Part shown: piece by piece, positions 1 to 64,000 of the stretch
How positions within the stretch are numbered: the first letter of the stretch is position 1
How the letters are laid out: the number at the start of each line of letters is the position of its first letter
Assembly (NCBI GenBank): GCA_900765095.1
Contig: CAAFRB010000012.1
Coordinates: 1,199 to 65,198, forward strand
Direction of reading: 5' to 3'
Source: Clostridia bacterium
GTDB taxonomy: Bacteria > Bacillota > Clostridia > TANB77 > UBA1234
DNA: 64,000 nt
The notes under the pieces: generated by a model
What the model was told of the DNA's origin: nothing
The model's input: only the letters and a program-made list of their open reading frames with translations
Database searches by the model: none
Program-made: the position numbers and the translations under genes

Positions 1-1121
1 TTCGAATATTGTGAAAGATAATATTCACCCGTTATATTAGTAGTATCTGCTATGCATTCGTGCGTAACATCGTTTGTTCTGTCTCTATCCTGTACCCCAA
101 CCCAGCAAATATCATAATTTCTTAAACCTGTAGTATCACTAGTAAAAGTAACGTTTTCAGCCTCAACATAAGAGTGTTTAAGTTGCATGATTACAGCTGC
201 ATAATCATCTAATTTTATTTTCTTAGTTGTTCTCCAGTTTGCAGTGCATGATGATTTTGCACGAACGGAAGCCTTTAGATAATTAGCATTGCTCTCCCAT
301 GCAGAATATGAACTACTATAATAATAACACGAAGTCCAACCTCCACTAGGACTATTTACACATTTATTCAGTTCTGCATCATTTAAAGAATTGTCATATA
401 TCATTGCATAGTTGACTTGCTGTTCATATTCGGCTTCTTTTTCTCCGTATACTAGTTTTTCTCCAACGTACCTTTTTAACAGCTTTTTACTACCAATCAT
501 AGGAATTAAATTTACATCAGCTTTTCCTACTACTTCGCCCATTAAAAACACGCCAGTTCCTTGATTTGCATAAAATACTCCATTTGCTAAATCGTATAAA
601 CCAGCTGTATTGTCTAATTTTCGGTAACAAGGTATGAAATCACGAATTAATGTATTGTTTAGATTGTATATTTTACATGAATATAATTTTTGCTTACAGA
701 AATATGCAGTTGTAGTTGTTCCTAAACTTTCATTGTTTCTCGCAAATAGATATAAGTTAAAATTGGGCTTAGACCCACTTGCAGTTGACACCACTGTCTC
801 ATCTATATAACATTTAGAATTTATTGCATCAACTACAAATTCATGCCTGTTAGTGTCTGCTATTGTTGTCACATCATTTGGCGCACCATTTCTTAAAAAG
901 AATTTGTTTGATATGATGCCTATATCTAAAGCGACGCCACTGTTTATACTTCCGTTAATTTCATTTGATATTTCCGTAAATTCCGCGTCTATAACAAATC
1001 TCCCCACTGTATCTGCCAACACATTTGTATTTATATATTGCGTTCCTGTACTTTGGATGTACTCTACTTCCTGGTACTCATCAGGCAACCTAGGAGTAAT
1101 ATTATTTTTTATTCTTATCAT
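1..1121 (-). CDS. Phage tail fiber / receptor-binding protein, N-terminal ~373 aa (3' end beyond window start)
   Basis: Reverse-strand ATG at 1119-1121 preceded by RBS AGAGGAG. Translation MIRIKNNITPRLPDEYQEVEYIQSTGTQYINTNVLADTVGRF... continues with no stop to position 1. It lies directly downstream of the collagen-like fiber gene. The ORF track omits it because it is edge-truncated. Confidence 0.55.
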   Translation of the reverse strand, partial: MIRIKNNITPRLPDEYQEVEYIQSTGTQYINTNVLADTVGRFVIDAEFTEISNEINGSINSGVALDIGIISNKFFLRNGAPNDVTTIADTNRHEFVVDAINSKCYIDETVVSTASGSKPNFNLYLFARNNESLGTTTTAYFCKQKLYSCKIYNLNNTLIRDFIPCYRKLDNTAGLYDLANGVFYANQGTGVFLMGEVVGKADVNLIPMIGSKKLLKRYVGEKLVYGEKEAEYEQQVNYAMIYDNSLNDAELNKCVNSPSGGWTSCYYYSSSYSAWESNANYLKASVRAKSSCTANWRTTKKIKLDDYAAVIMQLKHSYVEAENVTFTSDTTGLRNYDICWVGVQDRDRTNDVTHECIADTTNITGEYYLSQYS

Positions 1122-1127
1122 AAAATA

Positions 1128-1862
1128 TCACTCCTCTATAATATTGTATTCTGTGTTTGCATCTAAGGCTGTTATAGCATTAAATTGAGTTTGCGTTCCT
1201 ACCCATATTTTAAGCACCTGAATGTTTGTATTTTCTGCGTTTGAAATCTCTCCACCGCCTGTTACATTTAATGTGCCATCTGCTCCAATATTGACGTTCT
1301 CACCAGCTTTTACTCCACCTAGCGTAGTATCACTTGCAACTGGTAATGTATAGTTATTAAGTCCTGCTAATTTTGCTTTTTCTTCCTCTGTATAGTCATT
1401 CGTGCTAAGTCCTTTTCCTTCCACTTTTGATACCTTAGCTTCTATTTCTCCTCTTATTTCTGTATCATCATAAGTTTTGCCATCTTCCCCATCTTTTATC
1501 GTTGTTGTCTTTGTTCCATCTTTATCTGTTATCTCAATAGTTGTTATCTTGCCACTTTTAGACACAGATATTGTTGGACTTATTCCATCAGCACCAGGAC
1601 TGCCCGTATCTCCCTTTTCACCTTGTGGTCCTCGTTCACCAGTTAAACCTTGTAAGCCTCTTTTTCCCTCTGGACCTTGTGGACCAACACTTCCTGTTTC
1701 ACCCTTTGGCCCCTGTGGACCAGCTGGACCAATATCGCCTTTTTCTCCTTGTGGTCCTTGTTTTCCTTCAGGTCCAACGGGACCTTTCGGACCAACATCA
1801 CCAGAATATTTAATTTCCCCATTCACTTCAATTCTTTCGGTTTTTCCATTTATTTCGTTCAT
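1128..1862 (-). CDS. Collagen-like (Gly-X-Y repeat) phage tail fiber protein
   Basis: About 120 aa of uninterrupted GXX repeats (GPKGPVGPEGKQGPQGEKGDIGPAGPQG...) with a globular C-terminus. Confidence 0.8.
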   Translation of the reverse strand: MNEINGKTERIEVNGEIKYSGDVGPKGPVGPEGKQGPQGEKGDIGPAGPQGPKGETGSVGPQGPEGKRGLQGLTGERGPQGEKGDTGSPGADGISPTISVSKSGKITTIEITDKDGTKTTTIKDGEDGKTYDDTEIRGEIEAKVSKVEGKGLSTNDYTEEEKAKLAGLNNYTLPVASDTTLGGVKAGENVNIGADGTLNVTGGGEISNAENTNIQVLKIWVGTQTQFNAITALDANTEYNIIEE

Positions 1863-2167
1863 CTGATACCATCCTTTCCGATCGAGTATTCTTTTTGAAC
1901 TGTCATTTCTGTTCCTGTAATTGTTACTACTCTTACTTCAAGAACAACATCTCCAGATATGTCATACATATCTTCTCTACTAAATTCAAGCTGAACTTTT
2001 TCGCATTCGTTTTGTACAGTATATTCGATTGTTTTTAATTTGGTATACTCTGCATCATCTTCTGTTTTGCTCATAAAACTTGCAGTTATCACGTCTCCTG
2101 CTTGAAACGTATACCCATCAAATGCCACCGTAAATGGAAATGTGTCGCCTCGATAAATTTTTGCCAT
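1859..2167 (-). CDS. Hypothetical phage structural/assembly protein (102 aa)
   Basis: ORF coupled (4-bp overlap) to the collagen-like fiber gene; no recognisable motif. Confidence 0.45.
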   Translation of the reverse strand: MAKIYRGDTFPFTVAFDGYTFQAGDVITASFMSKTEDDAEYTKLKTIEYTVQNECEKVQLEFSREDMYDISGDVVLEVRVVTITGTEMTVQKEYSIGKDGIR

Positions 2168-2218
2168 TTTTCAACCTCCTTTTCTTTTTATATAAAAAAG
2201 AGAGCCTTAAAAGACTCT

Positions 2219-5200
2219 CTAATCAACATTAAATATTCCATACAATATTTTCTTTTGCTGTGCTGTTAAATTATCATCTATAGCTTCATTTATTGCCTTA
2301 ATTTTAGCTTTTTTCTTTGTGCCTGATATAGTTTCACCTTTTGCATTTTTCTTGCCCTCAGCATCTTTCTGGGCAAGCCATGCGTTGTAGTAATCCACCA
2401 TTGGGACATCTTTTAATTCTTCTTGTATTTTTTTAAATTCTTTTGTAGCTTTTGTTGCAATCCATTTAGATTTTGCATGAGTGTTAGCATCTTTAACAAT
2501 TTTATTCACTACTTCAACTTTATCTTCGTTCTCTAAAGTCTTATAAAACTCACTATCAAACAAAGCATGTAATTCTTTTGATACATATTCTCCACTTCGT
2601 TTTTGATATTCTGAGCGTTCATTACTAGAAAGATTTACTTTCTCGCCATCATCGCTTAAATAGTATGGAGCTTGCATTGGAAATATAGTTTTATCTCTTG
2701 TTGCTTCATATAATGCATATAATTCTTTTTGCGTGTCAGTTACGTTTGCTTTACTTATATTTGCAGGATTTAAAAAGACATTAAACACATTATTATCTCC
2801 GCCATAATTTTCAACTTCTTCTCCAAAAGTATTTACCGTTGGGGCTAATGTATTTTTAAGTCCAGGTATTTTTGCTTTCACTTGATTTACAGTTGTCTTT
2901 AATTTGTCTCCGTATTCAAATGTTTGTCTTTTGCTCTTGTCTCCTAATGTAGCAAACTGTGATAAAAAAGTTGGTAAAAATTGAGATGGCATATTCAAAA
3001 CGGCATCGATTAGACCGTCTATTGGTTCATCTGCTTCAAATAGTTCTTTTATTCCTTGTAAAAATGAATTATCAACAACTACCCCAACTGTAGTTCTAAC
3101 TGCATTATATAAAATATCAAACAACTTCTCATTATTTTTACTCATTTTATATGTATCTGCCATTATAGCAAGTGGTGCATTTAATGGATTTGCCCAACTG
3201 TAAGTAAAAGCTTTATCTCCTATTTTTATTGAATATGGTTGTATACCTAAAACATTTTGCTCAAAGTTTCTTACATCTTTATCATCATCTGCAGAACCAG
3301 TTATTGCTCCAGTGTGTGCAAGCGTTCCAGCTATTAAGTATAATATAGAACCTGCTATTGCTTTTGACATACTATTAACGAACTTTTTCTGTTGCATTGC
3401 TGTCATTTCACCTCTACTTATTGCTTTTTTCATATCTGAATAATCAATAATTGATTCTACTAAACCAACTGGGCTATATTCCACAATAGCTTTCGTTAAG
3501 TTAGCTGGTGTTTTAGCAAATGGAATAATTAAATCTCCAAAACCGAATCCACCAATATTTAATTTGTTCATCGCTCTTCTTATACCTAGAACAGCTTCTG
3601 TATATGAGTTATTATCATTCCAAGTTCTAGATAAAGCTTCATTTACCGCTATATCTATCATCTCTGTCGTCGGTGTAGTTACTTTATTTGCTTTCATTTG
3701 TCCTTGCAAAGAATTATTAAATGCTGCCTCATAAAAAGGTCTGTCTCCACCACTCATTACAGCACCTAATAAATTTTCTATACCATTTAATTTATTATTT
3801 ATAGCATTTAATATTTTTGATTTAGTGTTTTCATTAAATGATTTGCCACCAAAATTAAACTCATACTTGCTTCCAGAAGGTTCTGTTCTTATTCCCATTT
3901 TATAATCTTGTACAGCTTCAGTAATACCTTTTTTAAATCCTTTACCTTTTTCTTTTAAATCGGCATAATTTGTTGTTCTTACCCCTGTTTTTTTAGCTAT
4001 CAACTTATCTATTTGTGTTCCAATTATATCAGCTACATCATTTACAGGCATTATAAGAGCATTACCAACCACATTTCTTACTTGCGTTTTAGGATTAAAC
4101 AACATTGCCATTCTTCTAATTGCTTTAATTGTTTGCCCTCTTTCTGGCGGAAGTTTATCATTTACTCTTTTTTCAATTTTAGCAAGTTCTATTTGTTTCT
4201 CTCTTTCTGATGTTGCTTGTTGAGCTTTTTCAACTTGTTCAGTAATAAATTGATTATCTTCTGCGGTAAGCTTAAATTTTTCTTTGTTAGCTTCTACCCA
4301 TTCTCCGGTTTTTCTTTGTGATATTTCTTTAAATACATCGTTTAATTTTCTTTGCTGATAAACCATCATGGCTTCAGGAGTTAATCTTTGAAATATAGAA
4401 AACATTTGAACAGCACGCCCTACTTCAGTTCCCATATCAGCTAATTTTTGAACAACATTTACAGCAGACTCTGTATCTCCCATTTGCTGATATCTCTCTA
4501 TAAGTATTGCTCCAATTGCAACATCTTCAGCTGTGAAGTTTTTAGTTTTAGTTTCCCATTGTTTTATAAGTTTATCTCCTTGTTCATCTAACTTAATTTT
4601 AGCTTTTTCTAGTGTTTGTTCATTTGATTGCCTTTCATAGGTAGTAATATCTATACTATCTTTAACTTCTTGACTTATCACTTTAGACGTTTCTGCATTT
4701 TTAAAAAATTTTCTCTCATATTGTGTATCTTTATCTTTTTTGTGCTTATAATTTACACCTTTTTCATTCCTAATATCTTCTTCCGACATATTAGCTATGT
4801 CTTCTAAAGATTTGATTTTTGATTTTTTATCATTTTCTTCTTTTTCAAACACATGCAAACTCTCGTAAGCTTTCTTAGCTTGCTGTCTATCAAACTCTTG
4901 TAGTTCTTCTAATGTTGGAAAGCCAAATGTTTTTTTAGAATTAGGCATTAAGTCCCAGTTTTTATCTAGGTAAGATTGCCATTTGTTATTTGATTGAGAA
5001 TATTTACTATCTATAACCTTTGCATATTGTCCCTGTGTTGGGTCTATCCATGCAACATCCTTTATATTTACTATTTTTTCATATACTTTACCATTACCAG
5101 AATAACTCTCAGCCTCCATTTTTGATGGACTAACAAATACTCCTTGTTTTATAGGATAAGAGCTATATACTGTTATTTTCCCCGTTTCTAATGCTTTTTT

Positions 5201-8200
5201 TGCTATATCCATAGTATAATCTGGGTCAAATTCTTCATATTCTGCCCATTCGCTATCTTGCAATGTTTCTTCAAGAGTTTTAATATCTTCTATGCTTCTT
5301 ATCCAAGTGTGATAATCGTCATTAACAGGATTATTTTTTTCTATTATTTCTAACTGTTGTTGCTTAAAATTGTTTTCTGGCAAAGAAAAAGAACTCTTAT
5401 TTGAGTTCTCTGCATTGTTTTCTGTATTTTGCATATACTGGTTATTGACAGTGCTGTTTGATGATGGTATACTATTATTAATAGAAGATGTCCCGTTCTT
5501 AGAGTCTACATTTGTAGAAAATCTAATGGGTGATGTCTTCTTTTTTATATTTACAATATCATATAATATTTCGTTATTATTTTTATTTATTCCTGTAACA
5601 ACATCTATTGTATAATCGTTATTTCCTATCTTTACGTCAATATTACTTCTATTAAAGCTTCCAAAACTGTCCTTTCTCTTATGTTTTAAATTTTCATTTT
5701 GAACATTATAAGCATTTTGAACTATTTCATCTATATTATTTGCCATTCGTAACTTATCTTTATATTTTTCATTTTCATTTTTCTTAATATCTTTCGTATA
5801 TTCTGAATTAACATATTCATTTCTACTTTTAGCATTTATCCCTATATTAAAGAAATCCATATCAATTCCATTTGGAAATTTATTTTTAAATGTTTCTTTT
5901 ACAACTTTAATCCACTTATCCTCTGGAACATTATCCAATATATCTTCTTCTATCACAACAAACGGATGATTATTTATATCATATCCAACACTATAATTTT
6001 GACTAGCATTTCCTTTATAAGCTGTATTATATGCTGTTTCAAATTTCTTTTTTAGATCATTCAAGTATTTGTTATCTGCTCTTCTTTCATTAAATGTCCT
6101 GCTTGTTTTTTGCCCATCAAATGCTACGTTTTTAATCCAATTATACATTCTCATAAATACGTTAGGTTTCTTTCCTGCAAGTTCATTTAAAAATTCTTGA
6201 TTGCCTAATGCTTGTGCCGTCATATCGTTTACTGTTTCCATATCCATATTTAAATTAGACATATCTAAGCCATTTGCTTGATAGAAATTTTGATATGTTT
6301 CTGTTATTTTAGCTTTTGCTTCTTCAAATCCATTTGTGCTTTTTGCTCTATTCATTACAAAATCTTGTAATTCTTGATATTGTGGTGTATTTTCTAAATC
6401 ATGCAACATTTCATGTACTGCAACAAATTCATAAGCCCTTGTTGAATTTGGATTTATTTTCATTGTTCTTGTTCCATCAGAATTTTTTATTATCACTCCA
6501 TCTGTTTTTAATGTATTATCCATTTCGACATTTAAACCTGGTGCAATTTTATTTCTATTTTCCACAAATGTTTGTATTTCATTAGTTACTGTAACTTGAC
6601 TGTTCTGTTCATCAGATATACTCATTTGCTGATTGCTTTCCAAATTAGATACATTCTGCACATTGTTTTGAGAAATCTGGTCAGTATTTGATGAATTTTC
6701 GCTAACATTAGTATCCTTATGAAGACTTTCCAATTCTTCTCTTGCTCCTAATACTTCATCTGCAACAGAATTTCTTATCTCTGATATTTCTTGTGGCGTC
6801 AATTGTCTTCCTTGTTCTGTTTCTGCTAATTGAACTGCATTTCGAGTAACTTTATTTATTTGAATTGCAGACGTCGCTCCTTGACTTATTCCAGATGATA
6901 TAAATGCTGATGCCATTTCTTGCATTACATCATCCCAATTCCATTTTTCAGAAAAGTCCAGTTTTCCAAATTTGTTTGCATAATTATCCATTAAATAATT
7001 GCCAGCATAAGAAATAAATTCTTCTGCTGCTTCACCACCACCAGCAACAAGTATCTTAGTTAATTGCTTTTGAAAAGCATTTTCTGCTCTAGCTACAGCT
7101 TTTTTGGCAAACTTGTCCGTTATATCTGTTCCACCTACACCTAGTAAGCCAAATAGTCCCTCCGTAGTTCCCTCTATAGCTCCTCCACCTAATATTCTAA
7201 GTGCCATTTGTAGCTTTTCTTCTCCTGTTGCATTTTCTAATCCGCCTAACTGTTCATCTGCTTTGGCATATGTTTCTGCAACAGCACTTCCCATTCCAGT
7301 AGCAAATGCTGTCGTTGGCATATTTAAAACATGATCACCGAATTTTATTGGTACTTCACCAAATTTACCAAGTGCAGCACCTACTGCCATTTGTCCACCC
7401 GATTGTCCGACACCTTCGGTCGCTGAATCCAATAATTTTCCACTAAATGAATTTGTATCTAATTTATCAGCTGTACTTTCTAATAAATTATGTGTTTTAA
7501 CGAATGGCGTGCCTACTGCTATTCTTTTCCTTAAAGCATTAGCATACTCATCTTGGCCTATTAAATCTGCTACCCCTGCAATTGCAGATGCTCCTGCATT
7601 TGCAATTCCTTCTGATACACTAAATATTCCCTTTGCTATTCTTGTTGGAATTTCTAATGCTGTACTTCCTAAGGTCGTTGCAGAATCACCAAAATTTTCA
7701 AGTGCTGTTGCAGTTATATCTCCAAATTGATACCCATCTTTAAATCTTCTGAGATTATCTTTCATATTTTCTGGTACTTTTAATAATTTTCCTCTATCGC
7801 TAGGCTGTTGCCCCATAGCTCTACCTATTGAACTTTGTATTACATTTGTGCTATCAACAATGTTTTTACCATTATTTAATTGCTTTCTATACGTTTTAGA
7901 TAATAAATCTGCCGTTCCTTGTTTTAATCCTTTTGATTTTAGTTCTTCTCTTTTAAGTTCTCTGTCCTTCATGTTTTCTATAAACAATTTCTTATCTTGC
8001 TGTGAAAAATCATCACCAGCATTTGGCTGTGTAACCAATTCTCCAACTCCAGCATCTTTTACTTTGCTGCTATTTACGATTTTCGGTAAAGATTGTGCAA
8101 ATTTTCTATCTGTTGGTGCAATAGTATTTATTGCTTTTGTTTGATACAACATCTTATTACTTTGATTTTCTTTCGTTGAATTTGCAGTAGTGTTATTTAC

Positions 8201-8338
8201 TCTGGCTTTATTTTCATCAATACTTACTGCATCTAGTTTTGTTGTTTTATTCCTGATTTCATCCCAGTTTAATCGTGATTTACTCGAACCTTGGGTAGTG
8301 GTTCCTGTACTTCTTATTTTTCTCCAATCCAAAGGCAT
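2219..8338 (-). CDS. Giant virion-associated protein (2039 aa), tape-measure/ejection-protein-like, with HEXXH zincin-like motif
   Basis: Single 6.1-kb ORF in the structural operon. It has Gly/Ala-rich segments (GIANAGASAIAGVADLIGQ, LGGGAIEGTTEGLFGLLGVGGTD), a VAVHEMLHDLE HEXXH motif, long Asn/Gln-rich low-complexity linkers and a hydrophobic C-terminal region. Confidence 0.7.
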   Translation of the reverse strand: MPLDWRKIRSTGTTTQGSSKSRLNWDEIRNKTTKLDAVSIDENKARVNNTTANSTKENQSNKMLYQTKAINTIAPTDRKFAQSLPKIVNSSKVKDAGVGELVTQPNAGDDFSQQDKKLFIENMKDRELKREELKSKGLKQGTADLLSKTYRKQLNNGKNIVDSTNVIQSSIGRAMGQQPSDRGKLLKVPENMKDNLRRFKDGYQFGDITATALENFGDSATTLGSTALEIPTRIAKGIFSVSEGIANAGASAIAGVADLIGQDEYANALRKRIAVGTPFVKTHNLLESTADKLDTNSFSGKLLDSATEGVGQSGGQMAVGAALGKFGEVPIKFGDHVLNMPTTAFATGMGSAVAETYAKADEQLGGLENATGEEKLQMALRILGGGAIEGTTEGLFGLLGVGGTDITDKFAKKAVARAENAFQKQLTKILVAGGGEAAEEFISYAGNYLMDNYANKFGKLDFSEKWNWDDVMQEMASAFISSGISQGATSAIQINKVTRNAVQLAETEQGRQLTPQEISEIRNSVADEVLGAREELESLHKDTNVSENSSNTDQISQNNVQNVSNLESNQQMSISDEQNSQVTVTNEIQTFVENRNKIAPGLNVEMDNTLKTDGVIIKNSDGTRTMKINPNSTRAYEFVAVHEMLHDLENTPQYQELQDFVMNRAKSTNGFEEAKAKITETYQNFYQANGLDMSNLNMDMETVNDMTAQALGNQEFLNELAGKKPNVFMRMYNWIKNVAFDGQKTSRTFNERRADNKYLNDLKKKFETAYNTAYKGNASQNYSVGYDINNHPFVVIEEDILDNVPEDKWIKVVKETFKNKFPNGIDMDFFNIGINAKSRNEYVNSEYTKDIKKNENEKYKDKLRMANNIDEIVQNAYNVQNENLKHKRKDSFGSFNRSNIDVKIGNNDYTIDVVTGINKNNNEILYDIVNIKKKTSPIRFSTNVDSKNGTSSINNSIPSSNSTVNNQYMQNTENNAENSNKSSFSLPENNFKQQQLEIIEKNNPVNDDYHTWIRSIEDIKTLEETLQDSEWAEYEEFDPDYTMDIAKKALETGKITVYSSYPIKQGVFVSPSKMEAESYSGNGKVYEKIVNIKDVAWIDPTQGQYAKVIDSKYSQSNNKWQSYLDKNWDLMPNSKKTFGFPTLEELQEFDRQQAKKAYESLHVFEKEENDKKSKIKSLEDIANMSEEDIRNEKGVNYKHKKDKDTQYERKFFKNAETSKVISQEVKDSIDITTYERQSNEQTLEKAKIKLDEQGDKLIKQWETKTKNFTAEDVAIGAILIERYQQMGDTESAVNVVQKLADMGTEVGRAVQMFSIFQRLTPEAMMVYQQRKLNDVFKEISQRKTGEWVEANKEKFKLTAEDNQFITEQVEKAQQATSEREKQIELAKIEKRVNDKLPPERGQTIKAIRRMAMLFNPKTQVRNVVGNALIMPVNDVADIIGTQIDKLIAKKTGVRTTNYADLKEKGKGFKKGITEAVQDYKMGIRTEPSGSKYEFNFGGKSFNENTKSKILNAINNKLNGIENLLGAVMSGGDRPFYEAAFNNSLQGQMKANKVTTPTTEMIDIAVNEALSRTWNDNNSYTEAVLGIRRAMNKLNIGGFGFGDLIIPFAKTPANLTKAIVEYSPVGLVESIIDYSDMKKAISRGEMTAMQQKKFVNSMSKAIAGSILYLIAGTLAHTGAITGSADDDKDVRNFEQNVLGIQPYSIKIGDKAFTYSWANPLNAPLAIMADTYKMSKNNEKLFDILYNAVRTTVGVVVDNSFLQGIKELFEADEPIDGLIDAVLNMPSQFLPTFLSQFATLGDKSKRQTFEYGDKLKTTVNQVKAKIPGLKNTLAPTVNTFGEEVENYGGDNNVFNVFLNPANISKANVTDTQKELYALYEATRDKTIFPMQAPYYLSDDGEKVNLSSNERSEYQKRSGEYVSKELHALFDSEFYKTLENEDKVEVVNKIVKDANTHAKSKWIATKATKEFKKIQEELKDVPMVDYYNAWLAQKDAEGKKNAKGETISGTKKKAKIKAINEAIDDNLTAQQKKILYGIFNVD

Positions 8339-8343
8339 ATCTT

Positions 8344-9714
8344 CTACCCCCTTAACTGATTTTGCACGTTTCTAGGGATTAGAGCTGCATTCTGTTCTTT
8401 TTTTGTTTTTGACGAATCTACAGTATTTTGATTTTTAACATCTGCATAAGGTCCAATTCCATATAAAGCCATTAAGGACAAAGCATCATTGTCACTCATT
8501 CTTCCACTTTCATTTTCATTTTGAATATAATCCAATAATTTTTCGTCATTTGTTAAATAATTATTATCAATTATATCTCTATAAGTTGATAGTTTTGTCG
8601 TGTCCGCATTTCTTGTAGATTGACTATATGGTTTATTTATATTGTACTGTGTTTGCGCAGTATCATTAGCTAATTGTTGTCTTTTTACCCAACTTTCAAA
8701 TTCTTGCTGTCTTGCTTCTTTTTCTTTTTCTGCTTGTTGCATTGCCAAGTAGTTGTTGTAATATTGATTTGCTTGTTCTACAGTCCAACCTAAAGCAGCT
8801 GCGTTATTATAATTTATATTTCCAGCTTGAATGCTTGCTAAAGCATTACTTGGCGTATTTGCATTTGCATAGTTTGTATTGACTTTATTACCTCTCAATG
8901 CTTCCAACTGCAATACTTCTAAACTATTAGGGCTATATCCTTGAGCTAACAAGTTATTTATTTGAGCTTGATAATCATTTGAATATTGTCCTAACGCTTG
9001 TTGTTGCAATTGCTGTACCATTTGTCTTTGTTGCTGATTATAATTTAGTAAATTATTAAAATATTCACTATCAATTGCAGAATTTGCATTTGCTAAATTT
9101 GCCACATAATCATTTTCTACAGCTGTTCTTTGGTTTGCTATATCTCTATATGCGTTTGCCTCAGCCGTGCCTATATTGCCTAAAGTATTTTGAAGTGATG
9201 ATTGTCTATTTATTTCACCTTGTGCCGATGCTCCACTATTTGTTAATCCTCTATTTGCTAAATACTCAGCAAAAGACCTAGCACCTTGTTGGCTTGAAGC
9301 CGATGCTAGGTTTCTTTGATTTTGATACATAGGTTTTATTGTTTGTTCTTGCACATTTAAATTATCTAATGCTTTTTGCTTTGCTTGTTTTAAAGCATTA
9401 ATTTGAGATTTCCTTTTTGCTTCAGTTAGCCTCTTTAAATCATCTTCATAACTTCCATAGTTTGTTGATGTTCCTACCTTCCCGCTTGCTTGTGCCTTAC
9501 TTGTACCAGTTCCTAACCAATCACCATCGTTTAAACTAATATTTTGGCTTCCATCAGTGCCTCCAGAATATCCATATCCTGCTCTTACACTTTCCGCCTC
9601 AGCGTGTGCAGATTGCATTCCAGCAGTATCACCTTTTGCTTGTGCCTCAGCATATTTCTTTTTAGCTTGATTTATTTTTTCATTATCTGCATCATTTAAA
9701 TTTATATCTGCCAT
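8344..9714 (-). CDS. Gln/Asn-rich phage structural (internal virion/ejection-like) protein, 456 aa
   Basis: Low-complexity Q/N/A-rich sequence (QQLQQQALGQY, NQRNLASASSQQGARS); sits between the tail genes and the giant protein. Confidence 0.5.
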   Translation of the reverse strand: MADINLNDADNEKINQAKKKYAEAQAKGDTAGMQSAHAEAESVRAGYGYSGGTDGSQNISLNDGDWLGTGTSKAQASGKVGTSTNYGSYEDDLKRLTEAKRKSQINALKQAKQKALDNLNVQEQTIKPMYQNQRNLASASSQQGARSFAEYLANRGLTNSGASAQGEINRQSSLQNTLGNIGTAEANAYRDIANQRTAVENDYVANLANANSAIDSEYFNNLLNYNQQQRQMVQQLQQQALGQYSNDYQAQINNLLAQGYSPNSLEVLQLEALRGNKVNTNYANANTPSNALASIQAGNINYNNAAALGWTVEQANQYYNNYLAMQQAEKEKEARQQEFESWVKRQQLANDTAQTQYNINKPYSQSTRNADTTKLSTYRDIIDNNYLTNDEKLLDYIQNENESGRMSDNDALSLMALYGIGPYADVKNQNTVDSSKTKKEQNAALIPRNVQNQLRG

Positions 9715-9724
9715 TTTACGCCTC

Positions 9725-10846
9725 CTATTCTAATTCAAAATAAGAACCATTGTATACTAATGTATATCTTTTGTTTGCCTCTAATTTGGGTATAGCTTTA
9801 TATCCTAAATTATCTAATTGTAATTTATTCGTATAGCCTTTATCATAATTGTTTGGTGTAATTAAGCATAATCTTTGTCCATCAATATATTCTGTAAATC
9901 CTAATGATAAGTCTAGTTTCCCATTGTCTAATGTAGCAACTTTCTTCCCTTCAAAATTTATTTTTTGGATATATATACTAGAACTCTTCGTGCCTCGTAT
10001 TTTTATATATTTGTAATATTGTTCATCTGTTACATTTATTTTCTTTTCCGAATAGCTACTATCAGGATATATTAACCCTAAATCCACCCAATCCACACTA
10101 TTCAAACTTCCTTCAGCTATTAAATGTGAATCACTTCCACCTTTTGAATATATTTTTATATTTTTCACTTTTATATATTCTGGTAATTCAACTATTACAT
10201 AGTGTGATGATGATCCAAAAGCGACCTCATTATTATCGCTAAATCTATTATTATATGAGTTTGAAAACAATAGATAAGCTTCAGTAGATGGTACGCTCGC
10301 AACGCTTCTAACACTTGCTGTTATATTATAGCCTTGTTCACTGTTACTTTGTAATGTTGGAACGGCATTTGTAGTTTCTACAATTGACGAATTTAAAGTA
10401 TATGTAGGAATATGATATTTTGCACCAGCAAATAAAGTAGATATTTTTTGCCCTCCCAACATTTCTGCATTTAAGTTTTGTTGAATTGTACCATCTTTTT
10501 CAGCAATTATATTAGCAAATGTCGAAGCTAATTTGGCTTTTGTTATACTTCCATCAGGTATTACTCCTAATACAGAATTTTGTATTTCCTCCATTAAATA
10601 AGCTAATTTAGCTTGTACATTTGATTCAGAAGAATCACTATCACTCAACGGCAATGCACCTACCGAACTTCCGCCTGTTGGTACTTCAATTTCTTTTATT
10701 AATCTATTTATACCAGCTTTCAACTTATTAGCAGGTTCATCAAATTTAGCTTTTAATTGCTCTGCTGATAATCCATCATCTATATTAGGTTCATCGCTTA
10801 AACTTTGATGAACATTTAAGTCGTCTGTTATTTTCGTAAAAGACAT
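9725..10846 (-). CDS. Phage structural protein (tail/baseplate-like), 373 aa
   Basis: Position in structural operon; no recognisable motif. Confidence 0.45.
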   Translation of the reverse strand: MSFTKITDDLNVHQSLSDEPNIDDGLSAEQLKAKFDEPANKLKAGINRLIKEIEVPTGGSSVGALPLSDSDSSESNVQAKLAYLMEEIQNSVLGVIPDGSITKAKLASTFANIIAEKDGTIQQNLNAEMLGGQKISTLFAGAKYHIPTYTLNSSIVETTNAVPTLQSNSEQGYNITASVRSVASVPSTEAYLLFSNSYNNRFSDNNEVAFGSSSHYVIVELPEYIKVKNIKIYSKGGSDSHLIAEGSLNSVDWVDLGLIYPDSSYSEKKINVTDEQYYKYIKIRGTKSSSIYIQKINFEGKKVATLDNGKLDLSLGFTEYIDGQRLCLITPNNYDKGYTNKLQLDNLGYKAIPKLEANKRYTLVYNGSYFELE

Positions 10847-10847
10847 A

Positions 10848-12575
10848 TTATTTTACCTCCCCACCATAAACTTTTTTAATTGCAATAGAATTAACTGTAA
10901 CTTTTTCATCTGATTTTTCATTTTTTAAAATTAGTTTTAAAAATGCAAATTTTTTAGCTTTTAATTTTATTCTAAAAGGTTTTACACTTCTTTGCGTATT
11001 GTATGTAAAATTGTCATAATTCCAATACCTATAATCAATACATCTATTTTCTATTTCTTTTTCATCAGAGCCAGCATCTCTATCGCTCACATAATTTACT
11101 ACTAAAGATGTTTTAGAATGAGGTTTTAGCGTTACCCACAAAATTCTCATTGTTTTTCTTCTTTCCTCTATTCCGAAATCATAATAACCACTTTGCCACT
11201 CCGCAGATATTCCTTCACCATTATACGTAGTTAGATTTTTATCAAATTCCATTATTTCGCCATTTTCTGTGCTCATGTATATAATTCCTTGGTATGAAAT
11301 TAAACTTGTAATTTTGCTAGGAATATTAAGCAAATAAAAGCACCCATTTTGATAATTGTATACCATTATTTCATTTTCAATTGCTAACCAATATTCTTTT
11401 TCTTCTTGATAATCTAAAGTTATAGATTTAGTCAAATCATGCTTGTTTAACCATTCTTGTATTTTGGTAGATATTATCTCGGCATTTCGCTCATCTTTAG
11501 TATTTGTCGATGTCCACTGGACGATTGAAGTATCGATTGTTGTTACATAGTTGTCCAAAACCTGTCCTTGATTATATGGTCTTGCTCCATGTGATTTGTT
11601 AAGAGGATATACTGGAAATGCTATAATGTTTTCTTCTGTGTTATCTGTAATTTGTTCATAAGTCGAATAATAAGTAGAATCTTCTTTATTTATAATCATT
11701 CTATCATATTGTCTTTGTATGTCTGTTACAGCCGTATTTGAGCTTCCTATGTCCATAAAATTATTACCAGGGAAATATGTTACATTAGGTATTCCATTTC
11801 CTAAGTCACTAAAATATATTCTATTTTTTGCATCTGCATTGCCATATAAAAAAACTCTTGTATCATCTGCAAGTCCATAAGTTTGAAAGTAATGATTTTT
11901 ATATACTAATTCTCTTTGCCCTGTTCCTTTTGTCCATTGTACTTCAATAGTATCCACTCCCTGAGTTGGAGCTGTTGAAAAAGTAATTGTGCCTTTTGTC
12001 AAATCTTTTGTTACTGTTGTTTCTACTCCATCAACTTTTACACTGTCTATGCTAGTCAAATTATTTTCTACTAATACAAATGTTTTCTCTGTTCCATCTG
12101 GGCTAAATGTTTGCCTCTTCTTGCCTGTTAGAACATTTATAGGCTCGTAATCCGTTCCAACTCCATTAGGTGTTGTAGCCACTTTGACTAATGGAATATA
12201 GCCTTCAACATCTTTAAATATTGTTCCATCCCATTCTTTATATTCATGACCATTTATAAAGTATAGTTTTTGGTTAAATTCAAATATTCTCGTAATATCG
12301 TCTGTTAATGAACCTAGTTCTGTATCTTCGTTATAAACTTTTCCACCACATACATATACGTGAACGATATTTTCTCCAAGCTTTCCTTTCCATTGTGCTC
12401 TTATAATGCCATCTTGTTTGAAGACTTCTTTATAACCATACATTTTATCTAATTTATTATCCTTTGTAATACGAAAATTAACCATCTTTCCACTTTCACC
12501 AAGCTTAAGTTGAGTGTCTCCTGTTTCGTTCATATTCAAACCTAGAAAGCTATTAATTGAAGTATTATCTGACAT
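10848..12575 (-). CDS. Phage structural protein (tail/adaptor-like), 575 aa
   Basis: Position in structural operon, tightly packed with neighbours. Confidence 0.45.
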   Translation of the reverse strand: MSDNTSINSFLGLNMNETGDTQLKLGESGKMVNFRITKDNKLDKMYGYKEVFKQDGIIRAQWKGKLGENIVHVYVCGGKVYNEDTELGSLTDDITRIFEFNQKLYFINGHEYKEWDGTIFKDVEGYIPLVKVATTPNGVGTDYEPINVLTGKKRQTFSPDGTEKTFVLVENNLTSIDSVKVDGVETTVTKDLTKGTITFSTAPTQGVDTIEVQWTKGTGQRELVYKNHYFQTYGLADDTRVFLYGNADAKNRIYFSDLGNGIPNVTYFPGNNFMDIGSSNTAVTDIQRQYDRMIINKEDSTYYSTYEQITDNTEENIIAFPVYPLNKSHGARPYNQGQVLDNYVTTIDTSIVQWTSTNTKDERNAEIISTKIQEWLNKHDLTKSITLDYQEEKEYWLAIENEIMVYNYQNGCFYLLNIPSKITSLISYQGIIYMSTENGEIMEFDKNLTTYNGEGISAEWQSGYYDFGIEERRKTMRILWVTLKPHSKTSLVVNYVSDRDAGSDEKEIENRCIDYRYWNYDNFTYNTQRSVKPFRIKLKAKKFAFLKLILKNEKSDEKVTVNSIAIKKVYGGEVK

Positions 12576-12577
12576 TT

Positions 12578-12997
12578 TTAATCACCCGCCCTAAATAAAG
12601 CACCATATACATCTTCTCTTGTTTCTTGTTTTGCTTTCTTTCTATATTGTTCTAAATTGTTATTCATTAATGAAGATGCTAAGGAACTAAAATAATTCGA
12701 AAGTGCAGTATCTTCTGTTAATAATAATCTTGCACATAATTCATAAACAACAATTGTTGCACAAATTGCATCATCGAGTTCAACCTCAGACTCCATCGTT
12801 TGTATTTCGTCTAAGAATCCTATCCCCAACTTCATACTAATATCATTTTGAATTGAAGTTAATATTCCAGGTGTTCTCGCTCTATAATCCTTAGTTGAAG
12901 TATTATCCATTTCAGGCTTTTCACCTTTTACCAGTTTTGCATCTTTCATCTCGTCAATGTGCGATAACGCAAATTTATATATTAATTCTGCTTTCAA
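12578..12997 (-). CDS. Putative head completion / head-tail adaptor protein, 139 aa
   Basis: Small gene immediately downstream of the capsid gene. Confidence 0.4.
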   Translation of the reverse strand: MKAELIYKFALSHIDEMKDAKLVKGEKPEMDNTSTKDYRARTPGILTSIQNDISMKLGIGFLDEIQTMESEVELDDAICATIVVYELCARLLLTEDTALSNYFSSLASSLMNNNLEQYRKKAKQETREDVYGALFRAGD

Positions 12998-13056
12998 CTT
13001 ATTTTAACCCCCTATCATATAAATTAAGGAGCAGGGGTTAGCCTGCTCCTACTATC

Positions 13057-14178
13057 TTATTTTTTTGCTAATGTACCGCCACCACTGATAAACACTTTTG
13101 CATCTTTAATCGCAACAATCATATAATGAGTATTTGTCGAGCCAGCAATATCAGTATCGTCTTTTGGTAAAGCTGTGTATCCTGTTAAAGAACCTTCTGC
13201 TGTACCTTCAGCTGGTGCTGTAATTGCAGAAGTATCAAATTTATATTTATATGTTAATGTTCCTTCATCACATAGATTTGGTCTAACAACTTTAAATCTT
13301 GTAGAACCAGTTGTTGTTTTAGAAGCTAAAGATTGTGATGTCAAACCTACACCGCTTGCTAAAATATATACTCCTTTTGGATTAGCATCTGATAAGAATA
13401 AATCATAAATAATTCTTCCTTCAACTAACCAACCATTGATTCCTGGAGGGTTATCATGAATTTTATAATCAGATAACGTTTTTGGTGTTGCACATACCTT
13501 AGGATGAATAAATAACATGTCTACACCTGCTGGAAAATATTTAGATGGTGCTTTTATAATTGCAACATCGTCAACATCTCCTATAGAACCATTAATTGAC
13601 ATTTTCTTACCAGCATCAACATATTTAGTAAATTCATCACATCTTTTTAATAGATTGTATTTACCTGGTTTTACATAGCATAATCTTCCCTTTGTTGGAA
13701 TAGAATCTTCGTCCATCATTTCCATTACTTCGCAGAACTTTTCATAAATATTCGTTTTTGTTAAAGAACCAGAAGTAATTACATTTCCTCTTAACTTAGC
13801 TAAAGTAGAAGCAACGTGAATGTTGTATCTATCTCTATTAGGAATACTTACATTCTTTAATTCTGCTGCTAATCTCTTACCTGCTTCTTTAATCATCATT
13901 TGCTCATTTCTATTTCCTCTATCAATAGTAAATGTAAATGATTTATCTTGAGTCATAGTTTTAGTATGAGTTTCATCTCCTAATTCTTCTGGAGTACCAT
14001 ATCTATTAGTACCACTTCTTGTATAATCATTTTCCTCAGCATCATCAATTTGATATACCACAACACTTTTTACACCCGTGATATCATAATCTGATCCACC
14101 CATTTTTCCTGTTAATTCTTCTTGTGTGAATTTTTCATCCACTTTCTTTTGATATTTCGTAGCTAAATTTACTGCCAT
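13057..14178 (-). CDS. Major capsid protein (putative), 373 aa
   Basis: Follows the scaffold gene in the canonical terS-terL-portal-scaffold-capsid order; size typical of an HK97-fold capsid protein. Confidence 0.6.
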   Translation of the reverse strand: MAVNLATKYQKKVDEKFTQEELTGKMGGSDYDITGVKSVVVYQIDDAEENDYTRSGTNRYGTPEELGDETHTKTMTQDKSFTFTIDRGNRNEQMMIKEAGKRLAAELKNVSIPNRDRYNIHVASTLAKLRGNVITSGSLTKTNIYEKFCEVMEMMDEDSIPTKGRLCYVKPGKYNLLKRCDEFTKYVDAGKKMSINGSIGDVDDVAIIKAPSKYFPAGVDMLFIHPKVCATPKTLSDYKIHDNPPGINGWLVEGRIIYDLFLSDANPKGVYILASGVGLTSQSLASKTTTGSTRFKVVRPNLCDEGTLTYKYKFDTSAITAPAEGTAEGSLTGYTALPKDDTDIAGSTNTHYMIVAIKDAKVFISGGGTLAKK

Positions 14179-14195
14179 TTAAAATTCCTCCTTTT

Positions 14196-15026
14196 TTAAA
14201 TAGAATCAAAACCGTCTAAAAAAGCATCCTTGCTCTGTTGTTCTGTCGAACTTCCATTTGAAGTCGGAGATACAACTGAGTTAGATGCATTGTTTTGGTT
14301 TTGTTCCATTTGTTTTATTTTTTCTTTTAAAATTTTGTTTTCATATTCTGCATATGCTGACTTTAAATTAGAATTTTTGGCATTTTCAAACACCTCTTTT
14401 GGTATCTTGTCGACTTCAATACCTGGATAAGCATTTAAAAATTCCTCATATTCTTTTTCTTTTTGAAGTTCTGCTTTTCTAGCCTCTTCCTTTTCATTTA
14501 ATTCTGCTTGCTGCCTTTTCAATGATTCTCTTAACGCTCTTGTTTCTATTACTTCTCTAGCAATATCTTCTGGAACACCATTTGACATCATAGATTGTAT
14601 TGCATTTTCGTTTTGAGCCTTTATTTGCTCTTCTTCATATTTCTTAACTTTTTCAATATATTGCTCTGGTGTCAAATTTGCCTTTTTAGCCATATCCGAG
14701 ACATAGTTCATTACTACATTTTCGGATTTTTCTTGCTTAGCTTTCAAATTGTCATAATTTAATCCTTTTTGATAAGTGTTAATTAAATCATCAATCTTAT
14801 CAATTTTTACATTTTCGCCATTATACTTGATTCCTTTATTGTTTAAGTAATCTAATAATTTCTTTTCTTCTGTTCCTCCTAGTTGCTCATTTGTAGGTAC
14901 AGTTTCCTCACTGGTTTGTTCAGTTCCTGTTCCTGCTTCTTCAACATTTTCTTGTTCTTCTGAAGTTGGTATATCTTCAAAATCACTTTCATCTAATTCA
15001 AAAATGTCTTCTTCATTTTCATTCAT
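14196..15026 (-). CDS. Scaffolding protein (acidic coiled-coil), 276 aa
   Basis: Highly acidic N-terminus and Glu/Lys-rich helical repeats; sits between portal and capsid. Confidence 0.6.
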   Translation of the reverse strand: MNENEEDIFELDESDFEDIPTSEEQENVEEAGTGTEQTSEETVPTNEQLGGTEEKKLLDYLNNKGIKYNGENVKIDKIDDLINTYQKGLNYDNLKAKQEKSENVVMNYVSDMAKKANLTPEQYIEKVKKYEEEQIKAQNENAIQSMMSNGVPEDIAREVIETRALRESLKRQQAELNEKEEARKAELQKEKEYEEFLNAYPGIEVDKIPKEVFENAKNSNLKSAYAEYENKILKEKIKQMEQNQNNASNSVVSPTSNGSSTEQQSKDAFLDGFDSI

Positions 15027-15123
15027 ATTAACCTTCTTTCTCCGACTATGGTTGGTCGGTGTGCCTTATATCTCCTTGGTTTATTTGATACTTGGCTAAA
15101 ATTTATATAAAAAAGACATCAGG

Positions 15124-15291
15124 TTATTTGCCTAATGCCTTTTCTATTTCACTCTGTTTTGCTTTTAGTTTTTTCTTTGCCTCTTCTAATCTTTGTTTAT
15201 CTTTATATATTTTTTGATATTCGATAAGAGTTCTAGCATCATCTTCTGCTCTCCACTCTTTTTCTTCTTTACTTATTGTACTTTTACTCAT
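15124..15291 (-). CDS. Small K/E-rich coiled-coil protein (55 aa), translationally coupled to portal stop (ATGA overlap)
   Basis: ORF MSKSTISKEEKEWRAEDDARTLIEYQKIYKDKQRLEEAKKKLKAKQSEIEKALGK, found by manual translation; it is below the ORF-track size cutoff. Confidence 0.35.
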   Translation of the reverse strand: MSKSTISKEEKEWRAEDDARTLIEYQKIYKDKQRLEEAKKKLKAKQSEIEKALGK

Positions 15292-16988
15292 GCAACTTTT
15301 CCCTCCATCATATCTAATATTGTTTTTTCCATCTGTCCTGGTGGCAAAGCTTTTATTTGTTCTTGTTGTTCTGGTGGTAAGCTTTCTAAAAACTGTGCCA
15401 TTTGCTCATACTGGTTCTGCTGTGCTTGCATGTCTTGTTGCATTTGAATTTGTTCTTTTAATTTTGTAAGTAGTTCTGCTTTCTTTGGAATTAGTTCGTT
15501 TGGTATTCTTTCTAAGTAATCAATAAATTCAATTCTATCTTGCTGCAATAAATTGTCTAATGTTTGTACTGCAGATATTTCTGAATAATACGATGTTTCT
15601 CCAACATCTATACTTGTTTTTAAATCCATACCTTGCAATTGATTAAAATTAAACATAACTAATTGCCTTGTACCATCTTCAGTCGTCATTAGAACTGGTC
15701 TACTACCGTATTTAACCGACATCATATCAATTAGTATCATGACTTCTTGTTCTATTAAGTCGTATAAATTATCTTTTATATTCGCAAGTGGTACTGCAGT
15801 ACTCTTTTGAACTGCAATAATTGCTGAGGTATTCTTTGGATCTATCTGACCAAGTGAGGCATCAGATACGCCTAAGCACTCTTTTGTATATTGAAATGCT
15901 AAATCAATAACTTTTATAATATAATCACTCATATTAGCAGGTTCTAAATATCCTGCAACATCTTTTATACTTCTGCCACTTTGTGCTAATCCTTTTAACC
16001 CAATAGCTGAGCCAATTTCATTATTCCAGCTAGCAAGCATATCTTTATCATACACAGCTGTCGGAAATGCTGTCATCATCTGATGATAGATAATCATTGC
16101 AAACATCTTATTGATAGCAATCTGATTAGGACATATACCTTCAACTTCACCACGACCATGGAATGTATTTTTCTGCTTGTACCAATTTGAAAATGCAACA
16201 GGATATCTTGTTAAGCCTGTATTAACATTTTCAAATATAATGGCATCCTTTGTGCATTTAGTAACATACACCTTATTGTCTTTCTTTTCATAAAAATAGA
16301 TATACAATGCTTTTCCCTCATCGTCTCCTTCAATGTCTATTTCCGTCTTTGCAAAGTCACTTACTTGGAAATCTGTATCATAATCTTCTTTAATATTTTC
16401 ATTTCTTGATTTTGCTTCTTTCTTTAGATTTTTAACAGTATCTCTACCAACAATAATAATCCATGGTTGTTTTTCCACATCTCTTATATTAGCGTTGCCA
16501 AAACCCACATTAGTTGCATCTATTGTTTCAATCTCGATTTCTCCCAATAAATCCTTATAACTTCTATAAGGTTTCTTATTAGGATTAAATATAGTATGAA
16601 AGCACATATCACCTGTTACTGCGCCATCTAATAAAACATCTTTTGTTTTTATTTTAATGTTACTCTTTTCAAAGATGTTCTTTATTTCTGCATTTAAGAA
16701 ATCGCTATTATCTAACTCCCCTTCTGGCTTTGATGTATATTCAAGTGGTTCAACATTTACCGCTATATCTGATGTAGTTAAACTCGCAATTTTAAACTCT
16801 ATTATTCTTTTAATAATATTAAAGACTGGGTGAGGTAGCTTTTGGTCACCCTCTAATCCAGTCCATTGGTCTCCATTATAAAAATCATTCCATACTTTTA
16901 CGCTTTCATAGTAATTTTTATTAGGTCTAAAAGCACTATTATATGCAACCATGCTCTCATACTTTTTCCAATAATCTTTAGCTTCCAT
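15288..16988 (-). CDS. Portal protein, 566 aa
   Basis: Large gene immediately downstream of terminase large subunit; acidic Q-rich C-terminus typical of portals. Confidence 0.7.
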   Translation of the reverse strand: MEAKDYWKKYESMVAYNSAFRPNKNYYESVKVWNDFYNGDQWTGLEGDQKLPHPVFNIIKRIIEFKIASLTTSDIAVNVEPLEYTSKPEGELDNSDFLNAEIKNIFEKSNIKIKTKDVLLDGAVTGDMCFHTIFNPNKKPYRSYKDLLGEIEIETIDATNVGFGNANIRDVEKQPWIIIVGRDTVKNLKKEAKSRNENIKEDYDTDFQVSDFAKTEIDIEGDDEGKALYIYFYEKKDNKVYVTKCTKDAIIFENVNTGLTRYPVAFSNWYKQKNTFHGRGEVEGICPNQIAINKMFAMIIYHQMMTAFPTAVYDKDMLASWNNEIGSAIGLKGLAQSGRSIKDVAGYLEPANMSDYIIKVIDLAFQYTKECLGVSDASLGQIDPKNTSAIIAVQKSTAVPLANIKDNLYDLIEQEVMILIDMMSVKYGSRPVLMTTEDGTRQLVMFNFNQLQGMDLKTSIDVGETSYYSEISAVQTLDNLLQQDRIEFIDYLERIPNELIPKKAELLTKLKEQIQMQQDMQAQQNQYEQMAQFLESLPPEQQEQIKALPPGQMEKTILDMMEGKVA

Positions 16989-16993
16989 CTATC

Positions 16994-17194
16994 TCACTTC
17001 CTTTTACTTTGAATTGCATCATCTATTGAATAATTCATCAACTTGTCAAATTCTTCTTTTCTCTCTTTTTGTTTTTTCACTTCTTCTGTTTCAAAATAAG
17101 TCTCTTTTTTAGGTTCTACCTTTTCAACCTTTATAGTTATAAAATCCTTAAAAATCAATATTAATAATAATAAAATAATCAAATAATCTATCAT
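16994..17194 (-). CDS. Small membrane-anchored hypothetical protein (66 aa)
   Basis: N-terminal TM segment ILLLLILIF; sits between terL and portal. Confidence 0.35.
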   Translation of the reverse strand: MIDYLIILLLLILIFKDFITIKVEKVEPKKETYFETEEVKKQKERKEEFDKLMNYSIDDAIQSKRK

Positions 17195-18843
17195 TAAAAC
17201 ACCCCATAATTAACATAGTTTCTATAATTTCTTTCTTCTCTTTCTTCCTCTTCTGTTTTTGAAAGAGGTTCTTTTTCTATTTCCATAGATTGTTGTGGTC
17301 TTATATAATGAGCTATTGCCATTGCCATAACTCTATCATCATGTTTGCCTTGCTCTGCTTCAGCCCTGCCTTGTTCATTTTTTATAAAAGATAATCCTTC
17401 TCTTAATAATTCTGCACTGTTTATTGTGTCTATATCATCTCTTATCACTTTAACTAATCCTGCTATTATAATCGGTCTTGTTATACTAGTTGTTTTAAAT
17501 CCTTTCTTTAACTGACACTTATGTGTTGTACTATCTTCTACTTGTCTTTGATATAGTTTCGGATATTCTAATCTTTCTAGTTCTTTCTCAGGATAAGTAG
17601 AAAAGTTTACTTCAACGCCAATTAAAGCCTGATTATAATACATACCTAAGCAGTACATTTGCCTTGCATATAAATCTTCATCGGTCTTATGTGATAATTC
17701 TGCGACCTGTTCTCCAGATATATTATCTAGAACTTCGCCGACAAAATTATCACTGCCATCCCCCGCAGTATCACCACCAATTACATACGGTCTTTTAAGT
17801 TCAACATCTTTATATATCTTAATAATTCCATTCTTATCATCTTGCCATCTAATATTAGTTATTTTTAACCCATCATAATCATATAAAAAAGAACCTCGTT
17901 TAATAGGTTCCTTTAAATTTTGCAATCTTTCAATTATTTTCTCTTTATCAAATACACAATTGCCTGAACTTAAGAAAGCTTCTTCAGGGCAACTTGGATA
18001 TTCTTGTTTAAATAAATCTATATCTCCACGGCAATTGTTTTGAATACACCATCTACGCCAAGCCAATTGCTCATTATTTAAATTGTATAATTTTTTTAAC
18101 TTTGTTTCTTCATCTGTTAGTTCAAATCCATTATAAGGTTTTCTATATTCGTCGAGTTCCCACCAAGCACAAAATACTGGTACAAATTCACTGTTACCTG
18201 CCACTGCATCGTCCCACATATCTTTAAAATCATCATAACCATTTGCTGTAGATTCAATAACTATCATTGTATCTATTGTATCGGGAACCGCTTGTAATAA
18301 ACCTATCAATGTTTCTTTTTTCTTTCCTCCCCAAAAGGCATATTCTGATATATGTAGATTTTGAAATGTATCTGAACGACCAACAGTTGTGTTGCCTGCC
18401 GTCATACATTTAATAATTCCTTTTAGACCTGTACCATTTGTGGTGTGCTCTGTGCATTTTTCATTATCAAATACTAACTCTTTTGCATTAGATTTTTTTA
18501 TCTGAGGTTTTAACTCTTCTGGCAAATTATCTAAATATCTTTTAGACATATTAAATAAATTATCTGTTGCTGAGGCTTCATGCGTTATAATACCACTTTT
18601 AATATTAAATGCTGTAACAGTTTTCTTAAATATTATGCCTTCTGTTACTGTACTAAACCCCATTTGTCTAGCTTTTAGTACAATTACTCTTTGAGGTTTA
18701 CCTTGTTTATATTGCTCTGCTAAAGCATTATACAATTTCATCTGTGGCTTATTTAATTTAAGAGGAATTATCTTTGCATTTTTATCTTGGATTTTTAAGT
18801 ATTTTTCTATGTACAGTTTGGTGTTAATACTCATCTCCACCAA
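17194..18843 (-). CDS. terL: Terminase large subunit
   Basis: N-terminal ATPase region VLKARQMGFSTVTEG (Walker A-like) and C-terminal acidic nuclease region VIGGDTAGDGSD; overlaps the end of the small terminase gene. Confidence 0.85.
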   Translation of the reverse strand: MVEMSINTKLYIEKYLKIQDKNAKIIPLKLNKPQMKLYNALAEQYKQGKPQRVIVLKARQMGFSTVTEGIIFKKTVTAFNIKSGIITHEASATDNLFNMSKRYLDNLPEELKPQIKKSNAKELVFDNEKCTEHTTNGTGLKGIIKCMTAGNTTVGRSDTFQNLHISEYAFWGGKKKETLIGLLQAVPDTIDTMIVIESTANGYDDFKDMWDDAVAGNSEFVPVFCAWWELDEYRKPYNGFELTDEETKLKKLYNLNNEQLAWRRWCIQNNCRGDIDLFKQEYPSCPEEAFLSSGNCVFDKEKIIERLQNLKEPIKRGSFLYDYDGLKITNIRWQDDKNGIIKIYKDVELKRPYVIGGDTAGDGSDNFVGEVLDNISGEQVAELSHKTDEDLYARQMYCLGMYYNQALIGVEVNFSTYPEKELERLEYPKLYQRQVEDSTTHKCQLKKGFKTTSITRPIIIAGLVKVIRDDIDTINSAELLREGLSFIKNEQGRAEAEQGKHDDRVMAMAIAHYIRPQQSMEIEKEPLSKTEEEEREERNYRNYVNYGVF

Positions 18844-19204
18844 CTGCCTTTAAACTTTCTTCATAATTAAATACATTAGCTTGAACTTTGTCTACTGGTT
18901 TTTCTCCTACAGTATCTCTAATAAATTGTACCGCTGTTGAATCTCCTAATTTTGCTTTTTCTATTTGTTTTACTAATATAGAAGTTTGATTTATTAAGTC
19001 CTCATCTTCTATTCCCAACTCTTTCATATGATTTATTAAAGCTTCATCTTTTTCTGGCAATGACAATATTGTTTTTAGCATTTCTTTCATCATCTTTTTT
19101 TCTTTCTGTACCCTTTGGCTCGCTTCTCCACCTTTTCTTGCTATCTCTTCTCTTTCTCGTGGTTCTCTCGAAGCTATCGGTATTAAATTTTGTTCGTTTG
19201 CCAT
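18824..19204 (-). CDS. terS: Terminase small subunit (putative)
   Basis: Small basic/acidic protein directly upstream of terL. The likely start is MANEQN at 19204, with RBS AAAGAGGTGAG. Confidence 0.55.
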   Translation of the reverse strand: MANEQNLIPIASREPREREEIARKGGEASQRVQKEKKMMKEMLKTILSLPEKDEALINHMKELGIEDEDLINQTSILVKQIEKAKLGDSTAVQFIRDTVGEKPVDKVQANVFNYEESLKAVGGDEY

Positions 19205-19308
19205 TGCTCTCACCTCTTTCACATTCTATTCTTTTAGTACAATCTTTACACTTGTGTTTCATACAATATTCAAAATCAGATATCGTATCACCTCTTAGGT
19301 TAATACAT

Positions 19309-19347
19309 ACAAAAAAGAGACTAGCCCTGCTCAACTAATCTCTTTGA
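19309..19347 (-). terminator. Rho-independent terminator between late regulator gene and terS
   Basis: On the minus strand: AAAGAGA stem, 18-nt loop, TCTCTTT stem, then TTTTTT. Confidence 0.5.
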
Positions 19348-19387
19348 GGAAATTTATTATTATCTTATGCTAACATATTAACACATT

Positions 19388-19807
19388 TTAATTTGCACTG
19401 TCTTTCACTTTTTTGCATAAATATAAAAATAATGCTTTTCCATGCATTTTAGTTATTGCACTATATGTATATCCCATTTTATCTGCTATTCTTTCAAAGT
19501 TTAATTCCTCTATGTATCTTCTATGAAGCAATGTTCTATACGGTTCTTCTACTCTATCAATCTTTTCTTCTATTTTTAACTTTTCTTGCTCTGCTAAAAT
19601 CCAGCGTTCTTCATATTGTCTTGCTATATCTGCCATTTTAACAGCATTATCCGCAACTTTATCGCTGTTGCTTGTCCCTCGTGGCATATCTGATATTATT
19701 GATGTCATCTTTTCGGCTCTTGTTTTATATTTCTGATATTCTTCTAAAGTTTCTTCAACCTTTTCTCTTGCATATTTATATTGTAATAATTCTTCCTTAG
19801 CTGTCAT
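19388..19807 (-). CDS. Sigma-70 region-4-like / ArpU-family late transcriptional regulator
   Basis: C-terminal HTH RRYIEELNFERIADKMGYTYSAITKMHGKAL resembling sigma region 4; immediately upstream of the packaging genes. Confidence 0.5.
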   Translation of the reverse strand: MTAKEELLQYKYAREKVEETLEEYQKYKTRAEKMTSIISDMPRGTSNSDKVADNAVKMADIARQYEERWILAEQEKLKIEEKIDRVEEPYRTLLHRRYIEELNFERIADKMGYTYSAITKMHGKALFLYLCKKVKDSAN

Positions 19808-19853
19808 ATTACACCTTCTTTCGTAAAATTTAATTTATTTCTTTACCACTAAA

Positions 19854-20126
19854 TCATTCTTTATAACAGGCGGTCCGTATTTTAAAATATTTTTCAGGCT
19901 TTTCTAACATTGCTTTTACGTCTTCACTGCTTAGCTCTATTTCTTTTGAAATACAATCTTTATATGTATCTACCGTATCATCTTGTAGTTCTTTAATTTC
20001 TTCTTCTACTTTTGCTATTTCTTCTCTTATATCTAAATCATCAGCATTACATGCTAATCTAGCATCCTGTGTTACATGTAGTGTTTCTAATCTCTCTTGT
20101 AATTTTTCTATACTATTTTCTTTCAT
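19854..20126 (-). CDS. Hypothetical phage protein (90 aa)
   Basis: ORF with RBS; acidic helical sequence. Confidence 0.4.
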   Translation of the reverse strand: MKENSIEKLQERLETLHVTQDARLACNADDLDIREEIAKVEEEIKELQDDTVDTYKDCISKEIELSSEDVKAMLEKPEKYFKIRTACYKE

Positions 20127-20138
20127 TTAAAACACCTC

Positions 20139-21350
20139 CTAATTTTTAGCTTTAAAATTATATATTGGTCTTATTATTTTTTTGATTTCTACTGTATCTT
20201 GTATATTATCTATTATTTCTTGCATAGGCTTGTAAACAAACGGAGCTTCATCTATTGTTTCTATTGCAACTGATGTTGTATATATGCCTTCCATAGATTT
20301 TTTAAATTCTTCTAACGTAAATGTTTCTTTTGCTTTTATTCTTGACATTATTCTTCCTGCTCCATGTGGTGCTGAGAAATTCCAATCTTCATTTCCTTTA
20401 CCTATTGCAATAATACTTCCATCTTTCATATTTATTGGTATTAATACTTTTTCTCCTTTTCTAGCTGATATTGCTCCTTTACGAACTATATTATCTTTAA
20501 ATGAAATATAATTATGAACTGTTTCAAACATTATCCACTCAAATTTTTCATATTCTTCTTTATTAAAATAATTTTTTATAATTTCATGTGCTATATTAAC
20601 TCTGTTGCAGCACGCGTATTCTTGACATATTTGCATATCGTGTAAATACATTTCCCTATATTTGCCTTCTAAATAACACAAATTTTTTGGCAAATTGGGT
20701 TTATTATTTTTATATTCATTTTCTACATTTTTTAATGCACTTTGTATTTCTGACTTCTTTCCTTGCTCTTTATATGTTTTTATTATTTCTTCTTTTCTTT
20801 GATACATTTTTTCCTTATCAGAGCATAATTCTATAGCTAAATTTTGATAATACTCTGCAACCTGCTTTCCCATATTTCTTGAACCTGTATGTATTACTAA
20901 ATACTTATTATTTTCATCATCAATATCTATTTCTATAAAGTGATTTCCACCGCCTAATGTTCCTATTGATCTATTAAACTTTTCTGTTTCTTCAAGCTTA
21001 CTTAAACAATACAAATCATTTATTTTATCAAAATCACATAATTTATGTTCTCTTATATTTCTTCCAGCAGGTATAAATTTATTTACTATACTGTCTAATC
21101 TTTCCAAATTCAAATCAATATTTCCTAGTTCTATACATAGCATTCCACAGCCTATATCTACACCAACGATATTAGGTATAACTTTATTTCCTAAATCTGC
21201 TGTAAAACCTATTACACATCCCTTTCCCGCGTGAACATCAGGCATTATCCTTACTTTACAGTCTTTAAAAGATTCTTGCTCTAATAATTCAGATATCTGT
21301 TCTACAGCCTCATCTTCAATATTGTTAGTAAATATCTTTAAATCTTTCAT
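20139..21350 (-). CDS. rtcB: RtcB-family RNA 3'-phosphate ligase (phage-encoded)
   Basis: RtcB metal-binding motifs RIMPDVHAGKGCVIGF, VGVDIGCGM and HTGSRNMGKQVAEYY are in the expected order. The 403-aa length is consistent with compact RtcB proteins. Confidence 0.75.
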   Translation of the reverse strand: MKDLKIFTNNIEDEAVEQISELLEQESFKDCKVRIMPDVHAGKGCVIGFTADLGNKVIPNIVGVDIGCGMLCIELGNIDLNLERLDSIVNKFIPAGRNIREHKLCDFDKINDLYCLSKLEETEKFNRSIGTLGGGNHFIEIDIDDENNKYLVIHTGSRNMGKQVAEYYQNLAIELCSDKEKMYQRKEEIIKTYKEQGKKSEIQSALKNVENEYKNNKPNLPKNLCYLEGKYREMYLHDMQICQEYACCNRVNIAHEIIKNYFNKEEYEKFEWIMFETVHNYISFKDNIVRKGAISARKGEKVLIPINMKDGSIIAIGKGNEDWNFSAPHGAGRIMSRIKAKETFTLEEFKKSMEGIYTTSVAIETIDEAPFVYKPMQEIIDNIQDTVEIKKIIRPIYNFKAKN

Positions 21351-21353
21351 AAT

Positions 21354-21569
21354 CTATCCTCCTTTTACAAGCAAAAACAAATATTTCATGCTTGTTACTA
21401 TATTTGCTGAAATTAAGTAGCCCAAGCTCATCATTATCCAAAAAACTTCTGCTGCACAATTCTTTTTTGATAGTACACTATGGAATATTTCACATATGCA
21501 ATCAACTACCAAATATAAACAAAATATTCCTAGATACAAATTAAAATTCATTATTAAATTAAATATCAT
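21354..21569 (-). CDS. Small hydrophobic membrane protein (71 aa)
   Basis: Two predicted TM segments; AT-rich and low complexity, so it may not be a real gene. Confidence 0.3.
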   Translation of the reverse strand: MIFNLIMNFNLYLGIFCLYLVVDCICEIFHSVLSKKNCAAEVFWIMMSLGYLISANIVTSMKYLFLLVKGG

Positions 21570-21597
21570 GTCTTTTCCTCCTATCTCTTTTTTGATA

Positions 21598-21903
21598 TTA
21601 TTTTATACACACACCCAACTTGTTCATTTCACTTACTATAGTGTTATAATCACTCGGTGTTAAATGCTTAGTTCGGTACGCATCTATGTTGCTATAGATT
21701 TCTTTCATGATTTTCGGAAGTCTTTCTTTACCAAAACCAAGTTTGTAATTTATTGTATAAGCAGTCATATAAAACACTATATCTGATACAGATTTCATCC
21801 CGTCTTTTACGCCTTGTTCATAAACGTCCGATAAAGTCTTGTCCATTATCATTTTGTTGCTAACACCTAAATGGTTACATCTTCTACGTTCTGCTCTGTT
21901 CAT
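21598..21903 (-). CDS. Hypothetical phage protein (101 aa)
   Basis: ORF only. Confidence 0.4.
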   Translation of the reverse strand: MNRAERRRCNHLGVSNKMIMDKTLSDVYEQGVKDGMKSVSDIVFYMTAYTINYKLGFGKERLPKIMKEIYSNIDAYRTKHLTPSDYNTIVSEMNKLGVCIK

Positions 21904-21915
21904 TTTAATCCACCT

Positions 21916-22281
21916 CTATATTTTTTCTGATAAATCATCATTGTGTATTCCAAAAGGTAACTCAAAACCTTTTTCAAACACCCATAAATGATACATGTTT
22001 GCTTCATCTATCAACCTATCTTTTCTTGGAAATACTTCTATTGCTACTCTGTCTTCTCCAAATAATGTATCTTTTATCCATTGCTTTTCTGCCCAAGGTA
22101 TATCTGTACTGCTTGCATTTCTAATTGCACAATGAGTTACTTTTCCCCATTTAGTTTCTATGTCTCTAGTCAAACACACATATTTGTTTTCAAACTTGTA
22201 GACATGATTTATATTTGCAAACCAACCCGTTCCTATTCTCAATGATTTTGGACTAGGTTTTTCTATCCAAATTTTATTCAT
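21916..22281 (-). CDS. Hypothetical phage protein (121 aa)
   Basis: ORF coupled to the RusA gene. Confidence 0.4.
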   Translation of the reverse strand: MNKIWIEKPSPKSLRIGTGWFANINHVYKFENKYVCLTRDIETKWGKVTHCAIRNASSTDIPWAEKQWIKDTLFGEDRVAIEVFPRKDRLIDEANMYHLWVFEKGFELPFGIHNDDLSEKI

Positions 22282-22615
22282 TTAACACCTCTTCAATCTC
22301 TAAAATAACTTTAAACTCTTTGCCATATTCGAATTTATCAGTAAAACCAATTACCCAGTTACGGTTATCATTTTCGAGTTTTTCACATTTTTGTAATGCA
22401 TCTAGTATAAACTTCTTAGCAAAGCAAATATTATCTAAATCTCGCCTTTTATTTGCTTCAACCCATGTAAAGTTAATTCTTATTGGCTTATTAAACCTAG
22501 GTAATTGATTTATAAAATAGCCTATATCATTCTCAACATTGTTTTTCATTTTTCCAGCAGAATATCTATTTCTCCTGCACTCATTTATGTACTCATTCAA
22601 GCTTGGAAGCTTCAT
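22274..22615 (-). CDS. rusA: RusA-family Holliday junction resolvase
   Basis: MKLPSLNEY start and catalytic-region motif RRDLDNICFAKKFILDAL (the D-x-D-N-x-x-x-K pattern of RusA). Confidence 0.65.
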   Translation of the reverse strand: MKLPSLNEYINECRRNRYSAGKMKNNVENDIGYFINQLPRFNKPIRINFTWVEANKRRDLDNICFAKKFILDALQKCEKLENDNRNWVIGFTDKFEYGKEFKVILEIEEVLNE

Positions 22616-22955
22616 CGGTATCTCGATTTTTATCATTTGCTTTCTCCATTCTTCTTTTTATTTTTTTAGCATACTCTAGTACAGCTTGGGCACTTCTGCC
22701 ATTAAACAAATCATATCTAGAAATCTCTTGTGGTGTCATACCCTCTTTTAGGAAGTCTTTGATTATCCTGCTGTCGCTATCAGTCCAATTTTTATACACT
22801 TCTGTTCTCTTCTTTTTTGGCTCGTGCAGAAGATCATATCTGTGAAAACATTCTTTGTAGCCAAATTTAGTTTCAAAAACCATTAAATCCTTTTGTTCAT
22901 TCACTTTATCTGGATAAACTTCAAGCAATTCATATTCTTTTCCTGCGATTTTCAC
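22593..22955 (-). CDS. Hypothetical phage protein (120 aa)
   Basis: ORF only. Confidence 0.4.
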   Translation of the reverse strand: MKIAGKEYELLEVYPDKVNEQKDLMVFETKFGYKECFHRYDLLHEPKKKRTEVYKNWTDSDSRIIKDFLKEGMTPQEISRYDLFNGRSAQAVLEYAKKIKRRMEKANDKNRDTDEASKLE

Positions 22956-22960
22956 TTATT

Positions 22961-23170
22961 TCACCTCCTAAGTTTATATTTAATATAATCTTTCACCTTG
23001 CCGTTTTTTCTCTTGCGTACCCATTCTTTTTCGAATACATATCCGTCTTTTTGTAAGTTGTCTATTCTTGCTCCCAACTGAGTTATGCCTAAGTGAGCAT
23101 AGGCTTCATAGCTGCTTATACTTCCGTGTTTTTGTATGTATTCAATAATCTGTGCTTTCTGATTTTTCAT
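22961..23170 (-). CDS. Small winged-helix DNA-binding protein (69 aa)
   Basis: HTH-like segment SISSYEAYAHLGITQLGARIDNLQKDGY with a basic C-terminus. Confidence 0.4.
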   Translation of the reverse strand: MKNQKAQIIEYIQKHGSISSYEAYAHLGITQLGARIDNLQKDGYVFEKEWVRKRKNGKVKDYIKYKLRR

Positions 23171-23185
23171 TTGTATCCCTCCAAT

Positions 23186-23938
23186 TTAGTTCATATAAAA
23201 TCTATTTAAGTCACCAAATTGTGTATGTTCTGCTTTATAAGCATTAGCTATTCCTTTTTGCTCTTTATCTTTCTTTTTATTCTCGTTTTGTGCATCAAGC
23301 AGACTTTTCACATTTGCTTTTTGCCAGTTATTTAATATCGCCTTTATGTAATTTATTGTTTTTGCACCAGCTTCAACTGCTAATTGCATTGCATATATGA
23401 TAATGTCATCTGCAAAATCGCTCCTATAACTATTCAAAGTTTCAAAAATAAACGGACTTATAGTGCCAAAATTCTGTTCGTAGAATTTAACAACCTCGTC
23501 AACACAACTGTCAGGTTGATGAGAACCGTCAGCACGACTGTCGCTCTCTACTACATTTACATTTTCATTATTATTTTCATTTACATTTTCATTATCATTT
23601 TCATTAGGGGTTACGTTGGGGTTTTCTTCAATAACCCCAGTGGGGTTTTTTAGGGGTTTTTCTTTTTTAGGTCTACCTCCTAACTTTCCAAATTCTGCAC
23701 CCTTACAGCCATTCTCATATCTAGTGTTATTAGCATTTAGTTGCGGCTTTATTAAAGTAAATACTGCTTTTTCTATCCCGCTAAGTTTCTCTTCTTTTTC
23801 TTCAAACTGATATGCAAAAATAGTATTATATAGTTTTGTTTGCATCTCTGATGGTAGTTCTTTTATTGCGTCATAAAAACTCCTATAAAAAATAAAACTA
23901 TCTTTTTTCACGTTCCACCAACTTTCTCTGTTGTACAA
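23186..23938 (-). CDS. DnaD-domain phage replisome organizer / replication initiator
   Basis: N-terminal replisome-organizer region and C-terminal DnaD-like domain YAMQLAVEAGAKTINYIKAILNNWQKANV. An Asn/Glu-rich linker is encoded by 12-bp iterons. Confidence 0.7.
   Translation of the reverse strand: MYNRESWWNVKKDSFIFYRSFYDAIKELPSEMQTKLYNTIFAYQFEEKEEKLSGIEKAVFTLIKPQLNANNTRYENGCKGAEFGKLGGRPKKEKPLKNPTGVIEENPNVTPNENDNENVNENNNENVNVVESDSRADGSHQPDSCVDEVVKFYEQNFGTISPFIFETLNSYRSDFADDIIIYAMQLAVEAGAKTINYIKAILNNWQKANVKSLLDAQNENKKKDKEQKGIANAYKAEHTQFGDLNRFYMN
23555..23606. repeat. Four-plus tandem 12-bp iterons (ATTTACATTTTC / ATTAT(T/C)ATTTTC) followed by a G-rich inverted repeat; putative phage origin
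   Basis: Direct reading: atttacattttcattattattttc atttacattttcattatcattttc atta, then ggggtt..aacccc..tggggtttttt aggggttttt at 23607-23665. Confidence 0.6.
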
Positions 23939-24014
23939 AAAAGAGGTAGTACAATCATTTGTCTATGTAGCCCTGACTTGCACTACCTCCAATCTTGAAG
24001 TATTTTTTATTTAT

Positions 24015-24425
24015 TTAGAATGGTAGATCATCATCTGTAACTTTAAAACCAGAATTACTTGTTTGTTCTGTTGCAAATGGATCTCCCATATTTTCTTTCT
24101 TACTATCTGCAAAATAAACATGTTCTGCTACTACCTTTGTTGTATAAACTCTTTTTCCATCTTTATCATCATAACTACCAGTTTCAATTCTTCCTGTTAC
24201 TCCAACTTGTTGACCTTTTTTAAAATATTTCGATACAAATTCTGCTGTCTTGTTCCATGCTAGTATTGTTATAAAATCTGCTTTTTGTTCATCTTCGGGT
24301 TTTACATATGCTCTATTAACTGCTAAATTAAATTGCGTAACCATGACATTACTTTGTTGTGTATATCTCACTTCAGGTTCTGCAGTTAGTCTTCCGATTA
24401 AATTCACACTATTCATTCGTATCAT
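24015..24425 (-). CDS. ssb: Single-stranded DNA-binding protein
   Basis: OB-fold N-terminus MNSVNLIGRLTAEPEVRYT and acidic tail ending DDDLPF. Confidence 0.9.
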   Translation of the reverse strand: MIRMNSVNLIGRLTAEPEVRYTQQSNVMVTQFNLAVNRAYVKPEDEQKADFITILAWNKTAEFVSKYFKKGQQVGVTGRIETGSYDDKDGKRVYTTKVVAEHVYFADSKKENMGDPFATEQTSNSGFKVTDDDLPF

Positions 24426-24666
24426 CTCCTAAAATTTCTTTCATTTTATCTAAAAATGTTTCTTGTGCTATTATAATTTCTTCTATTTTTCGATCATCGA
24501 TTTCATTTTTAGCCATTTTGTCGAAAATACTTTCTCTTATATCAGTTGTTTTTTTATCAAGATACATTGCTTTTATTTTAATATTTTTATCTTTAAATTT
24601 CTCCAACATTCTTTCTAACATTTCTCCTAATTCTCTCATCAACTTTTTTTCATTATCCATTTTCAT
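24409..24666 (-). CDS. Hypothetical phage protein (85 aa)
   Basis: ORF only. Confidence 0.4.
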   Translation of the reverse strand: MKMDNEKKLMRELGEMLERMLEKFKDKNIKIKAMYLDKKTTDIRESIFDKMAKNEIDDRKIEEIIIAQETFLDKMKEILGDDTNE

Positions 24667-24722
24667 TCTTTCCTTTCTATTTTTTCTCTCTTAGTTTAAT
24701 CAATCTCGATTGCCAATATTTT

Positions 24723-24980
24723 TTATTGCCGATGTACTTTCAGATGGCACTCCAAACATAATAAAAATAAATTATTAAAATCATCTATTTTGCTTCTATC
24801 TTCAGATTTATAAATTATATGATGAATATGTACTCCAGCTTGTCCACAAAGTCCGCATTTACCTTTAAAAAGCTTTTTAATTTTGTTTCGATTAGTTTTA
24901 CTAATGTCTTTTGGCTTTGCTTTTAAGACCGTTTTTGAGTTCTTAGGAAATGCTATTCCAACCCAATCTTTCATCTCCAA
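24723..24980 (-). CDS. HNH endonuclease (small)
   Basis: CGLCGQAGVHIHHIIY ... LLCLECHLKVH zinc-finger HNH motif. Confidence 0.7.
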   Translation of the reverse strand: MEMKDWVGIAFPKNSKTVLKAKPKDISKTNRNKIKKLFKGKCGLCGQAGVHIHHIIYKSEDRSKIDDFNNLFLLCLECHLKVHRQ

Positions 24981-25510
24981 GCCTCCTTTAATCGTTCAAG
25001 TTCAGCAGGTGTCAGTGTTTCTATATTTTGCAATTTGCATTCTTCCACGATATTGTCTACTAGCCTTGACATTTCTTTGCTGTCATAAACACTTGAGCCA
25101 TACCAAGCCACCACATTCGTATAGCCATTCAATTTAGAAGGTACTGTCTCACATAACCAGCCTAAGCCGTTGTTTTGCCATACCGCTTTATACCTTTCTA
25201 CTGCCTCGTTTTTTACTGGTACTATTTCTCTGACCCCTACTTCATATATCGCCTTTCTGTACACTTCTACCGGCTTAATATTTAACTTTTCAGCAAGTTT
25301 ATTGATTAAAACCCAGCAATATGCGTTTGCATCCCAAGAACGTTTTTTACGATATTTCTTAGCTTCTACAGATAACTTGTCTAAGTCTTTTATCTCATCG
25401 AGTTCTGCAAGTGCCGCTCTTTCGTTCATTATGAATGTTATTTTTGGTTTATTAGTTCTAAAATCGATGCTTACATCCGATATTGTTCCTGTGAATTTCA
25501 AACTTATCAC
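24971..25510 (-). CDS. Hypothetical recombination-module protein (179 aa)
   Basis: ORF sits between the HNH gene and the MBL-fold gene; no recognisable motif. Confidence 0.4.
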   Translation of the reverse strand: MISLKFTGTISDVSIDFRTNKPKITFIMNERAALAELDEIKDLDKLSVEAKKYRKKRSWDANAYCWVLINKLAEKLNIKPVEVYRKAIYEVGVREIVPVKNEAVERYKAVWQNNGLGWLCETVPSKLNGYTNVVAWYGSSVYDSKEMSRLVDNIVEECKLQNIETLTPAELERLKEAWR

Positions 25511-26142
25511 CTCTCTATGTGTTCGTGCATAAAAACATATTCTGAATTTTCTCCCATATTATTTAGTAAAAATTCTGTGGCTTGTTGCTTACTCAAATGG
25601 CTATCTTTTGCTCTAAACTCATATACATACTCACAATTTTGTTGCTTTTCTTTTATTCTCTCTTCTATCTCATCTTCGTCATAATTGCCCTCTATAAGAT
25701 ACAAGTCATAATTTTTTGCTGATATTCCTTCAACTGTTCTAGTATCTGTCATATAAATCACTTTATAATCATCAAATAGTACTCTGTAACCGCATTGTGG
25801 TACATCGTGATATAATTTGATTGGTACAACTTTAAATAGCTTATAATCGTATCTCGTGCCAATTTGGAGTACATCTATATTTTTTCTTTCAACTCCACAT
25901 TCAAGCAATGGTTTTAATAGCCAATCACAACAAGCGAACCTCAAAGTTGGTCTTTCTTCTGCTAATCTCTTTATTGTTTCTTTTTTAAAATGATCTGAAT
26001 GAATATGCGTAAGAAGTACTATTTTTAATTTTTTATAATACTTCTCAAGCCTTTTAAAACTCACTCCACAATCTATTAAAATAAAATCTCCAATTATTAC
26101 TGCATTTCCTGTGCTACAACTAGATATGATTTTATATCTCAT
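25507..26142 (-). CDS. Metallo-beta-lactamase-fold hydrolase (phage recombination-associated)
   Basis: LLTHIHSDH (HxHxDH) motif. Confidence 0.7.
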   Translation of the reverse strand: MRYKIISSCSTGNAVIIGDFILIDCGVSFKRLEKYYKKLKIVLLTHIHSDHFKKETIKRLAEERPTLRFACCDWLLKPLLECGVERKNIDVLQIGTRYDYKLFKVVPIKLYHDVPQCGYRVLFDDYKVIYMTDTRTVEGISAKNYDLYLIEGNYDEDEIEERIKEKQQNCEYVYEFRAKDSHLSKQQATEFLLNNMGENSEYVFMHEHIER

Positions 26143-26821
26143 TCATTGATACCTCTTTTGTTTCTTCCGACTGTTCTGTAACATCAGCTTGTACTTCAAT
26201 TGGTTCCTGTTGTGGAATTTCTTGTTGCATTTCTTCAGCCTCGTACATTCCAGCCAAATCTTCTACAAATGTTTCTCTTAATGCTCTTACTTTTGCAACC
26301 TTTTCAACCATTGTTGCTCCTTTATTTCCCCAATTTGAATTTAATTGACCTTGCCCTGTTTTCTGTGCAACTTCATTAAAACTTACACTTGAATATGTAG
26401 GGTGTGACCAATCTTTTCTAAATACTCTTGCCCATCCACCTACAAGTTGTTCTGTTCCTAACCTAAATGTTCCTTGTCTTTCTTCTATAGTTCCATCTTC
26501 TTTTTGAACTATAATTCCACATTCCATACCATCATAATTTGGGTTTAAAACAGCTCTTTTCAATATTGCATCTTTTCCGACAACTAATTGGGCTGGTGTT
26601 CCTGCTTTGTATTTAATCAGATATGCTTCTCTCAAAAATGGATTTAATTTTCTAACTTTACAAAGTTCTGTAAATAACTTAAATTCTTGATTTGTAATAG
26701 GAACATCACTGCCAACAATATATTCTTGTACTATTTTTTTGCTTAATTTTATTTCTTGCCCTTCCACATCAAATTTAACTACTAGTTCTTGTTTTTGTTC
26801 TGCTGCTTCATTATTACTCAT
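26132..26821 (-). CDS. recT: RecT-family single-strand annealing protein
   Basis: RecT-like core NPNYDGMECGIIVQKEDG...QLVGGWARVFRKDW. The start was moved to MSNNEAAEQ (ATG 26819-26821, RBS AAGGAGTG), which removes the overlap with the upstream HNH gene. Confidence 0.65.
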   Translation of the reverse strand: MSNNEAAEQKQELVVKFDVEGQEIKLSKKIVQEYIVGSDVPITNQEFKLFTELCKVRKLNPFLREAYLIKYKAGTPAQLVVGKDAILKRAVLNPNYDGMECGIIVQKEDGTIEERQGTFRLGTEQLVGGWARVFRKDWSHPTYSSVSFNEVAQKTGQGQLNSNWGNKGATMVEKVAKVRALRETFVEDLAGMYEAEEMQQEIPQQEPIEVQADVTEQSEETKEVSMNEI

Positions 26822-26828
26822 TTCAAAA

Positions 26829-27362
26829 TCACTCCTTAAACTTAAAAATATATCCACCAGCTGTTTTTCTCTTCTTATTACAACATTCGCTGATATGTCC
26901 AGATTTAATTCCGGTCTGTCTTTCAACTTCCATCATTGATTTCCATTCTTTAATAAAAATATTATTTTTACTAAATTGTTGAATTTCTTTATGGTTATGG
27001 TGTAATTCATTAAATTTTCCAACGTTTACTTTGCCCATATGCCCTTGTTTTTTGGCATAGTCTAGGTTTTTTTGATGAGTACACCATTCTAAATTTTCAA
27101 TTTTATTATTCTTCCTGTTATTATCTTTGTGATTTACTTCTGGTAAATTATTGGGATTAGGTATAAATGTTTCTGCCACTAATCTGTGTAAATAGTAATT
27201 TTTATATTTTCCACTAACATTTATTTTGCAAAACAAATATCCATTTCCATTATCATAATTCTTTCGATTGTTCTTATTAACTCTATGCCTTATATTGCCT
27301 AATGAACTAATTTCGTAATTAGGATGTTTTAAAATTACCTTCCATATTTCATTCATAATCAT
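26829..27362 (-). CDS. HNH homing endonuclease (NUMOD4 + HNH_3 type)
   Basis: N-terminal WKVILKHPNYEISSLGNIRH (NUMOD4-like) followed by YLHRLVAETFIPNPNNLPEVNHKDNNRKNNKIENLEWCTHQKN (HNH_3). Confidence 0.7.
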   Translation of the reverse strand: MIMNEIWKVILKHPNYEISSLGNIRHRVNKNNRKNYDNGNGYLFCKINVSGKYKNYYLHRLVAETFIPNPNNLPEVNHKDNNRKNNKIENLEWCTHQKNLDYAKKQGHMGKVNVGKFNELHHNHKEIQQFSKNNIFIKEWKSMMEVERQTGIKSGHISECCNKKRKTAGGYIFKFKE

Positions 27363-28185
27363 AATTACCTTTTTCTAAAAATTCTTTTAAAGCTCTTAGT
27401 TTTGTTCTTGTTCCTTTTACAGTAAATTTCAATGTTAAAATTTCTTCATTCTCTTCTTTTGGTTGTTCTAATGGTTGATTAAATACATTTTCTAATTGTT
27501 CATAACTTTCTCGAGTTATTTCATGATTCTCATTCATTTCAATATGCACTACTTTTTGTTCTTGCCTTTTCTTTTCTTCTTCAATAGCTTTAAACCTATT
27601 TGTTACTATTGTTATAGCTTGGCTCACATTTAAGCTTTGTTTATATTCAACTAAAATCTCTGCTTTGTGTTCCTGTGTATCTATAAGATTTAAATCATCC
27701 ACAATTTTATCTATGAAATTCTTAGCTTGCTCTTTTAAGCTTTTCATACTTGCTGTTAAAGTAATGTTAATATTTGCTTGCTCGTATTTTATAAAATCGA
27801 TATTTTTTGAATTTAAGTATTCGTTAAAGTAATTTACTATCTCTGCTTTTTTATTTGCTTTTAACTCATTTTCAACAGTATCAATCTTGTTTTTTAGTTC
27901 TACATCTGCCGCTTTATACTTATCTGATATGTACTTTTTATATGAGATTTCAAAATCTTCATAAGGTTTCATTATTTCAGATTTTACTTGCTTTCTTTTG
28001 TCTTCAAATTCCTTCGACTCTTTATTTAAAGTTGCTCTAATTTCTTTTATTGTTTTTACATTTTCTTCTGTACAAACCAAAGCAACTGCATTATTTACTT
28101 TCTCGTCTATTTCATCACTTGCTTTTTTAAGCTGTTCTTCAATAATTGGCAACTGTTTTATAACAATTAAGTTATTCTCATCCAT
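27349..28185 (-). CDS. DUF1351-like phage protein (278 aa)
   Basis: Coiled-coil protein upstream of the recT module; this arrangement is common in Firmicutes siphophage early regions. Confidence 0.45.
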   Translation of the reverse strand: MDENNLIVIKQLPIIEEQLKKASDEIDEKVNNAVALVCTEENVKTIKEIRATLNKESKEFEDKRKQVKSEIMKPYEDFEISYKKYISDKYKAADVELKNKIDTVENELKANKKAEIVNYFNEYLNSKNIDFIKYEQANINITLTASMKSLKEQAKNFIDKIVDDLNLIDTQEHKAEILVEYKQSLNVSQAITIVTNRFKAIEEEKKRQEQKVVHIEMNENHEITRESYEQLENVFNQPLEQPKEENEEILTLKFTVKGTRTKLRALKEFLEKGNYDYE

Positions 28186-28187
28186 TT

Positions 28188-28316
28188 CTATTCTCCTTCC
28201 AGTATCCTTAGTTTTTTATTTAATTCGTCTAAACTTTCATAATCTTTGTCGGTTAAATGATCTGCCATACAAATAAAAAATATTTGCTTTTCAATCTCTT
28301 CAATTTCGTTTGGCAT
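28188..28316 (-). CDS. Small ORF (42 aa) with strong RBS
   Basis: Manual translation MPNEIEEIEKQIFFICMADHLTDKDYESLDELNKKLRILEGE; RBS AAGGAGGAAAAT precedes the ATG. Confidence 0.3.
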   Translation of the reverse strand: MPNEIEEIEKQIFFICMADHLTDKDYESLDELNKKLRILEGE

Positions 28317-28414
28317 ATTTTCCTCCTTGATTTTCTATTAAAATTATGTTAATATACATATATAAAAATACTTATATATGTGTTTTTTGAGAACTAGGGT
28401 TTCATTTGGTCGTG

Positions 28415-28678
28415 TTATCTAGTTCTCTCTTTTTGTGCTAATTTTTCAATTTCTTCATTTACATACTTTCTGATATTCAGCGTTGTACAATTTGCTCTAA
28501 TGCTTGTCATATCTTGAATATGTAGTAATATTCTCATTATTTCATCATCTCTTAACTTCGCTAATGTTTCTGCTCTGTGTTCCAGGTCGTCAATGCAATG
28601 GTCTTTATAGCTTAGATTTAAAAATAATATACATATTACACTTATACAGCCTATTAACGCATATAACATAATCTTCAC
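28415..28678 (-). CDS. Small membrane-anchored protein (87 aa)
   Basis: N-terminal TM segment LYALIGCISVICILFL. Confidence 0.4.
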   Translation of the reverse strand: MKIMLYALIGCISVICILFLNLSYKDHCIDDLEHRAETLAKLRDDEIMRILLHIQDMTSIRANCTTLNIRKYVNEEIEKLAQKERTR

Positions 28679-28736
28679 TCCTTTCTATTTAATAATTTTT
28701 AGTACTTGTCCTGGATAAATGATGCAGTCGTTTAAT

Positions 28737-28952
28737 TCATTTAATTCTCTTAGCTCGTATAAGTACGAACGAACATCTTGTCCAGTTTTTTTTATATTCG
28801 CAAGAGATAGACCACAGTGTATCTCCTACAGATACCATATAATTTTCGGTTTTAATGCTTTTATATGCTACGCATTTGTTTAATAATGCAATTAGAATTA
28901 TCATTAAAATCGTTATAGATGTTATAAATCTTTTTTTATTCACTATTTTCAT
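28737..28952 (-). CDS. Small membrane protein (71 aa)
   Basis: TM segment ITILMIILIALL. Confidence 0.35.
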   Translation of the reverse strand: MKIVNKKRFITSITILMIILIALLNKCVAYKSIKTENYMVSVGDTLWSISCEYKKNWTRCSFVLIRAKRIK

Positions 28953-28956
28953 ATCT

Positions 28957-29142
28957 TCATCTCCTTTTTGGTATGTTTAAATAAATCTCCAATGCTTCCT
29001 TCGTTACCTTCCACTCTCTACCTACTTTTGTGGCCTTAATTCTTCGTTCCCTGCACAGCTTATTTGCAGTAAATCTTGAACAACTTAAAAACATACATAT
29101 ATCATCAATGCTATACAATTTAATTTCTGCTAATTCAGTCAT
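28957..29142 (-). CDS. xis: Excisionase-like HTH (HTH_17 / Xis family) DNA-binding protein
   Basis: 61-aa MerR/Xis-like HTH protein (ICMFLSCSRFTANKLCRERRIKATKVGREWKV) in the early operon. Confidence 0.55.
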   Translation of the reverse strand: MTELAEIKLYSIDDICMFLSCSRFTANKLCRERRIKATKVGREWKVTKEALEIYLNIPKRR

Positions 29143-29160
29143 TTTTTCACCTGCCTTCCG

Positions 29161-29388
29161 TTACATTCTCCTTTTTAATTCTTGAAACAGCAAACCATCT
29201 GCAAGTATTTCAAGTATTGGCTCGTGCAATGCTTTAGATATTAACTTTATATCTTCCGTATTGGGTTGAATTTTATTTGTTTCAACCATGCTCATCCAAT
29301 CTTGACTTCTCATTACTGCTTCTGCTAATTCATCTTGACTCATTCCATTACCTTTTCTTAAATATTTTATAAAATCGCCTATTTGCAT
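29161..29388 (-). CDS. XRE-family HTH regulator (Cro-like)
   Basis: HTH segment GMSQDELAEAVMRSQDWMSMVE; TTACGAA palindromic operators lie immediately upstream. Confidence 0.6.
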   Translation of the reverse strand: MQIGDFIKYLRKGNGMSQDELAEAVMRSQDWMSMVETNKIQPNTEDIKLISKALHEPILEILADGLLFQELKRRM

Positions 29389-29403
29389 ACGTTTGCTCCT
29401 TTC

Positions 29404-29468
29404 TTACGAAGAATCTTCGTATTACGAAAACTTTTCGTAATTATGAATTTAGTCTTTTAAATTACGAA
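29404..29468. promoter_or_regulatory. Operator cluster: palindromes TTACGAAGAATCTTCGTA (29404-29421) and TTACGAAAACTTTTCGTAA (29422-29440), plus half-site TTACGAA (29462-29468)
   Basis: Perfect inverted repeats read directly; they sit between the two tandem XRE genes. Confidence 0.6.
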
Positions 29469-29521
29469 TATACAAAATTGACCTAAAATCAAATATGTAG
29501 TATCATTCGTTTACAGTTTGT

Positions 29522-29722
29522 TTAACTTTTAGTTAATTGCGTGGCTAAAAAAATAGTCGTAGGAGAAACACCATATACTTCAGACATTTTAATTTTTATT
29601 TTATCACTAGGGGTCCTTTGACCTTCCTCTAATAAATAAAGATATGTTTTAGTTATTCCAATCTTTTTTGATGCATCTGTTAGTCCAATTTTTTTCCTAT
29701 TTCTTATTTCTTTTAGTGTCAT
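29522..29722 (-). CDS. XRE-family HTH regulator (second Cro-like protein)
   Basis: HTH segment LTDASKKIGITKTYLYLLEEG; the likely start is MTLKEIRN (ATG 29720-29722, RBS AAAAGGAGGTG). Confidence 0.6.
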   Translation of the reverse strand: MTLKEIRNRKKIGLTDASKKIGITKTYLYLLEEGQRTPSDKIKIKMSEVYGVSPTTIFLATQLTKS

Positions 29723-29747
29723 AGTTCGCACCTCCTTTTAACTCTGC

Positions 29748-29883
29748 GTTAACTTGATAATCATAGTTTAATTAACTTTAAGTTATTTGTCAATATATTT
29801 TTGCAAAATAATATTAACTTTCTGTTAAAGCGTTCTCGCTGTAAGAAAAAATTATTTACAGAGTTAACTTATTGTTATATAAT
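29748..29883. promoter_or_regulatory. Divergent switch region: four TTAACTT repeats and a plus-strand promoter TTTACA-17-TATAAT (29855-29883) for the CI-like repressor; TTGACA (complement of 29788-29793) for the minus-strand early operon
   Basis: Sequence reading of the -35/-10 hexamers with 17-bp spacing and repeated TTAACTT elements. Confidence 0.55.
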
Positions 29884-29901
29884 GTTAATCGAGGTGAAAA
29901 A

Positions 29902-30495
29902 ATGAACCGTTTAAAAGAATTACGCGAAAAAAAAGAATTACTTCAAAGTGATGTTGCAAAGTTCTTAGGTATATCCAGTCCAGCTTATAGTTATTATGAG
30001 GCTAATAAAAGAAATATGCCTGCTGAAACCGCAATAAAACTATCCAAATTCTTCAATGTTTCTGTTGATTACTTATTGGGAGTAGATACGACGAATAAAA
30101 GGCTATTACCAGTTCTAGGTACCGTAAAAGCTGGCTATAATTACTTAGCACAAGAAAACGTAATTGATTATATAGACCCATCTATGAATATCACTGACCC
30201 CGAGAACTATTTTGGTCTTATCGTCAAAGGCGATAGCATGGCTCCTCTATTCGATGAGGGCGATTATTTAATAGTACATAAATTGGATGGAGAATTTAAT
30301 ACAAATGATATAGGTATAGTCTTAATTAACGGAGATGAAGCTACAATCAAAAAGGTAGTAAAAACAGACACAGGTATCGAACTGCATGCTTTTAATCCTT
30401 ATTATCCAGTTAAAAAATTTACTTATGAGGAAATGGAAAAATTGCCAGTTAAGGTTGTTGGAGTTGTAGTTAGACAAATTAGGAATTGGAAGTAG
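29902..30495 (+). CDS. CI-like phage repressor (XRE HTH + S24 LexA-like peptidase domain)
   Basis: N-terminal HTH LLQSDVAKFLGISSPAYSYYE and C-terminal S24 motifs GDSMAPLFDEGDYLIV ... IKKV. Confidence 0.85.
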   Translation: MNRLKELREKKELLQSDVAKFLGISSPAYSYYEANKRNMPAETAIKLSKFFNVSVDYLLGVDTTNKRLLPVLGTVKAGYNYLAQENVIDYIDPSMNITDPENYFGLIVKGDSMAPLFDEGDYLIVHKLDGEFNTNDIGIVLINGDEATIKKVVKTDTGIELHAFNPYYPVKKFTYEEMEKLPVKVVGVVVRQIRNWK

Positions 30496-30505
30496 GTGTA
30501 TTCAA

Positions 30506-31069
30506 ATGGAAAGAAAAATTTATTGTAAAAAATGTGGTTCAGAATTAGATGTCAATAAAAAATGTACTAAATGTGGAAAACAATATTTCAAATTTAATTT
30601 ACGAGTATTTCTCTTAATATTTTTTATTATTTTGCTGATTTCAATCGTTTGTTTTGAAACATATTATATTTATATTCATCAACAAGATGTAAAAAAATTA
30701 GAAAACAATTTTGCCACTCAAACAGAAAATCTAGAAAAAGAAAAGGACGAAACGTTAAAAACTTTACAAAAATATATTCAATATGGACTAGATACTTGTG
30801 ATGAATTACTTTTTTGGCATGACAACGCAGTAATAGTTTCTAATAATGCTACAAAAAAATATCATAATTATGGTTGTGAAGATTTAATGTTAAATAGTTT
30901 TTGGATATATAATACTAAAGCTGCTGAAGAAAAAGGATACACAATGTGCAAAAAATGTTACGACAAAGAACAAAATTCATCATCTAGCTCTCTTATTCCT
31001 TTAGGATTAGCCATAGACAAGATGAAATACTTAAATAATTCCGATAAAGGAGATATATCGTATGAATAA
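30506..31069 (+). CDS. Membrane protein with N-terminal zinc ribbon (CKKCGSEL...CTKCG), one TM helix and a Cys-containing C-terminal domain; prophage cargo gene
   Basis: Motifs read directly; lies between cI and int. Confidence 0.5.
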   Translation: MERKIYCKKCGSELDVNKKCTKCGKQYFKFNLRVFLLIFFIILLISIVCFETYYIYIHQQDVKKLENNFATQTENLEKEKDETLKTLQKYIQYGLDTCDELLFWHDNAVIVSNNATKKYHNYGCEDLMLNSFWIYNTKAAEEKGYTMCKKCYDKEQNSSSSSLIPLGLAIDKMKYLNNSDKGDISYE

Positions 31070-31367
31070 AAATCCGAAAGAAAAAGCGGATGATTTTTTT
31101 ATAGGTCTTGGAGCACTGGCTATAATTATTATTCCGGCTTTTTTGTTTAATGACTACCAAAAAGTAAAGAAAATAGAAAAATTAGAAAGTGCATATTATA
31201 AAATGGAAGATAAAATTTTGGAAATGTCAGATTATAATGATAACATATTTAAAAAGACAAAAGCAAATGAAACATATGATTTCTACAATTTTGATAATTT
31301 TGAAAGAGTTTTATTCGAGTACGAAGATACATTATTAGAATTAACACAACCTAATAAAAGTGATTAG
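31062..31367 (+). CDS. Small membrane protein (101 aa), prophage cargo gene
   Basis: TM segment LGALAIIIIPAFLF; start overlaps the preceding gene. Confidence 0.4.
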   Translation: MNKNPKEKADDFFIGLGALAIIIIPAFLFNDYQKVKKIEKLESAYYKMEDKILEMSDYNDNIFKKTKANETYDFYNFDNFERVLFEYEDTLLELTQPNKSD

Positions 31368-31462
31368 TAATTCTATTTAAAAATTTCAATTTTAAAATAA
31401 TTAATTTTATTATAAAAGAGGTTATAATATGTCATAAAATTATAATTCTGAAAGGAATAAAT

Positions 31463-32494
31463 ATGGAAGAAAATAAAAATTTAACAAATTCTGGAATTGA
31501 TAGGCAAAATATGCTTAATAACACTATTGCTTTAACTGCAATTCAGAACGAAATTCATATTCCAGGAACAATGTTTGAAAATGAATATAAATTTACTAAA
31601 AAACAAATAGCTGATTTCTATGAGGTTGATGAAAGAACTATTGATAGATATGTTGAACAGTTCAATGCTGAATTGTCAAAAAATGGATATGAAATACTGA
31701 GAGGAAAAAAACTTAAAGATTTTATAGCTTTATACAATTCTAAAGTCGACGACATTAATGTCGTCGACATACCAAAAACCGTTCCAGCTCTAAGTATTTT
31801 CAATTTTAAAGCTTTTTTAAATTTAGGAATGCTGTTGACAGACAGCGAGAAAGCAAAGATGATTAGAGCTTTAATACTAGACATAGTTATTGATGTAATA
31901 AATAAAAAAACTGGGGGAAATACTAAATATATCAATCAAAGAGATGAGGATTTTATAGATTCGGCTTTTAACGAAGAAAATTATCGTAAAGAATTTACAA
32001 AAGCTTTAAATAACTATGTTGTACCAGGCAAATCAAAATTCTCAATATATACAAATAAAATATATGTTAGTATTTTTAAGGAAAACGCTGCAGAATATAG
32101 AAAAATATTAAATTTACAAAAAAATGATAAAACAAGAGATACTTTTTACGCAGAAATACTTGATGTCATTGCATCCTATGAGATTGGTTTAGCAAGCGAA
32201 CTGCAAAAAGCATTTAATATAAAAGGCTCACCATTAGAATATACAGAAGTGGATGAAATATTCAAAAATTTTGAAAATCAAGCTTTGTGGATCCCAACTA
32301 TAAAAAAAGCCCGTACTAAAATGGCAAGTAGAGACTTAGCTTTTAGGGATGCACTACACGAAAAGCTTATGCATTATTTGGAGCCACTTGAAAAAGAAGA
32401 ATTTGAAAGATTTTTAGGCGAAAGAAGTAAAGATTTATCAGAACGTCTAAGTGAAGCACAAGATGTATTAAAACGTTTAAAGGAGCGTGAATAA
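31463..32494 (+). CDS. RhuM-family-like protein (putative DNA-binding partner of Doc)
   Basis: N-terminal KilA-N/HTH-like segment YKFTKKQIADFYEVDERTIDRYVEQF; ~340 aa, typical of RhuM-family proteins; immediately upstream of and coupled to a Doc/Fic gene. Confidence 0.45.
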   Translation: MEENKNLTNSGIDRQNMLNNTIALTAIQNEIHIPGTMFENEYKFTKKQIADFYEVDERTIDRYVEQFNAELSKNGYEILRGKKLKDFIALYNSKVDDINVVDIPKTVPALSIFNFKAFLNLGMLLTDSEKAKMIRALILDIVIDVINKKTGGNTKYINQRDEDFIDSAFNEENYRKEFTKALNNYVVPGKSKFSIYTNKIYVSIFKENAAEYRKILNLQKNDKTRDTFYAEILDVIASYEIGLASELQKAFNIKGSPLEYTEVDEIFKNFENQALWIPTIKKARTKMASRDLAFRDALHEKLMHYLEPLEKEEFERFLGERSKDLSERLSEAQDVLKRLKERE

Positions 32495-32496
32495 CT

Positions 32497-32931
32497 GTGA
32501 TTATTTACTTTCCTAAAGAACAAATTAAAGAAATTCACCAAAAAACAATAGAATTTAGTGGTGGCGGTAATACAGGAGTATTAGATATTGGTAAAGTTGA
32601 ATCTGTTTTAGAGCACATTCAAAATGATGATTACTATCCAACTTTTATAGACAAATTGACTCATTTATTTTTTTCAATTTGCAAATTTCACGCTTTCGCA
32701 GATGGTAATAAGAGATTAGCTATAACATTGAGTTTAAATTTTATTTTAATTAATGGTTATTTATCTGTTTCACAGTGCTTTATGAGAGAAACGGAAAATA
32801 TTAGTTATTATGTAGCAGCCGGCAATATTGATAAAGAGTTACTTCATGAAATTCTAGAGGCTATTATATATGACAACTGGGAAGAAAATGAAGAACTAAA
32901 ATTAAGATATCTTAACGCAATAAACAAATAA
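32497..32931 (+). CDS. doc: Doc (death-on-curing) / Fic-family toxin
   Basis: Fic/Doc motif HAFADGNKRLAITL. GTG start 2 nt after the upstream stop; RBS AAGGAGCG. Confidence 0.75.
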   Translation: MIIYFPKEQIKEIHQKTIEFSGGGNTGVLDIGKVESVLEHIQNDDYYPTFIDKLTHLFFSICKFHAFADGNKRLAITLSLNFILINGYLSVSQCFMRETENISYYVAAGNIDKELLHEILEAIIYDNWEENEELKLRYLNAINK

Positions 32932-33084
32932 AAAGATAACATATCAACTTGGCGGAAGGCATGTTATCTCTTCTCTATTCACAAATGATAGCTCACTTGT
33001 AAGATGTTTATATTTTAAACTATTTTTTTACCTCTTACAAGTGGAACAAATGTTTATATTTTAACACTTAAGGAGGTATTCTTT

Positions 33085-34203
33085 ATGGCTAAACGAAATT
33101 ATAATGGTGAAGGTTCTGTTTATTACCACCAAAAACTACAGAGGTGGGTTGGGCAGTTCACAGATCCTTTCACTCACAAAAGAAAATCTATATATGATAA
33201 AGATGAAAAGGTACTTAGGAAAAAACTGCGTAATGCAATTAGAGATGCGGAAAATGGCAAATTTGTTGAAAAATCCAAAGACACTATACCACAAATTGCC
33301 GAAAAAGTAATTGAACATAAACATCAAGCTAACATTACCAGTTCATCTTCTTACCTTAGAAGCTTAGGTACTCTTGCAATCATCCAAAAATCAGACTTAA
33401 CAGATATTCCTATTCAAAATATAACTAAAAACGATTTGCAGGACTTCTTTTACGGTATTAAAAATTATTCAAACTCTTACATATCAAAAATATTTCAACT
33501 AGTTAAACTTACTTTTGAAGAAGCTATTAAAGATGAATTGATAGTGAAAAACCCCATGGTATATGTTATAAAACCTAAATCCAACAAACAAGATAAAAAA
33601 GTAGAAGCCCTTACCCTAGAACAACATCAACTCTTTGTCAGATCGCTCGAAAATGAATTTTACAAAAATATATTTCTTATAGCAATTAACACTGGTATGA
33701 GATGCGGGGAAATCTTAGCTTTGCAGCCTAATGATATTGACTTTGAAAAGAACATTATCAAAGTTAATAAAACAATAACCAGAAACGACTTTGACAGCTT
33801 CACTCTTAAAGAAGGTGGTAAAACGTATGCCAGCACACGTGAAATTCCTTTTGATAACGATTTAAAGAGCGCTCTTATAAACTCTATATCTAATATGCAA
33901 AAAAACGAATTTGGACTAATATTTTCTCTAAACGGCAAGATAATACGTCCATCTACGCTTAATATTGTCTTTAAAAGAATATGTAAAAACCTAAAGTTCG
34001 AAGGTAGCTATCACTTTCATATGCTGAGACACACATTTGCCACGCGTTGTATCGAATCAGGTATGCCTGCACACGTACTTCAAAAACTTTTAGGTCATAC
34101 AGATGTATCTATTACCATCAATACGTATACTTCAATATTTGACAAATATAAAAAAGAAGAATTTGAAAAATTCCTGGAATACAAAAGAATAAATAATTTA
34201 TAA
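33085..34203 (+). CDS. int: Tyrosine site-specific integrase (phage integrase family)
   Basis: C-terminal catalytic region HFHMLRHTFATRCIESGMPAHVLQKLLGHTDVSITINTYTSI (R..H-x-x-R...Y); RBS AAGGAGG. Confidence 0.9.
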   Translation: MAKRNYNGEGSVYYHQKLQRWVGQFTDPFTHKRKSIYDKDEKVLRKKLRNAIRDAENGKFVEKSKDTIPQIAEKVIEHKHQANITSSSSYLRSLGTLAIIQKSDLTDIPIQNITKNDLQDFFYGIKNYSNSYISKIFQLVKLTFEEAIKDELIVKNPMVYVIKPKSNKQDKKVEALTLEQHQLFVRSLENEFYKNIFLIAINTGMRCGEILALQPNDIDFEKNIIKVNKTITRNDFDSFTLKEGGKTYASTREIPFDNDLKSALINSISNMQKNEFGLIFSLNGKIIRPSTLNIVFKRICKNLKFEGSYHFHMLRHTFATRCIESGMPAHVLQKLLGHTDVSITINTYTSIFDKYKKEEFEKFLEYKRINNL

Positions 34204-34441
34204 ATTGCATTAAAAATTGCATTAAGTTCTAAAAACATACCGAAATATCAACAGTTATTTAAGTCACCCCAGCCAAAATGAAAAAGTTCCAACGCAAGTT
34301 GGGGCTTTTTTATTTTGCGTTAATTCGTAGGATTTAAGCATAACAAGACCTAACCCGTTAAAGCAATTAAATATACATTTCATTTACAAAGCACCACATC
34401 TTATGATAAAATTATGTCAATATATTTTAAGGGGAATTGCT

Positions 34442-36754
34442 ATGAAAAATAATATCGAATTACTTGCACCTGCTGGAAGTTACGATGCTTTTATTGCCGC
34501 GGTGGAAAATGGAGCAAATGCTGTTTATCTTGGTGGCAAACTTTTCAACGCACGTGCTAATGCTTCAAATTTCGACATTGATGAATTAAGAAAAATAATT
34601 GAATACGCTCATTTAAGAGATGTTAAGATACATATAACTATGAATACTCTACTAGATGATTCTGAAATACCAGATGCCCTATCTTTTGCTTATGATATTT
34701 ATTCTCTTGGGGTCGATGCCGTTATCGTGCAGGATTTAGGTCTTGCAAAAGTTCTTCATGAAAATATTCCAGATTTAGTTTTACACGCAAGCACTCAACT
34801 TAGTGCTCATAACTTGGAGTGTGTTGAAGAATTAAGTAAATTAGGTTTTTCAAGAGTTGTTTTGGCACGTGAACTTACTTTCGATGAGATAAAATATATT
34901 TGCGATAATACTACTACTGAAATCGAAATTTTTTCTCATGGTGCATTGTGTGTTTGTTACTCTGGACAATGTCTTATGAGTAGTATGATTGGTGATAGAA
35001 GTGGTAATCGTGGAAAATGTGCTCAACCTTGTAGATTGCCATATTCATTATTGAAAAATGATGATGAGATTGCAAAAGGTTATCTATTAAGTCCAAAAGA
35101 TTTATGCTCGCTTGAACTTTTAAAGGAACTTCCAAATGTGGTTTCTTTAAAGATAGAAGGTAGAATGAAATCTCCTGAATATGTTGCGACAGTTGTAAGT
35201 ACTTATAAGAAATATATCAATAAAATACTTGCTAATGAAGACTCTACGCCTACTTCTGAAGATAAAAATGCTTTAACTCAAATATTTAACAGAGGTGGCT
35301 TTTCTAAAGGCTATTGGCAGGGCAAGACTGGTAAAGATATGATGTGCTATGAAAAGCCTAAAAATTGGGGAATTTATGTTGGAAAAGTTACTAATTATGA
35401 TGGCAAAAGATATATTACCTTAGATGATGTTTCAAAAATTCACATCGGTGATGGAATTGAAATCTGGAATAATTCTAATAACTCTCCTTCCACTATTGTT
35501 AGTGAGATTGTAGGAAACAAAATCGGAAGGATACATGGTGAAATCAGTGTTGGTGATAAGGTATATAAAACTTTGGACAAAGCATTAAATCAAAAAATGC
35601 GTGAAAGTTTTTCTCGAGGCTTTGTTGTACATTCCAAAGTCAATGTAAAAGCCTATATCAAGAATGATGAAAAAGTAAAAATCATAATCAATGATTTTGA
35701 TTATGTTTCAAACGTTATTCCAGATATTGCCGAAAAGCAACCTATATCAAAAGATAAAGTTGTGGCTCAACTCACAAAAACAGGAAATACACCTTTTGAA
35801 ATAGAAAACTTAGAGGTTGAATTAGACGATAATTTGTTTATACCCGTTAGTTCTTTGAATGATATTAGAAGATGTGCTTTTAACGAATATGAAAAGTATT
35901 TTCTCGAAAACGATAAGAAACCTATAACTAAAAATCAACTTGATAAGATAACGAAATACACTACACACAAGTCAAAAGAAGTTTCTGTATTTTTTAACAA
36001 ATTACGTGAAGAATACTCTGCTCTAAGAAATGTTGATAATTATTATTTTACATTTAGGGATGCCATTAAAAATATCGACAATATAAACAATTTTGAAGGG
36101 AAAAAATTTATTTTGCTTCCTACTATTACAAAATCTAATTATGCAAGACTAATAAAAGAAAATGTTGAAAAATTGAGCAAATATGTTGACGGTTTCGTTT
36201 TATCAAATATTGGTCAACTTATGTATTTGGAGAGCATTAAGACTACATTAATTGCAAATTATACGTTTAACACTTTCAACACTTATGCTCTGTCTACTTT
36301 AAAAATGTTAGGCTTTGATAAAGTGATTTTATCTCAAGAATTGACACAAAATCAAATTAATTCTTTAGGAGATGTGGAAGTTAAAAGAGAAGCCATTGTA
36401 TACGGAAATACTTGTGTTATGACCTCTGAATATTGTCCTATTGGAAGTACTATTGGCGGTTTCTGTGCAAATAAAAAATGTTCTATGCCTTGTATAAATA
36501 ACGATAAATATTTTTTACGAGATAGAATGAATATGAAATTTAGGGTAATTAGTGACAATATAGACTGTCAATCACAAATCTTCAACTCTAAAACCTGTTC
36601 TATCGAATCTGGTAACTTAAATGTTGATTCAATAAGAATAGATATAATAGATGAAAATGTCAGTGAAGTTCAAAATATTGTTGATGTTCATAAATCTGGC
36701 AAAAAATTGTCGGGTGAAAAATACACAAATGGGCACGCAAATAGACCCGTATAA
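34442..36754 (+). CDS. Peptidase U32 family (collagenase-like PrtC) with C-terminal extension
   Basis: U32 N-terminal signature ELLAPAGSYDAFIAAVENGANAVYLGGKLFNARA and conserved Cys-rich core. The start was adjusted to MKNNIELL, with RBS AAGGGGA. Confidence 0.85.
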   Translation: MKNNIELLAPAGSYDAFIAAVENGANAVYLGGKLFNARANASNFDIDELRKIIEYAHLRDVKIHITMNTLLDDSEIPDALSFAYDIYSLGVDAVIVQDLGLAKVLHENIPDLVLHASTQLSAHNLECVEELSKLGFSRVVLARELTFDEIKYICDNTTTEIEIFSHGALCVCYSGQCLMSSMIGDRSGNRGKCAQPCRLPYSLLKNDDEIAKGYLLSPKDLCSLELLKELPNVVSLKIEGRMKSPEYVATVVSTYKKYINKILANEDSTPTSEDKNALTQIFNRGGFSKGYWQGKTGKDMMCYEKPKNWGIYVGKVTNYDGKRYITLDDVSKIHIGDGIEIWNNSNNSPSTIVSEIVGNKIGRIHGEISVGDKVYKTLDKALNQKMRESFSRGFVVHSKVNVKAYIKNDEKVKIIINDFDYVSNVIPDIAEKQPISKDKVVAQLTKTGNTPFEIENLEVELDDNLFIPVSSLNDIRRCAFNEYEKYFLENDKKPITKNQLDKITKYTTHKSKEVSVFFNKLREEYSALRNVDNYYFTFRDAIKNIDNINNFEGKKFILLPTITKSNYARLIKENVEKLSKYVDGFVLSNIGQLMYLESIKTTLIANYTFNTFNTYALSTLKMLGFDKVILSQELTQNQINSLGDVEVKREAIVYGNTCVMTSEYCPIGSTIGGFCANKKCSMPCINNDKYFLRDRMNMKFRVISDNIDCQSQIFNSKTCSIESGNLNVDSIRIDIIDENVSEVQNIVDVHKSGKKLSGEKYTNGHANRPV

Positions 36755-36771
36755 TTAAAAAATAAAATGAC

Positions 36772-36812
36772 AAAGACCTGTGAGAAATAGCATCTCACAG
36801 GTCTTTATTTTA
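36772..36812 (+). terminator. Rho-independent terminator after the U32 peptidase gene
   Basis: Hairpin aaagacctgtgag-aaatagcat-ctcacaggtcttt followed by a T-rich tract. Confidence 0.7.
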
Positions 36813-36927
36813 TACGAGAGATTTTCTCCTTTTTAGTCGAAAACTCTCAAGGGACGAAAGAATGAACATCTTTGATTTTCAGCTTTCTTGTGTTCGAAAG
36901 CCTTAGAATCGAAGATTTTCAGCCTTC

Positions 36928-38586
36928 TTACGTTTCCAGGTAATTGTACAGGTTCACAAAGTATTCCTCAACCATTCTCGCTGTCGAATACTGATTGGAA
37001 GTAACGATGGAAGCATACATCATGTTTGCCCACTTTTGCTTATCCTGGTAGGTCGGCAGCACCTCGTACTTAAGCAGATGCATCAACAATTTTGCATCTT
37101 CTTCATCATGGAACATGGAATTAGGATTTCCGTCACCAATGTTCCAACCGTTGACACCATGAATAGCAGCCTCTCTCCACCAGCCATCAAGAGTACTCAG
37201 GTTAAGAGTGCCATTCATTGCAGCCTTCATTCCAGAAGTGCCACACGCCTCCAAAGGAACTCTCGGATTGTTAAGCCAGATGTCCGCACCGGATACGAGC
37301 TTTTGTGCAAGAGCAATGTCATACCCCTCAAGGAAAACCACGTTATTCGGGTATTGTTTGGAAAGGTTGTAAACATTGGACAAATACTTCTTACCATCAG
37401 TATCGTTCCTATGCGCCTTACCAGCAAACACAAGCTGAATGCCATAGTTCTTGATCAAGAATTCAAACCGTTCCTTCTCTCTGAAAATGAGATTCCATCG
37501 CTTGTATTCCGTAGCACGTCTTGCAAATGCAATCAGAATATTGTCCTGCTTGAATTCAACACCAGTACGATCCTTAATCAAAGAAATAAGTTCAGATTTG
37601 CACTTCTGATGTGCATTATAAATTCCAGCAATATCATTTCTCTCAAAAGCCAAACCAATATCATTGTTTTGCCACGTTTTTTTATGAACGCCATTGGTAA
37701 TAGCAATAATATTGGGAGCTTCCTCAATCCAATGCCACATGTCACGTGCTGCAAGCACTTGAATTCTAGAAACACCATTAGCCATGGACGCAAGTCTGAG
37801 AGAAGCAACCGTCATGCCAAAGTTAGGCTCACCACCAATCTTTCTGAGTTCGTCACGTGAAAGGCCAACATTCGCACCAAGTTCCATCAACATATCAATA
37901 GGGTGAGATTCGTTACCAGCAGGTACATTCGTATGAGTTGTAAAGGCAGTACGCTCCTTAACATGTCGCCATGCACGAGAGAAGCACTCCTCATCAGTCA
38001 TGTCCAGGAAATTTGCCTTATAGAAATTTTTACGTTGAGAAATGAGCTCAAGCCCAGCAAACGCAGGATGTCCATCATTATAATGATAGCCATCAATCGA
38101 AAGCCCAAGTTTTTCAATGGCTCTCACGCCACCAACGCCCAACACAATTTCTTGTGCAATCCGTTCCTTTTCAGGCTCATCCCACGCACCGCCATACAGA
38201 TTGTAAGTGATATTCCTGAAGATATCATTCTCATCCAAATCGGTATCAAGGTAGTAAACAGGTCCATTCTTCAGTTTCCAAATTTTAACCTTAATATCTC
38301 TGTTGAAAACCTTTACAAAAACAAATTTTCCAGTATCCTCAAGATACTTCTCCCAAGCATTATTCTTAGGTTCAATATCTACGACATCACCATTATTTTC
38401 AATCTTCTGCAGAAAATATCCTTTCTTCCACAAAATGTGGAAAAACTTCATCGGATACACATCCTGGTAATCCATAACTTCCTTAATCATGTCACCAGCA
38501 AGGATTTCCAACCCTCCGCTGTACGTAAGCAGGTCGTTATAGATGCCAGAGCCCATCGAAAAATACGCGATTTTCTTGGTATACAT
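36928..38586 (-). CDS. Alpha-glucan (glycogen/starch) phosphorylase family protein, short form; strongly GC-rich relative to surroundings
   Basis: GT35 phosphorylase signature ACGTSGMKAAMNGTLNLSTLDGWW. The start was adjusted to MYTKKIAYFSMG (ATG 38584-38586, RBS AAAGGGGA). Local GC is about 48 % against about 27 % nearby. Confidence 0.7.
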   Translation of the reverse strand: MYTKKIAYFSMGSGIYNDLLTYSGGLEILAGDMIKEVMDYQDVYPMKFFHILWKKGYFLQKIENNGDVVDIEPKNNAWEKYLEDTGKFVFVKVFNRDIKVKIWKLKNGPVYYLDTDLDENDIFRNITYNLYGGAWDEPEKERIAQEIVLGVGGVRAIEKLGLSIDGYHYNDGHPAFAGLELISQRKNFYKANFLDMTDEECFSRAWRHVKERTAFTTHTNVPAGNESHPIDMLMELGANVGLSRDELRKIGGEPNFGMTVASLRLASMANGVSRIQVLAARDMWHWIEEAPNIIAITNGVHKKTWQNNDIGLAFERNDIAGIYNAHQKCKSELISLIKDRTGVEFKQDNILIAFARRATEYKRWNLIFREKERFEFLIKNYGIQLVFAGKAHRNDTDGKKYLSNVYNLSKQYPNNVVFLEGYDIALAQKLVSGADIWLNNPRVPLEACGTSGMKAAMNGTLNLSTLDGWWREAAIHGVNGWNIGDGNPNSMFHDEEDAKLLMHLLKYEVLPTYQDKQKWANMMYASIVTSNQYSTARMVEEYFVNLYNYLET

Positions 38587-38831
38587 ACCAATTCCCCTTT
38601 CTCTACAATCGCAGAAAAAAATATAGAAATGTTTTACCGTACTAATATTACAACACTCGACAAGTTTTGACAAGTTTTTCTACACATTTTGACAAGAAAG
38701 TTAAAAAAATCCCAGTTAGCATATAAACTAACCGGGCATTTGTCATGAACTAAGTACGAATAGTAACAAAAAATAGTAGATAAAACAAATTTATCCACTA
38801 TTTCGTACTATCTTCAAGTAATTATATTTCT

Positions 38832-40277
38832 TTATTCTTCCCAGCAAAGCTCTGACACAATTCCATAATGCTCTTTATACCACATCTCATGAAAAGTACT
38901 ATTGTAAGGCAATGACCAGCAATAATCTGAGTTTTTCGGTTTCTTTAAAACTATAATATTATTGCTATTATTTCTTTCCTCGTTTATGACTTGAATATTC
39001 TTTTCCTCAACAAGTTTGTTTTCATAGTATTTTCCAGCTGTATTAAGGCTTAGCAAAATCCCGAAAATTATTAATACCGCAGTAATAATATACGCTTGGG
39101 TTGCTTTTAAATCAATCTTATCAATTACCAAACAAATTAAAAGCATAAACATAAAAAGTCCTGCTAAAAGATTTCTGCCTCCTATTATAGGTGATATAAT
39201 CATCATAATCTGAGAGCCACCAAGCAATATCGCAGTTATCACTGGTTTGCTGAAGAAATTCTTTTCCGTTTTAATTCCAAACCAAATTATATTAAATAAG
39301 TAAGTAATGAATATAATAGTGATTATAACTATATTTTTAAGTGTAAGCCACGTATATGTCCCTGTCTTTATAAGATATAAGTTTACAATCAAATTTATAA
39401 AACTAAAAATACAAACAAATATATTCATTCGATTTTTTTCTTTTTCTGTTAAAGAATATATGAATATTGCCAAATTAAATAATAACACATAAGGTAGGAT
39501 TGCCTTTGTTCCTGTAAATTCATAAGTTATAAAATATAAGTTGTTCTCTATTCTTTCTAGTGTATCAGTTTCTGGATTAGAATTTAATCTAATCAATTGT
39601 GATGGAGCTAAAATTACAGTAAGCAATCCAACTAGCGTGACAAACAAAAGAACAAGAAGCTTTTTATTCTTATTAAAGAATTTATTTATTCCTTCCATTT
39701 TTGCAAACAATGTTAATAAAGTAAGGCCAAAAGCCATCATTCCAACCTGTTCAACACTAGCAGACGCCAAGAATCCAAAAATTATAGCCAGTATAAAATA
39801 CTTTTTTCCAAAGTCAATTTTATTTAAAAAATTCCAATAAACAAGCAACATAAAGATTGGATAAACATAGTTAAATGATCCTGTTATCCAATATACGCTT
39901 TGGTTTGTCACAGCAATGTCCAGAAGTCCAATAAGTGCAAATATTATTGAAAAATTTACACGCATCTTTTGGCTATTATCATTTGAAGCAATTTTAGATA
40001 CAAGATAACAGATGCCAGTAAGCATCAAACTATTAATTACACTCCATACCACAATTGGAAACTTTAGGCATATCGTATCAAGCATATGCACTATAATTCT
40101 TCCATTATCTAATTTATAATGTGTTACAAGTTTTAGTATATATTGGCTTAAATTACATTTAGCAAAACTCAAAAAATAATAATCATCACCAAAATATATT
40201 ACGTTATTATTTATAAGAAAAAACGATAAAAAGGTAATTACGCCTATCACAATATTCCAACACTTTTCTTTTTTCAT
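38832..40277 (-). CDS. Polytopic integral membrane protein (>=10 TM), function unknown (possibly glycosyltransferase/polymerase-like)
   Basis: Hydrophobicity pattern; 4-bp overlap with the upstream gene. Confidence 0.55.
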   Translation of the reverse strand: MKKEKCWNIVIGVITFLSFFLINNNVIYFGDDYYFLSFAKCNLSQYILKLVTHYKLDNGRIIVHMLDTICLKFPIVVWSVINSLMLTGICYLVSKIASNDNSQKMRVNFSIIFALIGLLDIAVTNQSVYWITGSFNYVYPIFMLLVYWNFLNKIDFGKKYFILAIIFGFLASASVEQVGMMAFGLTLLTLFAKMEGINKFFNKNKKLLVLLFVTLVGLLTVILAPSQLIRLNSNPETDTLERIENNLYFITYEFTGTKAILPYVLLFNLAIFIYSLTEKEKNRMNIFVCIFSFINLIVNLYLIKTGTYTWLTLKNIVIITIIFITYLFNIIWFGIKTEKNFFSKPVITAILLGGSQIMMIISPIIGGRNLLAGLFMFMLLICLVIDKIDLKATQAYIITAVLIIFGILLSLNTAGKYYENKLVEEKNIQVINEERNNSNNIIVLKKPKNSDYCWSLPYNSTFHEMWYKEHYGIVSELCWEE

Positions 40278-40858
40278 TTATTGTCTCTTCCCCTATCAAA
40301 AATAAATTCGACCTGACTGTCATATATTTGTATATTATTTAGCCTTTCCAATTTTCTCTTATTAGATGTAAAAATTATAGATTCCATCATATCCCAAAGT
40401 ATAACCCAGCCAACTATCGAAATCATTTCTTTTATAATAGACCATGTTGTGCTCGGCAACGCATATCCTATTAATAAGAACAATGTACCAATAATAAAAA
40501 GTGCAATAGAAATGTAGGCTTCCCATCTGTTTTCATAATCCAAATCATCTATTTCCATACCATAATTATTTTTTATGATTCTCCTTATTCTATCCTGTGT
40601 TTCTTCATCAATTTCGGGGCAATGAAATTCTAATACGATATCGTATTTAAAAGGAATTACAGATGCAACCTCCTTAATGTAATTATATATATCATCGGAT
40701 AGTATTAGCTTCTGATAATCATGGTGCATATATAGTTCATCTAATGACTCTAATTCTATTGGGATTACTGCTTTTCCATCCTCTCTAATGTAATTTATAT
40801 CAACGTAGTCTTTTTCTCTAAACTTAATTTTTTTATTTACAGCAGAAAACACTCTCAT
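40274..40858 (-). CDS. Membrane protein (194 aa) with soluble N-terminal domain and two C-terminal TM helices
   Basis: ORF coupled (ATGA overlap) to the downstream polytopic membrane protein. Confidence 0.5.
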   Translation of the reverse strand: MRVFSAVNKKIKFREKDYVDINYIREDGKAVIPIELESLDELYMHHDYQKLILSDDIYNYIKEVASVIPFKYDIVLEFHCPEIDEETQDRIRRIIKNNYGMEIDDLDYENRWEAYISIALFIIGTLFLLIGYALPSTTWSIIKEMISIVGWVILWDMMESIIFTSNKRKLERLNNIQIYDSQVEFIFDRGRDNK

Positions 40859-40983
40859 ATAATCACTCTTTCTAATAGTAAATCTGTAACATATTTTACC
40901 ATTGTTTTTTCTAAAACAAAATACTAAATTATAAGTATTGCATATAATTTTAAAAAATACGTAAAATATCTATAAATTAGATA

Positions 40984-41523
40984 TCACAAAGTGTTATCTA
41001 CACTATCAAATTTTATTTCTTTAACCAATTTTCCATCTAAAGTTTTTAAGCTTATTTTTTCCTCATCTAAAAGTAAGTAGCATCTTAAATCGCACCCCCT
41101 TGGTCTGGTTATAGAGCCTGGATTTGCTAAGATTCTGCCGTTTTCTTTTTTTAACATTGGAATATGAGTATGTCCTTGAATGAATATTTCACCACAATTT
41201 GAAGGTAAATCCCAACAATTATAATAATGTCCGTGTGTTACCGTCACGAACTTATTGTTCACATACAAGGTATCGATATCAAAAATTTGAAAATTAAGCA
41301 AATTTTCAAACTCGATCGTGTCGCAATTTCCACGTATAATCTCAACCCTGTCTTTTAATTCATTCAAAATATCTGCAAGCTTTATATTATCTTCTCTATC
41401 CACACTTGCAGCCGTATCTCCTAATATAATTAACTTATTCACATTTTCTTCTTCGCATTTATTTACTATTATATTTAATCCTTCAACATTTCCATGAATA
41501 TCTGACACAAATATATATTTCAA
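40984..41523 (-). CDS. YfcE/MJ0936-family metallophosphoesterase
   Basis: Calcineurin-like motifs VSDIHGN, LGDTAA, RGNCD and VTHGHYY..IQGHTHIP. Confidence 0.8.
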   Translation of the reverse strand: MKYIFVSDIHGNVEGLNIIVNKCEEENVNKLIILGDTAASVDREDNIKLADILNELKDRVEIIRGNCDTIEFENLLNFQIFDIDTLYVNNKFVTVTHGHYYNCWDLPSNCGEIFIQGHTHIPMLKKENGRILANPGSITRPRGCDLRCYLLLDEEKISLKTLDGKLVKEIKFDSVDNTL

Positions 41524-41677
41524 TGTAAGCTACCTCCTCACACATCTATTTTATATTATACACTATGCACAACAAGTTGCAAATTTTGTTACTTTTCAAT
41601 TAATAATTAATTTTTTCAATCCATTTCTTTACATATACACAGTTAAAAAGACCCGGCAAAATGCCGAGTCTTTTTTA

Positions 41678-42400
41678 TCACCTTAGCTCAATACCATTGA
41701 GCGCTGCGAGTTCTCTAATCTCTCGCGAGCATGTCTTTGCCATCAGGTTAGGGATACTATTCTTTAAGTAAACAAAATACTTCAAGAATAGTAACGAACA
41801 TTTCTTGGTGTACAGTGGGACAACTTCCAGCCAAGGAAGATATCCATCACAGCGCACCTGTTGAAAGTGCAATTGCTTAAGTTTCCCATATATTTCCATA
41901 CACTTCTGCATTTCCCTCTTGGACTTGTAACTCAATATTGCACTAACTGACCTAACACAATATTCTGGAATAAAAACTTTAGACTTTTTATTCATTAACA
42001 AGAGTGCATCAGGGTAATTAAGCAACATTGAGGTGTCAACCAAAATTGATCTTCCAGTCTCTTCCTCACTTTTTGTTGCAACTTCGTGGCTCTCAACAGA
42101 CGTTGTGCCAGCCTCATGACTTTCGATAATCGCTGTGCTACCATCTTCAATCGAATCCATGCTTTCCACGGTTTCCGACTCCTTGACAGTAACAAGTTCT
42201 TTTGCAAGCTTCTGCTGCTTTCCATTTTCCTCTGCAGCAGAAATCAGTTTTTCTGCCCACGCCTTCCGGATGTAGCACTTCTTGATGTGCCTCTTCAACG
42301 TGCTAACGCTGATATTGAGCTTATCAGCGATTTGTTCGAGCGACTTATGCTGTTCCTTAATCTCCCGACGATAGAAATCCTTGCTGTACACAGTATTCAA
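41678..42400 (-). CDS. HTH-domain protein with C-terminal PIN-like domain; GC-rich (foreign) gene
   Basis: N-terminal HTH LEQIADKLNISVSTLKRHIKK (resembles an IS3-family OrfA); C-terminal ILVDTSMLLNYPDAL PIN-like start; local GC about 45 %. Confidence 0.45.
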   Translation of the reverse strand: MNTVYSKDFYRREIKEQHKSLEQIADKLNISVSTLKRHIKKCYIRKAWAEKLISAAEENGKQQKLAKELVTVKESETVESMDSIEDGSTAIIESHEAGTTSVESHEVATKSEEETGRSILVDTSMLLNYPDALLLMNKKSKVFIPEYCVRSVSAILSYKSKREMQKCMEIYGKLKQLHFQQVRCDGYLPWLEVVPLYTKKCSLLFLKYFVYLKNSIPNLMAKTCSREIRELAALNGIELR

Positions 42401-42610
42401 CCTCTCCTTTTAATCTAACTGTTTAGTCTGTTCAATCCAGCTCGCTATTTTTCTACATGAAACGTTTAATTAGCCGCTCCTTTCATATTCTTTTTGAAAC
42501 CTTTTACATTGTACCACATTGACGTCGCAAAGTCAACATAATATAAATATGCTTTTTTTAGACAAAACACCCCTCTATATTGTATGTCTATTATCCACCA
42601 TCGTACAAAT

Positions 42611-43672
42611 CTAGGCATCTAAAGCATCCAGCATTTCCACAGCTACCAATTTATCTTCTACCATATAAAAAATAATTTCTCTATTAAATTTTTCAATATC
42701 CTCATAACAATATGCTTTGTCAAATTTGAAATCATAATATTCAGAATCATATTCTAAGTTCGGAATCTGTTCAATCGGTCTATTTAAAGTAGCTTCAATC
42801 TTTTCCACGCTCATTCCCAATTCTAGATTTTTAGGAAGCTTAACGTTCTTGCTATGAGTAGTTATATTCATAACACTTCTTTCAGAATCAACAGAACTAT
42901 TCACAATTCTAATGGTGAAATCGTCATATTTCACATTTTTTATAACTATACTTTGCCAATCTGTTTGTGTTTCTCCGCTTGATACCACTCTTTTTCCTAT
43001 ATCACTAATTATATCCCCACTCATACCAAGACTTACAACAGTTTCATCTTTTAACTCTATATGATAAAAATCTGATGTAAAGAAATCTGAATAATTATTC
43101 TCTGCCCTTTTCATAATACTAGTGCTCTGTTCAGGCTTAAAGTCCATTTCTGGCTCAACAGAAGTTATTAATGCAACTTGGCTTTTATCTTTAAAATAAT
43201 ATCTTGCACATCCACCTATTCCTATAAAGTCGCATCTATACATCACTAATTCACCATTTCTATAGTAATAACTTTGAAGATTCAAGAAATCGCTCGCTGG
43301 TATAATTTCCACAAGTTTATTTTTAACTATGTTTATAGTTGAATATGCGCCTTCCGTATTGAAATTTTTAACAAATTCTTCTATATCACTTCCAAGTTCA
43401 TCTGTGGTAGCCAAAGTATTGTACTGTATTCTGTCCCCAGAATTTTTATCAACCTCTTCAATATAAGAATTTATTTCATTTACATATTTTACTTTATCAA
43501 ATGTAACTTCGCCACTAGCATTAACATTATCTCCAGATTCATGGTCATTAACGCCGTTTTCTTGATTATTCTCAAACTTTGTTTTCCACACTACAACGCC
43601 AGCCACAAGAACAATCAACAGGACAACAAGAAAAAATCTTTTACCTTTCATTTTAAAATCATTCCTTTCCAT
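42611..43672 (-). CDS. Membrane-anchored/secreted hypothetical protein (353 aa)
   Basis: N-terminal signal-anchor FFLVVLLIVLVAGVVVW. Confidence 0.5.
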   Translation of the reverse strand: MERNDFKMKGKRFFLVVLLIVLVAGVVVWKTKFENNQENGVNDHESGDNVNASGEVTFDKVKYVNEINSYIEEVDKNSGDRIQYNTLATTDELGSDIEEFVKNFNTEGAYSTINIVKNKLVEIIPASDFLNLQSYYYRNGELVMYRCDFIGIGGCARYYFKDKSQVALITSVEPEMDFKPEQSTSIMKRAENNYSDFFTSDFYHIELKDETVVSLGMSGDIISDIGKRVVSSGETQTDWQSIVIKNVKYDDFTIRIVNSSVDSERSVMNITTHSKNVKLPKNLELGMSVEKIEATLNRPIEQIPNLEYDSEYYDFKFDKAYCYEDIEKFNREIIFYMVEDKLVAVEMLDALDA

Positions 43673-43742
43673 TCACTTAAATTTTTAGCCTTCTTATCTA
43701 TTATTCTTTAATCATCAAAGAAATTAAAACTAAACATTTTTA

Positions 43743-44378
43743 TCAAATAACACTTTCAAGTTTCTTTTTGGCAGGTACACCAACATATACTCCTTGTTCA
43801 GTTATGTTTTTTATAATTACCGCACCTGCACCGACAATAACATTGTCACATATATTTATATTATTTCTTACAACTGTTGCAGCACCTATGTGCGTATAAT
43901 CACCCACATATACTCTACCACAAAGCGTAGCATTTGGAGATATATGCACAAAATCACCAATTACATTATCATGTTCCACAACAGCACAAGTATTTATAAT
44001 ACATCCAATTCCTATTTTAGCAGATGAATTTATAACTGCATTAGGCATGATTACTGTGCCTTCGCCTATTTGCACATTCAATCCAATCACCGCTGATGGA
44101 TGAATTGCTGTATAATAATTTAATCTAAACTTATCGTGGATATTTCTACGAACCTTATTATCGCCTATACCATAAGCAAAATAAATATTATTATCACGTT
44201 GGTTCAAAGATGTACTATCTTCTAATGTACCCATCACAGCATAATCACCTATTATTTTGGTTCCAACTTCTACGTTATCATCTAGGAAGCCCAGCAAATT
44301 GTCACCAGATTTTATAACTATATCAGCAATAACTTTTGCATGTCCTCCAGCTCCAAGTATTATAACATCTTTATTCAT
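43743..44378 (-). CDS. Hexapeptide-repeat sugar O-acyltransferase (PglD/NeuD-like)
   Basis: N-terminal Rossmann-like IILGAGGHAKV plus left-handed beta-helix hexapeptide repeats (IGEGTVIMPNAVINSSAKIGIGCIINT...). Confidence 0.8.
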   Translation of the reverse strand: MNKDVIILGAGGHAKVIADIVIKSGDNLLGFLDDNVEVGTKIIGDYAVMGTLEDSTSLNQRDNNIYFAYGIGDNKVRRNIHDKFRLNYYTAIHPSAVIGLNVQIGEGTVIMPNAVINSSAKIGIGCIINTCAVVEHDNVIGDFVHISPNATLCGRVYVGDYTHIGAATVVRNNINICDNVIVGAGAVIIKNITEQGVYVGVPAKKKLESVI

Positions 44379-44593
44379 ACACAAATGTTTCCAAGTCCTT
44401 ATATATACTAGACTTTGAATCCTTTCCTAAAATTATACACTATATTATAATATTTTTACTTCAAGATTTCAACATTTTCACATACTAATGTCCATCCAAT
44501 TGAATAAAGGCTAGTTATTAACAATTTTCTCCCGTTTCATGCAAAATGGACACCTTTGTGGCGTCCATTAAATAAAAGAAGAAAAATATTAAC

Positions 44594-45697
44594 CTATTGA
44601 TAATTTTCAACATTTGCAATTAATGCTGCAAAGTATGGAATATCTTTATCTTTTTCTTTCAAGAACATTGCATAAGTATCGTCTAAATGGAAATATCTAT
44701 GTTCTGGTTCTTCGATTGGTGCCATGCTAGTAACTTTCATGCTGATTCCTGCTTCGCTCTTAATCTTTCCACCCTTTTCATCTAGTTCAAATTTAATTGT
44801 TTGAATAGCCTTATCTATTTCAGCTACGTTTCCATCAGCTGTCATAAATGGTTTATTTGCTAATTCTGTATACTCTTTTTTCTCATCAAATTTTATATAT
44901 GGTACTTTTAAAGAGTCATATTTTGTAAAATAAGTTTTTCCTGTATAGTTTTCTGAAGCTTCTTTTAAGTTGTTGTAAATATCTTCAAAGTTTTCACCTT
45001 TTGGAGATTTGTACAATACTACCTCATCATTATTCTTCGTTTGCAAACTTACTGCAAAATCGTCTTCTGAATTATAGAATAGTACTTTAACTTGAGAATA
45101 TACATCAGATTTTGTAGTTCCATCAATTCCAAAGTATCTAACATTATTGTACTTATCTGCAAAAGTACCATTATCTAACTTTGTAAAAACTTTAGGAAAT
45201 TCAAATTCTCTCTTAAGCATTGCATAAAAGAAATATCTTGAAATGTCTGGATTGTTTTCATCGTTTACTTGATCAGCATTCCAGCCAAAATCATCTAAAA
45301 TGTCACTAGTTTCATTAAATTTATCTTTTATTCCTTTTTCGATTTGTTCCTTAAACTTTAAGGTTTTCAATCCGTAAGCTTTGTAATAATATTCATCCGA
45401 AAGCATATCAGCAGTAAAGCCTTCTTTGTTTAAATTATTTACCATTGATGGTTGCTCCTGAAATACTATATCCTGCTTCACTACTTCATTCTTCATGTCA
45501 TTCCAAACAAGTTGAAAAGTTGCGCACCAAATCGAATCTCCCGATATTGTATCTTTTAATGTTGGTATCATTGTTATACTTGAGCTCCTTTCATACTCAG
45601 TTTTATTCTTCTCATCATTATTAGGATTTTGGGCTTCATAAGAGCACCCAGTTAACATTAAACTTCCTAGCAATATAAGTGACAAAATTCTTTTCAT
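44594..45697 (-). CDS. Lipoprotein (lipobox LMLTGC), function unknown
   Basis: MKRILSLILLGSLMLTGCSYE signal peptide with lipobox. Confidence 0.6.
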   Translation of the reverse strand: MKRILSLILLGSLMLTGCSYEAQNPNNDEKNKTEYERSSSITMIPTLKDTISGDSIWCATFQLVWNDMKNEVVKQDIVFQEQPSMVNNLNKEGFTADMLSDEYYYKAYGLKTLKFKEQIEKGIKDKFNETSDILDDFGWNADQVNDENNPDISRYFFYAMLKREFEFPKVFTKLDNGTFADKYNNVRYFGIDGTTKSDVYSQVKVLFYNSEDDFAVSLQTKNNDEVVLYKSPKGENFEDIYNNLKEASENYTGKTYFTKYDSLKVPYIKFDEKKEYTELANKPFMTADGNVAEIDKAIQTIKFELDEKGGKIKSEAGISMKVTSMAPIEEPEHRYFHLDDTYAMFLKEKDKDIPYFAALIANVENYQ

Positions 45698-45734
45698 AAA
45701 ATCACATCCTTCTATTCGTTTGACCATTAATATT

Positions 45735-46865
45735 TTATTTTTGTTCCAAAGTTTTAAAATTGAAATTCAATAATTTATTGTCATAATCAAATTCAATCTC
45801 TACATCAAAGAAATCTTCAAGTAAATCTGTAGTCCAAGTATATGGTACGTTATCTCCTTCAAATTCAAGTTTATTTGTACCAAAATAGTACTCTTTTTCT
45901 TTATATACCATAGAAGTAATTCCGCCATTATCAGACCTAGTAACACTTTCTATAACTGGAATATAATTCACAATATCCACAAAGTTAAAATAATATATCT
46001 TTTTATCATATTGATAATCAGCAGTGGTTTCAGTTGCAATTCCATTCACATTAATATTTATACTACTTGGTCTGTAATACTCTTTATATGAGTATTCAGA
46101 TAAATATTCATCATCCACATTATTGTTGTGTGCATACTCCACATAATTACATTTCACTTTATACTGACACTGTTCCATATATTTCTTATCATATTTATCG
46201 ATAGAACATGAAAAATCACCGATGTAAATGTTTGCCTGTAATGTTAAGTAACCTTTCTTTAATATCTTACTTGACTGTTTTCGTATATATTCATTTAAGT
46301 CAATCAATTCAATTACGGCGTCATCTATCTTAGAAAAATTTTCTATTCTCTTTCCATAAACATATTTGAAAAAAGTGACACCATTTTGAGTTCTAGATTG
46401 TTCTTCACTCACTAGGCCATCAATACTTTTCTTAGAAATATATTCAGAAACATATTTCTGGATAAGATATTCATCATAATCGTTAACGTTGTTTCCTCTT
46501 TCTTTATATACCGTAAATACAATGTCGTTATCGTCCCTTACTTTGTACTCTCCATCGAAAGTTTCCTTTTCATTTTTAGTATCAACAACAGTAAAATTTC
46601 CTCTGTATTGCAATCTAATTTGATTAGTAACCTCAACCGTAACTTTTTCTTTCAAAACACTCATTGCCTTAAACAAACAAGAAAAAATAAAACAACATAT
46701 AACAACAATTAATGCAATTAGTATAGCTTTTACAGTAAATACAAAAATGTTTTTATATTTCAACAACTTAACATACTTAAGATCTTGCATTTTTTCATTT
46801 TTCTTTTCTAGTGTTTCTTTATAATATTGATACACATCTTCAATATATTCCTCTTGCTTTCTCAT
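45735..46865 (-). CDS. Membrane-anchored extracellular hypothetical protein (376 aa)
   Basis: Cytoplasmic N-terminus, one TM helix (ILIALIVVICCFIFSCLF) and a Tyr/Asn-rich ectodomain. Confidence 0.5.
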   Translation of the reverse strand: MRKQEEYIEDVYQYYKETLEKKNEKMQDLKYVKLLKYKNIFVFTVKAILIALIVVICCFIFSCLFKAMSVLKEKVTVEVTNQIRLQYRGNFTVVDTKNEKETFDGEYKVRDDNDIVFTVYKERGNNVNDYDEYLIQKYVSEYISKKSIDGLVSEEQSRTQNGVTFFKYVYGKRIENFSKIDDAVIELIDLNEYIRKQSSKILKKGYLTLQANIYIGDFSCSIDKYDKKYMEQCQYKVKCNYVEYAHNNNVDDEYLSEYSYKEYYRPSSININVNGIATETTADYQYDKKIYYFNFVDIVNYIPVIESVTRSDNGGITSMVYKEKEYYFGTNKLEFEGDNVPYTWTTDLLEDFFDVEIEFDYDNKLLNFNFKTLEQK

Positions 46866-46970
46866 ACAAACATCACCAATAATATTTTACAAGATTTTCA
46901 GATTAATATAAATAGATTTTTTAAATATATTTATAGAAAATTTTAGAAGCGGCTAATTTGCACGCTTCTA

Positions 46971-47399
46971 TCATAAATACTGTCTTAAATCATTCATAAA
47001 ATTCTGTTCCAAAGTAACAATACTGTTGGCAATATCCATAGTTTCTTTAGATGCACCAGCATATTGGTTCATATACATGCTAACAGACTTTATTCCCATA
47101 TTGCAGCCATCCATCATTATGTTAGCTATCTTTTCATCCGAATCATTTACAGCCATTTTGATATCAGTAGTAACTTTCAAATTGAATTTAGCAATTGGAT
47201 GTGGTTCTTTAACATCCATGCCAGCCTCTCCTAGCTTTCCTCGTATAGTGTCCAATATTCTAACATGCTCTTCTTCATAGTTTTCAAGCATGTTTCTAAG
47301 CCCTTCATTAAAAGCCTTGTCTATAACACCTTTAATACCATCAATCCCCATCTTTACTCCAGAATCACATTCTTTTAAAAGTTCAATATCATCTGTCAT
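46971..47399 (-). CDS. Hypothetical cytoplasmic protein (142 aa)
   Basis: ORF only. Confidence 0.45.
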   Translation of the reverse strand: MTDDIELLKECDSGVKMGIDGIKGVIDKAFNEGLRNMLENYEEEHVRILDTIRGKLGEAGMDVKEPHPIAKFNLKVTTDIKMAVNDSDEKIANIMMDGCNMGIKSVSMYMNQYAGASKETMDIANSIVTLEQNFMNDLRQYL

Positions 47400-47648
47400 T
47401 TTATTAACCTCCTAATTATATTTTCATCAAGCGTACCGCAATTTCAATCTTCAAAATGATAATGCTATAAAATTAAAGTTTATTAAACAATCTACATTTT
47501 TAATCATAATTTTACATTTTTATAATAATATCAATTTTATTTTATACATATTTAAGCAAATTATTCATATACTATATCTATAAAACCGCGCCACTACTAG
47601 TGTTTATAAATTTGGTGAAAAAATTGTCAAAATTATAAAAAAAATATA

Positions 47649-47677
47649 TTGACAGTTTTTTAAATTCGTAGTAATAT
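47649..47677 (+). promoter_or_regulatory. Sigma-A promoter for tRNA operon: TTGACA - 17 bp - TAATAT
   Basis: Near-consensus hexamers 39 bp upstream of the first tRNA. Confidence 0.7.
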
Positions 47678-47715
47678 ATAGAAGCAGTCGTGATTACTGA
47701 CTGTTGTAGATATAT

Positions 47716-47791
47716 GGGCCATTAGCTCAGTTGGCAGAGCACTTGACTTTTAATCAAGTTGTCCGCAGTTCGAATCTGCGATGGCTCACCA
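47716..47791 (+). tRNA. tRNA-Lys (anticodon TTT)
   Basis: Cloverleaf built by hand: acceptor GGGCCAT/ATGGCTC, D-loop AGCTCAGTTGGCAGAGC, anticodon loop CTTTTAA, T-loop GTTCGAATC; CCA encoded. Confidence 0.85.
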
Positions 47792-47798
47792 TGTATCC

Positions 47799-47873
47799 GG
47801 CCCGATGGTCAATCGGTTAAGACATCGCCCTTTCACGGCGGAGTGGGGAGTTCGACTCTCCCTCGGGTCACCA
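47799..47873 (+). tRNA. tRNA-Glu (anticodon TTC)
   Basis: Acceptor GGCCCGA/TCGGGTC, anticodon stem-loop TCGCC-CTTTCAC-GGCGG, T-loop GTTCGACTC; CCA encoded. Confidence 0.8.
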
Positions 47874-47877
47874 TATT

Positions 47878-47953
<76 letters not shown>

Positions 47954-47954
47954 A

Positions 47955-47999
47955 AGTTCTAGAAAATTTACGTTAGTAAGGTTTCTAGAACTTTTTTTA
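47955..47999 (+). terminator. Rho-independent terminator after tRNA cluster
   Basis: Hairpin agttctagaaa...tttctagaact followed by TTTTTTT. Confidence 0.75.
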
Positions 48000-48056
48000 T
48001 GTCTAATTATGCTGTTAAGACTCTTTATCAATAGTTGGAGTTTACCACCCCAACTA

Positions 48057-48084
48057 AAATTATAGAACCACAATTATAGAACCA
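48057..48084. repeat. Tandem direct repeat 2 x 14 bp ((a/c)AATTATAGAACCA) immediately downstream of the tRNA cluster
   Basis: Read directly: aaaattatagaacca caattatagaacca. Confidence 0.6.
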
Positions 48085-48165
48085 GAAATATAATCGATAA
48101 AATGTCACTTCTTGAATTTGCCAATAAAAACTTAATATGTTAAAATATTGTTAAGGAGGGAATTT

Positions 48166-49554
48166 ATGTCTGATTTAGAATTATATAGTAGTGATGAATA
48201 CAATAACGGAGTATGGTATTTATTAAAGCTCAATCCTGATTTGAATATAAATATTGATACATTAGTGTTTATACCGAAAGATATTGATAGAAAAAGATTA
48301 TCAAGAATCTCTGTTATCGCTGCAAACACTGGTTCACCACCACAGATTGATAGTACTAAAAAACCTAATCCTAATTTGAATGAAAACGAAAAGATTTTAG
48401 AAATACCAATAGAAGAAAGAAAAGAAAGATTTTTTCCAAAGTACCTCAGTCGATTTGGAGATATGGTTGATATCGAAAAAGGACAAAATTCCATATTAGT
48501 TTATCCAGTGATTGTTCAAAGAACGAATGGTGAATATTATCAACAACTTACAAAAGCAGCTCTTGAACCAGGTCAACCAGAGGGCTTTGAAAGAATAGAT
48601 AAACAAGTTTTGACAGCAATAGATACCATAAGAGAACAATTGTCTTCGAAACCTTTTTCAATAAATACATACCCCGATATTGATATGCTTGGACAGTCGG
48701 CATCAGGAAGCTTCTCACGAAGATTTACTTTTCTTCACTTAGACAGGGTGCACCTTTCATATTCGAATGGTGCAAAAGATGCTATAACTTTACCTGTGGA
48801 AAGTATAAAAAACATCCGTACTGGTGAAGACACCCCTCTTCCATATCCACTTGGAATTGCTGATATTTGTGAATATTATAAAGATAATGATGGAAAATAC
48901 GAATTTGATGGAATGAAATATGATGAACCTGATAAATTTATGGAAGCATACAAAAAAAGACTCAAAGATGTTCCATTTTTACTTACTTATGGAAATAAAG
49001 AAGATGAAAAGGGTCCTCATCATATACATGGCAGAAAGATAGTTGACCACCCAACGCAAGAAAAATGGGGTATTATAGAAGATCCAAACGATCCAATAAT
49101 TAACGGATCTATCGTTATTGGAAACGATGCACGAGCATATCAAGCAAAGGAAAATATTTTGCCAGAAAACACTACATCAAAAGACGATTTAATACCTGTT
49201 TCTACGTATGATATGACTTTTATAAGGTCGATTATTCCTCTTGAAACAGCCGTGATTATGAGAGAATGTATTGGCAAAACACCAGCCGACAGAATGAATA
49301 GAACACAAGAGATTTGGAAAGAAAATGGATTAGAAAACAACATTACAATTAAAGAAGTGGGTACAGAAGAAAATCCGGTCGGACACGGAACAACTAAAGA
49401 AACCGTCGGCATTGCCTCAAAATTTGTTGACGATGTGTCTAAAAACACCTTATTATTGAGCTCAAAACGTGCTTTGAAAGAAAAAGCACAGCAATACCAA
49501 GAAATTCAAAATGATAGACATATAAATAACGATAGGAGCCGAAAAGAGCGATGA
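48166..49554 (+). CDS. Hypothetical protein (462 aa), first gene of tRNA-adjacent operon; no recognisable family
   Basis: Strong RBS AAGGAGGG 7 nt before ATG 48166. The stop overlaps the next gene start (ATGA). Soluble, with a charged C-terminal tail. Confidence 0.6.
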   Translation: MSDLELYSSDEYNNGVWYLLKLNPDLNINIDTLVFIPKDIDRKRLSRISVIAANTGSPPQIDSTKKPNPNLNENEKILEIPIEERKERFFPKYLSRFGDMVDIEKGQNSILVYPVIVQRTNGEYYQQLTKAALEPGQPEGFERIDKQVLTAIDTIREQLSSKPFSINTYPDIDMLGQSASGSFSRRFTFLHLDRVHLSYSNGAKDAITLPVESIKNIRTGEDTPLPYPLGIADICEYYKDNDGKYEFDGMKYDEPDKFMEAYKKRLKDVPFLLTYGNKEDEKGPHHIHGRKIVDHPTQEKWGIIEDPNDPIINGSIVIGNDARAYQAKENILPENTTSKDDLIPVSTYDMTFIRSIIPLETAVIMRECIGKTPADRMNRTQEIWKENGLENNITIKEVGTEENPVGHGTTKETVGIASKFVDDVSKNTLLLSSKRALKEKAQQYQEIQNDRHINNDRSRKER

Positions 49555-49859
49555 AAAATATAATTACAATTCTAAAGGACTTTTTTAAAAGCATATTTAT
49601 CAAAAAGGATAAATTAATTGACGAGGCTAAAATTGTACAAGAAAGTGGACAAGCATGCAGTAAGAGCAAAGATTCATATTTTGATGAAATGAGGTCTGAA
49701 TCTGAAAAAAGAAATCACTTACTTAATCTGAAAAAGAGATTTGAAAACGAAGAAATCTCAGAGTCGCAAATAAGTGAAGAAGATAAAAAAGGAATAGAAG
49801 GCTTGTATTACGAACAAATACAATCACTTAATAGAAAGATAAGAAATGCTAAAAAATAA
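49551..49859 (+). CDS. Small helical charged protein (102 aa), translationally coupled to upstream gene
   Basis: ATGA overlap with the upstream gene; K/E-rich predicted helices. Confidence 0.5.
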   Translation: MKNIITILKDFFKSIFIKKDKLIDEAKIVQESGQACSKSKDSYFDEMRSESEKRNHLLNLKKRFENEEISESQISEEDKKGIEGLYYEQIQSLNRKIRNAKK

Positions 49860-49961
49860 AACCATGATTGTTAGGCTTTTTGGAGCATGTAAAATAAAAT
49901 TATAAATTAGTAAAAGAGCAACAGAATAGTTCTCACGATAATGTAACTCAAAGTAGAGAAA

Positions 49962-50795
49962 ATGAATATGATAGGTAAGATGTGTAATATGAAAAATATT
50001 GGAGAATACAGTATTGAAGTTCAAGAAATATTAAAAAGATACGATAATGAAAGAAATAAATACAGATTGAAAAAAAACTTATCCATAGTACTAGTACTGT
50101 TATGTTTTTCGTTTATAATGTTGGGTATAAATTTGGTTTATCCGTTTGTTAGTGATAGATTAATGATAATTATTATAGCATTTATACTTTGTGCAATGGT
50201 CGGGTTTTTAGGTCTTGTACTCTTATTTGATATAAGACTATATAATCTTGAAAGAAAAATATTTGGAGAAGTGGAACAGGTTAATTTAAAAGAATATAAT
50301 TATTCTACTAAAAAGATAGAAAAAGAAGATTTTGAAAATACACTACTAGGGAAAAGGACTAGCTCTAAATTACATTATTATAGTAGTAATGATGGAATTT
50401 TACATTATAAATTGGATGGTTGTGATTGTCTTATTGGTACAATATCTACTACCAACAAAAGAGGTGAAATTTTATCGTGGACATATATAAAGAAAACCTT
50501 AAAGATAAGTAATGAAATTTGTTTTTATAGTGATTTAAATAGAAAAGAAATTATAACTGAAAAAGAAAACTTAAAAGATAAAAAAGCAATACTTTTTTAT
50601 ATATTAAAAGAGTACGGAGAAGATGTTTTAGTTGAGTCAGATGGTCAATTTATAGAAGTATTACTAGATGAAGTTAGAATTGGTCATTTTGAAGAAATAT
50701 GTCCAGAAGAATTATCAAAAGAATATATGGAGAGTAATATAAAAACTATAGAAGATATGATAAATGAAATAGAATATTTTATTGCAAATATTTAA
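49962..50795 (+). CDS. Membrane protein (277 aa) with two TM helices and C-terminal cytoplasmic domain
   Basis: TM segments LSIVLVLLCFSFIMLGINLV and IIIIAFILCAMVGFLGLVLLF. Confidence 0.5.
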   Translation: MNMIGKMCNMKNIGEYSIEVQEILKRYDNERNKYRLKKNLSIVLVLLCFSFIMLGINLVYPFVSDRLMIIIIAFILCAMVGFLGLVLLFDIRLYNLERKIFGEVEQVNLKEYNYSTKKIEKEDFENTLLGKRTSSKLHYYSSNDGILHYKLDGCDCLIGTISTTNKRGEILSWTYIKKTLKISNEICFYSDLNRKEIITEKENLKDKKAILFYILKEYGEDVLVESDGQFIEVLLDEVRIGHFEEICPEELSKEYMESNIKTIEDMINEIEYFIANI

Positions 50796-50849
50796 TAAAA
50801 TAGTTTTGAAGGAAAGAAAAAAGTTTATAGTTTTAAGACCATTAGATGA

Positions 50850-51070
50850 AGTATAGTCAGTTGTATTTGTGAATACTACATATTTCTATCTCAAAGATAC
50901 TAGGGGTTCTGATAAGAAAGCGGTATATATAATTTTAGGAATAAATTCAAACGGTTACAAGGATGTATTAGGCTTCTATGTAAGCGAAAGTGAAAGTGCA
51001 AATATTGGTTAAATATTCTCAATGAATTAGGAAAACGTAGCTACATTCTTCAAATACAGTTCAGCTATTA
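50850..51070 (+). pseudogene. IS256-family (Mutator-like) transposase relic, internal fragment with frameshift
   Basis: Manual translation gives YLKDTRGSDKKAVYIILGINSNGYKDVLGFYVSESESANIG, then a +1 shift WLNILNELGKRSYILQ. These match the conserved central region of IS256 transposases (KAVY.ALGI...G.K.VLG.W....E.A.FW..VL..L..RG). No start and no full-length ORF. Confidence 0.55.
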
Positions 51071-51204
51071 GAAAGTTAATTTACACAAACTTTTCTACGT
51101 ACTCAAATAAGTTATTTTACAAAAAAATAGGATTCGAATCAAAAAAATGATTCAAATCCTATTTTTGTTAGGGACTTTTTACAGCTCCTTTTGTTCTAAT
51201 ATTC

Positions 51205-52944
51205 TTACACATTTTCAGCCGCAAGTATTTTCTTCATTTCTTCTCCACGTTTAATTTTCTTTGTTGTAGTTTTTATAAGTTCTTCATCAGAAATGATTAA
51301 ATGCTTGATATATTTGTATTTGGGGAAAGATTTGTTAATCTCCTTTATCTGCCCCCATAATATCTCCTCTATTTCTGCCTGTGTCTTTTCTTTATATTCT
51401 TTTTCAACTACATCTTTGTCAAGAACAACCTTTACAGATAGTTTTACGTCTCCATCATCCTTTGGAAGTCCAAAAACCATACATTCGTCAACTAAATCTA
51501 ATTTGTTGATTAAAGCTTCAATCTCCTCTGGAAATACTTTTTTACCATTATAAAGTACAATCATGTCCTTTTTTCTACCAGTTAAGAATAAATATCCCTC
51601 TTCATCAAAATAGCCTAAATCACCTGTATAGAACCAGCCATCTTTTATAACTTCTTTTGTAAGCTCTTCATTTTCATAGTATCCAAGCATCACATTTGGA
51701 CCTTTTACTCTAACTTCACCTATTCCGTTTTCATCTTTGTCAACTATTTGAATTTCAACATTTTGCATTGTTTTTCCAACAGATCCCGCTTTCATTGCAA
51801 ATGCACTTTCAGCAGCTAATACTGGTGCCGTTTCTGTAAGACCATATCCTTGAACCAATTGTATTCCAATAGAGTTAAAATATTCATATATATCTTTTTG
51901 AAGTGGTGCTCCACCCGCAATTATAAATCTCAAAGAGCCACCTAATTGGTCAATGATAACTTTGTACATTTTTCTTCTTACATCAATCCTACACTTGTAC
52001 AATACATTGCTTATTACCTTAGCCAACTTTAATACTTTTTCTTTGCCTTGTTTTTTTATTTGTTTTTGAATATTTTTATAAATTGATTCTATCAAAATAG
52101 GTACTCCGACAAATATAGAAACTTTGTACTCTTTAAGATTTTGTGCAACATATCTTATACCATCGGCAAATGTATTTGTAACACCGCAAGCAAGCATCAT
52201 CGCTATGCATGTAGAGCCAAATATATGGTGAAAAGGCAGAAGTGCAATATTTACATCTCCTTCGCCAATTGGTTCAACCAATTGCATCGCATATATATTT
52301 GAAGCTATGTTTTTTTGTGAAAGCATTACAGCTTTTGAGTTAGCACTAGTACCAGATGTAAATAACAAAATAGACATTTTTTCGCTATCAATTTTGTAAT
52401 TTACATACTCCTTATTTCCTTTCTTTAAAAGCTTCTCTCCTTCATTCTTAATTGATAAAATATCTAAATACCCATCTAGTTTTTCCATAGAAATGTATTC
52501 TTTAACATTTACCTCTTCATTTGACTTTAATTTTTCGATTTTATCAACATATTTAGAATCAAAAACTATTACATCTGCCTTGCTCCTGATGACAGATTGG
52601 CTTAATTCCACATCGTGCAGTTCTTTGTCTAGCGGTACTGAAACTATTCCACCAATTAGATTTGTAAAATGAGTCAAGGCCCACTCATAACAATTCTTTC
52701 CTAATAGTGCAATTCTCTTTCCTCTATATTCTCGTTTGAAAAATGCTGTTCCAAGAGAATTAATATCTTTCAAAAAAGCTTTATAAGTTATATATGTATA
52801 TTTTCCTGCTGCACTTGCATCTCTTTCGTTAAAATTATTTTTTATTATAAACGCATTAGTATTTGCATATTTGTTAGCAGAATTATAAATTATTTCTTTT
52901 ATATTATTAAATTCTGTAGCCTCAAAACATTTATCTTTTTTCAT
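51205..52944 (-). CDS. AMP-dependent synthetase/ligase (long-chain acyl-CoA synthetase-like)
   Basis: AMP-binding motifs [28 protein letters not shown] and [25 protein letters not shown]. Confidence 0.85.
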   Translation of the reverse strand: [579 protein letters not shown]

Positions 52945-53078
52945 TAAAAGTAACCTCCATTTACGTTTACTTTATAAAACGTCCATCAAAATTATACATC
53001 TTACTTCGCTCTTCCGCAAGATATACATTTAATGGACGTAAAATAACCTAATTTATATACTTCTATTAGTACACACAA

Positions 53079-53264
53079 TTAGGCATTATTTAGCTCTGCC
53101 AGAACCTCGTCAACATCTATTCCATGAACCATGCAAGCCTCTTCTAGAGTTTCTGCAGCTGAAGCAGGACATCCTAAGCAATGCATGCCTGCATTCATCA
53201 ATATTTCAGGATACTTTTCGTTCATTTGTACAATCTCACCAATTAACATTTCCTTTGTTACCAT
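53079..53264 (-). CDS. DUF1858-like small redox-disulfide domain protein (61 aa)
   Basis: MHCLGCPASAAETLEEACMVHGIDVDEVLAELN, a CxxC-containing domain typical of hybrid-cluster-protein-associated small proteins. Confidence 0.55.
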   Translation of the reverse strand: MVTKEMLIGEIVQMNEKYPEILMNAGMHCLGCPASAAETLEEACMVHGIDVDEVLAELNNA

Positions 53265-53366
53265 GGCTTTTACCCCTTTCCTGTCGAAAACTGTCGACTT
53301 CTTTTTTGATAATTTTATAAAAAAAGCTAGACAAAAAATAAAACGATGATATAATCACCTCAAAAG

Positions 53367-53603
53367 GTGGTGATCAACTTGAGGGTTTCGAAATTTTACC
53401 TTTATTTAGTTTCTGTCTTAACTATTTTTTCATTTGCATTCAATTTCTTATTTTCTGAAACTATTATATCAAAATTTTTCTTCTACTCTTTTCTAATTCA
53501 CATATTGATTATATTTTATATTATATGTTCATTTTTAGAAATAAATGTACTACATGAAAAGCAAGGTTCAAAACTAGACATTAGTAAATCTAAACTTTTA
53601 TAA
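53367..53603 (+). CDS. Small two-TM hydrophobic protein (78 aa); possibly the detached N-terminal membrane anchor of the downstream coupling protein
   Basis: Two TM-like segments; AT-rich and low complexity. Confidence 0.25.
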   Translation: MVINLRVSKFYLYLVSVLTIFSFAFNFLFSETIISKFFFYSFLIHILIIFYIICSFLEINVLHEKQGSKLDISKSKLL

Positions 53604-53681
53604 TAGGAGCTGATATTTATTTTAAATGCAAAAACATTATACAATAAGATACTCTTCATTTCAACAACTGTTTTTATTGTA

Positions 53682-55304
53682 ATGATTTTCAATTATTTTT
53701 TCTTTCACTCATTATTTAATTGCGAAGAATTACATTATACTTTTTTATTCAAAGAGTTCTATTTCAATCCATGGACATGGGAAAAAATTAAAAATTACTA
53801 CTCTATTGTTGTGGTTATTTCGTGGATACTTATTTCAATTAGTTTTTATAACAAACTATCTTTTACAAGTCAGGATGATAGCAAATCTATAAATTCTACC
53901 AATACTGCTTCTGATTTATCATTAACTCTTGGTAAAAATAAGGATTCTCTTTTACCAGTAATAATTCCAGAAAAAGGATTATATCAAAACGTTCTAATCA
54001 CTGGCACAATAGGCACAGGAAAAACTTCTTCTGCTATATACCCATTCATACATCAACTTCTCAAGCATGATATGGGAATGCTTATATTAGACGTTAAAGG
54101 TAACTTGCATATTAAAGTAAAAGAAATGGCAAAGAAATTAAACAAAAAAGTTAGAGTCATTGAACTATCAGGTAAAGAAACTTACAACCCTTTAGATAAA
54201 CCTCATTTGAAACCATCTATTTTAGCTAATAGATTAAGAACAATTTTATCTCTATTTTCAAATCAAAATGCTACAGATACATATTGGATGGACAAGGTCG
54301 AATTATATCTAACCGAATGTATAAAGCTCTGCAGAATGTATAACGATAACTACGTTACATTCACAGAATTGCACAAACTAATATATGACAAAAAATATTT
54401 AAAAGAAAAAATTGAATTTGTAAAAAATTTATTTTTACAAAACAAGCTAAATTATAATCAAACCTATGATTTCAGTACTTGTATCGATTTTTTTCAAAGC
54501 GAGTTTCAAACACTCGATTCAAAAGTTCTCTCTATTATTCAATCAGAGATTTCTCGCATAACACAACTTTTTATAAACGATTTAGATGTAAAACAAACTT
54601 TTTGTCCTAATAAAGAAGATATAACATTTAATGGATTTGAAAATCTTGGAAACGATATTGTCGTTTTAAATATGAATGTTGCAGAATACAGAAACTTAGC
54701 AAAAGTAATGGCTGCATATTTAAAATTAGACTTTCAATCAGAAATTCTTATGAAACTAGCTAAAAAACAAAATATATCCACAGTTGCTTTTGTGTGTGAT
54801 GAATATTCAGAATACGCAACCGAAAATGATGCCTCATTTTTTTCTCAAAGTAGAGAAGCTAAATGTATAAATATTATTTCAACCCAAAGTTATACATCTT
54901 TGCTAAATGCTGTTAGAGAACAAAACGCTGCTAAAGTAATTATTCAAAGCTTAGTAAATAAAATCTGGTTTAGAACAGACGATATTTTCACAATAGAAGA
55001 AGCACAAAAGCAACTTGGAAAGGAGGATAAAATTAAATATTCTAGGAGTCTGTCTGAGAACGCAAAAGAAACCAAATACAGCTATATTTTAAAAACTTTC
55101 CGTTCTGAAAATTCAAATTTATCTGAAAGTATTAGTACACAAGTGCAACATGATTTTGTATATGATATCAACGCATTTTCAATGGAGCTAAAAACATTTG
55201 AGGCAATATGCTTTATAACTACAGGTCAAGAAATTTTAAGACCACAAGTCGTCAGACTTACTCCAATTTTTGAAATCGAAAACAAAGCAAAAAAATTTAT
55301 ATAA
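53682..55304 (+). CDS. Type IV secretion coupling protein-like ATPase (VirD4/TraG/TcpA-FtsK-like), 540 aa
   Basis: N-terminal TM helix SIVVVISWILISISF; Walker A VLITGTIGTGKTSS followed by the T4CP-like motif LILDVKGN; Walker B-like VAFVCDEY. Confidence 0.65.
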   Translation: MIFNYFFFHSLFNCEELHYTFLFKEFYFNPWTWEKIKNYYSIVVVISWILISISFYNKLSFTSQDDSKSINSTNTASDLSLTLGKNKDSLLPVIIPEKGLYQNVLITGTIGTGKTSSAIYPFIHQLLKHDMGMLILDVKGNLHIKVKEMAKKLNKKVRVIELSGKETYNPLDKPHLKPSILANRLRTILSLFSNQNATDTYWMDKVELYLTECIKLCRMYNDNYVTFTELHKLIYDKKYLKEKIEFVKNLFLQNKLNYNQTYDFSTCIDFFQSEFQTLDSKVLSIIQSEISRITQLFINDLDVKQTFCPNKEDITFNGFENLGNDIVVLNMNVAEYRNLAKVMAAYLKLDFQSEILMKLAKKQNISTVAFVCDEYSEYATENDASFFSQSREAKCINIISTQSYTSLLNAVREQNAAKVIIQSLVNKIWFRTDDIFTIEEAQKQLGKEDKIKYSRSLSENAKETKYSYILKTFRSENSNLSESISTQVQHDFVYDINAFSMELKTFEAICFITTGQEILRPQVVRLTPIFEIENKAKKFI

Positions 55305-55327
55305 TTGAAAGGAATGATATTCCAAAT

Positions 55328-55768
55328 ATGGAAAATAAGAAAAAAATTAATATAAAATATCATAAAATATCTGAATCAGATAAGTTTGATAACGAGGTAA
55401 AAAAATCTAATTCAAATAACGCCCAAAATAAAGGCAGAAAAAAATATAAAATTATAATACTTTTTTCAACATTCACTCTCCTTTTCTCACTATTTACAAT
55501 TTCTTACGCAGGTCTTTTTGGTGGAAGTGATGATTTGACATCAAAAATAACAAAAGGATTATCACAAATAGAAGATTGGATTTTAAAAATAGCGACACCT
55601 GCAGCTGCAGTATCAATTGGCTTTGGGCTCTTAATGAAAAAATTTAGTTTTGGTGACGAAGAGAAAATAACTTTAGGTAAAAAGTTAATTAGAAGTACTA
55701 TATTCTCTTATGCTTTTATATTACTAATAGACCCTGTAATATCTGCAATTCAGACACTTTTCGCATAG
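55328..55768 (+). CDS. Small membrane protein (146 aa, 3 TM), conjugation-module-associated
   Basis: TM segments IIILFSTFTLLFSLFTI, AAAVSIGFGLLM and IFSYAFILLIDPVISAIQ; RBS GAAAGGAATG. Confidence 0.45.
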   Translation: MENKKKINIKYHKISESDKFDNEVKKSNSNNAQNKGRKKYKIIILFSTFTLLFSLFTISYAGLFGGSDDLTSKITKGLSQIEDWILKIATPAAAVSIGFGLLMKKFSFGDEEKITLGKKLIRSTIFSYAFILLIDPVISAIQTLFA

Positions 55769-55784
55769 AGAGGAACCTAAATTT

Positions 55785-56684
55785 ATGGAAGCATTAATTC
55801 AAAACGACACTAGTAACATAGTATCAAATATTATAGAAATAATAAACTCAATATGTTCTACACTTTTCTCCTCTATCGATAAGAGTATTTTCCCGCTCTT
55901 AGATGAACTTGTTTTTATAGACAAACAAATTTTAAACACAGGAGATAAAATGAATAAACTTCTAAGTACGTCGCCAACAAGTGGTATATTGCTTTTAGCC
56001 AATTCATTATTTGTAGCTTTTGTACTATACTATGCCGTACGACTTTTACTAGTAAATCTTACGGATTCCAATGTTGAATCACCTGCAAAATTCTTTATGA
56101 GAGCATTTTTATCACTAGTATGTGCCAATTTTTCAGTACAAATTTGCACTTTTCTAATAAATTCTACGAATCTAATTAGCACCTTTTTTTGTCAACTCGG
56201 AAAAAATGTATTTGGCACACAATTATCTTTTGTCACATTAATTTCAAAGCTTTCCGAATCATCAATAAATTCATTCGATGTCTTTTCATTAGATGGTATA
56301 TTATCTGGAATGCTTTCTATTTCTTCTTTTGCATTAGTCATAAGCTTTGCTTTCAGATATATAATAATAAAAGTATTAGTACTCTTATCACCATTTGCAA
56401 TGCTATGTCTTAGTAATACTTCAACGACCGGTTTCTTTAAAAGTTGGTTAAAGAGTTTTCTTTCATTATTATTTTTGCAAATAGTAATATCTGTTATAAT
56501 GTTAATTCCTTACGCATTAATAAACGAGAATTCTAGCACAGTTTTCAACAAAGTTCTTTTGGTCGGTTCAATAATAACATTACTAAAATCAAATCAATTA
56601 GTAAAAGAAATTATTGGTGGAATAGGAATTGACACAAACTTTCAAAGTGGTATTGCAGGAATAAAATCGATGATATCGAGGTGA
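55785..56684 (+). CDS. Polytopic membrane protein (299 aa), VirB6/TrbL-like candidate
   Basis: At least five predicted TM helices; directly follows the T4CP-like gene. Confidence 0.45.
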   Translation: MEALIQNDTSNIVSNIIEIINSICSTLFSSIDKSIFPLLDELVFIDKQILNTGDKMNKLLSTSPTSGILLLANSLFVAFVLYYAVRLLLVNLTDSNVESPAKFFMRAFLSLVCANFSVQICTFLINSTNLISTFFCQLGKNVFGTQLSFVTLISKLSESSINSFDVFSLDGILSGMLSISSFALVISFAFRYIIIKVLVLLSPFAMLCLSNTSTTGFFKSWLKSFLSLLFLQIVISVIMLIPYALINENSSTVFNKVLLVGSIITLLKSNQLVKEIIGGIGIDTNFQSGIAGIKSMISR

Positions 56685-56688
56685 TTTT

Positions 56689-56898
56689 ATGAAAATGTAT
56701 ATATTTCCATTAAACTTTGATTATTCTAATAAATTTCTTGGGATATTAGAATATAAAACATTACTGCCAACTTGCATAATAGGAGTTATTTTAGCAATTG
56801 TAATATCTAAGATTTCAAGTGATATACTAACACGGTATTATATATTTCATAATAATTTTCTTACCATTTTTTTTGCTTGCAAATACAAAAATATTTAA
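56689..56898 (+). CDS. Small membrane protein (69 aa)
   Basis: TM segment LLPTCIIGVILAIVISKI; 4-nt gap from the upstream gene. Confidence 0.3.
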   Translation: MKMYIFPLNFDYSNKFLGILEYKTLLPTCIIGVILAIVISKISSDILTRYYIFHNNFLTIFFACKYKNI

Positions 56899-56976
56899 CG
56901 AACCATTACTTTCTTTTCTAATTTGTATAATAAAACATTATCTATATTCTGGTAATTTTATAAAATGATATGTAGT

Positions 56977-57107
56977 TAGGTGCGGAGTATTATGTTATAT
57001 ATTTTGATACATCCCCAAATCAACCGTTATATCTATCACTCTGCCACCCCAAAGCAGAATTCGATGCTAATTACCCAGGCATCTTCCCCCTATCAACTCC
57101 GCACCTA
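56977..57107. other. Inverted-repeat-bounded C-rich element (12-bp arms TAGGTGCGGAGT / ACTCCGCACCTA flanking ~107 nt); candidate oriT/ori or structured RNA
   Basis: Perfect 12-bp inverted repeat read directly. The enclosed sequence is unusually C-rich (ccccaaa, ccaccccaaag, cttccccc) for this AT-rich genome. Confidence 0.4.
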
Positions 57108-57239
57108 TGTGCATATCATAATAAAATTTTATTTACTGTGCTAAAGACCAGAATTTAAGTATTTTCCATTTTTATCCTTTAAATATTTATTGATTTTCTG
57201 CTTCAAAAAAGTTATAGTACTTCTATAGGAGGGATAAAA

Positions 57240-64000: not shown

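Follow-up and report, generated by a model that had tools for sequence, protein, structure and literature searches.

A giant modular protein encoded in a Clostridia prophage belongs to the polyvalent protein class and is probably an ejection protein

The Giant Gene and Its Prophage Neighbourhood

The window, a stretch of 64,000 nucleotides of Clostridia DNA, contained a giant gene in the late operon of a prophage, with terminase, portal and capsid genes upstream and a collagen-like fibre gene downstream. The gene order around the giant gene was found unchanged in related prophages. The features of the neighbourhood were as follows.

33085-34203, inside the window: integrase
17194-18843, minus strand: large terminase (structural operon context)
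15288-16988, minus strand: P22-type portal (PF16510, 2.7e-23)
14196-15026, minus strand: putative scaffold (structural operon context)
13057-14178, minus strand: major capsid protein (structural operon context)
8344..12997, minus strand: four structural-operon ORFs (456, 373, 575 and 139 aa), from the capsid gene to the giant gene
2219..8338, minus strand: giant gene, 2039 aa
1859-2167, minus strand: 102-aa ORF directly downstream of the giant gene
1128-1862, minus strand: collagen-like tail fibre, 244 aa (downstream context)

No family assignment was obtained for the ORFs of 456, 373, 575 and 139 aa beside the giant gene; the 575-aa neighbour, aligned along its full length, shared 30% identity with a virion structural protein of the Bacillus podophage Page. 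The giant gene was a single unbroken ORF with an ATG start, 2039 codons and a stop, its start lying 5 nt past the stop of the preceding 456-aa ORF. This upheld a sequence-only reading of the same DNA, in which one 6.1-kb ORF had been proposed. The identical 2039-aa sequence was recorded on at least four independent contigs (one exact copy is GenBank DAO67296.1, labelled “hypothetical protein”), and eight more proteins of 2039 aa were found in the same 90% cluster. As the protein recurs on several contigs and has such cluster mates, neither a frameshift nor an assembly error accounts for the ORF. The earlier estimate that it occupies 18% of the prophage held for the part inside the window only; related prophages extend several kb more beyond the fibre gene, and the true share is nearer 15%. 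All four peptides quoted before were recovered, namely GIANAGASAIAGVADLIGQ at about aa 244-262, LGGGAIEGTTEGLFGLLGVGG at about aa 382-402, VAVHEMLHDLE at aa 639-649 and SKAIAGSILYLIAGTLAHTGAITG at about aa 1658-1681.

Modular Architecture of the 2039-aa Protein

Segment-wise domain parsing, which had been suggested along with the sequence-only reading, revealed a modular architecture, and modules A to F2 were delimited. All of the following lie on the minus strand.

7964..8338, minus strand: module A, aa 1-125, basic low-complexity N-terminus, N/S/T-rich at aa 43-74
6734..7963, minus strand: module B, aa 126-535, conserved Gly/Ala-rich N module
6554..6733, minus strand: N/S/Q-rich linker, aa 536-595
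6014..6544, minus strand: module C, aa 599-775, zincin-like metallopeptidase (MPTase) module (conservation, AF2 model)
6401..6415, minus strand: HEMLH motif, aa 642-646
6236-6238, minus strand: E701, conserved Glu downstream of HEMLH
5534..6001, minus strand: module D, aa 780-935, LPD3 domain (PF18798), assigned by sequence
5366..5533, minus strand: N/S-rich linker, aa 936-991
5009..5365, minus strand: module E, aa 992-1110, widespread alpha/beta domain (pLDDT above 90)
4667..5008, minus strand: KYSQ junction (aa 1112-1115), then K/E-rich linker, aa 1111-1224
2642..4666, minus strand: module F1, aa 1225-1899, predicted all-helical chassis, by sequence homologous to IVP-D of marine T7-like podoviruses
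3302..3358, minus strand: aa 1661-1679, conserved hydrophobic helix of small residues, IAGSILYLIAGTLAHTGAI, with GSADDDKD and PYSIKIGD after it
2222..2641, minus strand: module F2, aa 1900-2039, C-terminal tail common to LPD38-type giant proteins

Conservation of module A was limited to the closest relatives. Module B gave no family match, and no Pfam model covered it in the scans run. It was found in 82 of 144 chassis-family representatives, stood N-terminal to the peptidase module in 57 of 57 cases, and occurs also in proteins with another, LPD38-type chassis. Its Gly/Ala-rich stretches reached a best Kyte-Doolittle 19-residue mean of 1.22, a hydropathy too low for the “glycine-rich membrane-like segments” claimed before. 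The N/Q-rich spacers of that reading were borne out, with N/S/Q/T-rich sequence at aa 43-74, 535-595 and 935-997.

The LPD3 domain was missed when the full-length protein was scanned; aa 780-940 scanned alone matched PF18798 with an E-value of 1.1e-7 and 32.5 bits (cut-off 27), and on this profile match module D is placed in LPD3. For module E no Pfam or PDB match was obtained. It matches part of phrog_13543, and its matches to ART-PolyVal were weak (Pfam E 0.081 over 34 residues; hhalign probability 36%, 43 columns).

Conservation and Predicted Fold of the Zincin-Like Module

An HExxH motif occurs once in the 2039-aa protein, compared to a chance expectation of about 0.006 given 13 His among 2039 residues. 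Across 18 diverse relatives of 17-40% identity, H642, E643, H646 and E701 were the sole invariant columns of the alignment, and HExxH was kept in 86 of the 89 representatives bearing the module. The HExxH...E signature is thus invariant in the aligned relatives. In the AF2 model of module C, three strands (segment positions 13-17, 25-29 and 35-39) precede a helix (47-59) holding HEMLH and more helices after it, all at pLDDT 80-90. This predicted strand-strand-strand-helix(HExxH)-helix topology matches the zincin core described for polyvalent proteins (PMC5512222). Relatives of the module showed weak matches to DUF6782 (5e-5), M48, M78 and Tox-MPTase2, and Foldseek returned IrrE at 0.022. The earlier suggestion of an HEXXH metallopeptidase gained support from this conserved module with its zincin signature and predicted core topology; peptidase activity and its substrates are presumptive.

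The C-Terminal Chassis and Marine Internal Virion Proteins

A tblastn search led to a protein from Desulfovibrio phage ProddE annotated as “internal virion protein D”, with an HMM match at 5.5e-18; ProddE itself matches Syn5 gp45, P60, P-SSP7 gp16 and pelagiphage IVP-D. Comparing 44 chassis sequences with ProddE, ctgrD200, Syn5 gp45 and P-SSP7 gp16 by hhalign, a probability of 99% and an E-value of 7e-18 over 518 columns were obtained, and Foldseek gave matches to internal virion proteins from S-CBP2, S-CBP3 and S-RIP1, with E-values between 2e-7 and 9e-6. These comparisons show that the chassis is homologous to proteins annotated as internal virion proteins. The proteins of Syn5, P-SSP7 and P60, the IVP-D of pelagiphages and roseophages, and ProddE IVD are homologous over about 500 residues, with the WRY..ML.NP.TH.RN region, PF.KTP.N, the hydrophobic helix and PYS.K.GD in common. 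In contrast to the 2039-aa protein, they are 1,100-1,400 aa long, belong to lytic phages whose hosts are Gram-negative or cyanobacterial, and are without modules B to E.

We are aware that several IVP-D and gp16 annotations in the matched phages were assigned “by synteny and size”. The chassis showed no similarity to T7 gp16 in hmmsearch (E 0.9-1.0) or hhalign (probability 1%, single-sequence T7 templates), and the marine IVP-D set was likewise without detectable similarity to it. Nor was any detected between the chassis or the marine set and the C-terminal part of N4 gp50. Therefore, the link to mechanistically studied ejection proteins rests on synteny-based annotation and published remote-homology work. 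No PDB sequence match was obtained for the chassis, and in the scans run no Pfam model covered its about 800 residues, including the LPD models that match relatives.

The model of the chassis was nearly all helix by DSSP at poor confidence (mean pLDDT 55), with F2 as the best-predicted portion of the C-terminal model. Of the hydrophobic stretches claimed for the C-terminal region, SKAIAGSILYLIAGTLAHTGAITG was present, but only aa 1661-1679 reached a Kyte-Doolittle value of 1.51, as the only such segment in the protein and borderline for a membrane span. Across 29 family members this helix averaged 1.44 (range 1.14-1.89). It aligns with ProddE IVD, and a comparable hydrophobic segment lies at aa 1137-1155 of T7 gp16 (1.44).

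Family Size and Exchange of the Central Cassette

The chassis matched at least 19,621 protein clusters (50% identity), in nearly all of which it formed the C-terminal module of proteins of 1,200-3,200 aa; it was C-terminal in all of the best 150 of the 19,621 clusters. Among the best 144 chassis clusters, with previously found proteins excluded, the median length was 2,204 aa. By these numbers, and contrary to the sequence-only reading, a protein of 2000 aa is not unusual for a small temperate phage. In total, 326 relatives were found, carrying ART-PolyVal, LPD3, LPD23, SprT-like, PBECR5, MuF_C, LPD38, RadC and ParB_N domains, and those sharing the flanks had ART-PolyVal, LPD23 with SprT-like, PBECR5, MuF_C with LPD38, or ParB_N with RadC. 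The domain vocabulary of the 326 relatives is the one that Iyer et al. (2017; PMC5512222) described for polyvalent proteins.

In close relatives with flanks 85-92% identical, the central cassette was exchanged for an ADP-ribosyltransferase, a SprT-like peptidase, a nuclease or others. At the DNA level the flanks are 86-92% identical; this identity stops at aa 772-777 and returns at aa 1109 or 1171, in the ART-bearing relative at aa 1109. These alignments show cassette swapping among relatives. A junction motif, [KRQ]YS[ILVMQ], flanks cargo domains and is located at aa 781-784 and 1112-1115 of the giant protein, with a related sequence, QYMQ, at aa 967-970. It is frequently longer (D-I-R-Y-S-L-S-[DE] or K-Y-S-L-[ST]-D) and co-occurs with the protease module.

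Discussion

The 2039-aa protein belongs to the giant polyvalent proteins, a known and very large class, and is an ordinary example of it. It combines unrelated effector-type domains in one ORF (the zincin-like module, LPD3 and module E), adjoins packaging and virion genes (terminase, portal and capsid upstream, fibre downstream), and its flank-sharing orthologues gain, lose and replace domains. With the proteins of Iyer et al. (2017; PMC5512222) it shares the single giant chain with a zincin-like MPTase hub, LPD domains with ART, PBECR or SprT alternatives in orthologues, the virion-gene neighbourhood of a portal-terminase phage and the rapid domain shuffling among close relatives. It differs in being without MuF, an N4-type RNA polymerase or an SNF2-methylase module, and in that modules B and E and the about 800-aa chassis are unmodelled in Pfam.

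The protein is also large, late in a podovirus structural operon and, according to a low-confidence model, mostly helical in its chassis, which matches the IVP-D proteins with cargo that Hardies et al. (2016; PMC4819975) described. Among these, N4 gp50 and gp60 of Pseudomonas phage H66 likewise carry cytoplasm-destined domains joined to a big helical C-terminal ejection-protein module, from a gene ending the podovirus structural operon; the cargo there is a polymerase or methylase, whereas here it is a peptidase, LPD3 and a further domain of no named family. A temperate podovirus offers a second comparison. The Stx phage phi24B encodes gp47, a polyvalent protein of 2811 aa that was abundant in virions by proteomics (bioRxiv 10.64898/2026.04.10.717836); it is giant, contains a metallopeptidase and is proposed to be encapsidated and ejected. 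Unlike the protein studied here, it has LPD5, LPD1, LPD38 and MuF-C. Only the last about 140 residues are common to the LPD38-type chassis and the 2039-aa protein, as judged from the relatives P0018 and P0019 and not from gp47. Bacillus megaterium Pagevirus Page resembles the prophage in its Gram-positive host, its podovirus-type portal and the 575-aa structural protein mentioned above. Its gp20 (1679 aa, “hypothetical protein”) is a giant ORF at the equivalent place, the end of the structural module; it differs in being LPD38-type and matched relative P0018. Page-group phages were absent from the phage-collection matches of the 2039-aa protein.

Taken with these comparisons, we consider with good confidence that the giant gene codes for an ejection protein, built of a conserved chassis and exchangeable cargo, that is packaged into the virions of a temperate podovirus-like prophage from a gut Clostridia bacterium. 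The polyvalent effector option of the sequence-only reading, virion-borne and injected, is the one that the evidence supports. The constant part would be F1 and F2, the C-terminal about 800 residues, and probably also module B. The chassis would bring the protein into the capsid beside the portal, and at infection the protein would exit via the tail channel. The chassis may then help to build or extend a DNA conduit through wall and membrane, in the manner of gp16-class internal virion proteins, with the helix at aa 1661-1679 as candidate membrane-interacting element. As the host is probably monoderm, the periplasmic-tunnel model of T7 is not literally transferable. Cargo C-D-E would enter the host along with the DNA. 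The peptidase would most likely cut its own polyprotein, possibly at [KRQ]YS[ILVMQ] junctions, or alternatively host proteins.

Other readings have to be weighed against this one. Late synthesis could also produce a protein that stays unpackaged and acts in the producing cell, for example as assembly factor or anti-defence protein. Packaging of the giant protein is indeed presumptive, as are its ejection and membrane insertion; however, its homologues are annotated as internal virion proteins, phi24B virions do contain a giant polyvalent protein (bioRxiv 10.64898/2026.04.10.717836), and the class as a whole is understood in terms of effector domains that are delivered at entry (PMC5512222), which makes this alternative very unlikely. 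A phage-borne polymorphic toxin of the MuF type, directed against competing bacteria and partnered by an immunity gene instead of serving infection, would explain why the cargo (ART, nucleases, peptidases) and its swapping resemble polymorphic toxins, and several short cargo relatives are fused to MuF_C or portal domains. Nevertheless, a search of the giant protein for a MuF domain found none, and the constant part is an internal-virion-protein homologue. Moreover, the 102-aa downstream protein was 97-98% identical in relatives with other cassettes (ART or SprT-like) and is thus not a cassette-matched immunity gene. We regard such a toxin as very unlikely. The probability that the giant protein is instead a long tape measure for a siphovirus-type tail with unrecognised tube genes is close to nil. 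The large size, helical C-terminal half and Gly/Ala-rich stretches, together with the four adjoining ORFs of no assigned family, would fit, but the portal is P22-type, the preceding ORFs of 373 and 456 aa do not look like a small frameshifted chaperone pair, and the next ORFs (102 aa and the 244-aa collagen-like fibre) do not look like Dit and Tal. There was no tail-tube or tape-measure context around the gene, and Pfam, PHROGs and NCBIfam gave no tape-measure match. The middle of the protein consists of globular enzyme-type domains, homology links its C-terminal half to the gp16-position proteins found in T7-like podoviruses, and a structural neighbour matches podovirus Page. The earlier description as tape-measure-like is not supported.

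A wall-degrading role for the HExxH module, cutting peptidoglycan cross-links in a mainly envelope-breaching protein so that the conduit reaches the membrane, was the first option of the sequence-only reading; it deserves more weight and is still unlikely. Muralytic domains are common in internal virion proteins, as in the N-terminus of T7 gp16 (PMC4819975, PMC8954989), the phi24B authors propose that role for the gp47 metallopeptidase (bioRxiv 10.64898/2026.04.10.717836), a thick Gram-positive wall must be crossed, and scans of the giant protein gave no other lytic domain. On the other hand, module C had no match to any known peptidoglycan-peptidase family, the weak matches of its relatives include protein-cleaving or regulatory zincins, and such modules also occur in proteins of conjugative elements, where no wall is digested (PMC5512222). 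Self-processing fits better with the co-occurrence of the module and the cargo-flanking junction motif. We tentatively suggest, as a possibility that is itself doubtful, that this motif is the in-cis cleavage or recognition site of the zincin, that the polyprotein processes itself to free its effectors after injection, and that the sites double as recombination joints.

For the ejection protein with exchangeable cargo, the cassette would be replaced by recombination at the [KRQ]YS[ILVMQ] junctions, between phages otherwise near-identical, which is what an arms race with host defences would lead one to expect. If the self-processing reading is true, module E would belong to a large family of injected effectors that has no annotation, and the about 800-aa chassis would represent a family without a model that spans at least 19,621 clusters.

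Integrity and Modular Organization of the Giant Protein

The giant gene (window 2219-8338, - strand) is a single unbroken ORF of 2039 codons with an ATG start. The identical 2039-aa sequence is recorded on at least four contigs (GenBank DAO67296.1, "hypothetical protein", is one of the records), and the 90% cluster of the protein holds eight additional members of 2039 aa, so that a frameshift or assembly artefact was excluded. The intact ORF described in the sequence-only reading is thereby borne out, and all peptides quoted there were located. Its HEXXH motif and low-complexity spacers are likewise present: HExxH occurs once, with 0.006 copies expected by chance given only 13 histidines, and N/S/Q/T-rich spacers occupy aa 43-74, 535-595 and 935-997. 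The N-terminal Gly/Ala-rich stretches, previously called membrane-like, reached a best 19-residue Kyte-Doolittle mean of 1.22 and are too weakly hydrophobic for membrane segments; aa 1661-1679 form the sole segment reaching 1.51. Using a comparison with 326 relatives and segment-wise BLAST, the following module map was obtained.

Module map of the giant protein
aa 1-125: module A, basic, low complexity
aa 126-535: module B, Gly/Ala-rich, conserved
aa 536-595: linker, N/S/Q-rich
aa 599-775: module C, HExxH (peptidase) module
aa 780-935: module D, LPD3
aa 936-991: linker, N/S-rich
aa 992-1110: module E, alpha/beta domain without annotation
aa 1111-1224: linker, K/E-rich
aa 1225-1899: module F1, helical chassis
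aa 1900-2039: module F2, C-terminal tail

Scans of the full-length protein with Pfam, NCBIfam and PADLOC yielded nothing useful, and PDB sequence and profile searches gave chance-level matches only, whether run with the entire protein, its full-length alignment, the peptidase module or module E. In module C, H642, E643, H646 and E701 were the sole invariant columns among 18 sequences with 17-40% identity to the giant protein, and HExxH was found in every distinct relative examined and was kept by 86 of 89 representatives bearing the module. For aa 590-1130, the AlphaFold model (mean pLDDT 73, 80-90 within module C) places three strands before the HEMLH-bearing helix, followed by further helices, a predicted topology that agrees with the description of the zincin core in Iyer et al. 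Module D passed the Pfam threshold for LPD3 (32.5 bits, threshold 27) when aa 780-940 (window 5519-6001, - strand) were scanned alone, while LPD3 was absent from the full-length Pfam scan at E up to 1; long proteins rich in low complexity should therefore be scanned segment by segment.

Module E was modelled with high confidence (pLDDT above 90) and had no Pfam match. Copies with 50-69% identity occur in dozens of shorter phage proteins, where they adjoin ART-PolyVal, LPD3 or PBECR3 domains or form the end of portal proteins. Alignment with ART-PolyVal gave an hhalign probability of 36%. An assignment as R-S-ExE ADP-ribosyltransferase, based on WIR, YSS and EAE motifs, was rejected, since the motifs are wrongly spaced and the aligned relatives do not keep EAE. 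Using module B as query, the homologue search returned only two proteins, and neither module B nor the ORFs neighbouring the giant gene gave any match in comparisons with T7 gp13-16 and the internal proteins of ProddE and ctgrD200.

Prophage Context

The giant gene is part of a prophage late operon. Next upstream on the same strand lie ORFs of 456, 373, 575 and 139 aa, followed by the major capsid protein, a probable scaffold, a P22-type portal (PF16510, 2.7e-23) and the large terminase. Downstream, a 102-aa ORF precedes a collagen-like tail fibre. The window start truncates the prophage, whose other end lies beyond it; related prophages, found in metagenome-assembled genomes of gut "Clostridia bacterium", have a receptor-binding-type protein and a lysis cassette beyond this point. 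Further features are as follows.

Features of the prophage and its border
1128-1862, - strand: tail fibre, collagen triple-helix repeat (PF01391) and Phage_tail_C tip
20139-21350, - strand: RtcB-type RNA ligase (PF01139, 1.8e-60), between packaging and replication genes
25507-26142, - strand: metallo-beta-lactamase-fold protein, recombination module (25507-28185)
26132-26926, - strand: RecT, same module
27349-28185, - strand: DUF1351 protein, same module
29872-30495, + strand: LexA/CI-like repressor (HTH and Peptidase_S24), lysogeny end
33085-34203, + strand: tyrosine integrase, marking the lysogeny end
34403-36754: host U32 peptidase, next gene beyond the integrase

The RtcB ligase may repair tRNAs cleaved by host anticodon nucleases. 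About 13 kb separate the integrase from a host tRNA cluster (Lys-TTT, Glu-TTC, Thr-TGT; 47716-47953, + strand), which does not adjoin the attachment site. The gene after the tail fibre is the most variable among the relatives (682 versus 471 aa) and presumably encodes the receptor-binding protein. In the related prophage L006, the lysis genes are closely followed by a small gene (21074-21271) that gave an Acb2/Tad1 hairpin match; the corresponding region of our prophage falls outside the window. Acb2/Tad1 is a family of anti-CBASS/Thoeris sponges.

DNA identity to the related loci L004 and L006 was only about 69% for the head and packaging half of the prophage (window 13057-18843), whose terminase ORF has 549 aa versus 461 aa, whereas it was 81-97% for the tail, ejection and fibre half. 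The structural operon is therefore itself mosaic. In the phage collection, nothing matched the 456-aa neighbour. Along its whole length, the 575-aa neighbour shares 30% identity with a virion structural protein from Bacillus megaterium podophages of the genus Pagevirus, which combine a podovirus-type portal with a 1679-aa ORF ending the structural module; among cultured phages, the giant ORFs of Pagevirus are the closest analogues of the giant protein.

A Widespread Chassis of Probable Ejection Proteins

[quoted passage not shown] The profile of the C-terminal chassis (F1 and F2) matched the ProddE protein at 5.5e-18, and the C-terminal half of the latter matches Syn5 gp45, P60, P-SSP7 gp16 and IVP-D of pelagiphages and roseophages. 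When 44 non-redundant chassis sequences were compared, profile to profile, with ProddE, ctgrD200, Syn5 gp45 and P-SSP7 gp16, the probability was 99% (E 7e-18, 518 columns); the common region of the chassis and the marine IVP-D includes a conserved small-residue hydrophobic helix and a PYSIKIGD motif. Foldseek matched the AF2 chassis model to internal virion proteins of S-CBP2, S-CBP3 and S-RIP1, matches which, at a mean pLDDT of 55, count as sequence-assisted homology and not as fold evidence. No similarity of the chassis and the marine IVP-D set to T7 gp16 was found using single-sequence T7 templates, nor of the chassis to the N4 gp50 C-terminus. The tie to mechanistically studied ejection proteins thus rests on gene position and published remote homology. 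Hardies et al. (2016; PMC4819975) described IVP-D homologues in most podoviruses, which "variably host" lysozyme and cytoplasm-destined domains, and the giant protein fits this concept of cargo-bearing IVP-D.

The sequence-only reading regarded such a 2000-aa protein in a small temperate phage as unusual, which was not upheld. Scanning 1.84 billion representative proteins, we found 19,621 chassis clusters, of which 7,283 scored E 1e-30 or less. Among the best 150 of the 19,621 clusters the chassis was always C-terminal, in proteins of 816-3,237 aa.

Modules in 144 representatives of chassis-bearing clusters
Module B: 82 of 144
Peptidase module (C): 89 of 144
ART-PolyVal: 63 of 144
Module D (LPD3): 11 of 144
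Module E: 8 of 144

In these representatives module B was invariably N-terminal to the peptidase module. B and F2 (the last ~140 residues) also occur in proteins with the LPD38-type chassis, which shows no detectable relation to this chassis outside those residues. This suggests that B and F2 are lineage-specific parts docking to partner virion proteins. F2 (window 2222-2641, - strand) carries at aa ~1985-2005 an EF-hand-like loop, degenerate here (DAEGKKNAKGETISGT) and canonical in some relatives (P0022, DKDEDGETIKGTE); P0029 is a further relative considered for this loop. The name "EF-hand domain-containing protein" is given to several BFVD relatives.

Cassette Exchange and Junction Motif

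Relatives with flanks 85-92% identical at the protein level have different middle parts.

Cassettes of close relatives
P0002: ART-PolyVal
P0003, P0004: LPD23 and SprT-like peptidase
P0010: LPD3 and ART

More distant relatives carry further alternative cassettes. DNA identity of 86-92% ends at codons 772-777 and returns at codon 1109 or 1171, at or near junctions of the form [KRQ]YS[ILVMQ] (NYSV 781-784, KYSQ 1112-1115); the motif frequently extends to a consensus of DIRYSLS[DE] or KYSL[ST]D. The downstream 102-aa ORF is 97-98% identical regardless of the cassette, which speaks against a toxin-immunity pair, a reading that was rejected.

Cargo regions contained 0.93 motifs per 1000 aa with the peptidase module, 0.26 without it and 0.10-0.13 in the shuffled control (Mann-Whitney p = 8e-10). 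Leaving out copies beside the peptidase module, 0.71 versus 0.26 were found (p = 1e-7). With the peptidase module, 40 of 82 ART domains had a motif beyond their end, versus 2 of 14 without it (Fisher p = 0.014), and 37 of 82 versus 1 of 14 had one ahead of their start (p = 0.005). We are aware that all these statistics ignore shared ancestry. As copies 781-784 and 1112-1115 fall in short domain-edge strands of the AlphaFold model, a purely structural role is possible. That the motif is a cleavage site is a hypothesis, one that we consider rather unlikely.

Proposed Function and Implications

On every feature that could be tested, the giant protein matches the polyvalent proteins of Iyer et al. 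(2017; PMC5512222), and the "polyvalent effector" option of the initial reading proved right. Its tape-measure flavour was not upheld: the neighbourhood contains no lookalike of a tail tube, frameshifted chaperone pair, Dit or Tal, the portal is P22-type and the chassis is homologous to IVP-D. Quite probably, the constant parts direct packaging inside the capsid; at infection the protein would leave via the tail, help to build a DNA route across wall and membrane and deliver the middle domains into the infected cell. All of this is inferred, as regards packaging and ejection as well as membrane insertion, catalysis and the function of the cargo. As the host is probably monoderm, the periplasmic-tunnel picture of T7 is not literally transferable. 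Phage phi24B gp47 is a precedent by virion proteomics. The wall-digesting role proposed for gp47 offers the main alternative for the zincin module here, one that we judge improbable; most plausibly, the module would process the polyprotein or host targets.

The basic picture is already described in the literature, and the remaining interest lies in the annotation gap, the natural cassette series and the junction-motif hypothesis. The protein is very common in gut phages, yet deposited as "hypothetical protein", and neither Pfam nor PHROGs nor NCBIfam captures the chassis (Pfam-scanned within the full-length protein), module B or module E despite their abundance. With a single chassis profile, phage genes by the tens of thousands would be annotated as ejection-protein scaffolds, and their N-terminal halves would be flagged as candidate injected effectors. 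The junction motif is a concrete proposal for how polyvalent proteins may get cut into working parts, and the near-identical prophages with exchanged cassettes form a natural series for testing each cargo against Clostridia defences.

Follow-up and report, generated by a model that had tools for sequence, protein, structure and literature searches.

What does a temperate phage gain from an RNA ligase, and which breaks would such an enzyme seal? The question is raised by a locus in a 64,000-nucleotide stretch of Clostridia DNA (the window), in which an integrated prophage carries an uninterrupted open reading frame for a protein of 403 aa on the minus strand (positions 20139 to 21350, ATG start, stop included). 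An initial annotation, made from the letters alone, had called this frame a compact, phage-encoded RtcB on account of two motifs, and the call stands up to database comparison. The translation holds both RIMPDVHAGKGCVIGF and IVGVDIGCGML, the start codon is preceded by a strong Shine-Dalgarno sequence (aaAGGAGGatagattATG; AGGAGG, 7 nt before the start), and the protein matches the Pfam family RtcB (PF01139) with 205.8 bits against a gathering cutoff of 27 (E value 1.8e-60) as well as phrog_1075, ‘tRNA splicing ligase’ (439.7 bits, E value 2.9e-131, residues 2 to 402 on profile positions 64 to 442 of 459). The profile of its clade also matches the solved RtcB of P. horikoshii (1uc2/4dwq) over nearly the full length, in two stretches, with an E value of 1e-52, and it is only from this last match that we infer the RtcB fold; an AlphaFold model from a shallow alignment (15 sequences of about 80% identity) was unusable, with a mean pLDDT of 46 and a pTM of 0.45. 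Together with the invariant columns, the residue mapping and the dN/dS values given below, these matches make it very likely that the gene, here termed rtcB, encodes an RtcB-family 3'-phosphate/2',3'-cyclic-phosphate RNA ligase. The word compact holds against archaeal and eukaryal RtcB (481 to 507 aa), but not against E. coli RtcB (RtcB1, b3421, of the rtcBA-rtcR operon), which is alike in size at 408 aa.

A ligase of this kind depends on its metal site and its nucleophilic histidine, and these can be followed residue by residue. In an alignment of the window RtcB with 17 relatives from genome and viral contigs (35 to 80% identity, 18 sequences in all), D38, H40, D65, C68, N136, H137, F138, E140 and H154 are invariant, and so are R158, H279, N280, H329, R333, Y373, K374 and K400. 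Profile-to-PDB mapping places residues of this set onto P. horikoshii D65, H67, D95, C98, N202, H203, F204, E206, H234, H329, H404, Y451 and K480, while pairwise alignment with E. coli K-12 RtcB pairs D65, C68, N136, H137, H154, R158, H279 and H329 with D75, C78, N167, H168, H185, R189, H281 and H337. The residues of the binuclear metal site (D65, C68, H137, H154 and H279) are all present, corresponding to D95, C98, H203, H234 and H329 of the P. horikoshii enzyme and, by alignment, to D75, C78, H168, H185 and H281 of the E. coli enzyme. The nucleophile H329, in the sequence SAPHGAGR with its HGAGR motif, aligns with P. horikoshii H404 and E. coli H337, and the GTP-contact positions N136, F138, E140, Y373 and K400 (P. 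horikoshii N202, F204, E206, Y451 and K480) are invariant. We take the roles of the mapped residues as two-manganese ligands, GTP contacts and guanylylated histidine to be those of established RtcB enzymology. The predicted active-site set thus comprises D38, H40, D65, C68, N136, H137, H154, R158, H279, H329 (the GMP-histidine) and R333. A loss of metal-binding Cys or His residues, which the initial annotation had considered as a possible flaw, was not encountered in any of the 18 sequences, and the active site is, as judged from its residues, intact.

The pattern of substitution likewise speaks for a gene in use. Compared with relatives of 66 to 80% identity, rtcB shows dN/dS values of 0.15 to 0.23, indicative of purifying selection, and relative to the near-identical copies on two other contigs (L004 and L042) it has accumulated synonymous differences only, with 0 non-synonymous ones. 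A neutral passenger or a decaying gene would hardly be expected to combine an intact frame, a strong ribosome-binding site and wholly invariant catalytic residues with such values, nor to persist as an identical allele across three phage backbones (below), and we give this explanation next to no weight.

Two types of RtcB in E. coli offer contrasting precedents for the substrate. EcRtcB1 mends tRNAs; the only damage that EcRtcB2 mends is the colicin-E3-type cut in the 30S subunit, and on 70S ribosomes it depends on PrfH to make that site accessible (Tian et al. 2022, PMC9304027). For typing, we used EcRtcB1 from K-12 and EcRtcB2 from the intact EcRtcB2-PrfH locus of another E. coli genome. In BLASTP, the window RtcB is 30% identical to EcRtcB1 over its whole length (155 bits) and 24% identical to EcRtcB2 (80 bits), and an HMM of its close clade scores 206 bits on the former against 82 bits on the latter. 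By these sequence comparisons, the window RtcB is nearer the tRNA-repairing than the ribosome-repairing enzyme. At first glance, two observations would fit 16S rRNA repair in the manner of EcRtcB2: the best NCBIfam matches are RtcB2-type by name (PRK09588 and TIGR03073), and some phage homologues are deposited as ‘release factor H-coupled RctB family protein’. Under closer inspection, however, the scores lie far below the equivalog cutoffs of these release-factor-H-coupled models (119.4 vs 407 for PRK09588, 97.3 vs 271.8 for TIGR03073), which the window RtcB does not reach. Nor does the partner required on 70S ribosomes appear. No prfH adjoins rtcB, the flanking 71-aa and 90-aa ORFs being without an RF-1 match, and the identical 21-kb locus for which Pfam matches were precomputed (L040) contains no PrfH or RF-1-domain gene. 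RtcB2-type ribosome repair was rejected on these scores, on the pairwise and profile comparisons and on the absence of PrfH, and we regard it as very unlikely. The initial annotation had named tRNA and rRNA side by side as substrates; of the two, rRNA is less likely to be the target, given the closeness to EcRtcB1 and the lack of PrfH.

The known EcRtcB2-PrfH pair belongs to the same superfamily and mends breaks made by toxins, and the prophage copy differs from it in having no PrfH. Other partners were sought as well. RtcA, RtcR and archease are absent among the neighbours and across the identical 21-kb locus, in contrast to the E. coli rtcBA-rtcR operon with its RtcA and RtcR, and the prophage genes scanned include neither a Pnkp nor an ATP-dependent RNA ligase (Rnl). 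The comparison with T4 Pnkp and Rnl1 acting against PrrC is a proposed functional analogy only: the T4 proteins are not homologous to RtcB, and they heal and then seal, with a kinase/phosphatase and an ATP ligase, where RtcB relies on GTP and seals directly.

Cellular relatives provide a second line of evidence on function. In three Clostridium loci (L001 to L003, about 60% identity), rtcB lies beside TROVE/Ro60-vWA proteins and WYL-type regulators; elsewhere it adjoins a DUF2828/DUF7788 protein (L006, 58%), an HTH-WYL-WCX regulator (L018, 50%) or RlaP (L007 and L034, 56%). The Rsr(Ro60/TROVE)-Y RNA-RtcB systems and the Firmicute TROVE/WYL/RtcB operons (L001 to L003, L006 and L018) include the nearest relatives found outside a phage context, at 50 to 63% identity. 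Lineage-specific RNA-repair operons of this kind occur in a few cellular genomes; beyond them, no partner gene recurs across 32 related loci. Since these cellular relatives sit in RNA-repair neighborhoods, they lend independent support to a function in RNA repair, and the phage gene would seem to have been taken from a cellular RNA-repair operon without its partners: in the prophage, rtcB stands alone, its TROVE/WYL operon partners and regulators lost. The same neighborhoods bear on the idea that RtcB might instead work on DNA, sealing or capping 3'-phosphate/5'-OH ends as the phage replicates or recombines. E. coli RtcB reportedly joins DNA 3'-PO4 to 5'-OH ends and some paralogues are said to cap DNA (work of the Shuman laboratory, for which the titles of the references support capping), and rtcB does come after the RecT-SSB-RusA recombination genes. 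Its cellular relatives, however, are tied to RNA-repair partners (TROVE, RlaP) and not to DNA-repair genes, and the cassette that carries it moves independently of the recombination genes, so that a role at DNA ends strikes us as highly improbable.

One structural feature sets the clade apart, namely an insertion of about 45 residues (approximately positions 173 to 222), predicted to be helical and missing from EcRtcB1, from archaeal relatives and from the solved enzyme. Phage and cellular members alike have it, the Firmicute TROVE/WYL/RtcB proteins among them, which makes it specific to the clade and not to phages. It is tempting to speculate that a cassette with this insertion serves a specialized substrate and not as a generic tRNA ligase, the substrate being either DNA or RNA 3'-phosphate ends that arise as the phage replicates or recombines, or the product of an as yet undescribed RNase defense in gut Clostridia. 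We consider this improbable. If it were true, the recent spread into three unrelated backbones at an identical junction would mark ongoing selection by that defense, and the small inducible prophage could be a tractable system for a first demonstration of phage RtcB action.

The setting of rtcB within the prophage speaks to when the protein would be made. Between about 29.7 kb and 1.1 kb of the window, every gene lies on the minus strand. Upstream of rtcB, the early and replication-recombination genes (21598 to 26926, minus strand) encode a 101-aa ORF, DUF7694, RusA, a DnaD-like protein, SSB, HNH, a NinB-like protein, an MBL-fold hydrolase and RecT, and the replication/recombination module further includes DUF1351 and HNH_3. 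Directly before rtcB lies a 71-aa hydrophobic ORF with a good ribosome-binding site and no family match (21354 to 21569, minus strand), which ends 3 bp before the rtcB start and is annotated as a gene on L040, L041 and L043. On the other side, a 90-aa ORF with a good ribosome-binding site and no family match above cutoff (19854 to 20126, minus strand) separates rtcB from a small sigma-70 region-4/ArpU-like regulator (19388 to 19807, minus strand; phrog_36 with 66.4 bits, phrog_248 with 59.3 bits). For this regulator, the TIGR01637 ArpU match reaches 31.2 bits, under its cutoff of 43.1, with near full-length coverage, and the Sigma70_r4 match is sub-threshold as well; we presume it to be the late-gene activator. 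Next comes a 165-bp gap, the first sizeable one past the early string, in which a terminator-like hairpin with a T-run is found (19314 to 19345, minus strand); the hairpin is weak on its own, the terminator scan having returned 1 where 1.4 are expected by chance. The packaging module (15288 to 19222, minus strand, by PHROG matches) follows with a phrog_2412 protein (18824 to 19222, minus strand), the large terminase (17194 to 18843, minus strand), a 66-aa ORF listed between terminase and portal (minus strand) and the portal (15288 to 16988, minus strand; P22_portal Pfam match on the identical locus L040), and then come the head and tail genes of the virion module.

The lysogeny module (29872 to 34203) runs on the plus strand, with a CI-like repressor (29872 to 30495), PDC-M59A/B (31463 to 32931) and a tyrosine integrase (33085 to 34203), all plus strand, and host genes begin at 34403. 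The repressor together with an integrase abutting host genes marks this as an integrated prophage. When the junction distal to the integrase was compared with the left 2.3 kb of the window, no exact att direct repeat of 11 bases or more was found, so the left end appears to lie beyond the window. The prophage, that of a mid-sized temperate phage, measures at least 34 kb. Gene order thus bears out two further points of the initial annotation, that rtcB is phage-borne, with RecT, SSB, DnaD-like and RusA genes upstream and ArpU-like, phrog_2412, large terminase and portal genes downstream, and that it sits at the early-to-late junction. Its placement immediately upstream of the regulator needs correcting, given the intervening 90-aa ORF. 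From DUF7694 through rtcB to the regulator, intergenic gaps measure only 3 to 46 bp, before the 165-bp gap, and this order of genes suggests that rtcB is co-transcribed with the early genes and the late activator. A scan for sigma-70 promoters was at chance level (27 found vs 29.4 expected).

This layout weighs on two other explanations. In the first, the gene would benefit the lysogen, with the prophage RtcB guarding its host from the tRNase or rRNase toxins of competitors (colicin-like, CDI or T6SS) or from toxins of other prophages. Such a role has parallels, in that RtcB2 with PrfH shields E. coli against colicin E3-type toxins (PMC9304027), that prophage induction in Salmonella generates 2',3'-cyclic-phosphate RNA signals and that this very prophage carries cargo of the kind elsewhere, in PDC-M59. 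Yet rtcB is part of the lytic early operon, runs on the other strand from the repressor and defense genes and lies about 9 to 12 kb from the lysogeny module, the normal seat of such cargo, and no separate promoter is detectable for it above chance, which together leave a benefit to the lysogen unlikely. In the second, the ligase would splice or circularize a phage transcript or a split RNA gene, as might be expected given that RtcB serves archaea and eukaryotes as their tRNA-splicing ligase. Scanned with Rfam, the window as a whole yielded only three host tRNAs, at 47.7 kb, with no Y-RNA, tRNA-like or other RNA near rtcB; the prophage has no tRNA gene, intron or other Rfam family, and its annotated genes include no splicing-endonuclease homologue. 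The chance that phage RNA processing is the answer is therefore slim indeed.

The DNA around rtcB has a history of its own. Over 20.8 kb, the window is 100% identical to a 243-kb metagenome scaffold (L040, ena:ERZ28621447 scaffold_6), and the same RtcB allele, with 0 non-synonymous changes, recurs in three different gut phage backbones. In one foreign backbone (L004, L029, L044 and L045), the small terminase is of the GP3_package type, the large terminase of the Terminase_6N/Terminase_3 type, and the P22-type portal shares no more than 62% identity; the other (L042, L046 and L047) has an SPP1-type portal and different flanking genes. Block identities from blastn and MAFFT, together with the gene maps, delimit a cassette (19975 to 21364, no strand assigned) that consists of the ribosome-binding site, rtcB and the 5' part of the 90-aa ORF and that shares 98 to 99.7% DNA identity with both foreign backbones, which are otherwise different. 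Its left junction is identical in both, at window position 21364, 14 bp upstream of the rtcB ATG, and the 71-aa hydrophobic ORF does not belong to the shared block; on the other side, the high-identity block stops within or just after the 90-aa ORF, whose 5' part travels with rtcB. This is gene-boundary mosaicism in its classic form. The same allele in three backbones and the shared junction show rtcB to be a recently exchanged accessory cassette, one that belongs to temperate phages of gut Clostridia. In all three backbones it lies at the replication/packaging junction, and the same allele across three backbones at one junction is what would be expected of an accessory gene under selection.

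Taken together, these observations are consistent with a role in counter-defense, and we put the probability at roughly 55% for the account as a whole, in which a competent ligase, made early, reseals tRNAs or other translation RNAs against host RNases. The enzymatic part, predicted by homology, would proceed as follows. GTP would guanylylate H329 at a two-Mn2+ center formed by D65, C68, H137, H154 and H279; the GMP would then pass from H329 to an RNA 3'-phosphate, produced where needed by hydrolysis of a 2',3'-cyclic phosphate by RtcB itself; and the 5'-OH end would attack the activated 3' end, resealing the break. As to timing, rtcB closes the early/replication string alongside the late activator, a gene order that suggests expression before late protein synthesis, and a stand-alone, direct-sealing ligase would then be available ahead of that burst. 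The breaks would most likely be those that metal-independent host RNases make in tRNAs or other translation RNAs upon infection or induction, a plausible assignment by analogy and by published speculation; the counter-defense role as such, likewise argued from analogy, we hold to be slightly better than an even bet.

The chemistry of the ends narrows the list of opponents. RtcB cannot join the 3'-OH/5'-P ends left by metal-dependent nucleases, PIN/VapC and Toprim effectors among them, whereas PrrC, RloC, colicin E5/D, MazF-type and HEPN enzymes are metal-independent. Since RtcB joins only 2',3'-cyclic-phosphate or 3'-phosphate ends to 5'-OH ends, only metal-independent RNases qualify, and the VapC-like opponents named in the initial annotation drop out on general enzymology. 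Candidates would be anticodon nucleases, HEPN or toxin RNases that respond to infection or induction. Salmonella turns on its own rtcBA genes when phages infect or prophages are induced, which means that 2',3'-cyclic-phosphate RNA does arise under those conditions. The host anticodon nucleases for which the initial annotation had suggested looking were not found in the 30-kb host flank, nor were HEPN or other RNase defenses (PADLOC and Pfam). For RNase defenses, these scans of the flank gave only weak helicase/ATPase noise.

How far is the gene, and the idea, already known? An identical protein is deposited in NR as ‘MAG TPA: tRNA-splicing ligase RtcB [Caudoviricetes sp.]’ and occurs on at least 23 contigs of public collections (13 contigs in another listing), and homologues at E ≤ 1e-10 number at least 8000. 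In a curated phage collection of 50,697 records (about 1.3% positive), with matches over at least 80% of the length in 629 and with phages of Mycobacterium (221), Bacillus (63) and Listeria (58) forming the largest groups, 681 of them have a homologue, and most of the phage matches listed are annotated as RtcB or tRNA ligase. Carriers of phrog_1075 include Bacillus SPO1-like, Listeria, Clostridioides, Mycobacterium cluster K1 and uncultured gut phages; the window RtcB is 48 to 61% identical to deposited phage proteins of this type, and the hypothesized role is alike. Most cultured carriers, however, are large virulent phages with tRNA genes, whereas this one is temperate, mid-sized and without tRNA genes, and some Bacillus phage copies (H28 and H31) are split by homing endonucleases, unlike the uninterrupted copy here. 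That phage RtcB might shield against host defense by tRNA cleavage was speculated by Pope et al. 2011 (PMC3203893), and Iyer et al. 2021 proposed that phage RtcB, in jumbo phages, ligates RNAs cut by metal-independent RNases (PMC7824862). A full-text literature search for experimental work on any phage RtcB found annotations and speculation only.

The window rtcB is, then, an ordinary and already annotated phage accessory gene, and its counter-defense hypothesis is published and has been standard since 2011. The present analysis adds to this by checking the active site residue by residue, by placing the protein nearer RtcB1 than RtcB2, by finding no partner genes and by giving evidence of a mobile cassette common to three gut phage backbones. 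This single instance matters little, with a protein that is deposited and named, a family that has its own PHROG and a role that is textbook speculation. The general question, whether phage RtcB acts in counter-defense and against which nucleases, matters for a gene found in about 1.3% of phage records, and a short temperate phage in which rtcB forms a clean single-gene cassette with naturally swapped backbones could serve as a knock-out and complementation system. Among the contigs with the same allele, L004 is a Clostridia MAG whose isolate name is of the human-gut style, and others come from Hadza gut samples.

The rtcB cassette, comprising the ribosome-binding site (RBS), rtcB and the 5′ part of a 90-amino-acid ORF, occupies window positions 19975-21364 and recurs at L042:9987-11376 and L044:1270-3440, two loci that carry the same rtcB allele on other phage backbones. 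Its left recombination junction lies 14 bp 5′ of the ATG at an identical position in these two unrelated backbones, and here an identity of ~99% falls to random over a few bases. Outside the shared cassette, a strongly hydrophobic 71-amino-acid ORF with a good RBS (21354-21569, − strand) ends 3 bp 5′ of the rtcB start; it is also called as a gene in identical contigs, and a family search with it returned no match.

Within the protein itself, we observed a clade-specific insertion at residues ~173-222 (DNA ~20685-20834), K/E-rich and predicted to be helical, which is missing in E. coli RtcB1, in archaeal relatives and in the solved P. horikoshii enzyme. Model confidence is 77-86 locally over this predicted segment and poor over the rest of the model. 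Cellular relatives of the window RtcB, found in Clostridium and other Firmicutes, lie within RNA-repair operons (L001:3654-9049, L002, L003, L006:4462-5934, L018:7230-8177 and L007:7213-8241), where their partners are TROVE/Ro60-vWA (or DUF2828/DUF7788) proteins, WYL/WCX regulators or the RlaP nucleotidyltransferase. The window rtcB is uninterrupted. In some Bacillus phages, a homing endonuclease inserted in rtcB leaves the gene in two pieces (phage records H28, MH707436.1, and H31, OM728300.1); two NCBIfam RtcB models contain inteins, and one copy from a metagenome-assembled genome (L022:6001-7009) is broken into two frames.

The recombination module of the prophage holds two HNH-type endonuclease genes (26829-27362 and 24723-24980, both − strand): an HNH_3/NUMOD4 homing-endonuclease-like gene located between DUF1351 and RecT, where it overlaps an extended RecT ORF, and an HNH gene of 85 amino acids.

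Between the prophage repressor and integrase lies a candidate defence system, the PDC-M59A/PDC-M59B pair (31463-32931, + strand). PDC-M59A (343 amino acids) gives a full-length match of 349 bits, and PDC-M59B (144 amino acids) belongs to the Fic/Doc family, scoring 47.6 against the NCBIfam Doc-toxin model TIGR01550, above its cutoff of 38.65. Since Doc toxins target EF-Tu rather than RNA, the pair has no obvious connection to RtcB.

Window positions 10139-31000 match L040:351-21212 at 100% identity across 20.8 kb. This locus comes from scaffold_6 of ena:ERZ28621447, a metagenome scaffold of 243 kb that could serve to survey the remaining host genome. In the host flank, genes resembling a T4SS coupling protein and a T4SS pilin, together with DnaB_2 and IstB/DnaC-like genes (53682-59231, + strand), hint that another mobile element, of a conjugative or an integrative kind, is present there; tRNA-Lys/Glu/Thr genes (47716-47953) adjoin this T4SS-like region.

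What the first reader, a model, noticed from the sequence alone, without database searches (positions are those of the whole stretch)
31463..32931. RhuM-like protein translationally coupled to a Doc/Fic toxin as prophage cargo: candidate toxin-antitoxin or abortive-infection module
The Doc gene (Fic motif HAFADGNKRLA) starts with GTG two nt after the stop of a 343-aa RhuM-like protein with an N-terminal KilA-N/HTH-like segment. There is no small Phd-type antitoxin. Doc toxins phosphorylate EF-Tu and arrest translation. A large DNA-binding-like partner in place of Phd suggests a sensor/regulator-toxin pair, and the cI-int hotspot suggests anti-phage or addiction function. RhuM-family proteins are functionally uncharacterised.
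Basis: partly seen in the sequence, partly recalled or inferred. Interest (0 to 1): 0.65.

Follow-up and report, generated by a model that had tools for sequence, protein, structure and literature searches.

The report
Mobile Doc toxin cassette with KilA-N-type partner
A Doc-type toxin gene and a large, uncharacterised DNA-binding-like partner gene form a strictly conserved, promoter-less two-gene cassette that rides inside restriction-modification operons and next to prophage integrases in many bacterial phyla; it is a likely but untested toxin-antitoxin or anti-phage module, and the partner gene carries a conserved palindrome of unknown function.

Summary
A 343-aa ORF (31463..32494) is followed two nt later by a GTG-started 144-aa Doc gene (32497..32931) carrying the Doc motif HAFADGNKR. 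No Phd-like ORF is present.

The "RhuM-like" label fails: there is no PF13310 hit, and profile comparison with RhuM proteins gives 1% probability. The partner belongs to a tight family with no Pfam model.

The pairing is essentially obligate: 79 of 80 genome loci and 42 of 44 viral loci have Doc immediately downstream, and the three exceptions have no DNA left. Gaps are -8 to +2 nt in most pairs.

The cassette usually lacks its own promoter. It sits between mod/hsdM and res/hsdR/hsdS genes of type III and type I R-M systems, or just upstream of prophage and satellite integrases. A 98% identical copy lies in a second, unrelated lysogeny module.

PADLOC lists A and Doc as components of the untested three-gene candidate PDC-M59. 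The two-gene form seen here appears to have been recorded and rejected in that curation.

Unexpectedly, gene A contains a conserved, covarying 11-17 bp palindrome (31745-31768). Its function is unknown.

The parts
31449..33093 (+). Mobile A-Doc cassette as delimited by comparison with a second prophage
   Evidence: blastn shows 98.2% identity over 1645 bp to L147. In L147 the cI, the integrase and the flanks are otherwise unrelated. Homology starts 14 nt before the ATG of A and ends 9 nt into int.
31463..32494 (+). Gene A, 343 aa: PADLOC PDC-M59A family, labelled 'DNA-binding protein' by NCBI, no Pfam family
   Evidence: PDC-M59A E 7.7e-105. More than 7000 homologues of about 340 aa at 56-68% identity across many phyla. 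AF2 model has pLDDT 69.
31502..31885 (+). N-terminal KilA-N/Bro-N-like (antirepressor-type) DNA-binding domain, about aa 14-141
   Evidence: tblastn matches to N-termini of phage antirepressors and KilAC proteins at E 3e-8 to 4e-6. BFVD Foldseek hits are dominated by KilA-N, Bro-N and antirepressor proteins, E 2.5e-7 to 1e-2. Weak HTH_29 match at aa 45-70. A distant homologue, CST152, has a weak ORF6N hit.
31745..31768 (.). Perfect 24-nt palindrome GTCGACGACATT|AATGTCGTCGAC inside gene A (codons 95-102), conserved as a covarying hairpin or palindrome across the family
   Evidence: It is the longest perfect inverted repeat in the 64-kb window. RNA fold gives -16.7 kcal/mol, z -5.96. In 113 homologues 80.8% of cells pair, against 61% when shuffled and 33-45% when slid; covariation score 0.443 against 0.126, 0 of 500 shuffles as high. 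RNAalifold recovers it. No Rfam match.
32270..32491 (+). C-terminal helical tail of A (aa 270-343), the inferred Doc-binding/neutralising element
   Evidence: Highly conserved (KMASRDLAFRDALH, ERFLGEKS, KRLKERE). Low pLDDT at 290-322. Absent from the 240-266-aa CST152-like relatives, none of which has a Doc gene within 3 kb (0 of 10). The role is inferred, not shown.
32480..32485 (+). Shine-Dalgarno-like AAGGAG for Doc, inside the 3' end of A
   Evidence: Read from the sequence. The A-stop to Doc-start distance is -8 to +2 nt in 72 of 76 gene pairs measured.
32497..32931 (+). Doc-family Fic-fold toxin gene, 144 aa, GTG start
   Evidence: Pfam Fic 2.6e-12; TIGR01550 1.6e-12; phrog_577 'Doc-like toxin' 2.2e-16; PDC-M59B 1.5e-35; PDB Doc chains at 5e-4 to 1e-2.
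32689..32715 (+). Doc active-site motif H-A-F-A-D-G-N-K-R
   Evidence: Read from the sequence. The motif HxFx(D/N)GNKR is kept in 64 of 65 homologues.
29872..30495 (+). Context: cI/LexA-like repressor (HTH_3 + Peptidase_S24), start of the + strand lysogeny gene string
33085..34203 (+). Context: tyrosine integrase at the prophage end, next to a host U32 peptidase gene

Best explanation
This is a self-contained two-gene toxin-antitoxin-type module that moves horizontally as a promoter-less cassette. Doc is the effector. It is a Fic-fold kinase expected, by analogy with P1 Doc, to phosphorylate EF-Tu and stop translation. The 343-aa protein A is made first from the same mRNA, with Doc translation coupled to it. 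A is inferred to hold Doc inactive by direct binding, most likely through its conserved C-terminal helical tail. The N-terminal KilA-N/Bro-N-like domain and the helical middle of A would act as the regulatory or sensing part, binding nucleic acid or a phage factor. When A is lost, titrated or inactivated, free Doc arrests the cell. That could follow phage infection, shut-off of the host operon or loss of the element. The outcome would be abortive infection or superinfection exclusion for the lysogen or R-M-bearing cell, or addiction to the carrier element. Expression is borrowed from the operon it sits in: the cI-to-int lysogeny string here, and mod/hsd operons elsewhere.

Shown: anatomy, family assignments, strict pairing and coupling, intact catalytic motif, genomic contexts and cassette mobility.

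Inferred: toxicity, EF-Tu as the target, neutralisation by A, the role of the tail, the trigger and any anti-phage effect.
For: - Doc identity and intact motif.
- Gene order with the partner upstream, and a -8 to +2 nt junction in 72 of 76 gene pairs measured.
- Doc follows A directly in 79 of 80 species loci and 42 of 44 viral loci; the three exceptions have no DNA left downstream.
- Pairwise identities of A and Doc are correlated, r = 0.78, Mantel p = 0.001.
- Flanking genes are dominated by R-M components: ResIII 18, N6_N4_Mtase 14, RE_endonuc 9, Methylase_S 6, N6_Mtase 5, HSDR_N 5.
- Resolved examples: hsdR-hsdM-A-Doc-x-hsdS, mod-A-Doc-res, and A-Doc-integrase with either a tyrosine or a serine recombinase.
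- A Streptococcus satellite phage has repressor-A-Doc-integrase.
- PADLOC HMMs PDC-M59A and PDC-M59B match at 7.7e-105 and 1.5e-35. PDCs are untested candidates found by 'guilt-by-embedding' (10.1101/2024.01.29.577857).
- An almost identical cassette sits in a second, different lysogeny module.
- Relatives of A that lack the last 75 or so residues have no Doc nearby, 0 of 10.
- Precedent: non-Phd antitoxins neutralise Doc through C-terminal helices, as in PanA-Doc (PMC10440598).
Against: - No experiment exists for this family.
- The tail shows no detectable similarity to Phd-C.
- Inter-protein covariation did not single out the tail: 13 of the top 100 pairs against 20% of the variable columns.
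- No complex model could be made.
- No natural A-Doc fusion was found.
- Unlike classical type II TA loci, the cassette usually has no room for its own autoregulated promoter. The upstream same-strand gap is <=20 nt in 25 of 57 loci and <=60 nt in 37 of 57, so the DNA-binding domain is probably not a standard autorepressor.
- Both proteins are unusually conserved (>50% identity across phyla), which is atypical of fast-evolving immunity genes.
- Payne et al. appear to have rejected the two-gene cassette as a defence candidate.
Confidence: 0.55

Rival explanations
1. The pair is a regulatory kinase-substrate pair, not a toxin-antitoxin. Doc modifies A (or A directs Doc to a DNA-bound target), and this switches transcription of the genes in which the cassette is embedded: res/hsdR in R-M operons, int or lysogeny genes in prophages. 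The logic would be the same as in the CapK-CapS pair that controls immune operons.
For: - A has a DNA-binding-type domain.
- The cassette lies directly upstream of res/hsdR/hsdS or int and is co-transcribed with them.
- High conservation fits a housekeeping-like regulator.
- A conserved palindrome inside A could be its binding site.
- Precedent for kinase plus repressor pairs upstream of immune operons: PMC13373217.
Against: - The downstream gene varies widely (type I, type III, AIPR, tyrosine or serine integrases, or nothing on the same strand), so there is no common regulated target.
- No extra copies of the palindrome half-site occur in the loci beyond chance: 13 of 60 loci against about 10 expected (my estimate).
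- Characterised stand-alone Doc proteins are growth-arresting toxins.
Confidence: 0.15
2. It is a plain addiction (post-segregational killing) module. It stabilises whatever element carries it (R-M operon, prophage, satellite, integrative element) and has no role in sensing or excluding phages.
For: - P1 phd-doc is the archetypal addiction module.
- The cassette sits in mobile contexts: integrases, TraG, satellites.
- The curators of the PDC set appear to have rejected the two-gene form.
Against: - The dominant context is embedding inside R-M operons in chromosomes of many phyla. This is the signature used to discover validated defence genes such as PrrC and the HEC systems.
- A 340-aa multi-domain partner is more than neutralisation alone needs.
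Confidence: 0.2
3. A is a co-effector or targeting subunit rather than an inhibitor. The A-Doc complex is the active species, and A tethers Doc to DNA or to a phage nucleoprotein target such as a topoisomerase-like or replication protein.
For: - Other Fic toxins (FicT, Fic-1) target DNA gyrase and topoisomerase IV (PMC7479194, abstract seen).
- A has a nucleic-acid-binding fold.
- Foldseek's best PDB matches are the DNA-damage-response DNA-binding protein DdrC, but the match is weak: E 1e-3, TM 0.28/0.42.
Against: - The motif is the Doc kinase type (NKR), not the AMPylating GNGR type.
- The gene order and coupling are those of antitoxin-toxin pairs.
- The DdrC match is weak.
Confidence: 0.1

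Closest known systems
Phd-Doc of phage P1 and chromosomal Phd-Doc modules (type II TA)
   Same: Doc-family Fic-fold toxin with the HxFx(D/N)(A/G)NKR motif. The partner gene is upstream and translationally coupled. The module is carried by a prophage.
   Different: The partner is 343 aa, not about 73 aa, with no PhdYeFM domain and no detectable Phd-C similarity. The cassette usually has no promoter or operator of its own.
Composite Doc modules with non-Phd antitoxins (PanA-Doc, PMC10440598; MazE-Doc TasAB, PMC1626090)
   Same: Doc is paired with an unrelated, modular antitoxin. In PanA-Doc a C-terminal helical element neutralises Doc and the globular domain is proposed to be sensory.
   Different: A is not Panacea/DUF4065 or MazE (no Pfam hit). 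It has a KilA-N/Bro-N-like domain. Neutralisation is untested.
PADLOC phage defence candidate PDC-M59 (Payne et al., bioRxiv 10.1101/2024.01.29.577857)
   Same: A and Doc match the PDC-M59A and PDC-M59B HMMs over their full length. Both are found embedded in R-M systems.
   Different: PDC-M59 is a three-gene cassette, and the 165-aa signal-peptide protein M59C is absent from the window. M59C was found in only 4 of the loci fetched. The two-gene form (414 instances in their table, mapped by my inference) was rejected in their curation. All PDCs are untested.
PrrC/RloC anticodon nucleases embedded in type I R-M loci
   Same: A suicide-type effector inserted between hsd genes and co-transcribed with them. 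Aravind and colleagues noted DOC toxins in such mobile R-M neighbourhoods (PMC3710099).
   Different: The effector is different: a protein kinase, not an RNase. The cassette also works outside R-M loci (prophage and satellite int-proximal sites), so it cannot depend on one particular R-M partner.
RhuM (PF13310) and RhuM-Fic/DOC fusions
   Same: Uncharacterised proteins that are associated or fused with DOC domains in R-M and island contexts (PMC3710099).
   Different: No sequence or profile similarity between A and RhuM. A real RhuM fragment is a separate neighbouring gene in L081-L088.
Phage KilA-N / Bro-N / ORF6N antirepressor N-terminal domains
   Same: The N-terminal third of A matches them by fold and weakly by sequence.
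   Different: A has no KilA-C/ANT C-terminal domain. Instead it has a unique helical region and is always paired with Doc.

Membership tests
Doc (death-on-curing) subfamily of Fic proteins | Fic fold / PF02661 and TIGR01550 above the curated cut-offs | tested here: met
   PF02661 47.9 bits (cut-off 24); TIGR01550 47.6 bits (cut-off 38.65).
Doc (death-on-curing) subfamily of Fic proteins | Doc-type active-site motif HxFx(D/N)(A/G)NKR (Lys in place of the second Gly of the Fic motif) | tested here: met
   HAFADGNKR at aa 65-73, nt 32689-32715. Kept in 64 of 65 homologues.
Doc (death-on-curing) subfamily of Fic proteins | Phosphorylates EF-Tu and arrests translation; toxic when unopposed | not testable with these tools
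   Needs expression and biochemical assays.
Phd-Doc type II TA family | Small Phd/YefM-type antitoxin encoded upstream | tested here: not met
   The upstream gene is 343 aa with no PhdYeFM hit. The tail profile against P1 Phd gives hhalign probability 0.2%.
Type II toxin-antitoxin module (generic) | Bicistronic, partner upstream, overlapping or abutting genes, co-inherited | tested here: met
   2-nt gap here; -8 to +2 nt in 72 of 76 gene pairs measured; all 121 loci with room have Doc; r = 0.78 between identity matrices.
Type II toxin-antitoxin module (generic) | Own autoregulated promoter/operator upstream of the antitoxin gene | tested here: not met
   Cassette homology starts 14 nt before the ATG. 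The upstream same-strand gap is <=20 nt in 25 of 57 loci.
Type II toxin-antitoxin module (generic) | Antitoxin binds and neutralises the toxin | not testable with these tools
Covariation was uninformative.
RhuM family (PF13310) | Match to the Virulence_RhuM profile or homology to RhuM proteins | tested here: not met
   No hit at E<=10. hhalign probability 0.1% and 1.0%. Caveat: the RhuM proteins aligned (106-240 aa, mostly partial) may not cover the N-terminal region of full-length RhuM.
PADLOC PDC-M59 | Components A and B | tested here: met
   PDC-M59A 7.7e-105 (aa 5-342); PDC-M59B 1.5e-35 (aa 2-144).
PADLOC PDC-M59 | Component C (165-aa protein directly after Doc) | tested here: not met
   The integrase follows Doc. 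tblastn of M59C against the window gave no hit better than E 0.11. M59C was identified in L118 and L132.
KilA-N / Bro-N / ORF6N superfamily (N-terminal domain of A) | Profile or fold match to the domain | tested here: inconclusive
   No Pfam hit in A itself. tblastn to antirepressor N-termini at 3e-8 to 4e-6. A weak ORF6N hit (1.4e-4, below cut-off) in the homologue CST152. Consistent Foldseek hits, but from a model with pLDDT 69 and low TM.
Anti-phage defence system | Genomic association with known defence genes | tested here: met
   Embedded in type I and type III R-M operons; next to AIPR in L133.
Anti-phage defence system | Reduces phage infection | not testable with these tools
   No published test was found.

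The most novel reading that the evidence does not exclude
The cassette is a new kind of Doc-based abortive-infection switch. A KilA-N-type nucleic-acid-binding protein, rather than a labile peptide antitoxin, gates the kinase. The conserved, covarying palindrome inside the A gene would be part of the mechanism. It could be a cis element (an mRNA-processing or roadblock site) that sets the A:Doc ratio, or a structured nucleic-acid ligand bound by A itself. Because the cassette has no promoter and is embedded between mod and res, it would act as a second-line guard that fires when the host R-M operon or the lysogeny operon is shut down by a phage.
Probability: 0.2. Interest if true: 0.8.

Novelty: new variant of a known kind. 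Interest (0 to 1): 0.55.

Why it matters
Doc is a textbook toxin, but only with small Phd-like, MazE-like or PanA partners. This partner family is very large: more than 7000 clusters at 90% identity, in at least 593 species' genomes. It has no Pfam model, no solved structure and no experimental study found here.

If A gates Doc, it would give a tractable example of a sensor-type antitoxin built on a viral KilA-N fold. It would also be a second example, after PrrC, of a suicide effector nested in R-M operons.

The strict conservation, the promoter-less mobility and the intragenic palindrome give concrete handles for experiments. The result also corrects database labels ('RhuM-like', 'CiaB protein', 'DNA-binding protein'). 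Finally, it suggests that the common two-gene form, apparently rejected in the PADLOC curation, deserves testing.

Tried and rejected
- RhuM homology: rejected.
- Phd-C-like tail by sequence: no signal in a PDB profile search or in hhalign against P1 Phd. The region is short, so this is not decisive.
- Natural A-Doc fusions to use as a folding vehicle: none among the top hits.
- MI/APC covariation between A and Doc (98 pairs, Neff 50): dominated by high-entropy columns, with no enrichment in the tail. The only hint is A E310 with Doc A68, rank 7.
- Operator upstream of A: the AT-rich inverted repeats are at chance level and are not shared with the second prophage.
- Extra copies of the palindrome half-site in the loci: 13 of 60 loci against about 10 expected by my estimate.
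- Strand or molecule of the palindrome: the numbers of G.U and A.C mismatches (27 and 23, summed by hand) and the sense and antisense MFE (both -23.5) are equal, so an RNA hairpin cannot be told from a DNA palindrome. It has no T-run, so it is not an intrinsic terminator. No Rfam family matches.
- (S/T)xxxE(G/N) Fic-inhibition motif: S203-IFK-E-N fits, but about 0.3 such matches are expected by chance in 343 aa (my estimate) and position +5 varies. Dismissed.
- DdrC similarity: too weak to build on.
- PDC-M59C: found only in a Bacteroidota-like subgroup and carries a signal peptide. It is not part of the core.
Full report
**1. What is at the coordinates**

- The window has a 343-aa ORF at 31463..32494 (here called A) and a 144-aa ORF at 32497..32931 that starts with GTG.
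- The junction reads TAA-CT-GTG, and an AAGGAG lies 11 nt upstream of the GTG, inside the end of A.
- The second ORF is a Doc-family protein:
  - Pfam Fic E 2.6e-12;
  - TIGR01550 DOC_P1 47.6 bits, against a cut-off of 38.65;
  - phrog_577 'Doc-like toxin';
  - weak matches to solved Doc chains.
- Its motif HAFADGNKR (nt 32689-32715) is the Doc kinase variant of the Fic motif.
- No Phd-like small ORF is present.
- The + strand gene string is a cI/LexA-like S24 repressor, two small membrane ORFs, A, Doc and a tyrosine integrase, followed by a host U32 peptidase gene.
- To the left lie portal, large terminase, major head, RecT and replication genes.

**2. What protein A is**

*It is not RhuM.*
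- PF13310 is not hit even at E<=10, and NCBIfam gives nothing.
- hhalign of a 23-member A alignment gives 0.1% probability against a genuine RhuM fragment and 1% against 25 RhuM proteins.
- In one gut lineage a RhuM gene fragment lies next to A as a separate gene.

*It belongs to a large but very tight family.*
- More than 7000 clusters at 90% identity, nearly all about 340 aa, 56-68% identical to the window protein.
- Members occur in Clostridia, Bacilli, Bacteroidota, Proteobacteria, Planctomycetota, Verrucomicrobiota, Spirochaetia, Cloacimonadota and others.
- At 50% clustering only about 20 full-length representatives remain.
- Sources call it 'DNA-binding protein' or, in RAST-type annotation, 'CiaB protein'.

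*Structure and domains.*
- The AlphaFold model is of medium confidence (pLDDT 69).
- It shows a beta-alpha N-terminal domain (about aa 35-125) followed by an all-helical body, with low confidence at 95-106 and 290-322.
- The N-terminal third matches N-termini of phage antirepressors and KilAC proteins by tblastn (E 3e-8 to 4e-6).
- Against viral structure predictions the hits are dominated by KilA-N, Bro-N, antirepressor and 'repressor domain' proteins (E 2.5e-7 to 1e-2).
- A distant homologue, phage c-st CST152, has a sub-threshold ORF6N hit.
- In the PDB the best Foldseek matches are the DNA-binding protein DdrC, but the match is weak.

**3. Is the pairing conserved?**

- Yes, essentially without exception.
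- Among the 80 best species loci from 593 hits, 79 have a Doc homologue (54-69% identity) starting right after A. The remaining locus has only 86 bp left.
- Among 44 viral contigs with A at 38-60% identity, 42 have Doc. The other two end 3 nt after A.
- The distance from the A stop to the Doc start is -8 to +2 nt in 72 of the 76 gene pairs measured.
- Pairwise identities of A and Doc are correlated (r = 0.78, Mantel p = 0.001), and the Doc motif is intact in 64 of 65.

**4. Where the cassette lives**

*Neighbouring genes.*
- Pfam scans of 93 neighbouring proteins gave mostly R-M components: ResIII 18, N6_N4_Mtase 14, RE_endonuc 9, Methylase_S 6, N6_Mtase 5, HSDR_N 5, Eco57I 4. Integrases made up 5.
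- PADLOC models agree.

*Resolved examples.*
- hsdR-hsdM-A-Doc-(165 aa)-hsdS in L118.
- hsdR-hsdM-A-Doc-AIPR in L133.
- Type III mod-A-Doc-res in L128.
- A-Doc-tyrosine integrase in L098 and L100.
- A-Doc-serine recombinase in L094.
- A Streptococcus satellite phage, Javan742, has XRE repressor-A-Doc-integrase, the same layout as the window.

*Expression is borrowed.*
- The upstream gene is on the same strand in 57 of 66 loci.
- The gap to it is <=20 nt in 25 loci and <=60 nt in 37.
- So the cassette is normally read from its host operon.

*The cassette moves as a unit.*
- The exact A protein occurs on 12 metagenome contigs read.
- In one of them (L147) the repressor, integrase and flanks differ from the window.
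- A 1645-bp block, window 31449-33093, is nevertheless 98.2% identical. It starts 14 nt before the ATG of A and ends 9 nt into int.
- The cassette is therefore a discrete, exchangeable, promoter-less unit.

**5. What is already known**

- PADLOC HMMs PDC-M59A and PDC-M59B match A and Doc over their full length.
- PDCs are 145 untested candidates proposed by 'guilt-by-embedding' in BREX, DISARM and type I R-M systems (10.1101/2024.01.29.577857).
- Their Table S8 lists FAM_01085>>FAM_00079 with 414 instances marked 'Reject'. It lists FAM_01085>>FAM_00079>>FAM_00939 with 46 instances, assigned as PDC-M59.
- Equating these two families with A and Doc is my inference from the HMM names.
- The third component, M59C, is a 165-aa protein with a signal peptide and no Pfam match. 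It was found in only 4 of the loci fetched and is absent from the window.
- Anantharaman et al. 2013 noted DOC toxins in mobile R-M neighbourhoods and RhuM-DOC fusions (PMC3710099).
- I found no experimental work on this family.

**6. Mechanism**

The best-supported reading is a toxin-antitoxin-type module in which Doc is the effector and A is its co-translated inhibitor and regulator.

*For this reading.*
- The gene order and coupling, the obligate pairing, the intact catalytic motif and the defence and mobile-element contexts.
- Precedent exists for Doc being neutralised by C-terminal helices of unrelated modular antitoxins (PanA-Doc, PMC10440598).
- A comparative clue points to the last 75 or so residues of A. 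Shorter relatives of 240-266 aa (CST152-like) align to aa 4-269 and have no Doc within 3 kb in 10 of 10 loci.
- The tail is among the most conserved parts of A and is partly low-confidence in the monomer model, as expected for a segment that folds on its partner.

*Against, or not shown.*
- The tail has no similarity to Phd.
- Covariation was uninformative.
- A complex could not be modelled.
- The absence of a cassette-borne promoter means A is probably not a classical autorepressor.

*Rivals that remain open.* A kinase-substrate regulatory pair (as in CapK-CapS, PMC13373217), pure addiction, and a targeting subunit.

**7. An unexpected element inside gene A**

*In the window.*
- The longest perfect inverted repeat in the 64-kb window is a 24-nt palindrome at 31745-31768, GTCGACGACATT|AATGTCGTCGAC.
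- It encodes aa 95-102, in the poorly conserved, low-confidence linker after the N-terminal domain.
- It folds at -16.7 kcal/mol as RNA (z -5.96) and -11.6 kcal/mol as DNA.

*Across the family.*
- In 115 distinct A genes the best perfect inverted repeat is >=9 bp in 67, and up to 17 bp.
- It maps to aa 90-99 in 79 of them.
- Codon-shuffled controls average a best stem of 6.7 bp. Doc genes reach only 4-9 bp.

*Covariation, on a 113-sequence alignment anchored on the protein.*
- 80.8% of cells pair, against 61% after shuffling (0 of 500 shuffles as high) and 33-45% when the partner is slid.
- The covariation score is 0.443 against 0.126.
- The core pairs switch between Watson-Crick types, for example UA 62 / GC 26 / CG 12; AU 50 / CG 33; CG 62 / AU 47.
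- RNAalifold finds the same helix.

*What it is not, and what cannot be told.*
- No Rfam family matches.
- There is no T-run after it, so it is not an intrinsic terminator.
- G.U and A.C mismatches are equally frequent, and sense and antisense fold equally well. An mRNA hairpin therefore cannot be separated from a DNA palindrome or cruciform, or from an operator for a dimer.
- Extra half-site copies in the loci are at chance level.
- The Doc-less CST152-like genes have a shorter palindrome (AGGTTCA-N-TGAACCT) at the same codon position. The element therefore belongs to the A-type gene, not to the Doc pairing as such.
- Its function is unexplained. Candidates are an mRNA-processing or stability site that sets the A:Doc ratio, a binding site or structured ligand for A, or a transcriptional roadblock.

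**8. Verdict**

- The 'RhuM-like' label is wrong, while the KilA-N-like N-terminus stands.
- The toxin-antitoxin or abortive-infection interpretation is plausible and agrees with an existing but untested database candidate.
- New relative to the literature and databases searched here:
  - the demonstration of obligate coupling across phyla;
  - the promoter-less cassette behaviour and its two recurrent homes (R-M operons and int-proximal sites of prophages and satellites);
  - the Doc-less relatives that lack the tail;
  - the covarying intragenic palindrome.
- I rate it a new variant of a known kind, of moderate interest. The interest would rise if A proves to be a sensor or the palindrome proves to be functional.

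Noticed in passing
window 31745-31768 (and the same codon position in 113 homologues, alignment A9): A perfect 24-nt palindrome inside gene A. It is conserved across the family as an 11-17 bp helix with compensatory changes. It matches no Rfam family, shows no strand bias, and is also present in shorter form in the Doc-less relatives.
   Followed up: yes
window 20139..21350 (-): The prophage encodes an RtcB-like RNA/tRNA ligase (phrog_1075, E 2.9e-131). This could repair tRNA cut by anticodon-nuclease defences, and it sits in the same phage that carries a translation-targeting toxin.
   Followed up: no
window 30506..31069 and 31062..31367 (+): Two small overlapping ORFs lie between cI and gene A. 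One is 187 aa with an N-terminal CxxC...CxxC zinc-ribbon-like motif and a hydrophobic segment, and has a weak PADLOC PDC-M67B hit (9e-5). The other is 101 aa with a hydrophobic segment. Both are absent from the second prophage that carries the same A-Doc cassette, so they may be further cargo genes.
   Followed up: partly
window 32931-33064: Structured DNA lies between Doc and int, inside the block shared with the other prophage. There is an inverted repeat at 32931-32942/32961-32972 just after the Doc stop, a 14-nt inverted repeat at 32994-33007/33030-33043, and two copies of ATGTTTATATTTTAA at 33004-33018 and 33050-33064. These may be a terminator or int control or arm-type sites.
   Followed up: no
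L081-L088 (gut metagenome contigs), about 7516-7929 in L081: A 137-aa fragment of a genuine RhuM (PF13310) gene lies immediately upstream of an A-Doc pair in an integrative element that has a tyrosine integrase and TraG. RhuM and A-Doc therefore co-occur as separate genes.
   Followed up: partly
L118, L119, L125, L132 (viral contigs), e.g. L118:6489-6983: The third gene of PADLOC PDC-M59 (M59C) is a 165-aa protein with a signal peptide and no Pfam match. It occurs only in a small subgroup, between Doc and hsdS, so it looks like lineage-specific cargo rather than a core component.
   Followed up: partly
L133:6493-8262: In one type I R-M locus an AIPR (abortive infection) gene follows A-Doc directly. 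This means two embedded suicide-type genes lie in one hsd operon.
   Followed up: no
one search list (P0151, P0156, P0169, P0172 and others): Many metagenomic gene calls for this family begin exactly at profile position 121, just before the invariant Met123 downstream of the palindrome. This could be an artefact of contigs breaking at the palindrome, or a hint of an internal start.
   Followed up: no

Follow-up and report, generated by a model that had tools for sequence, protein, structure and literature searches.

A mobile three-gene cassette around an unclassified alpha/beta-hydrolase at a tRNA locus of gut Clostridia, tentatively read as a conflict module

In the genome of a Clostridia bacterium, three closely spaced genes downstream of a tRNA cluster code for a soluble protein of 462 aa, a helical protein of 102 aa and a membrane protein. 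An earlier sequence-only reading had placed none of the three in a recognised family. It had described them as one operon on island DNA, the architecture of which was reminiscent of defence modules. This raises the question of what kind of proteins the three genes encode, whether they form a genetic unit, and what the biological function of such a unit might be. The window, i.e. the whole stretch of 64 kb of DNA that was analysed, contains the following features at and around the three genes:

47953..47994, + strand: hairpin followed by a T-run (inverted repeat I4, 19-nt arms, 89% complementary)
48118..48146, + strand: candidate sigma-70-like promoter, TTGCCA-17-TAAAAT with extended TG, 10 of 12 consensus matches (pattern only)
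48166..49554, + strand: gene 1, 462 aa counted from the ATG
49551..49859, + strand: gene 2, 102 aa, helical protein
49962..50795, + strand: gene 3, 277 aa, or possibly 268 aa if the start is at 49989
51123..51166, no strand assigned: strong hairpin with A/T runs on either side (inverted repeat I3, 19-nt arms, 95% complementary)

The three open reading frames, the strong ribosome binding site of gene 1 and the overlap between genes 1 and 2 were all present as described earlier. The ribosome binding site AAGGAGGG (48153-48160) is located 5 nt upstream of the ATG of gene 1 at 48166, and the mechanical reading frame begins further upstream with a TTG at 48148. The start codon of gene 2 overlaps the TGA of gene 1 as ATGA (49551-49554). 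For gene 3 the true start is ambiguous, because the first methionine that is common to all of its homologues is Met10 (49989). Each of the three genes has homologues at 30-60% identity, and dN/dS values of 0.18-0.29 revealed that all three are under purifying selection, which together show that they are real genes and not chance open reading frames. An antisense open reading frame of 120 aa (48132-48494) was without any support. The promoter candidate was found about 20 nt upstream of gene 1 with a consensus scan. The upstream hairpin likely terminates the tRNA operon and would set it apart from the cassette, and the downstream hairpin is likely a bidirectional terminator between gene 3 and a convergent AMP-ligase gene.

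The product of gene 1 was compared with the HMMs of Pfam, NCBIfam, PADLOC and PHROG, none of which contained a model that covers it, and the Pfam models Esterase, DLH and Abhydrolase did not match even at E <= 1. The statement that no family is recognised was thus correct for the curated HMM libraries, but it does not hold for the fold. A structural model was generated with AF2 using an alignment of 55 sequences including distant relatives (pLDDT 91.2, pTM 0.90); this alignment was needed, because the 7 close homologues alone yielded a pLDDT of only 47.8. A Foldseek comparison of the model with the PDB retrieved alpha/beta-hydrolases throughout (best 50 of 69 matches at E <= 1e-3), with the poly(aspartic acid) hydrolase PahZ1, esterase D/S-formylglutathione hydrolases and LpqC at the top. 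The model has the central beta-sheet with helices on either side and the canonical order of strands. Judged by the model, gene 1 clearly encodes an alpha/beta-hydrolase, a recognisable serine hydrolase that was previously unclassified, and its description as enzyme-like was borne out by the profile search, AF2 and Foldseek alike. The sequence-only reading had regarded a placement in a known metabolic enzyme family as an argument against its proposal; the structural comparison led to a known enzyme superfamily, but to no known metabolic enzyme family.

The alignment of the gene 1 family contains the motifs NNTG, RxDxQ, GxSxxG, GxxD/E and GxGH. The nucleophile elbow is GQSASG with Ser178, which is invariant in the close family, and of 144 distant relatives 127 have a comparable elbow motif. 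Glu279 and His407, the latter within a GHG motif, are likewise invariant in the close family and complete the canonical Ser-acid-His order; in most relatives the column of Glu279 is occupied by Asp. The catalytic triad Ser178-Glu279-His407 is predicted from these alignments to be intact. In the model a beta-rich insertion was observed at about residues 283-345 and a second insertion at about residues 240-262. The C-terminal residues 411-461 form a single basic helix in the AF2 model; this tail is poorly conserved and is therefore a weak candidate for a docking site of the gene 2 protein. Neither a hydrophobic segment nor a signal peptide was found in gene 1, the product of which is predicted to be soluble and cytoplasmic. 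The family is very rare: a single species genome out of 185,579 in GTDB contains it, and a set of 5.8 billion proteins yielded 6 clusters. Taken together, a fold and a candidate active site can be offered for a protein that is blank in curated libraries. In addition, an alpha/beta-hydrolase clade without a Pfam model was defined, which has 488 representatives at E <= 1e-3 in the profile search. The clade is uncurated and distantly related to PahZ1 and to LpqC-type amidases/esterases, and its only characterised relative is a polyamide hydrolase.

Homologues of gene 2 were detected downstream of gene 1 relatives in loci L001-4, L007, L010/11 and L015. In four lineages, down to a hydrolase identity of 36%, the homologue directly follows and overlaps the hydrolase gene, and in a fifth lineage, with a hydrolase identity of about 31%, it follows as the third gene after the hydrolase gene. 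Gene 2 is a conserved, usually translationally coupled partner of the gene 1 hydrolase. It is absent from the hydrolase relatives P0009/P0010 and P0011. Profile searches of gene 2 against Pfam and the PDB yielded no matches, and it is an orphan. The protein starts with an amphipathic helix, NIITILKDFFK, and the N-terminal hydrophobic moment is 0.5-0.86 across all six lineages, which we take to be comparable to the moments of the membrane-targeting helices of FtsA, SepF and MinD. The C-terminal part contains the conserved motif YFDEMR...EI.E..IS.EDK..I..LYYEQI..LNRKIR.

Gene 3 had been described as a membrane protein with two transmembrane helices and a cytoplasmic domain of about 190 aa, and this was confirmed in essence: two hydrophobic segments at about residues 40-60 and 66-90 form a two-TM hairpin, and the topology is predicted to be N-in/C-in with an acidic cytoplasmic domain of about 185 aa (pI 4.9), which carries the motif LDGCDCLIGT. 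A profile search against the PDB retrieved nothing, and gene 3 is an orphan as well. Like gene 1, genes 2 and 3 were without a usable match in direct HMM scans against Pfam, NCBIfam, PADLOC and PHROG; weak matches of gene 3 to WxPxxD_TM and TraX reflect the composition of the transmembrane helices. Gene 3 is missing beside most relatives of gene 1. Its sole distant homologue, which is 60% identical, was found in locus L015, 33 nt upstream of another hydrolase gene of the gene 1 family. This operon has the order gene-2-like gene, four intervening genes, gene 3 homologue, and hydrolase gene. While gene 3 is 60% identical, the hydrolase core in L015 is only about 30% identical, which argues against a tight covariation as in an effector-immunity pair. 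The membrane or lipoprotein genes upstream of the hydrolase genes in L003 (288 aa) and L007 (263 aa) were compared with gene 3, and no similarity was found with BLASTP and hhalign. The results on genes 2 and 3 show that two orphan families are genetically tied to the gene 1 hydrolase clade.

As to the origin of the cassette, the window was compared with sister lineages, and the surroundings were searched for traces of mobility, which added three features:

47716..47953, + strand: cluster of tRNA-Lys(UUU), tRNA-Glu(UUC) and tRNA-Thr(UGU) (ARAGORN, Rfam)
48158..51312, no strand assigned: block shared with the sister lineage L016/L006, 99.3% identical (blastn and MAFFT)
50869..51012, + strand: remnant of an IS256/Mutator-family transposase, 47 codons, on the right side of the cassette

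Over its 3155 bp the shared block differs by 17 substitutions and a single 6-bp indel, while its flanks are only about 72-97% identical. Its left end is at the ribosome binding site of gene 1, and its right end falls within the 3' end of the AMP-ligase gene. The difference in identity between block and flanks indicates that genes 1-3 were recently transferred as a unit, and in the human gut the trio thus passes from one lineage to another in one piece. That the three genes belong together, as proposed earlier, agrees with this transfer and with the coupling of genes 1 and 2 in several lineages. The proposed island character of the DNA was equally upheld. The tRNA cluster is the left border of a variable locus and an integration hotspot; at the same tRNA site a sister strain (L022) carries a Bsp6I-type restriction-modification (R-M) islet together with DUF6864, delimited by a 40-bp repeat that corresponds to the tRNA-Thr 3' end. 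As it was inserted separately and has an att-like repeat of its own, this islet provides only weak guilt by association. The transposase remnant was assigned on the basis of a weak Transposase_mut match of the same open reading frame in L023. An att-like repeat of the tRNA-Thr end that flanks the cassette was searched for within the window, but was not found, and the Rfam scan yielded tRNAs only. A prophage at 1-34 kb of the window was rejected as the owner of the cassette, because about 14 kb of chromosomal genes intervene and because the cassette is present without prophage context in other contigs.

These results lead to the question of the biological role. The preferred reading, which is tentative and for which a probability of about 35% is estimated, is that the cassette is a mobile, membrane-associated intracellular serine-hydrolase conflict module. 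The gene 2 protein would attach to the cytoplasmic side of the membrane with its N-terminal amphipathic helix and would hold or regulate the hydrolase with the conserved helices of its C-terminal part. Gene 3 might encode a regulator or sensor embedded in the membrane, or else a partner with a protective role. The substrate of the active hydrolase would be located close to the membrane and might be a lipid, an acidic polymer or a lipid-linked precursor of the envelope, in which an ester or amide bond would be cleaved. The cassette would act in abortive-infection-like defence or in self-addiction, and a housekeeping role seems less likely. A conflict role is regarded as most likely because the cassette is rare, mobile and modular, and resides in a variable, defence-type locus. 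If this is true, a serine-hydrolase effector and a membrane-tethering adaptor would be added to the bacterial immune and addiction modules. A more far-reaching version would unite genes 1-3 and the shuffled relatives (a 156-aa family and kinase-fused forms) in an undescribed three-component conflict system of gut Clostridia, with a hydrolase effector, an amphipathic-helix membrane adaptor and a two-TM sensor switch, that causes abortive infection or self-addiction; this version is unlikely.

The searches for defence systems and mobile elements did not lend direct support. Genes 1-3 matched no families of PADLOC-DB 2.0 (5027 models) at E <= 1, and the proteins of the related loci gave noise-level matches only. 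No relatives of the cassette were found in phage and plasmid collections with tblastn, with the exception of one weak match of a haloarchaeal megaplasmid to the hydrolase core, and the profiles of the hydrolase and of gene 2 retrieved no relatives from IMG/VR. The earlier proposal of a defence module is therefore sustained as far as unit, enzyme and island are concerned, while these negative results and the lack of gene 3 beside most relatives speak against it.

The most serious alternative is an accessory catabolic or detoxifying esterase or amidase that hydrolyses a small molecule or oligomer in the cytoplasm; antibiotics, xenobiotic esters and unusual amides such as beta-aspartyl amides are examples of such substrates. 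In this case genes 2 and 3 would be accessory and serve membrane positioning, substrate uptake or sensing, and the cassette would have spread via an advantage in the gut niche. We regard this as rather unlikely, even though the lack of matches to defence models fits it and the closest relatives that have been characterised, i.e. PahZ1, LpqC, feruloyl esterases and esterase D/S-formylglutathione hydrolase, are catabolic enzymes. It also draws on the neighbourhoods of the hydrolase relatives. In a sister clade (P0009, L017) the hydrolase is fused to a shikimate-kinase-like, i.e. small-molecule kinase, domain and has a conserved housekeeping context next to rumA; a stand-alone homologue of the kinase-like protein is encoded two genes upstream of gene 1 in L003/L004, and all loci other than the L022 variant are flanked by housekeeping genes. 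A consistent housekeeping context of homologues had been named as an argument against a defence role, and in the sister clade such a fixed context indeed exists; it is equally compatible with a small-molecule enzyme and with a conflict function. On the other side, transporter, regulator or pathway genes were not present beside the cassette in any locus examined, and the recurring neighbours of the hydrolase loci are all orphans. Several of these (582 aa in L001; 631, 189 and 156 aa in L015; 145 and 253 aa in L016) were compared with PDB, Pfam, PHROG and PADLOC, and nothing was found; a suspected relationship between the 145-aa 'YHGS' protein and the N-terminal domain of the hydrolase fusion in L015 was unsupported on comparison. 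Furthermore, the extreme rarity and the module shuffling would be unusual for a metabolic trait, and gene 3 with only two transmembrane helices is unlike a transporter. If the metabolic reading were true, a new ester or amide substrate would be handled by gut Clostridia.

Quite improbable is a secreted antibacterial toxin of the TslA/TslM type with reverse domain order, exported via a type VIIb system, with gene 2 as a Lap/Tla-like secretion partner and a membrane protein or lipoprotein as immunity protein. The arrangement of an N-terminal alpha/beta-hydrolase and a C-terminal helix would fit, as would the helical stretches of about 130 aa that extend the C-termini of P0007 and P0011-13, the polymorphic and mobile locus, and the 288-aa lipoprotein gene immediately upstream of gene 1 in L003/L004, which is the position of tilA. 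The small helical partner gene immediately 3' of the hydrolase gene also resembles the tslA locus, where small helical partner genes immediately follow tslA (PMC10730906). However, gene 1 ends in one poorly conserved helix of about 50 aa, where an LXG-like domain would have three helices, Lap/Tla proteins do not have the amphipathic N-terminus of gene 2, and the fold of gene 1 matches PahZ1-type esterases and not class-3 lipases. In addition, no EssC, EsxA or WXG100 genes were seen among the scanned proteins of the 64-kb window, most of the gene 3 protein is predicted to lie in the cytoplasm, and no lipoprotein gene is part of the cassette in the window. Still less probable is a toxin-antitoxin-like addiction pair, in which a growth-arresting gene 1 would be checked by a stoichiometrically co-translated gene 2 with gene 3 as an unrelated passenger: the tight coupling conserved across lineages, the mobility and patchy distribution, and the faster evolution of gene 2 compared to gene 1 (68% versus 90% amino-acid identity between L001 and L003) agree with it, but a toxin of 462 aa and a downstream antitoxin without a DNA-binding domain would be atypical, gene 2 is missing from some of the hydrolase relatives, and gene 3 is co-transferred with the pair and recurs in L015.

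The conflict module that is preferred here can be compared with several known systems. It resembles those anti-phage systems of PADLOC-DB that combine an enzymatic effector, a membrane protein and a small adaptor, in being a compact multi-gene cassette with an enzymatic and a transmembrane component, situated in a variable locus beside tRNA genes and an R-M system, yet neither its proteins nor those of the related loci match any of the models. The TslA-TlaA1/TlaA2-TilA locus of Staphylococcus aureus (PMC10730906) is similar in the N-terminal hydrolase domain with helical C-terminus, in the small helical partner gene(s) directly downstream, and in being polymorphic and island-borne. In contrast to TslA, gene 1 belongs to a different hydrolase subfamily and has a single short C-terminal helix instead of a multi-helix LXG-like domain; there is one partner and not two, and this partner is amphipathic at its N-terminus and has no sequence similarity to known families. 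T7SS genes and a DUF576-type immunity lipoprotein were not seen in the window. The LpqC-type PHB depolymerase/esterase D group shares the core fold and the order of the triad with gene 1 (Foldseek 1e-5 to 1e-6), and a weak profile match to 3d0k was found, without significant membership in the sequence family.

The closest solved relative of gene 1 is PahZ1 (PDB 9o7u, 6ve6), with a profile E-value of 1e-9 over nearly the whole catalytic core, and it was also the top Foldseek match (8e-8), with the alpha/beta-hydrolase fold in common. The triad of PahZ1 has been defined experimentally as S126/D194/H249 (PMC13017698), and these residues align to S178/E279/H407 of gene 1; the nucleophile elbow G-F/Q-S-A-x-G and the GH motif are common to both proteins. 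The substrate-positioning residue R215 of PahZ1 (KP-2) aligns to Arg366 of gene 1, which is invariant in the close family, while the column is variable more widely. The members of the PahZ1 family have TM-scores above 0.90 among themselves (PMC13017698), whereas the comparison of gene 1 with 9o7u yielded a TMt of 0.61, a TMq of 0.38 and 12% identity. Gene 1 further differs from PahZ1 by a Glu instead of an Asp as the acid, by its two insertions (about 240-262 and 283-345), by the C-terminal helix and by the linkage to genes 2 and 3. According to its modelled structure, gene 1 is a distant relative of PahZ1 that stands outside the PahZ1 family.

The sequence-only reading had described a three-gene operon, and its reading frames, the ribosome binding site, the ATGA overlap and the two hydrophobic segments of gene 3 were all recovered. 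The locus is organized as follows:

tRNA genes for Lys, Glu and Thr, the last ending 212 bp 5' of gene 1
probable hairpin terminator, 3' of the three tRNA genes and before gene 1
48118-48146, sigma-70-like promoter candidate 5' of gene 1
AAGGAGGG, ribosome binding site, 5 nt before the gene 1 ATG
48166-49554, plus strand, gene 1, 462 aa
49551-49859, plus strand, gene 2, 102 aa, its ATG overlapping the gene 1 stop codon as ATGA
49962-50795, plus strand, gene 3, 277 aa, beginning after a 102-nt gap from gene 2
50869-51012, IS256/Mutator transposase remnant of 47 codons, ending in …AVYIILGINSNGYKDVLGFYVSESESANIG and a stop codon

Because diverged homologues exist and dN/dS against them was 0.18-0.29 for genes 1, 2 and 3, these are real coding genes.

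Gene 1 had been assigned to no recognized family. Searches against Pfam, NCBIfam, PADLOC and PHROGs indeed yielded zero matches, but gene 1 belongs to a known superfamily, as a new and divergent alpha/beta-hydrolase. It is present in 1 of 185,579 GTDB species genomes, a human-gut Clostridia MAG, and a word-indexed search of 5.8 billion proteins retrieved only six clusters (53-99% identity). An exhaustive profile search yielded 488 relatives at E <= 1e-3, which have the central 130 residues in common. The family alignment contains the motifs of a canonical hydrolase signature, NNTG, RxDxQ, the nucleophile elbow GxSxxG (GQSASG in gene 1), LHP, YPxGIxD, GxxD/E and GxGH, and its profile matched crystal structures of poly(aspartic acid) hydrolase-1 (PahZ1) with an E-value of 1e-9, covering almost the entire core. 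The PahZ1 triad has been determined experimentally as S126/D194/H249, and R215 positions the substrate (PMC13017698). In the alignment, S126, D194, H249 and R215 correspond to Ser178, Glu279, His407 and Arg366 of gene 1, and the first three of these gene 1 residues are invariant across its close and intermediate family.

With a 55-sequence alignment, the AlphaFold model of gene 1 reached a pLDDT of 91.2 and a pTM of 0.90; with a shallow alignment the pLDDT was 48. The Foldseek comparison suggested with the sequence-only reading was run for gene 1 against the PDB, and only alpha/beta-hydrolases were found among the matches listed. PahZ1 was best, followed by S-formylglutathione hydrolase/esterase D and the PHB-depolymerase-like esterase LpqC. 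With a TMt of 0.61 and 12% identity to PahZ1, gene 1 is distantly related to it and falls outside the PahZ1 family proper. Compared with single-domain relatives of about 330 aa, it is extended in three places. One insertion lies at about residues 240-262; a second, beta-rich one (about 283-345) separates the acid residue from the histidine and sits where a lid usually does; the third addition is a long C-terminal helix (411-461). The 50 C-terminal residues are basic (pI 9.8), and neither a hydrophobic stretch nor a signal peptide was found in gene 1. In the wider hydrolase family about 44% of the members bear a hydrophobic segment at the N-terminus and are probably secreted; the gene 1 clade is devoid of it. 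Gene 1 is an intact serine hydrolase, predicted to be cytoplasmic.

Gene 2 is a conserved, obligate-looking small partner of the hydrolase; some hydrolase relatives lack it. Its homologue overlaps the hydrolase stop codon in three lineages, represented by contigs L001/L002 (51% identity), L003/L004 and L007, in the last case with a hydrolase only 36% identical to gene 1. In L010/L011 it is the third gene 3' of the hydrolase. The hydrolases P0009 and that of L017 are without gene 2, and so is P0011, which is instead followed by a 156-aa orphan with a C-terminal amphipathic helix. In the gene 2 family a variable linker joins an N-terminal amphipathic helix to a conserved helical motif at the C-terminus, and no relatives were found in Pfam or the PDB. 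The hydrophobic moment of the N-terminal helix was 0.5-0.86 in six of six lineages, comparable to the membrane-targeting helices of FtsA, SepF and MinD. Between L001 and L003, dS for gene 2 was about four times that of the overlapping gene 1 (0.98 versus 0.25), with amino acid identities of 68% and 90%, respectively; the pair may be of mosaic origin, or the difference may be short-gene noise. Strain forms of 102 and 107 aa exist, the longer one ending in …KKENHGC (window 49857-49859).

[quoted passage not shown] Its annotated start is uncertain by nine codons, because the first Met common to the homologues is at window 49989. Annotated starts vary among strains (268-284 aa), and a 6-bp (Val-Leu) indel occurs in TM1, at codons around 50096. 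Profile searches gave no fold clues. Only three clusters were found, and gene 3 is missing beside most gene 1 relatives. Its sole diverged homologue (60% identity, contig L015) lies 33 nt 5' of a longer protein with a C-terminal hydrolase of the same broad family, and the operon, in the same direction, also encodes a gene-2-like protein with a doubled C-terminal motif and a 156-aa family member. As both families are so rare, chance co-occurrence is implausible, and the association of gene 3 with the hydrolase is therefore real but modular. L015 1-6954 comprises eight orphan genes in one fully co-directional operon, without matches in Pfam, PHROG, PADLOC or the PDB. One encodes a 631-aa protein of two internal repeats (…EW[YF]GVLE…G.FCAFL…), and the hydrolase is fused to an N-terminal domain of about 330 aa of no assigned family.

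Transfer was analyzed by comparing the window with the sister-lineage contigs L016 and L006 (MAG HGM13616). Segment 48158-51312 was 99.3% identical (17 substitutions, one 6-bp indel), while its flanks were only about 72-97% identical. The block starts exactly at the gene 1 ribosome binding site, spans gene 2, gene 3, the intergenic region and the transposase remnant between gene 3 and the convergent AMP-ligase gene, and ends in the 3' end of the latter. These identities show that the three genes moved as one piece in a recent recombinational transfer. The site is a structurally variable tRNA hotspot. In the window and several identical contigs just 145 bp separate tRNA-Thr from the gene 1 upstream region. 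L016/L006 contain two extra genes directly 5' of gene 1 (L016 3798-5019; counterpart 4641-5853 in the sister strain L022) that are absent from the window, where they would fall at 47956-48100. They encode a 142-145-aa orphan starting with '...VVYHGSPxGGLTEIKP' and a 253-aa protein, a truncated paralogue of the N-terminal half of the hydrolase that lacks the nucleophile Ser and may be a pseudo-enzyme or decoy. L022 has a further 3-kb islet (1305-4359) at the position equivalent to window 47955, with genes for a Bsp6I-type restriction endonuclease, a C5 DNA methyltransferase, a DUF6864 protein and a 109-aa TM protein. The tRNA-Thr 3' end recurs at its borders as a 40-bp direct repeat, which resembles an att scar, and the islet contains no integrase. 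No such repeat flanking the cassette was found in the window, and searches of phage genomes, IMG/VR and plasmids yielded none of the proteins of genes 1-3.

A prophage on the minus strand fills the first half of the window (1-34203), with many orphan ORFs; it is separate from the cassette. It includes:

2219-8338, 2039-aa protein, no Pfam match
15288-16988, P22-like portal
20139-21350, RtcB RNA ligase
33085-34203, tyrosine integrase

On the upstream side of the tRNAs, 44594-47399 (minus strand) encodes three conserved flanking orphans, namely a 377-aa lipoprotein, a 376-aa single-TM protein and a 142-aa DUF2383-like protein. With 75-81% identity to the sister lineage, these belong to the slower-diverging backbone and lie outside the cassette. 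Region 53682-56684, followed by dnaB/dnaI-like helicase-loader genes (57240-59231), encodes a VirD4/TraG-like coupling-protein ATPase (540 aa), a T4SS-pilin-like protein (146 aa) and a 299-aa orphan, conserved in the sister lineage (70-94% nucleotide identity). No other type IV secretion genes are nearby, and the set resembles either a relic in the chromosome or a minimal module for DNA transfer.

The two-TM protein of gene 3 is recurrently linked to the hydrolase, and the trio is transferred jointly at a tRNA hotspot. Genes 2 and 3 belong to no recognized family; the trio is best called a mobile enzyme-adaptor-membrane cassette. A resemblance to defence or effector/immunity modules had been proposed, and this is partly supported: the enzyme/partner/membrane architecture holds, as do the operon and its island context, but homology support for a defence or effector/immunity function is absent, and the PADLOC scan of gene 1 for defence homology was blank. 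In the preferred reading, gene 2 would tether or regulate the hydrolase on the inner side of the membrane, gene 3 would act as a membrane regulator, sensor or protector, and the role of the cassette would be conflict-related; this full reading is tentative (probability about 0.35). The main rival, somewhat less probable, is an accessory esterase, amidase or detoxifying enzyme: every characterized relative is catabolic, and in a sister clade hydrolases are fused C-terminally to a shikimate-kinase-like P-loop domain (P0009, L008 7859-9496; L017 4688-6343). The fused genes lie in a conserved RNase R-rumA context, with rumA on one side and further housekeeping genes on the other. A stand-alone homologue of this kinase (L003 106-684) is located two genes 5' of gene 1 in L003/L004. 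By analogy, gene 1 might be a reverse-orientation T7SS toxin like the Staphylococcus aureus lipase TslA, with which it shares the gene order and the layout of N-terminal enzyme and C-terminal helix (PMC10730906), and L003/L004 carry a lipoprotein gene at the immunity position; however, gene 1 has no LXG-like domain and T7SS genes were not seen in the window, which makes this improbable. A plain toxin-antitoxin pair, for which the arrangement is atypical, is slightly less probable still.

Taken together, the cassette is a clean and experimentally tractable candidate, though not yet a surprising one. With PahZ1, gene 1 shares the fold and the triad positions, while its acid residue is Glu279 instead of the D194 of PahZ1.
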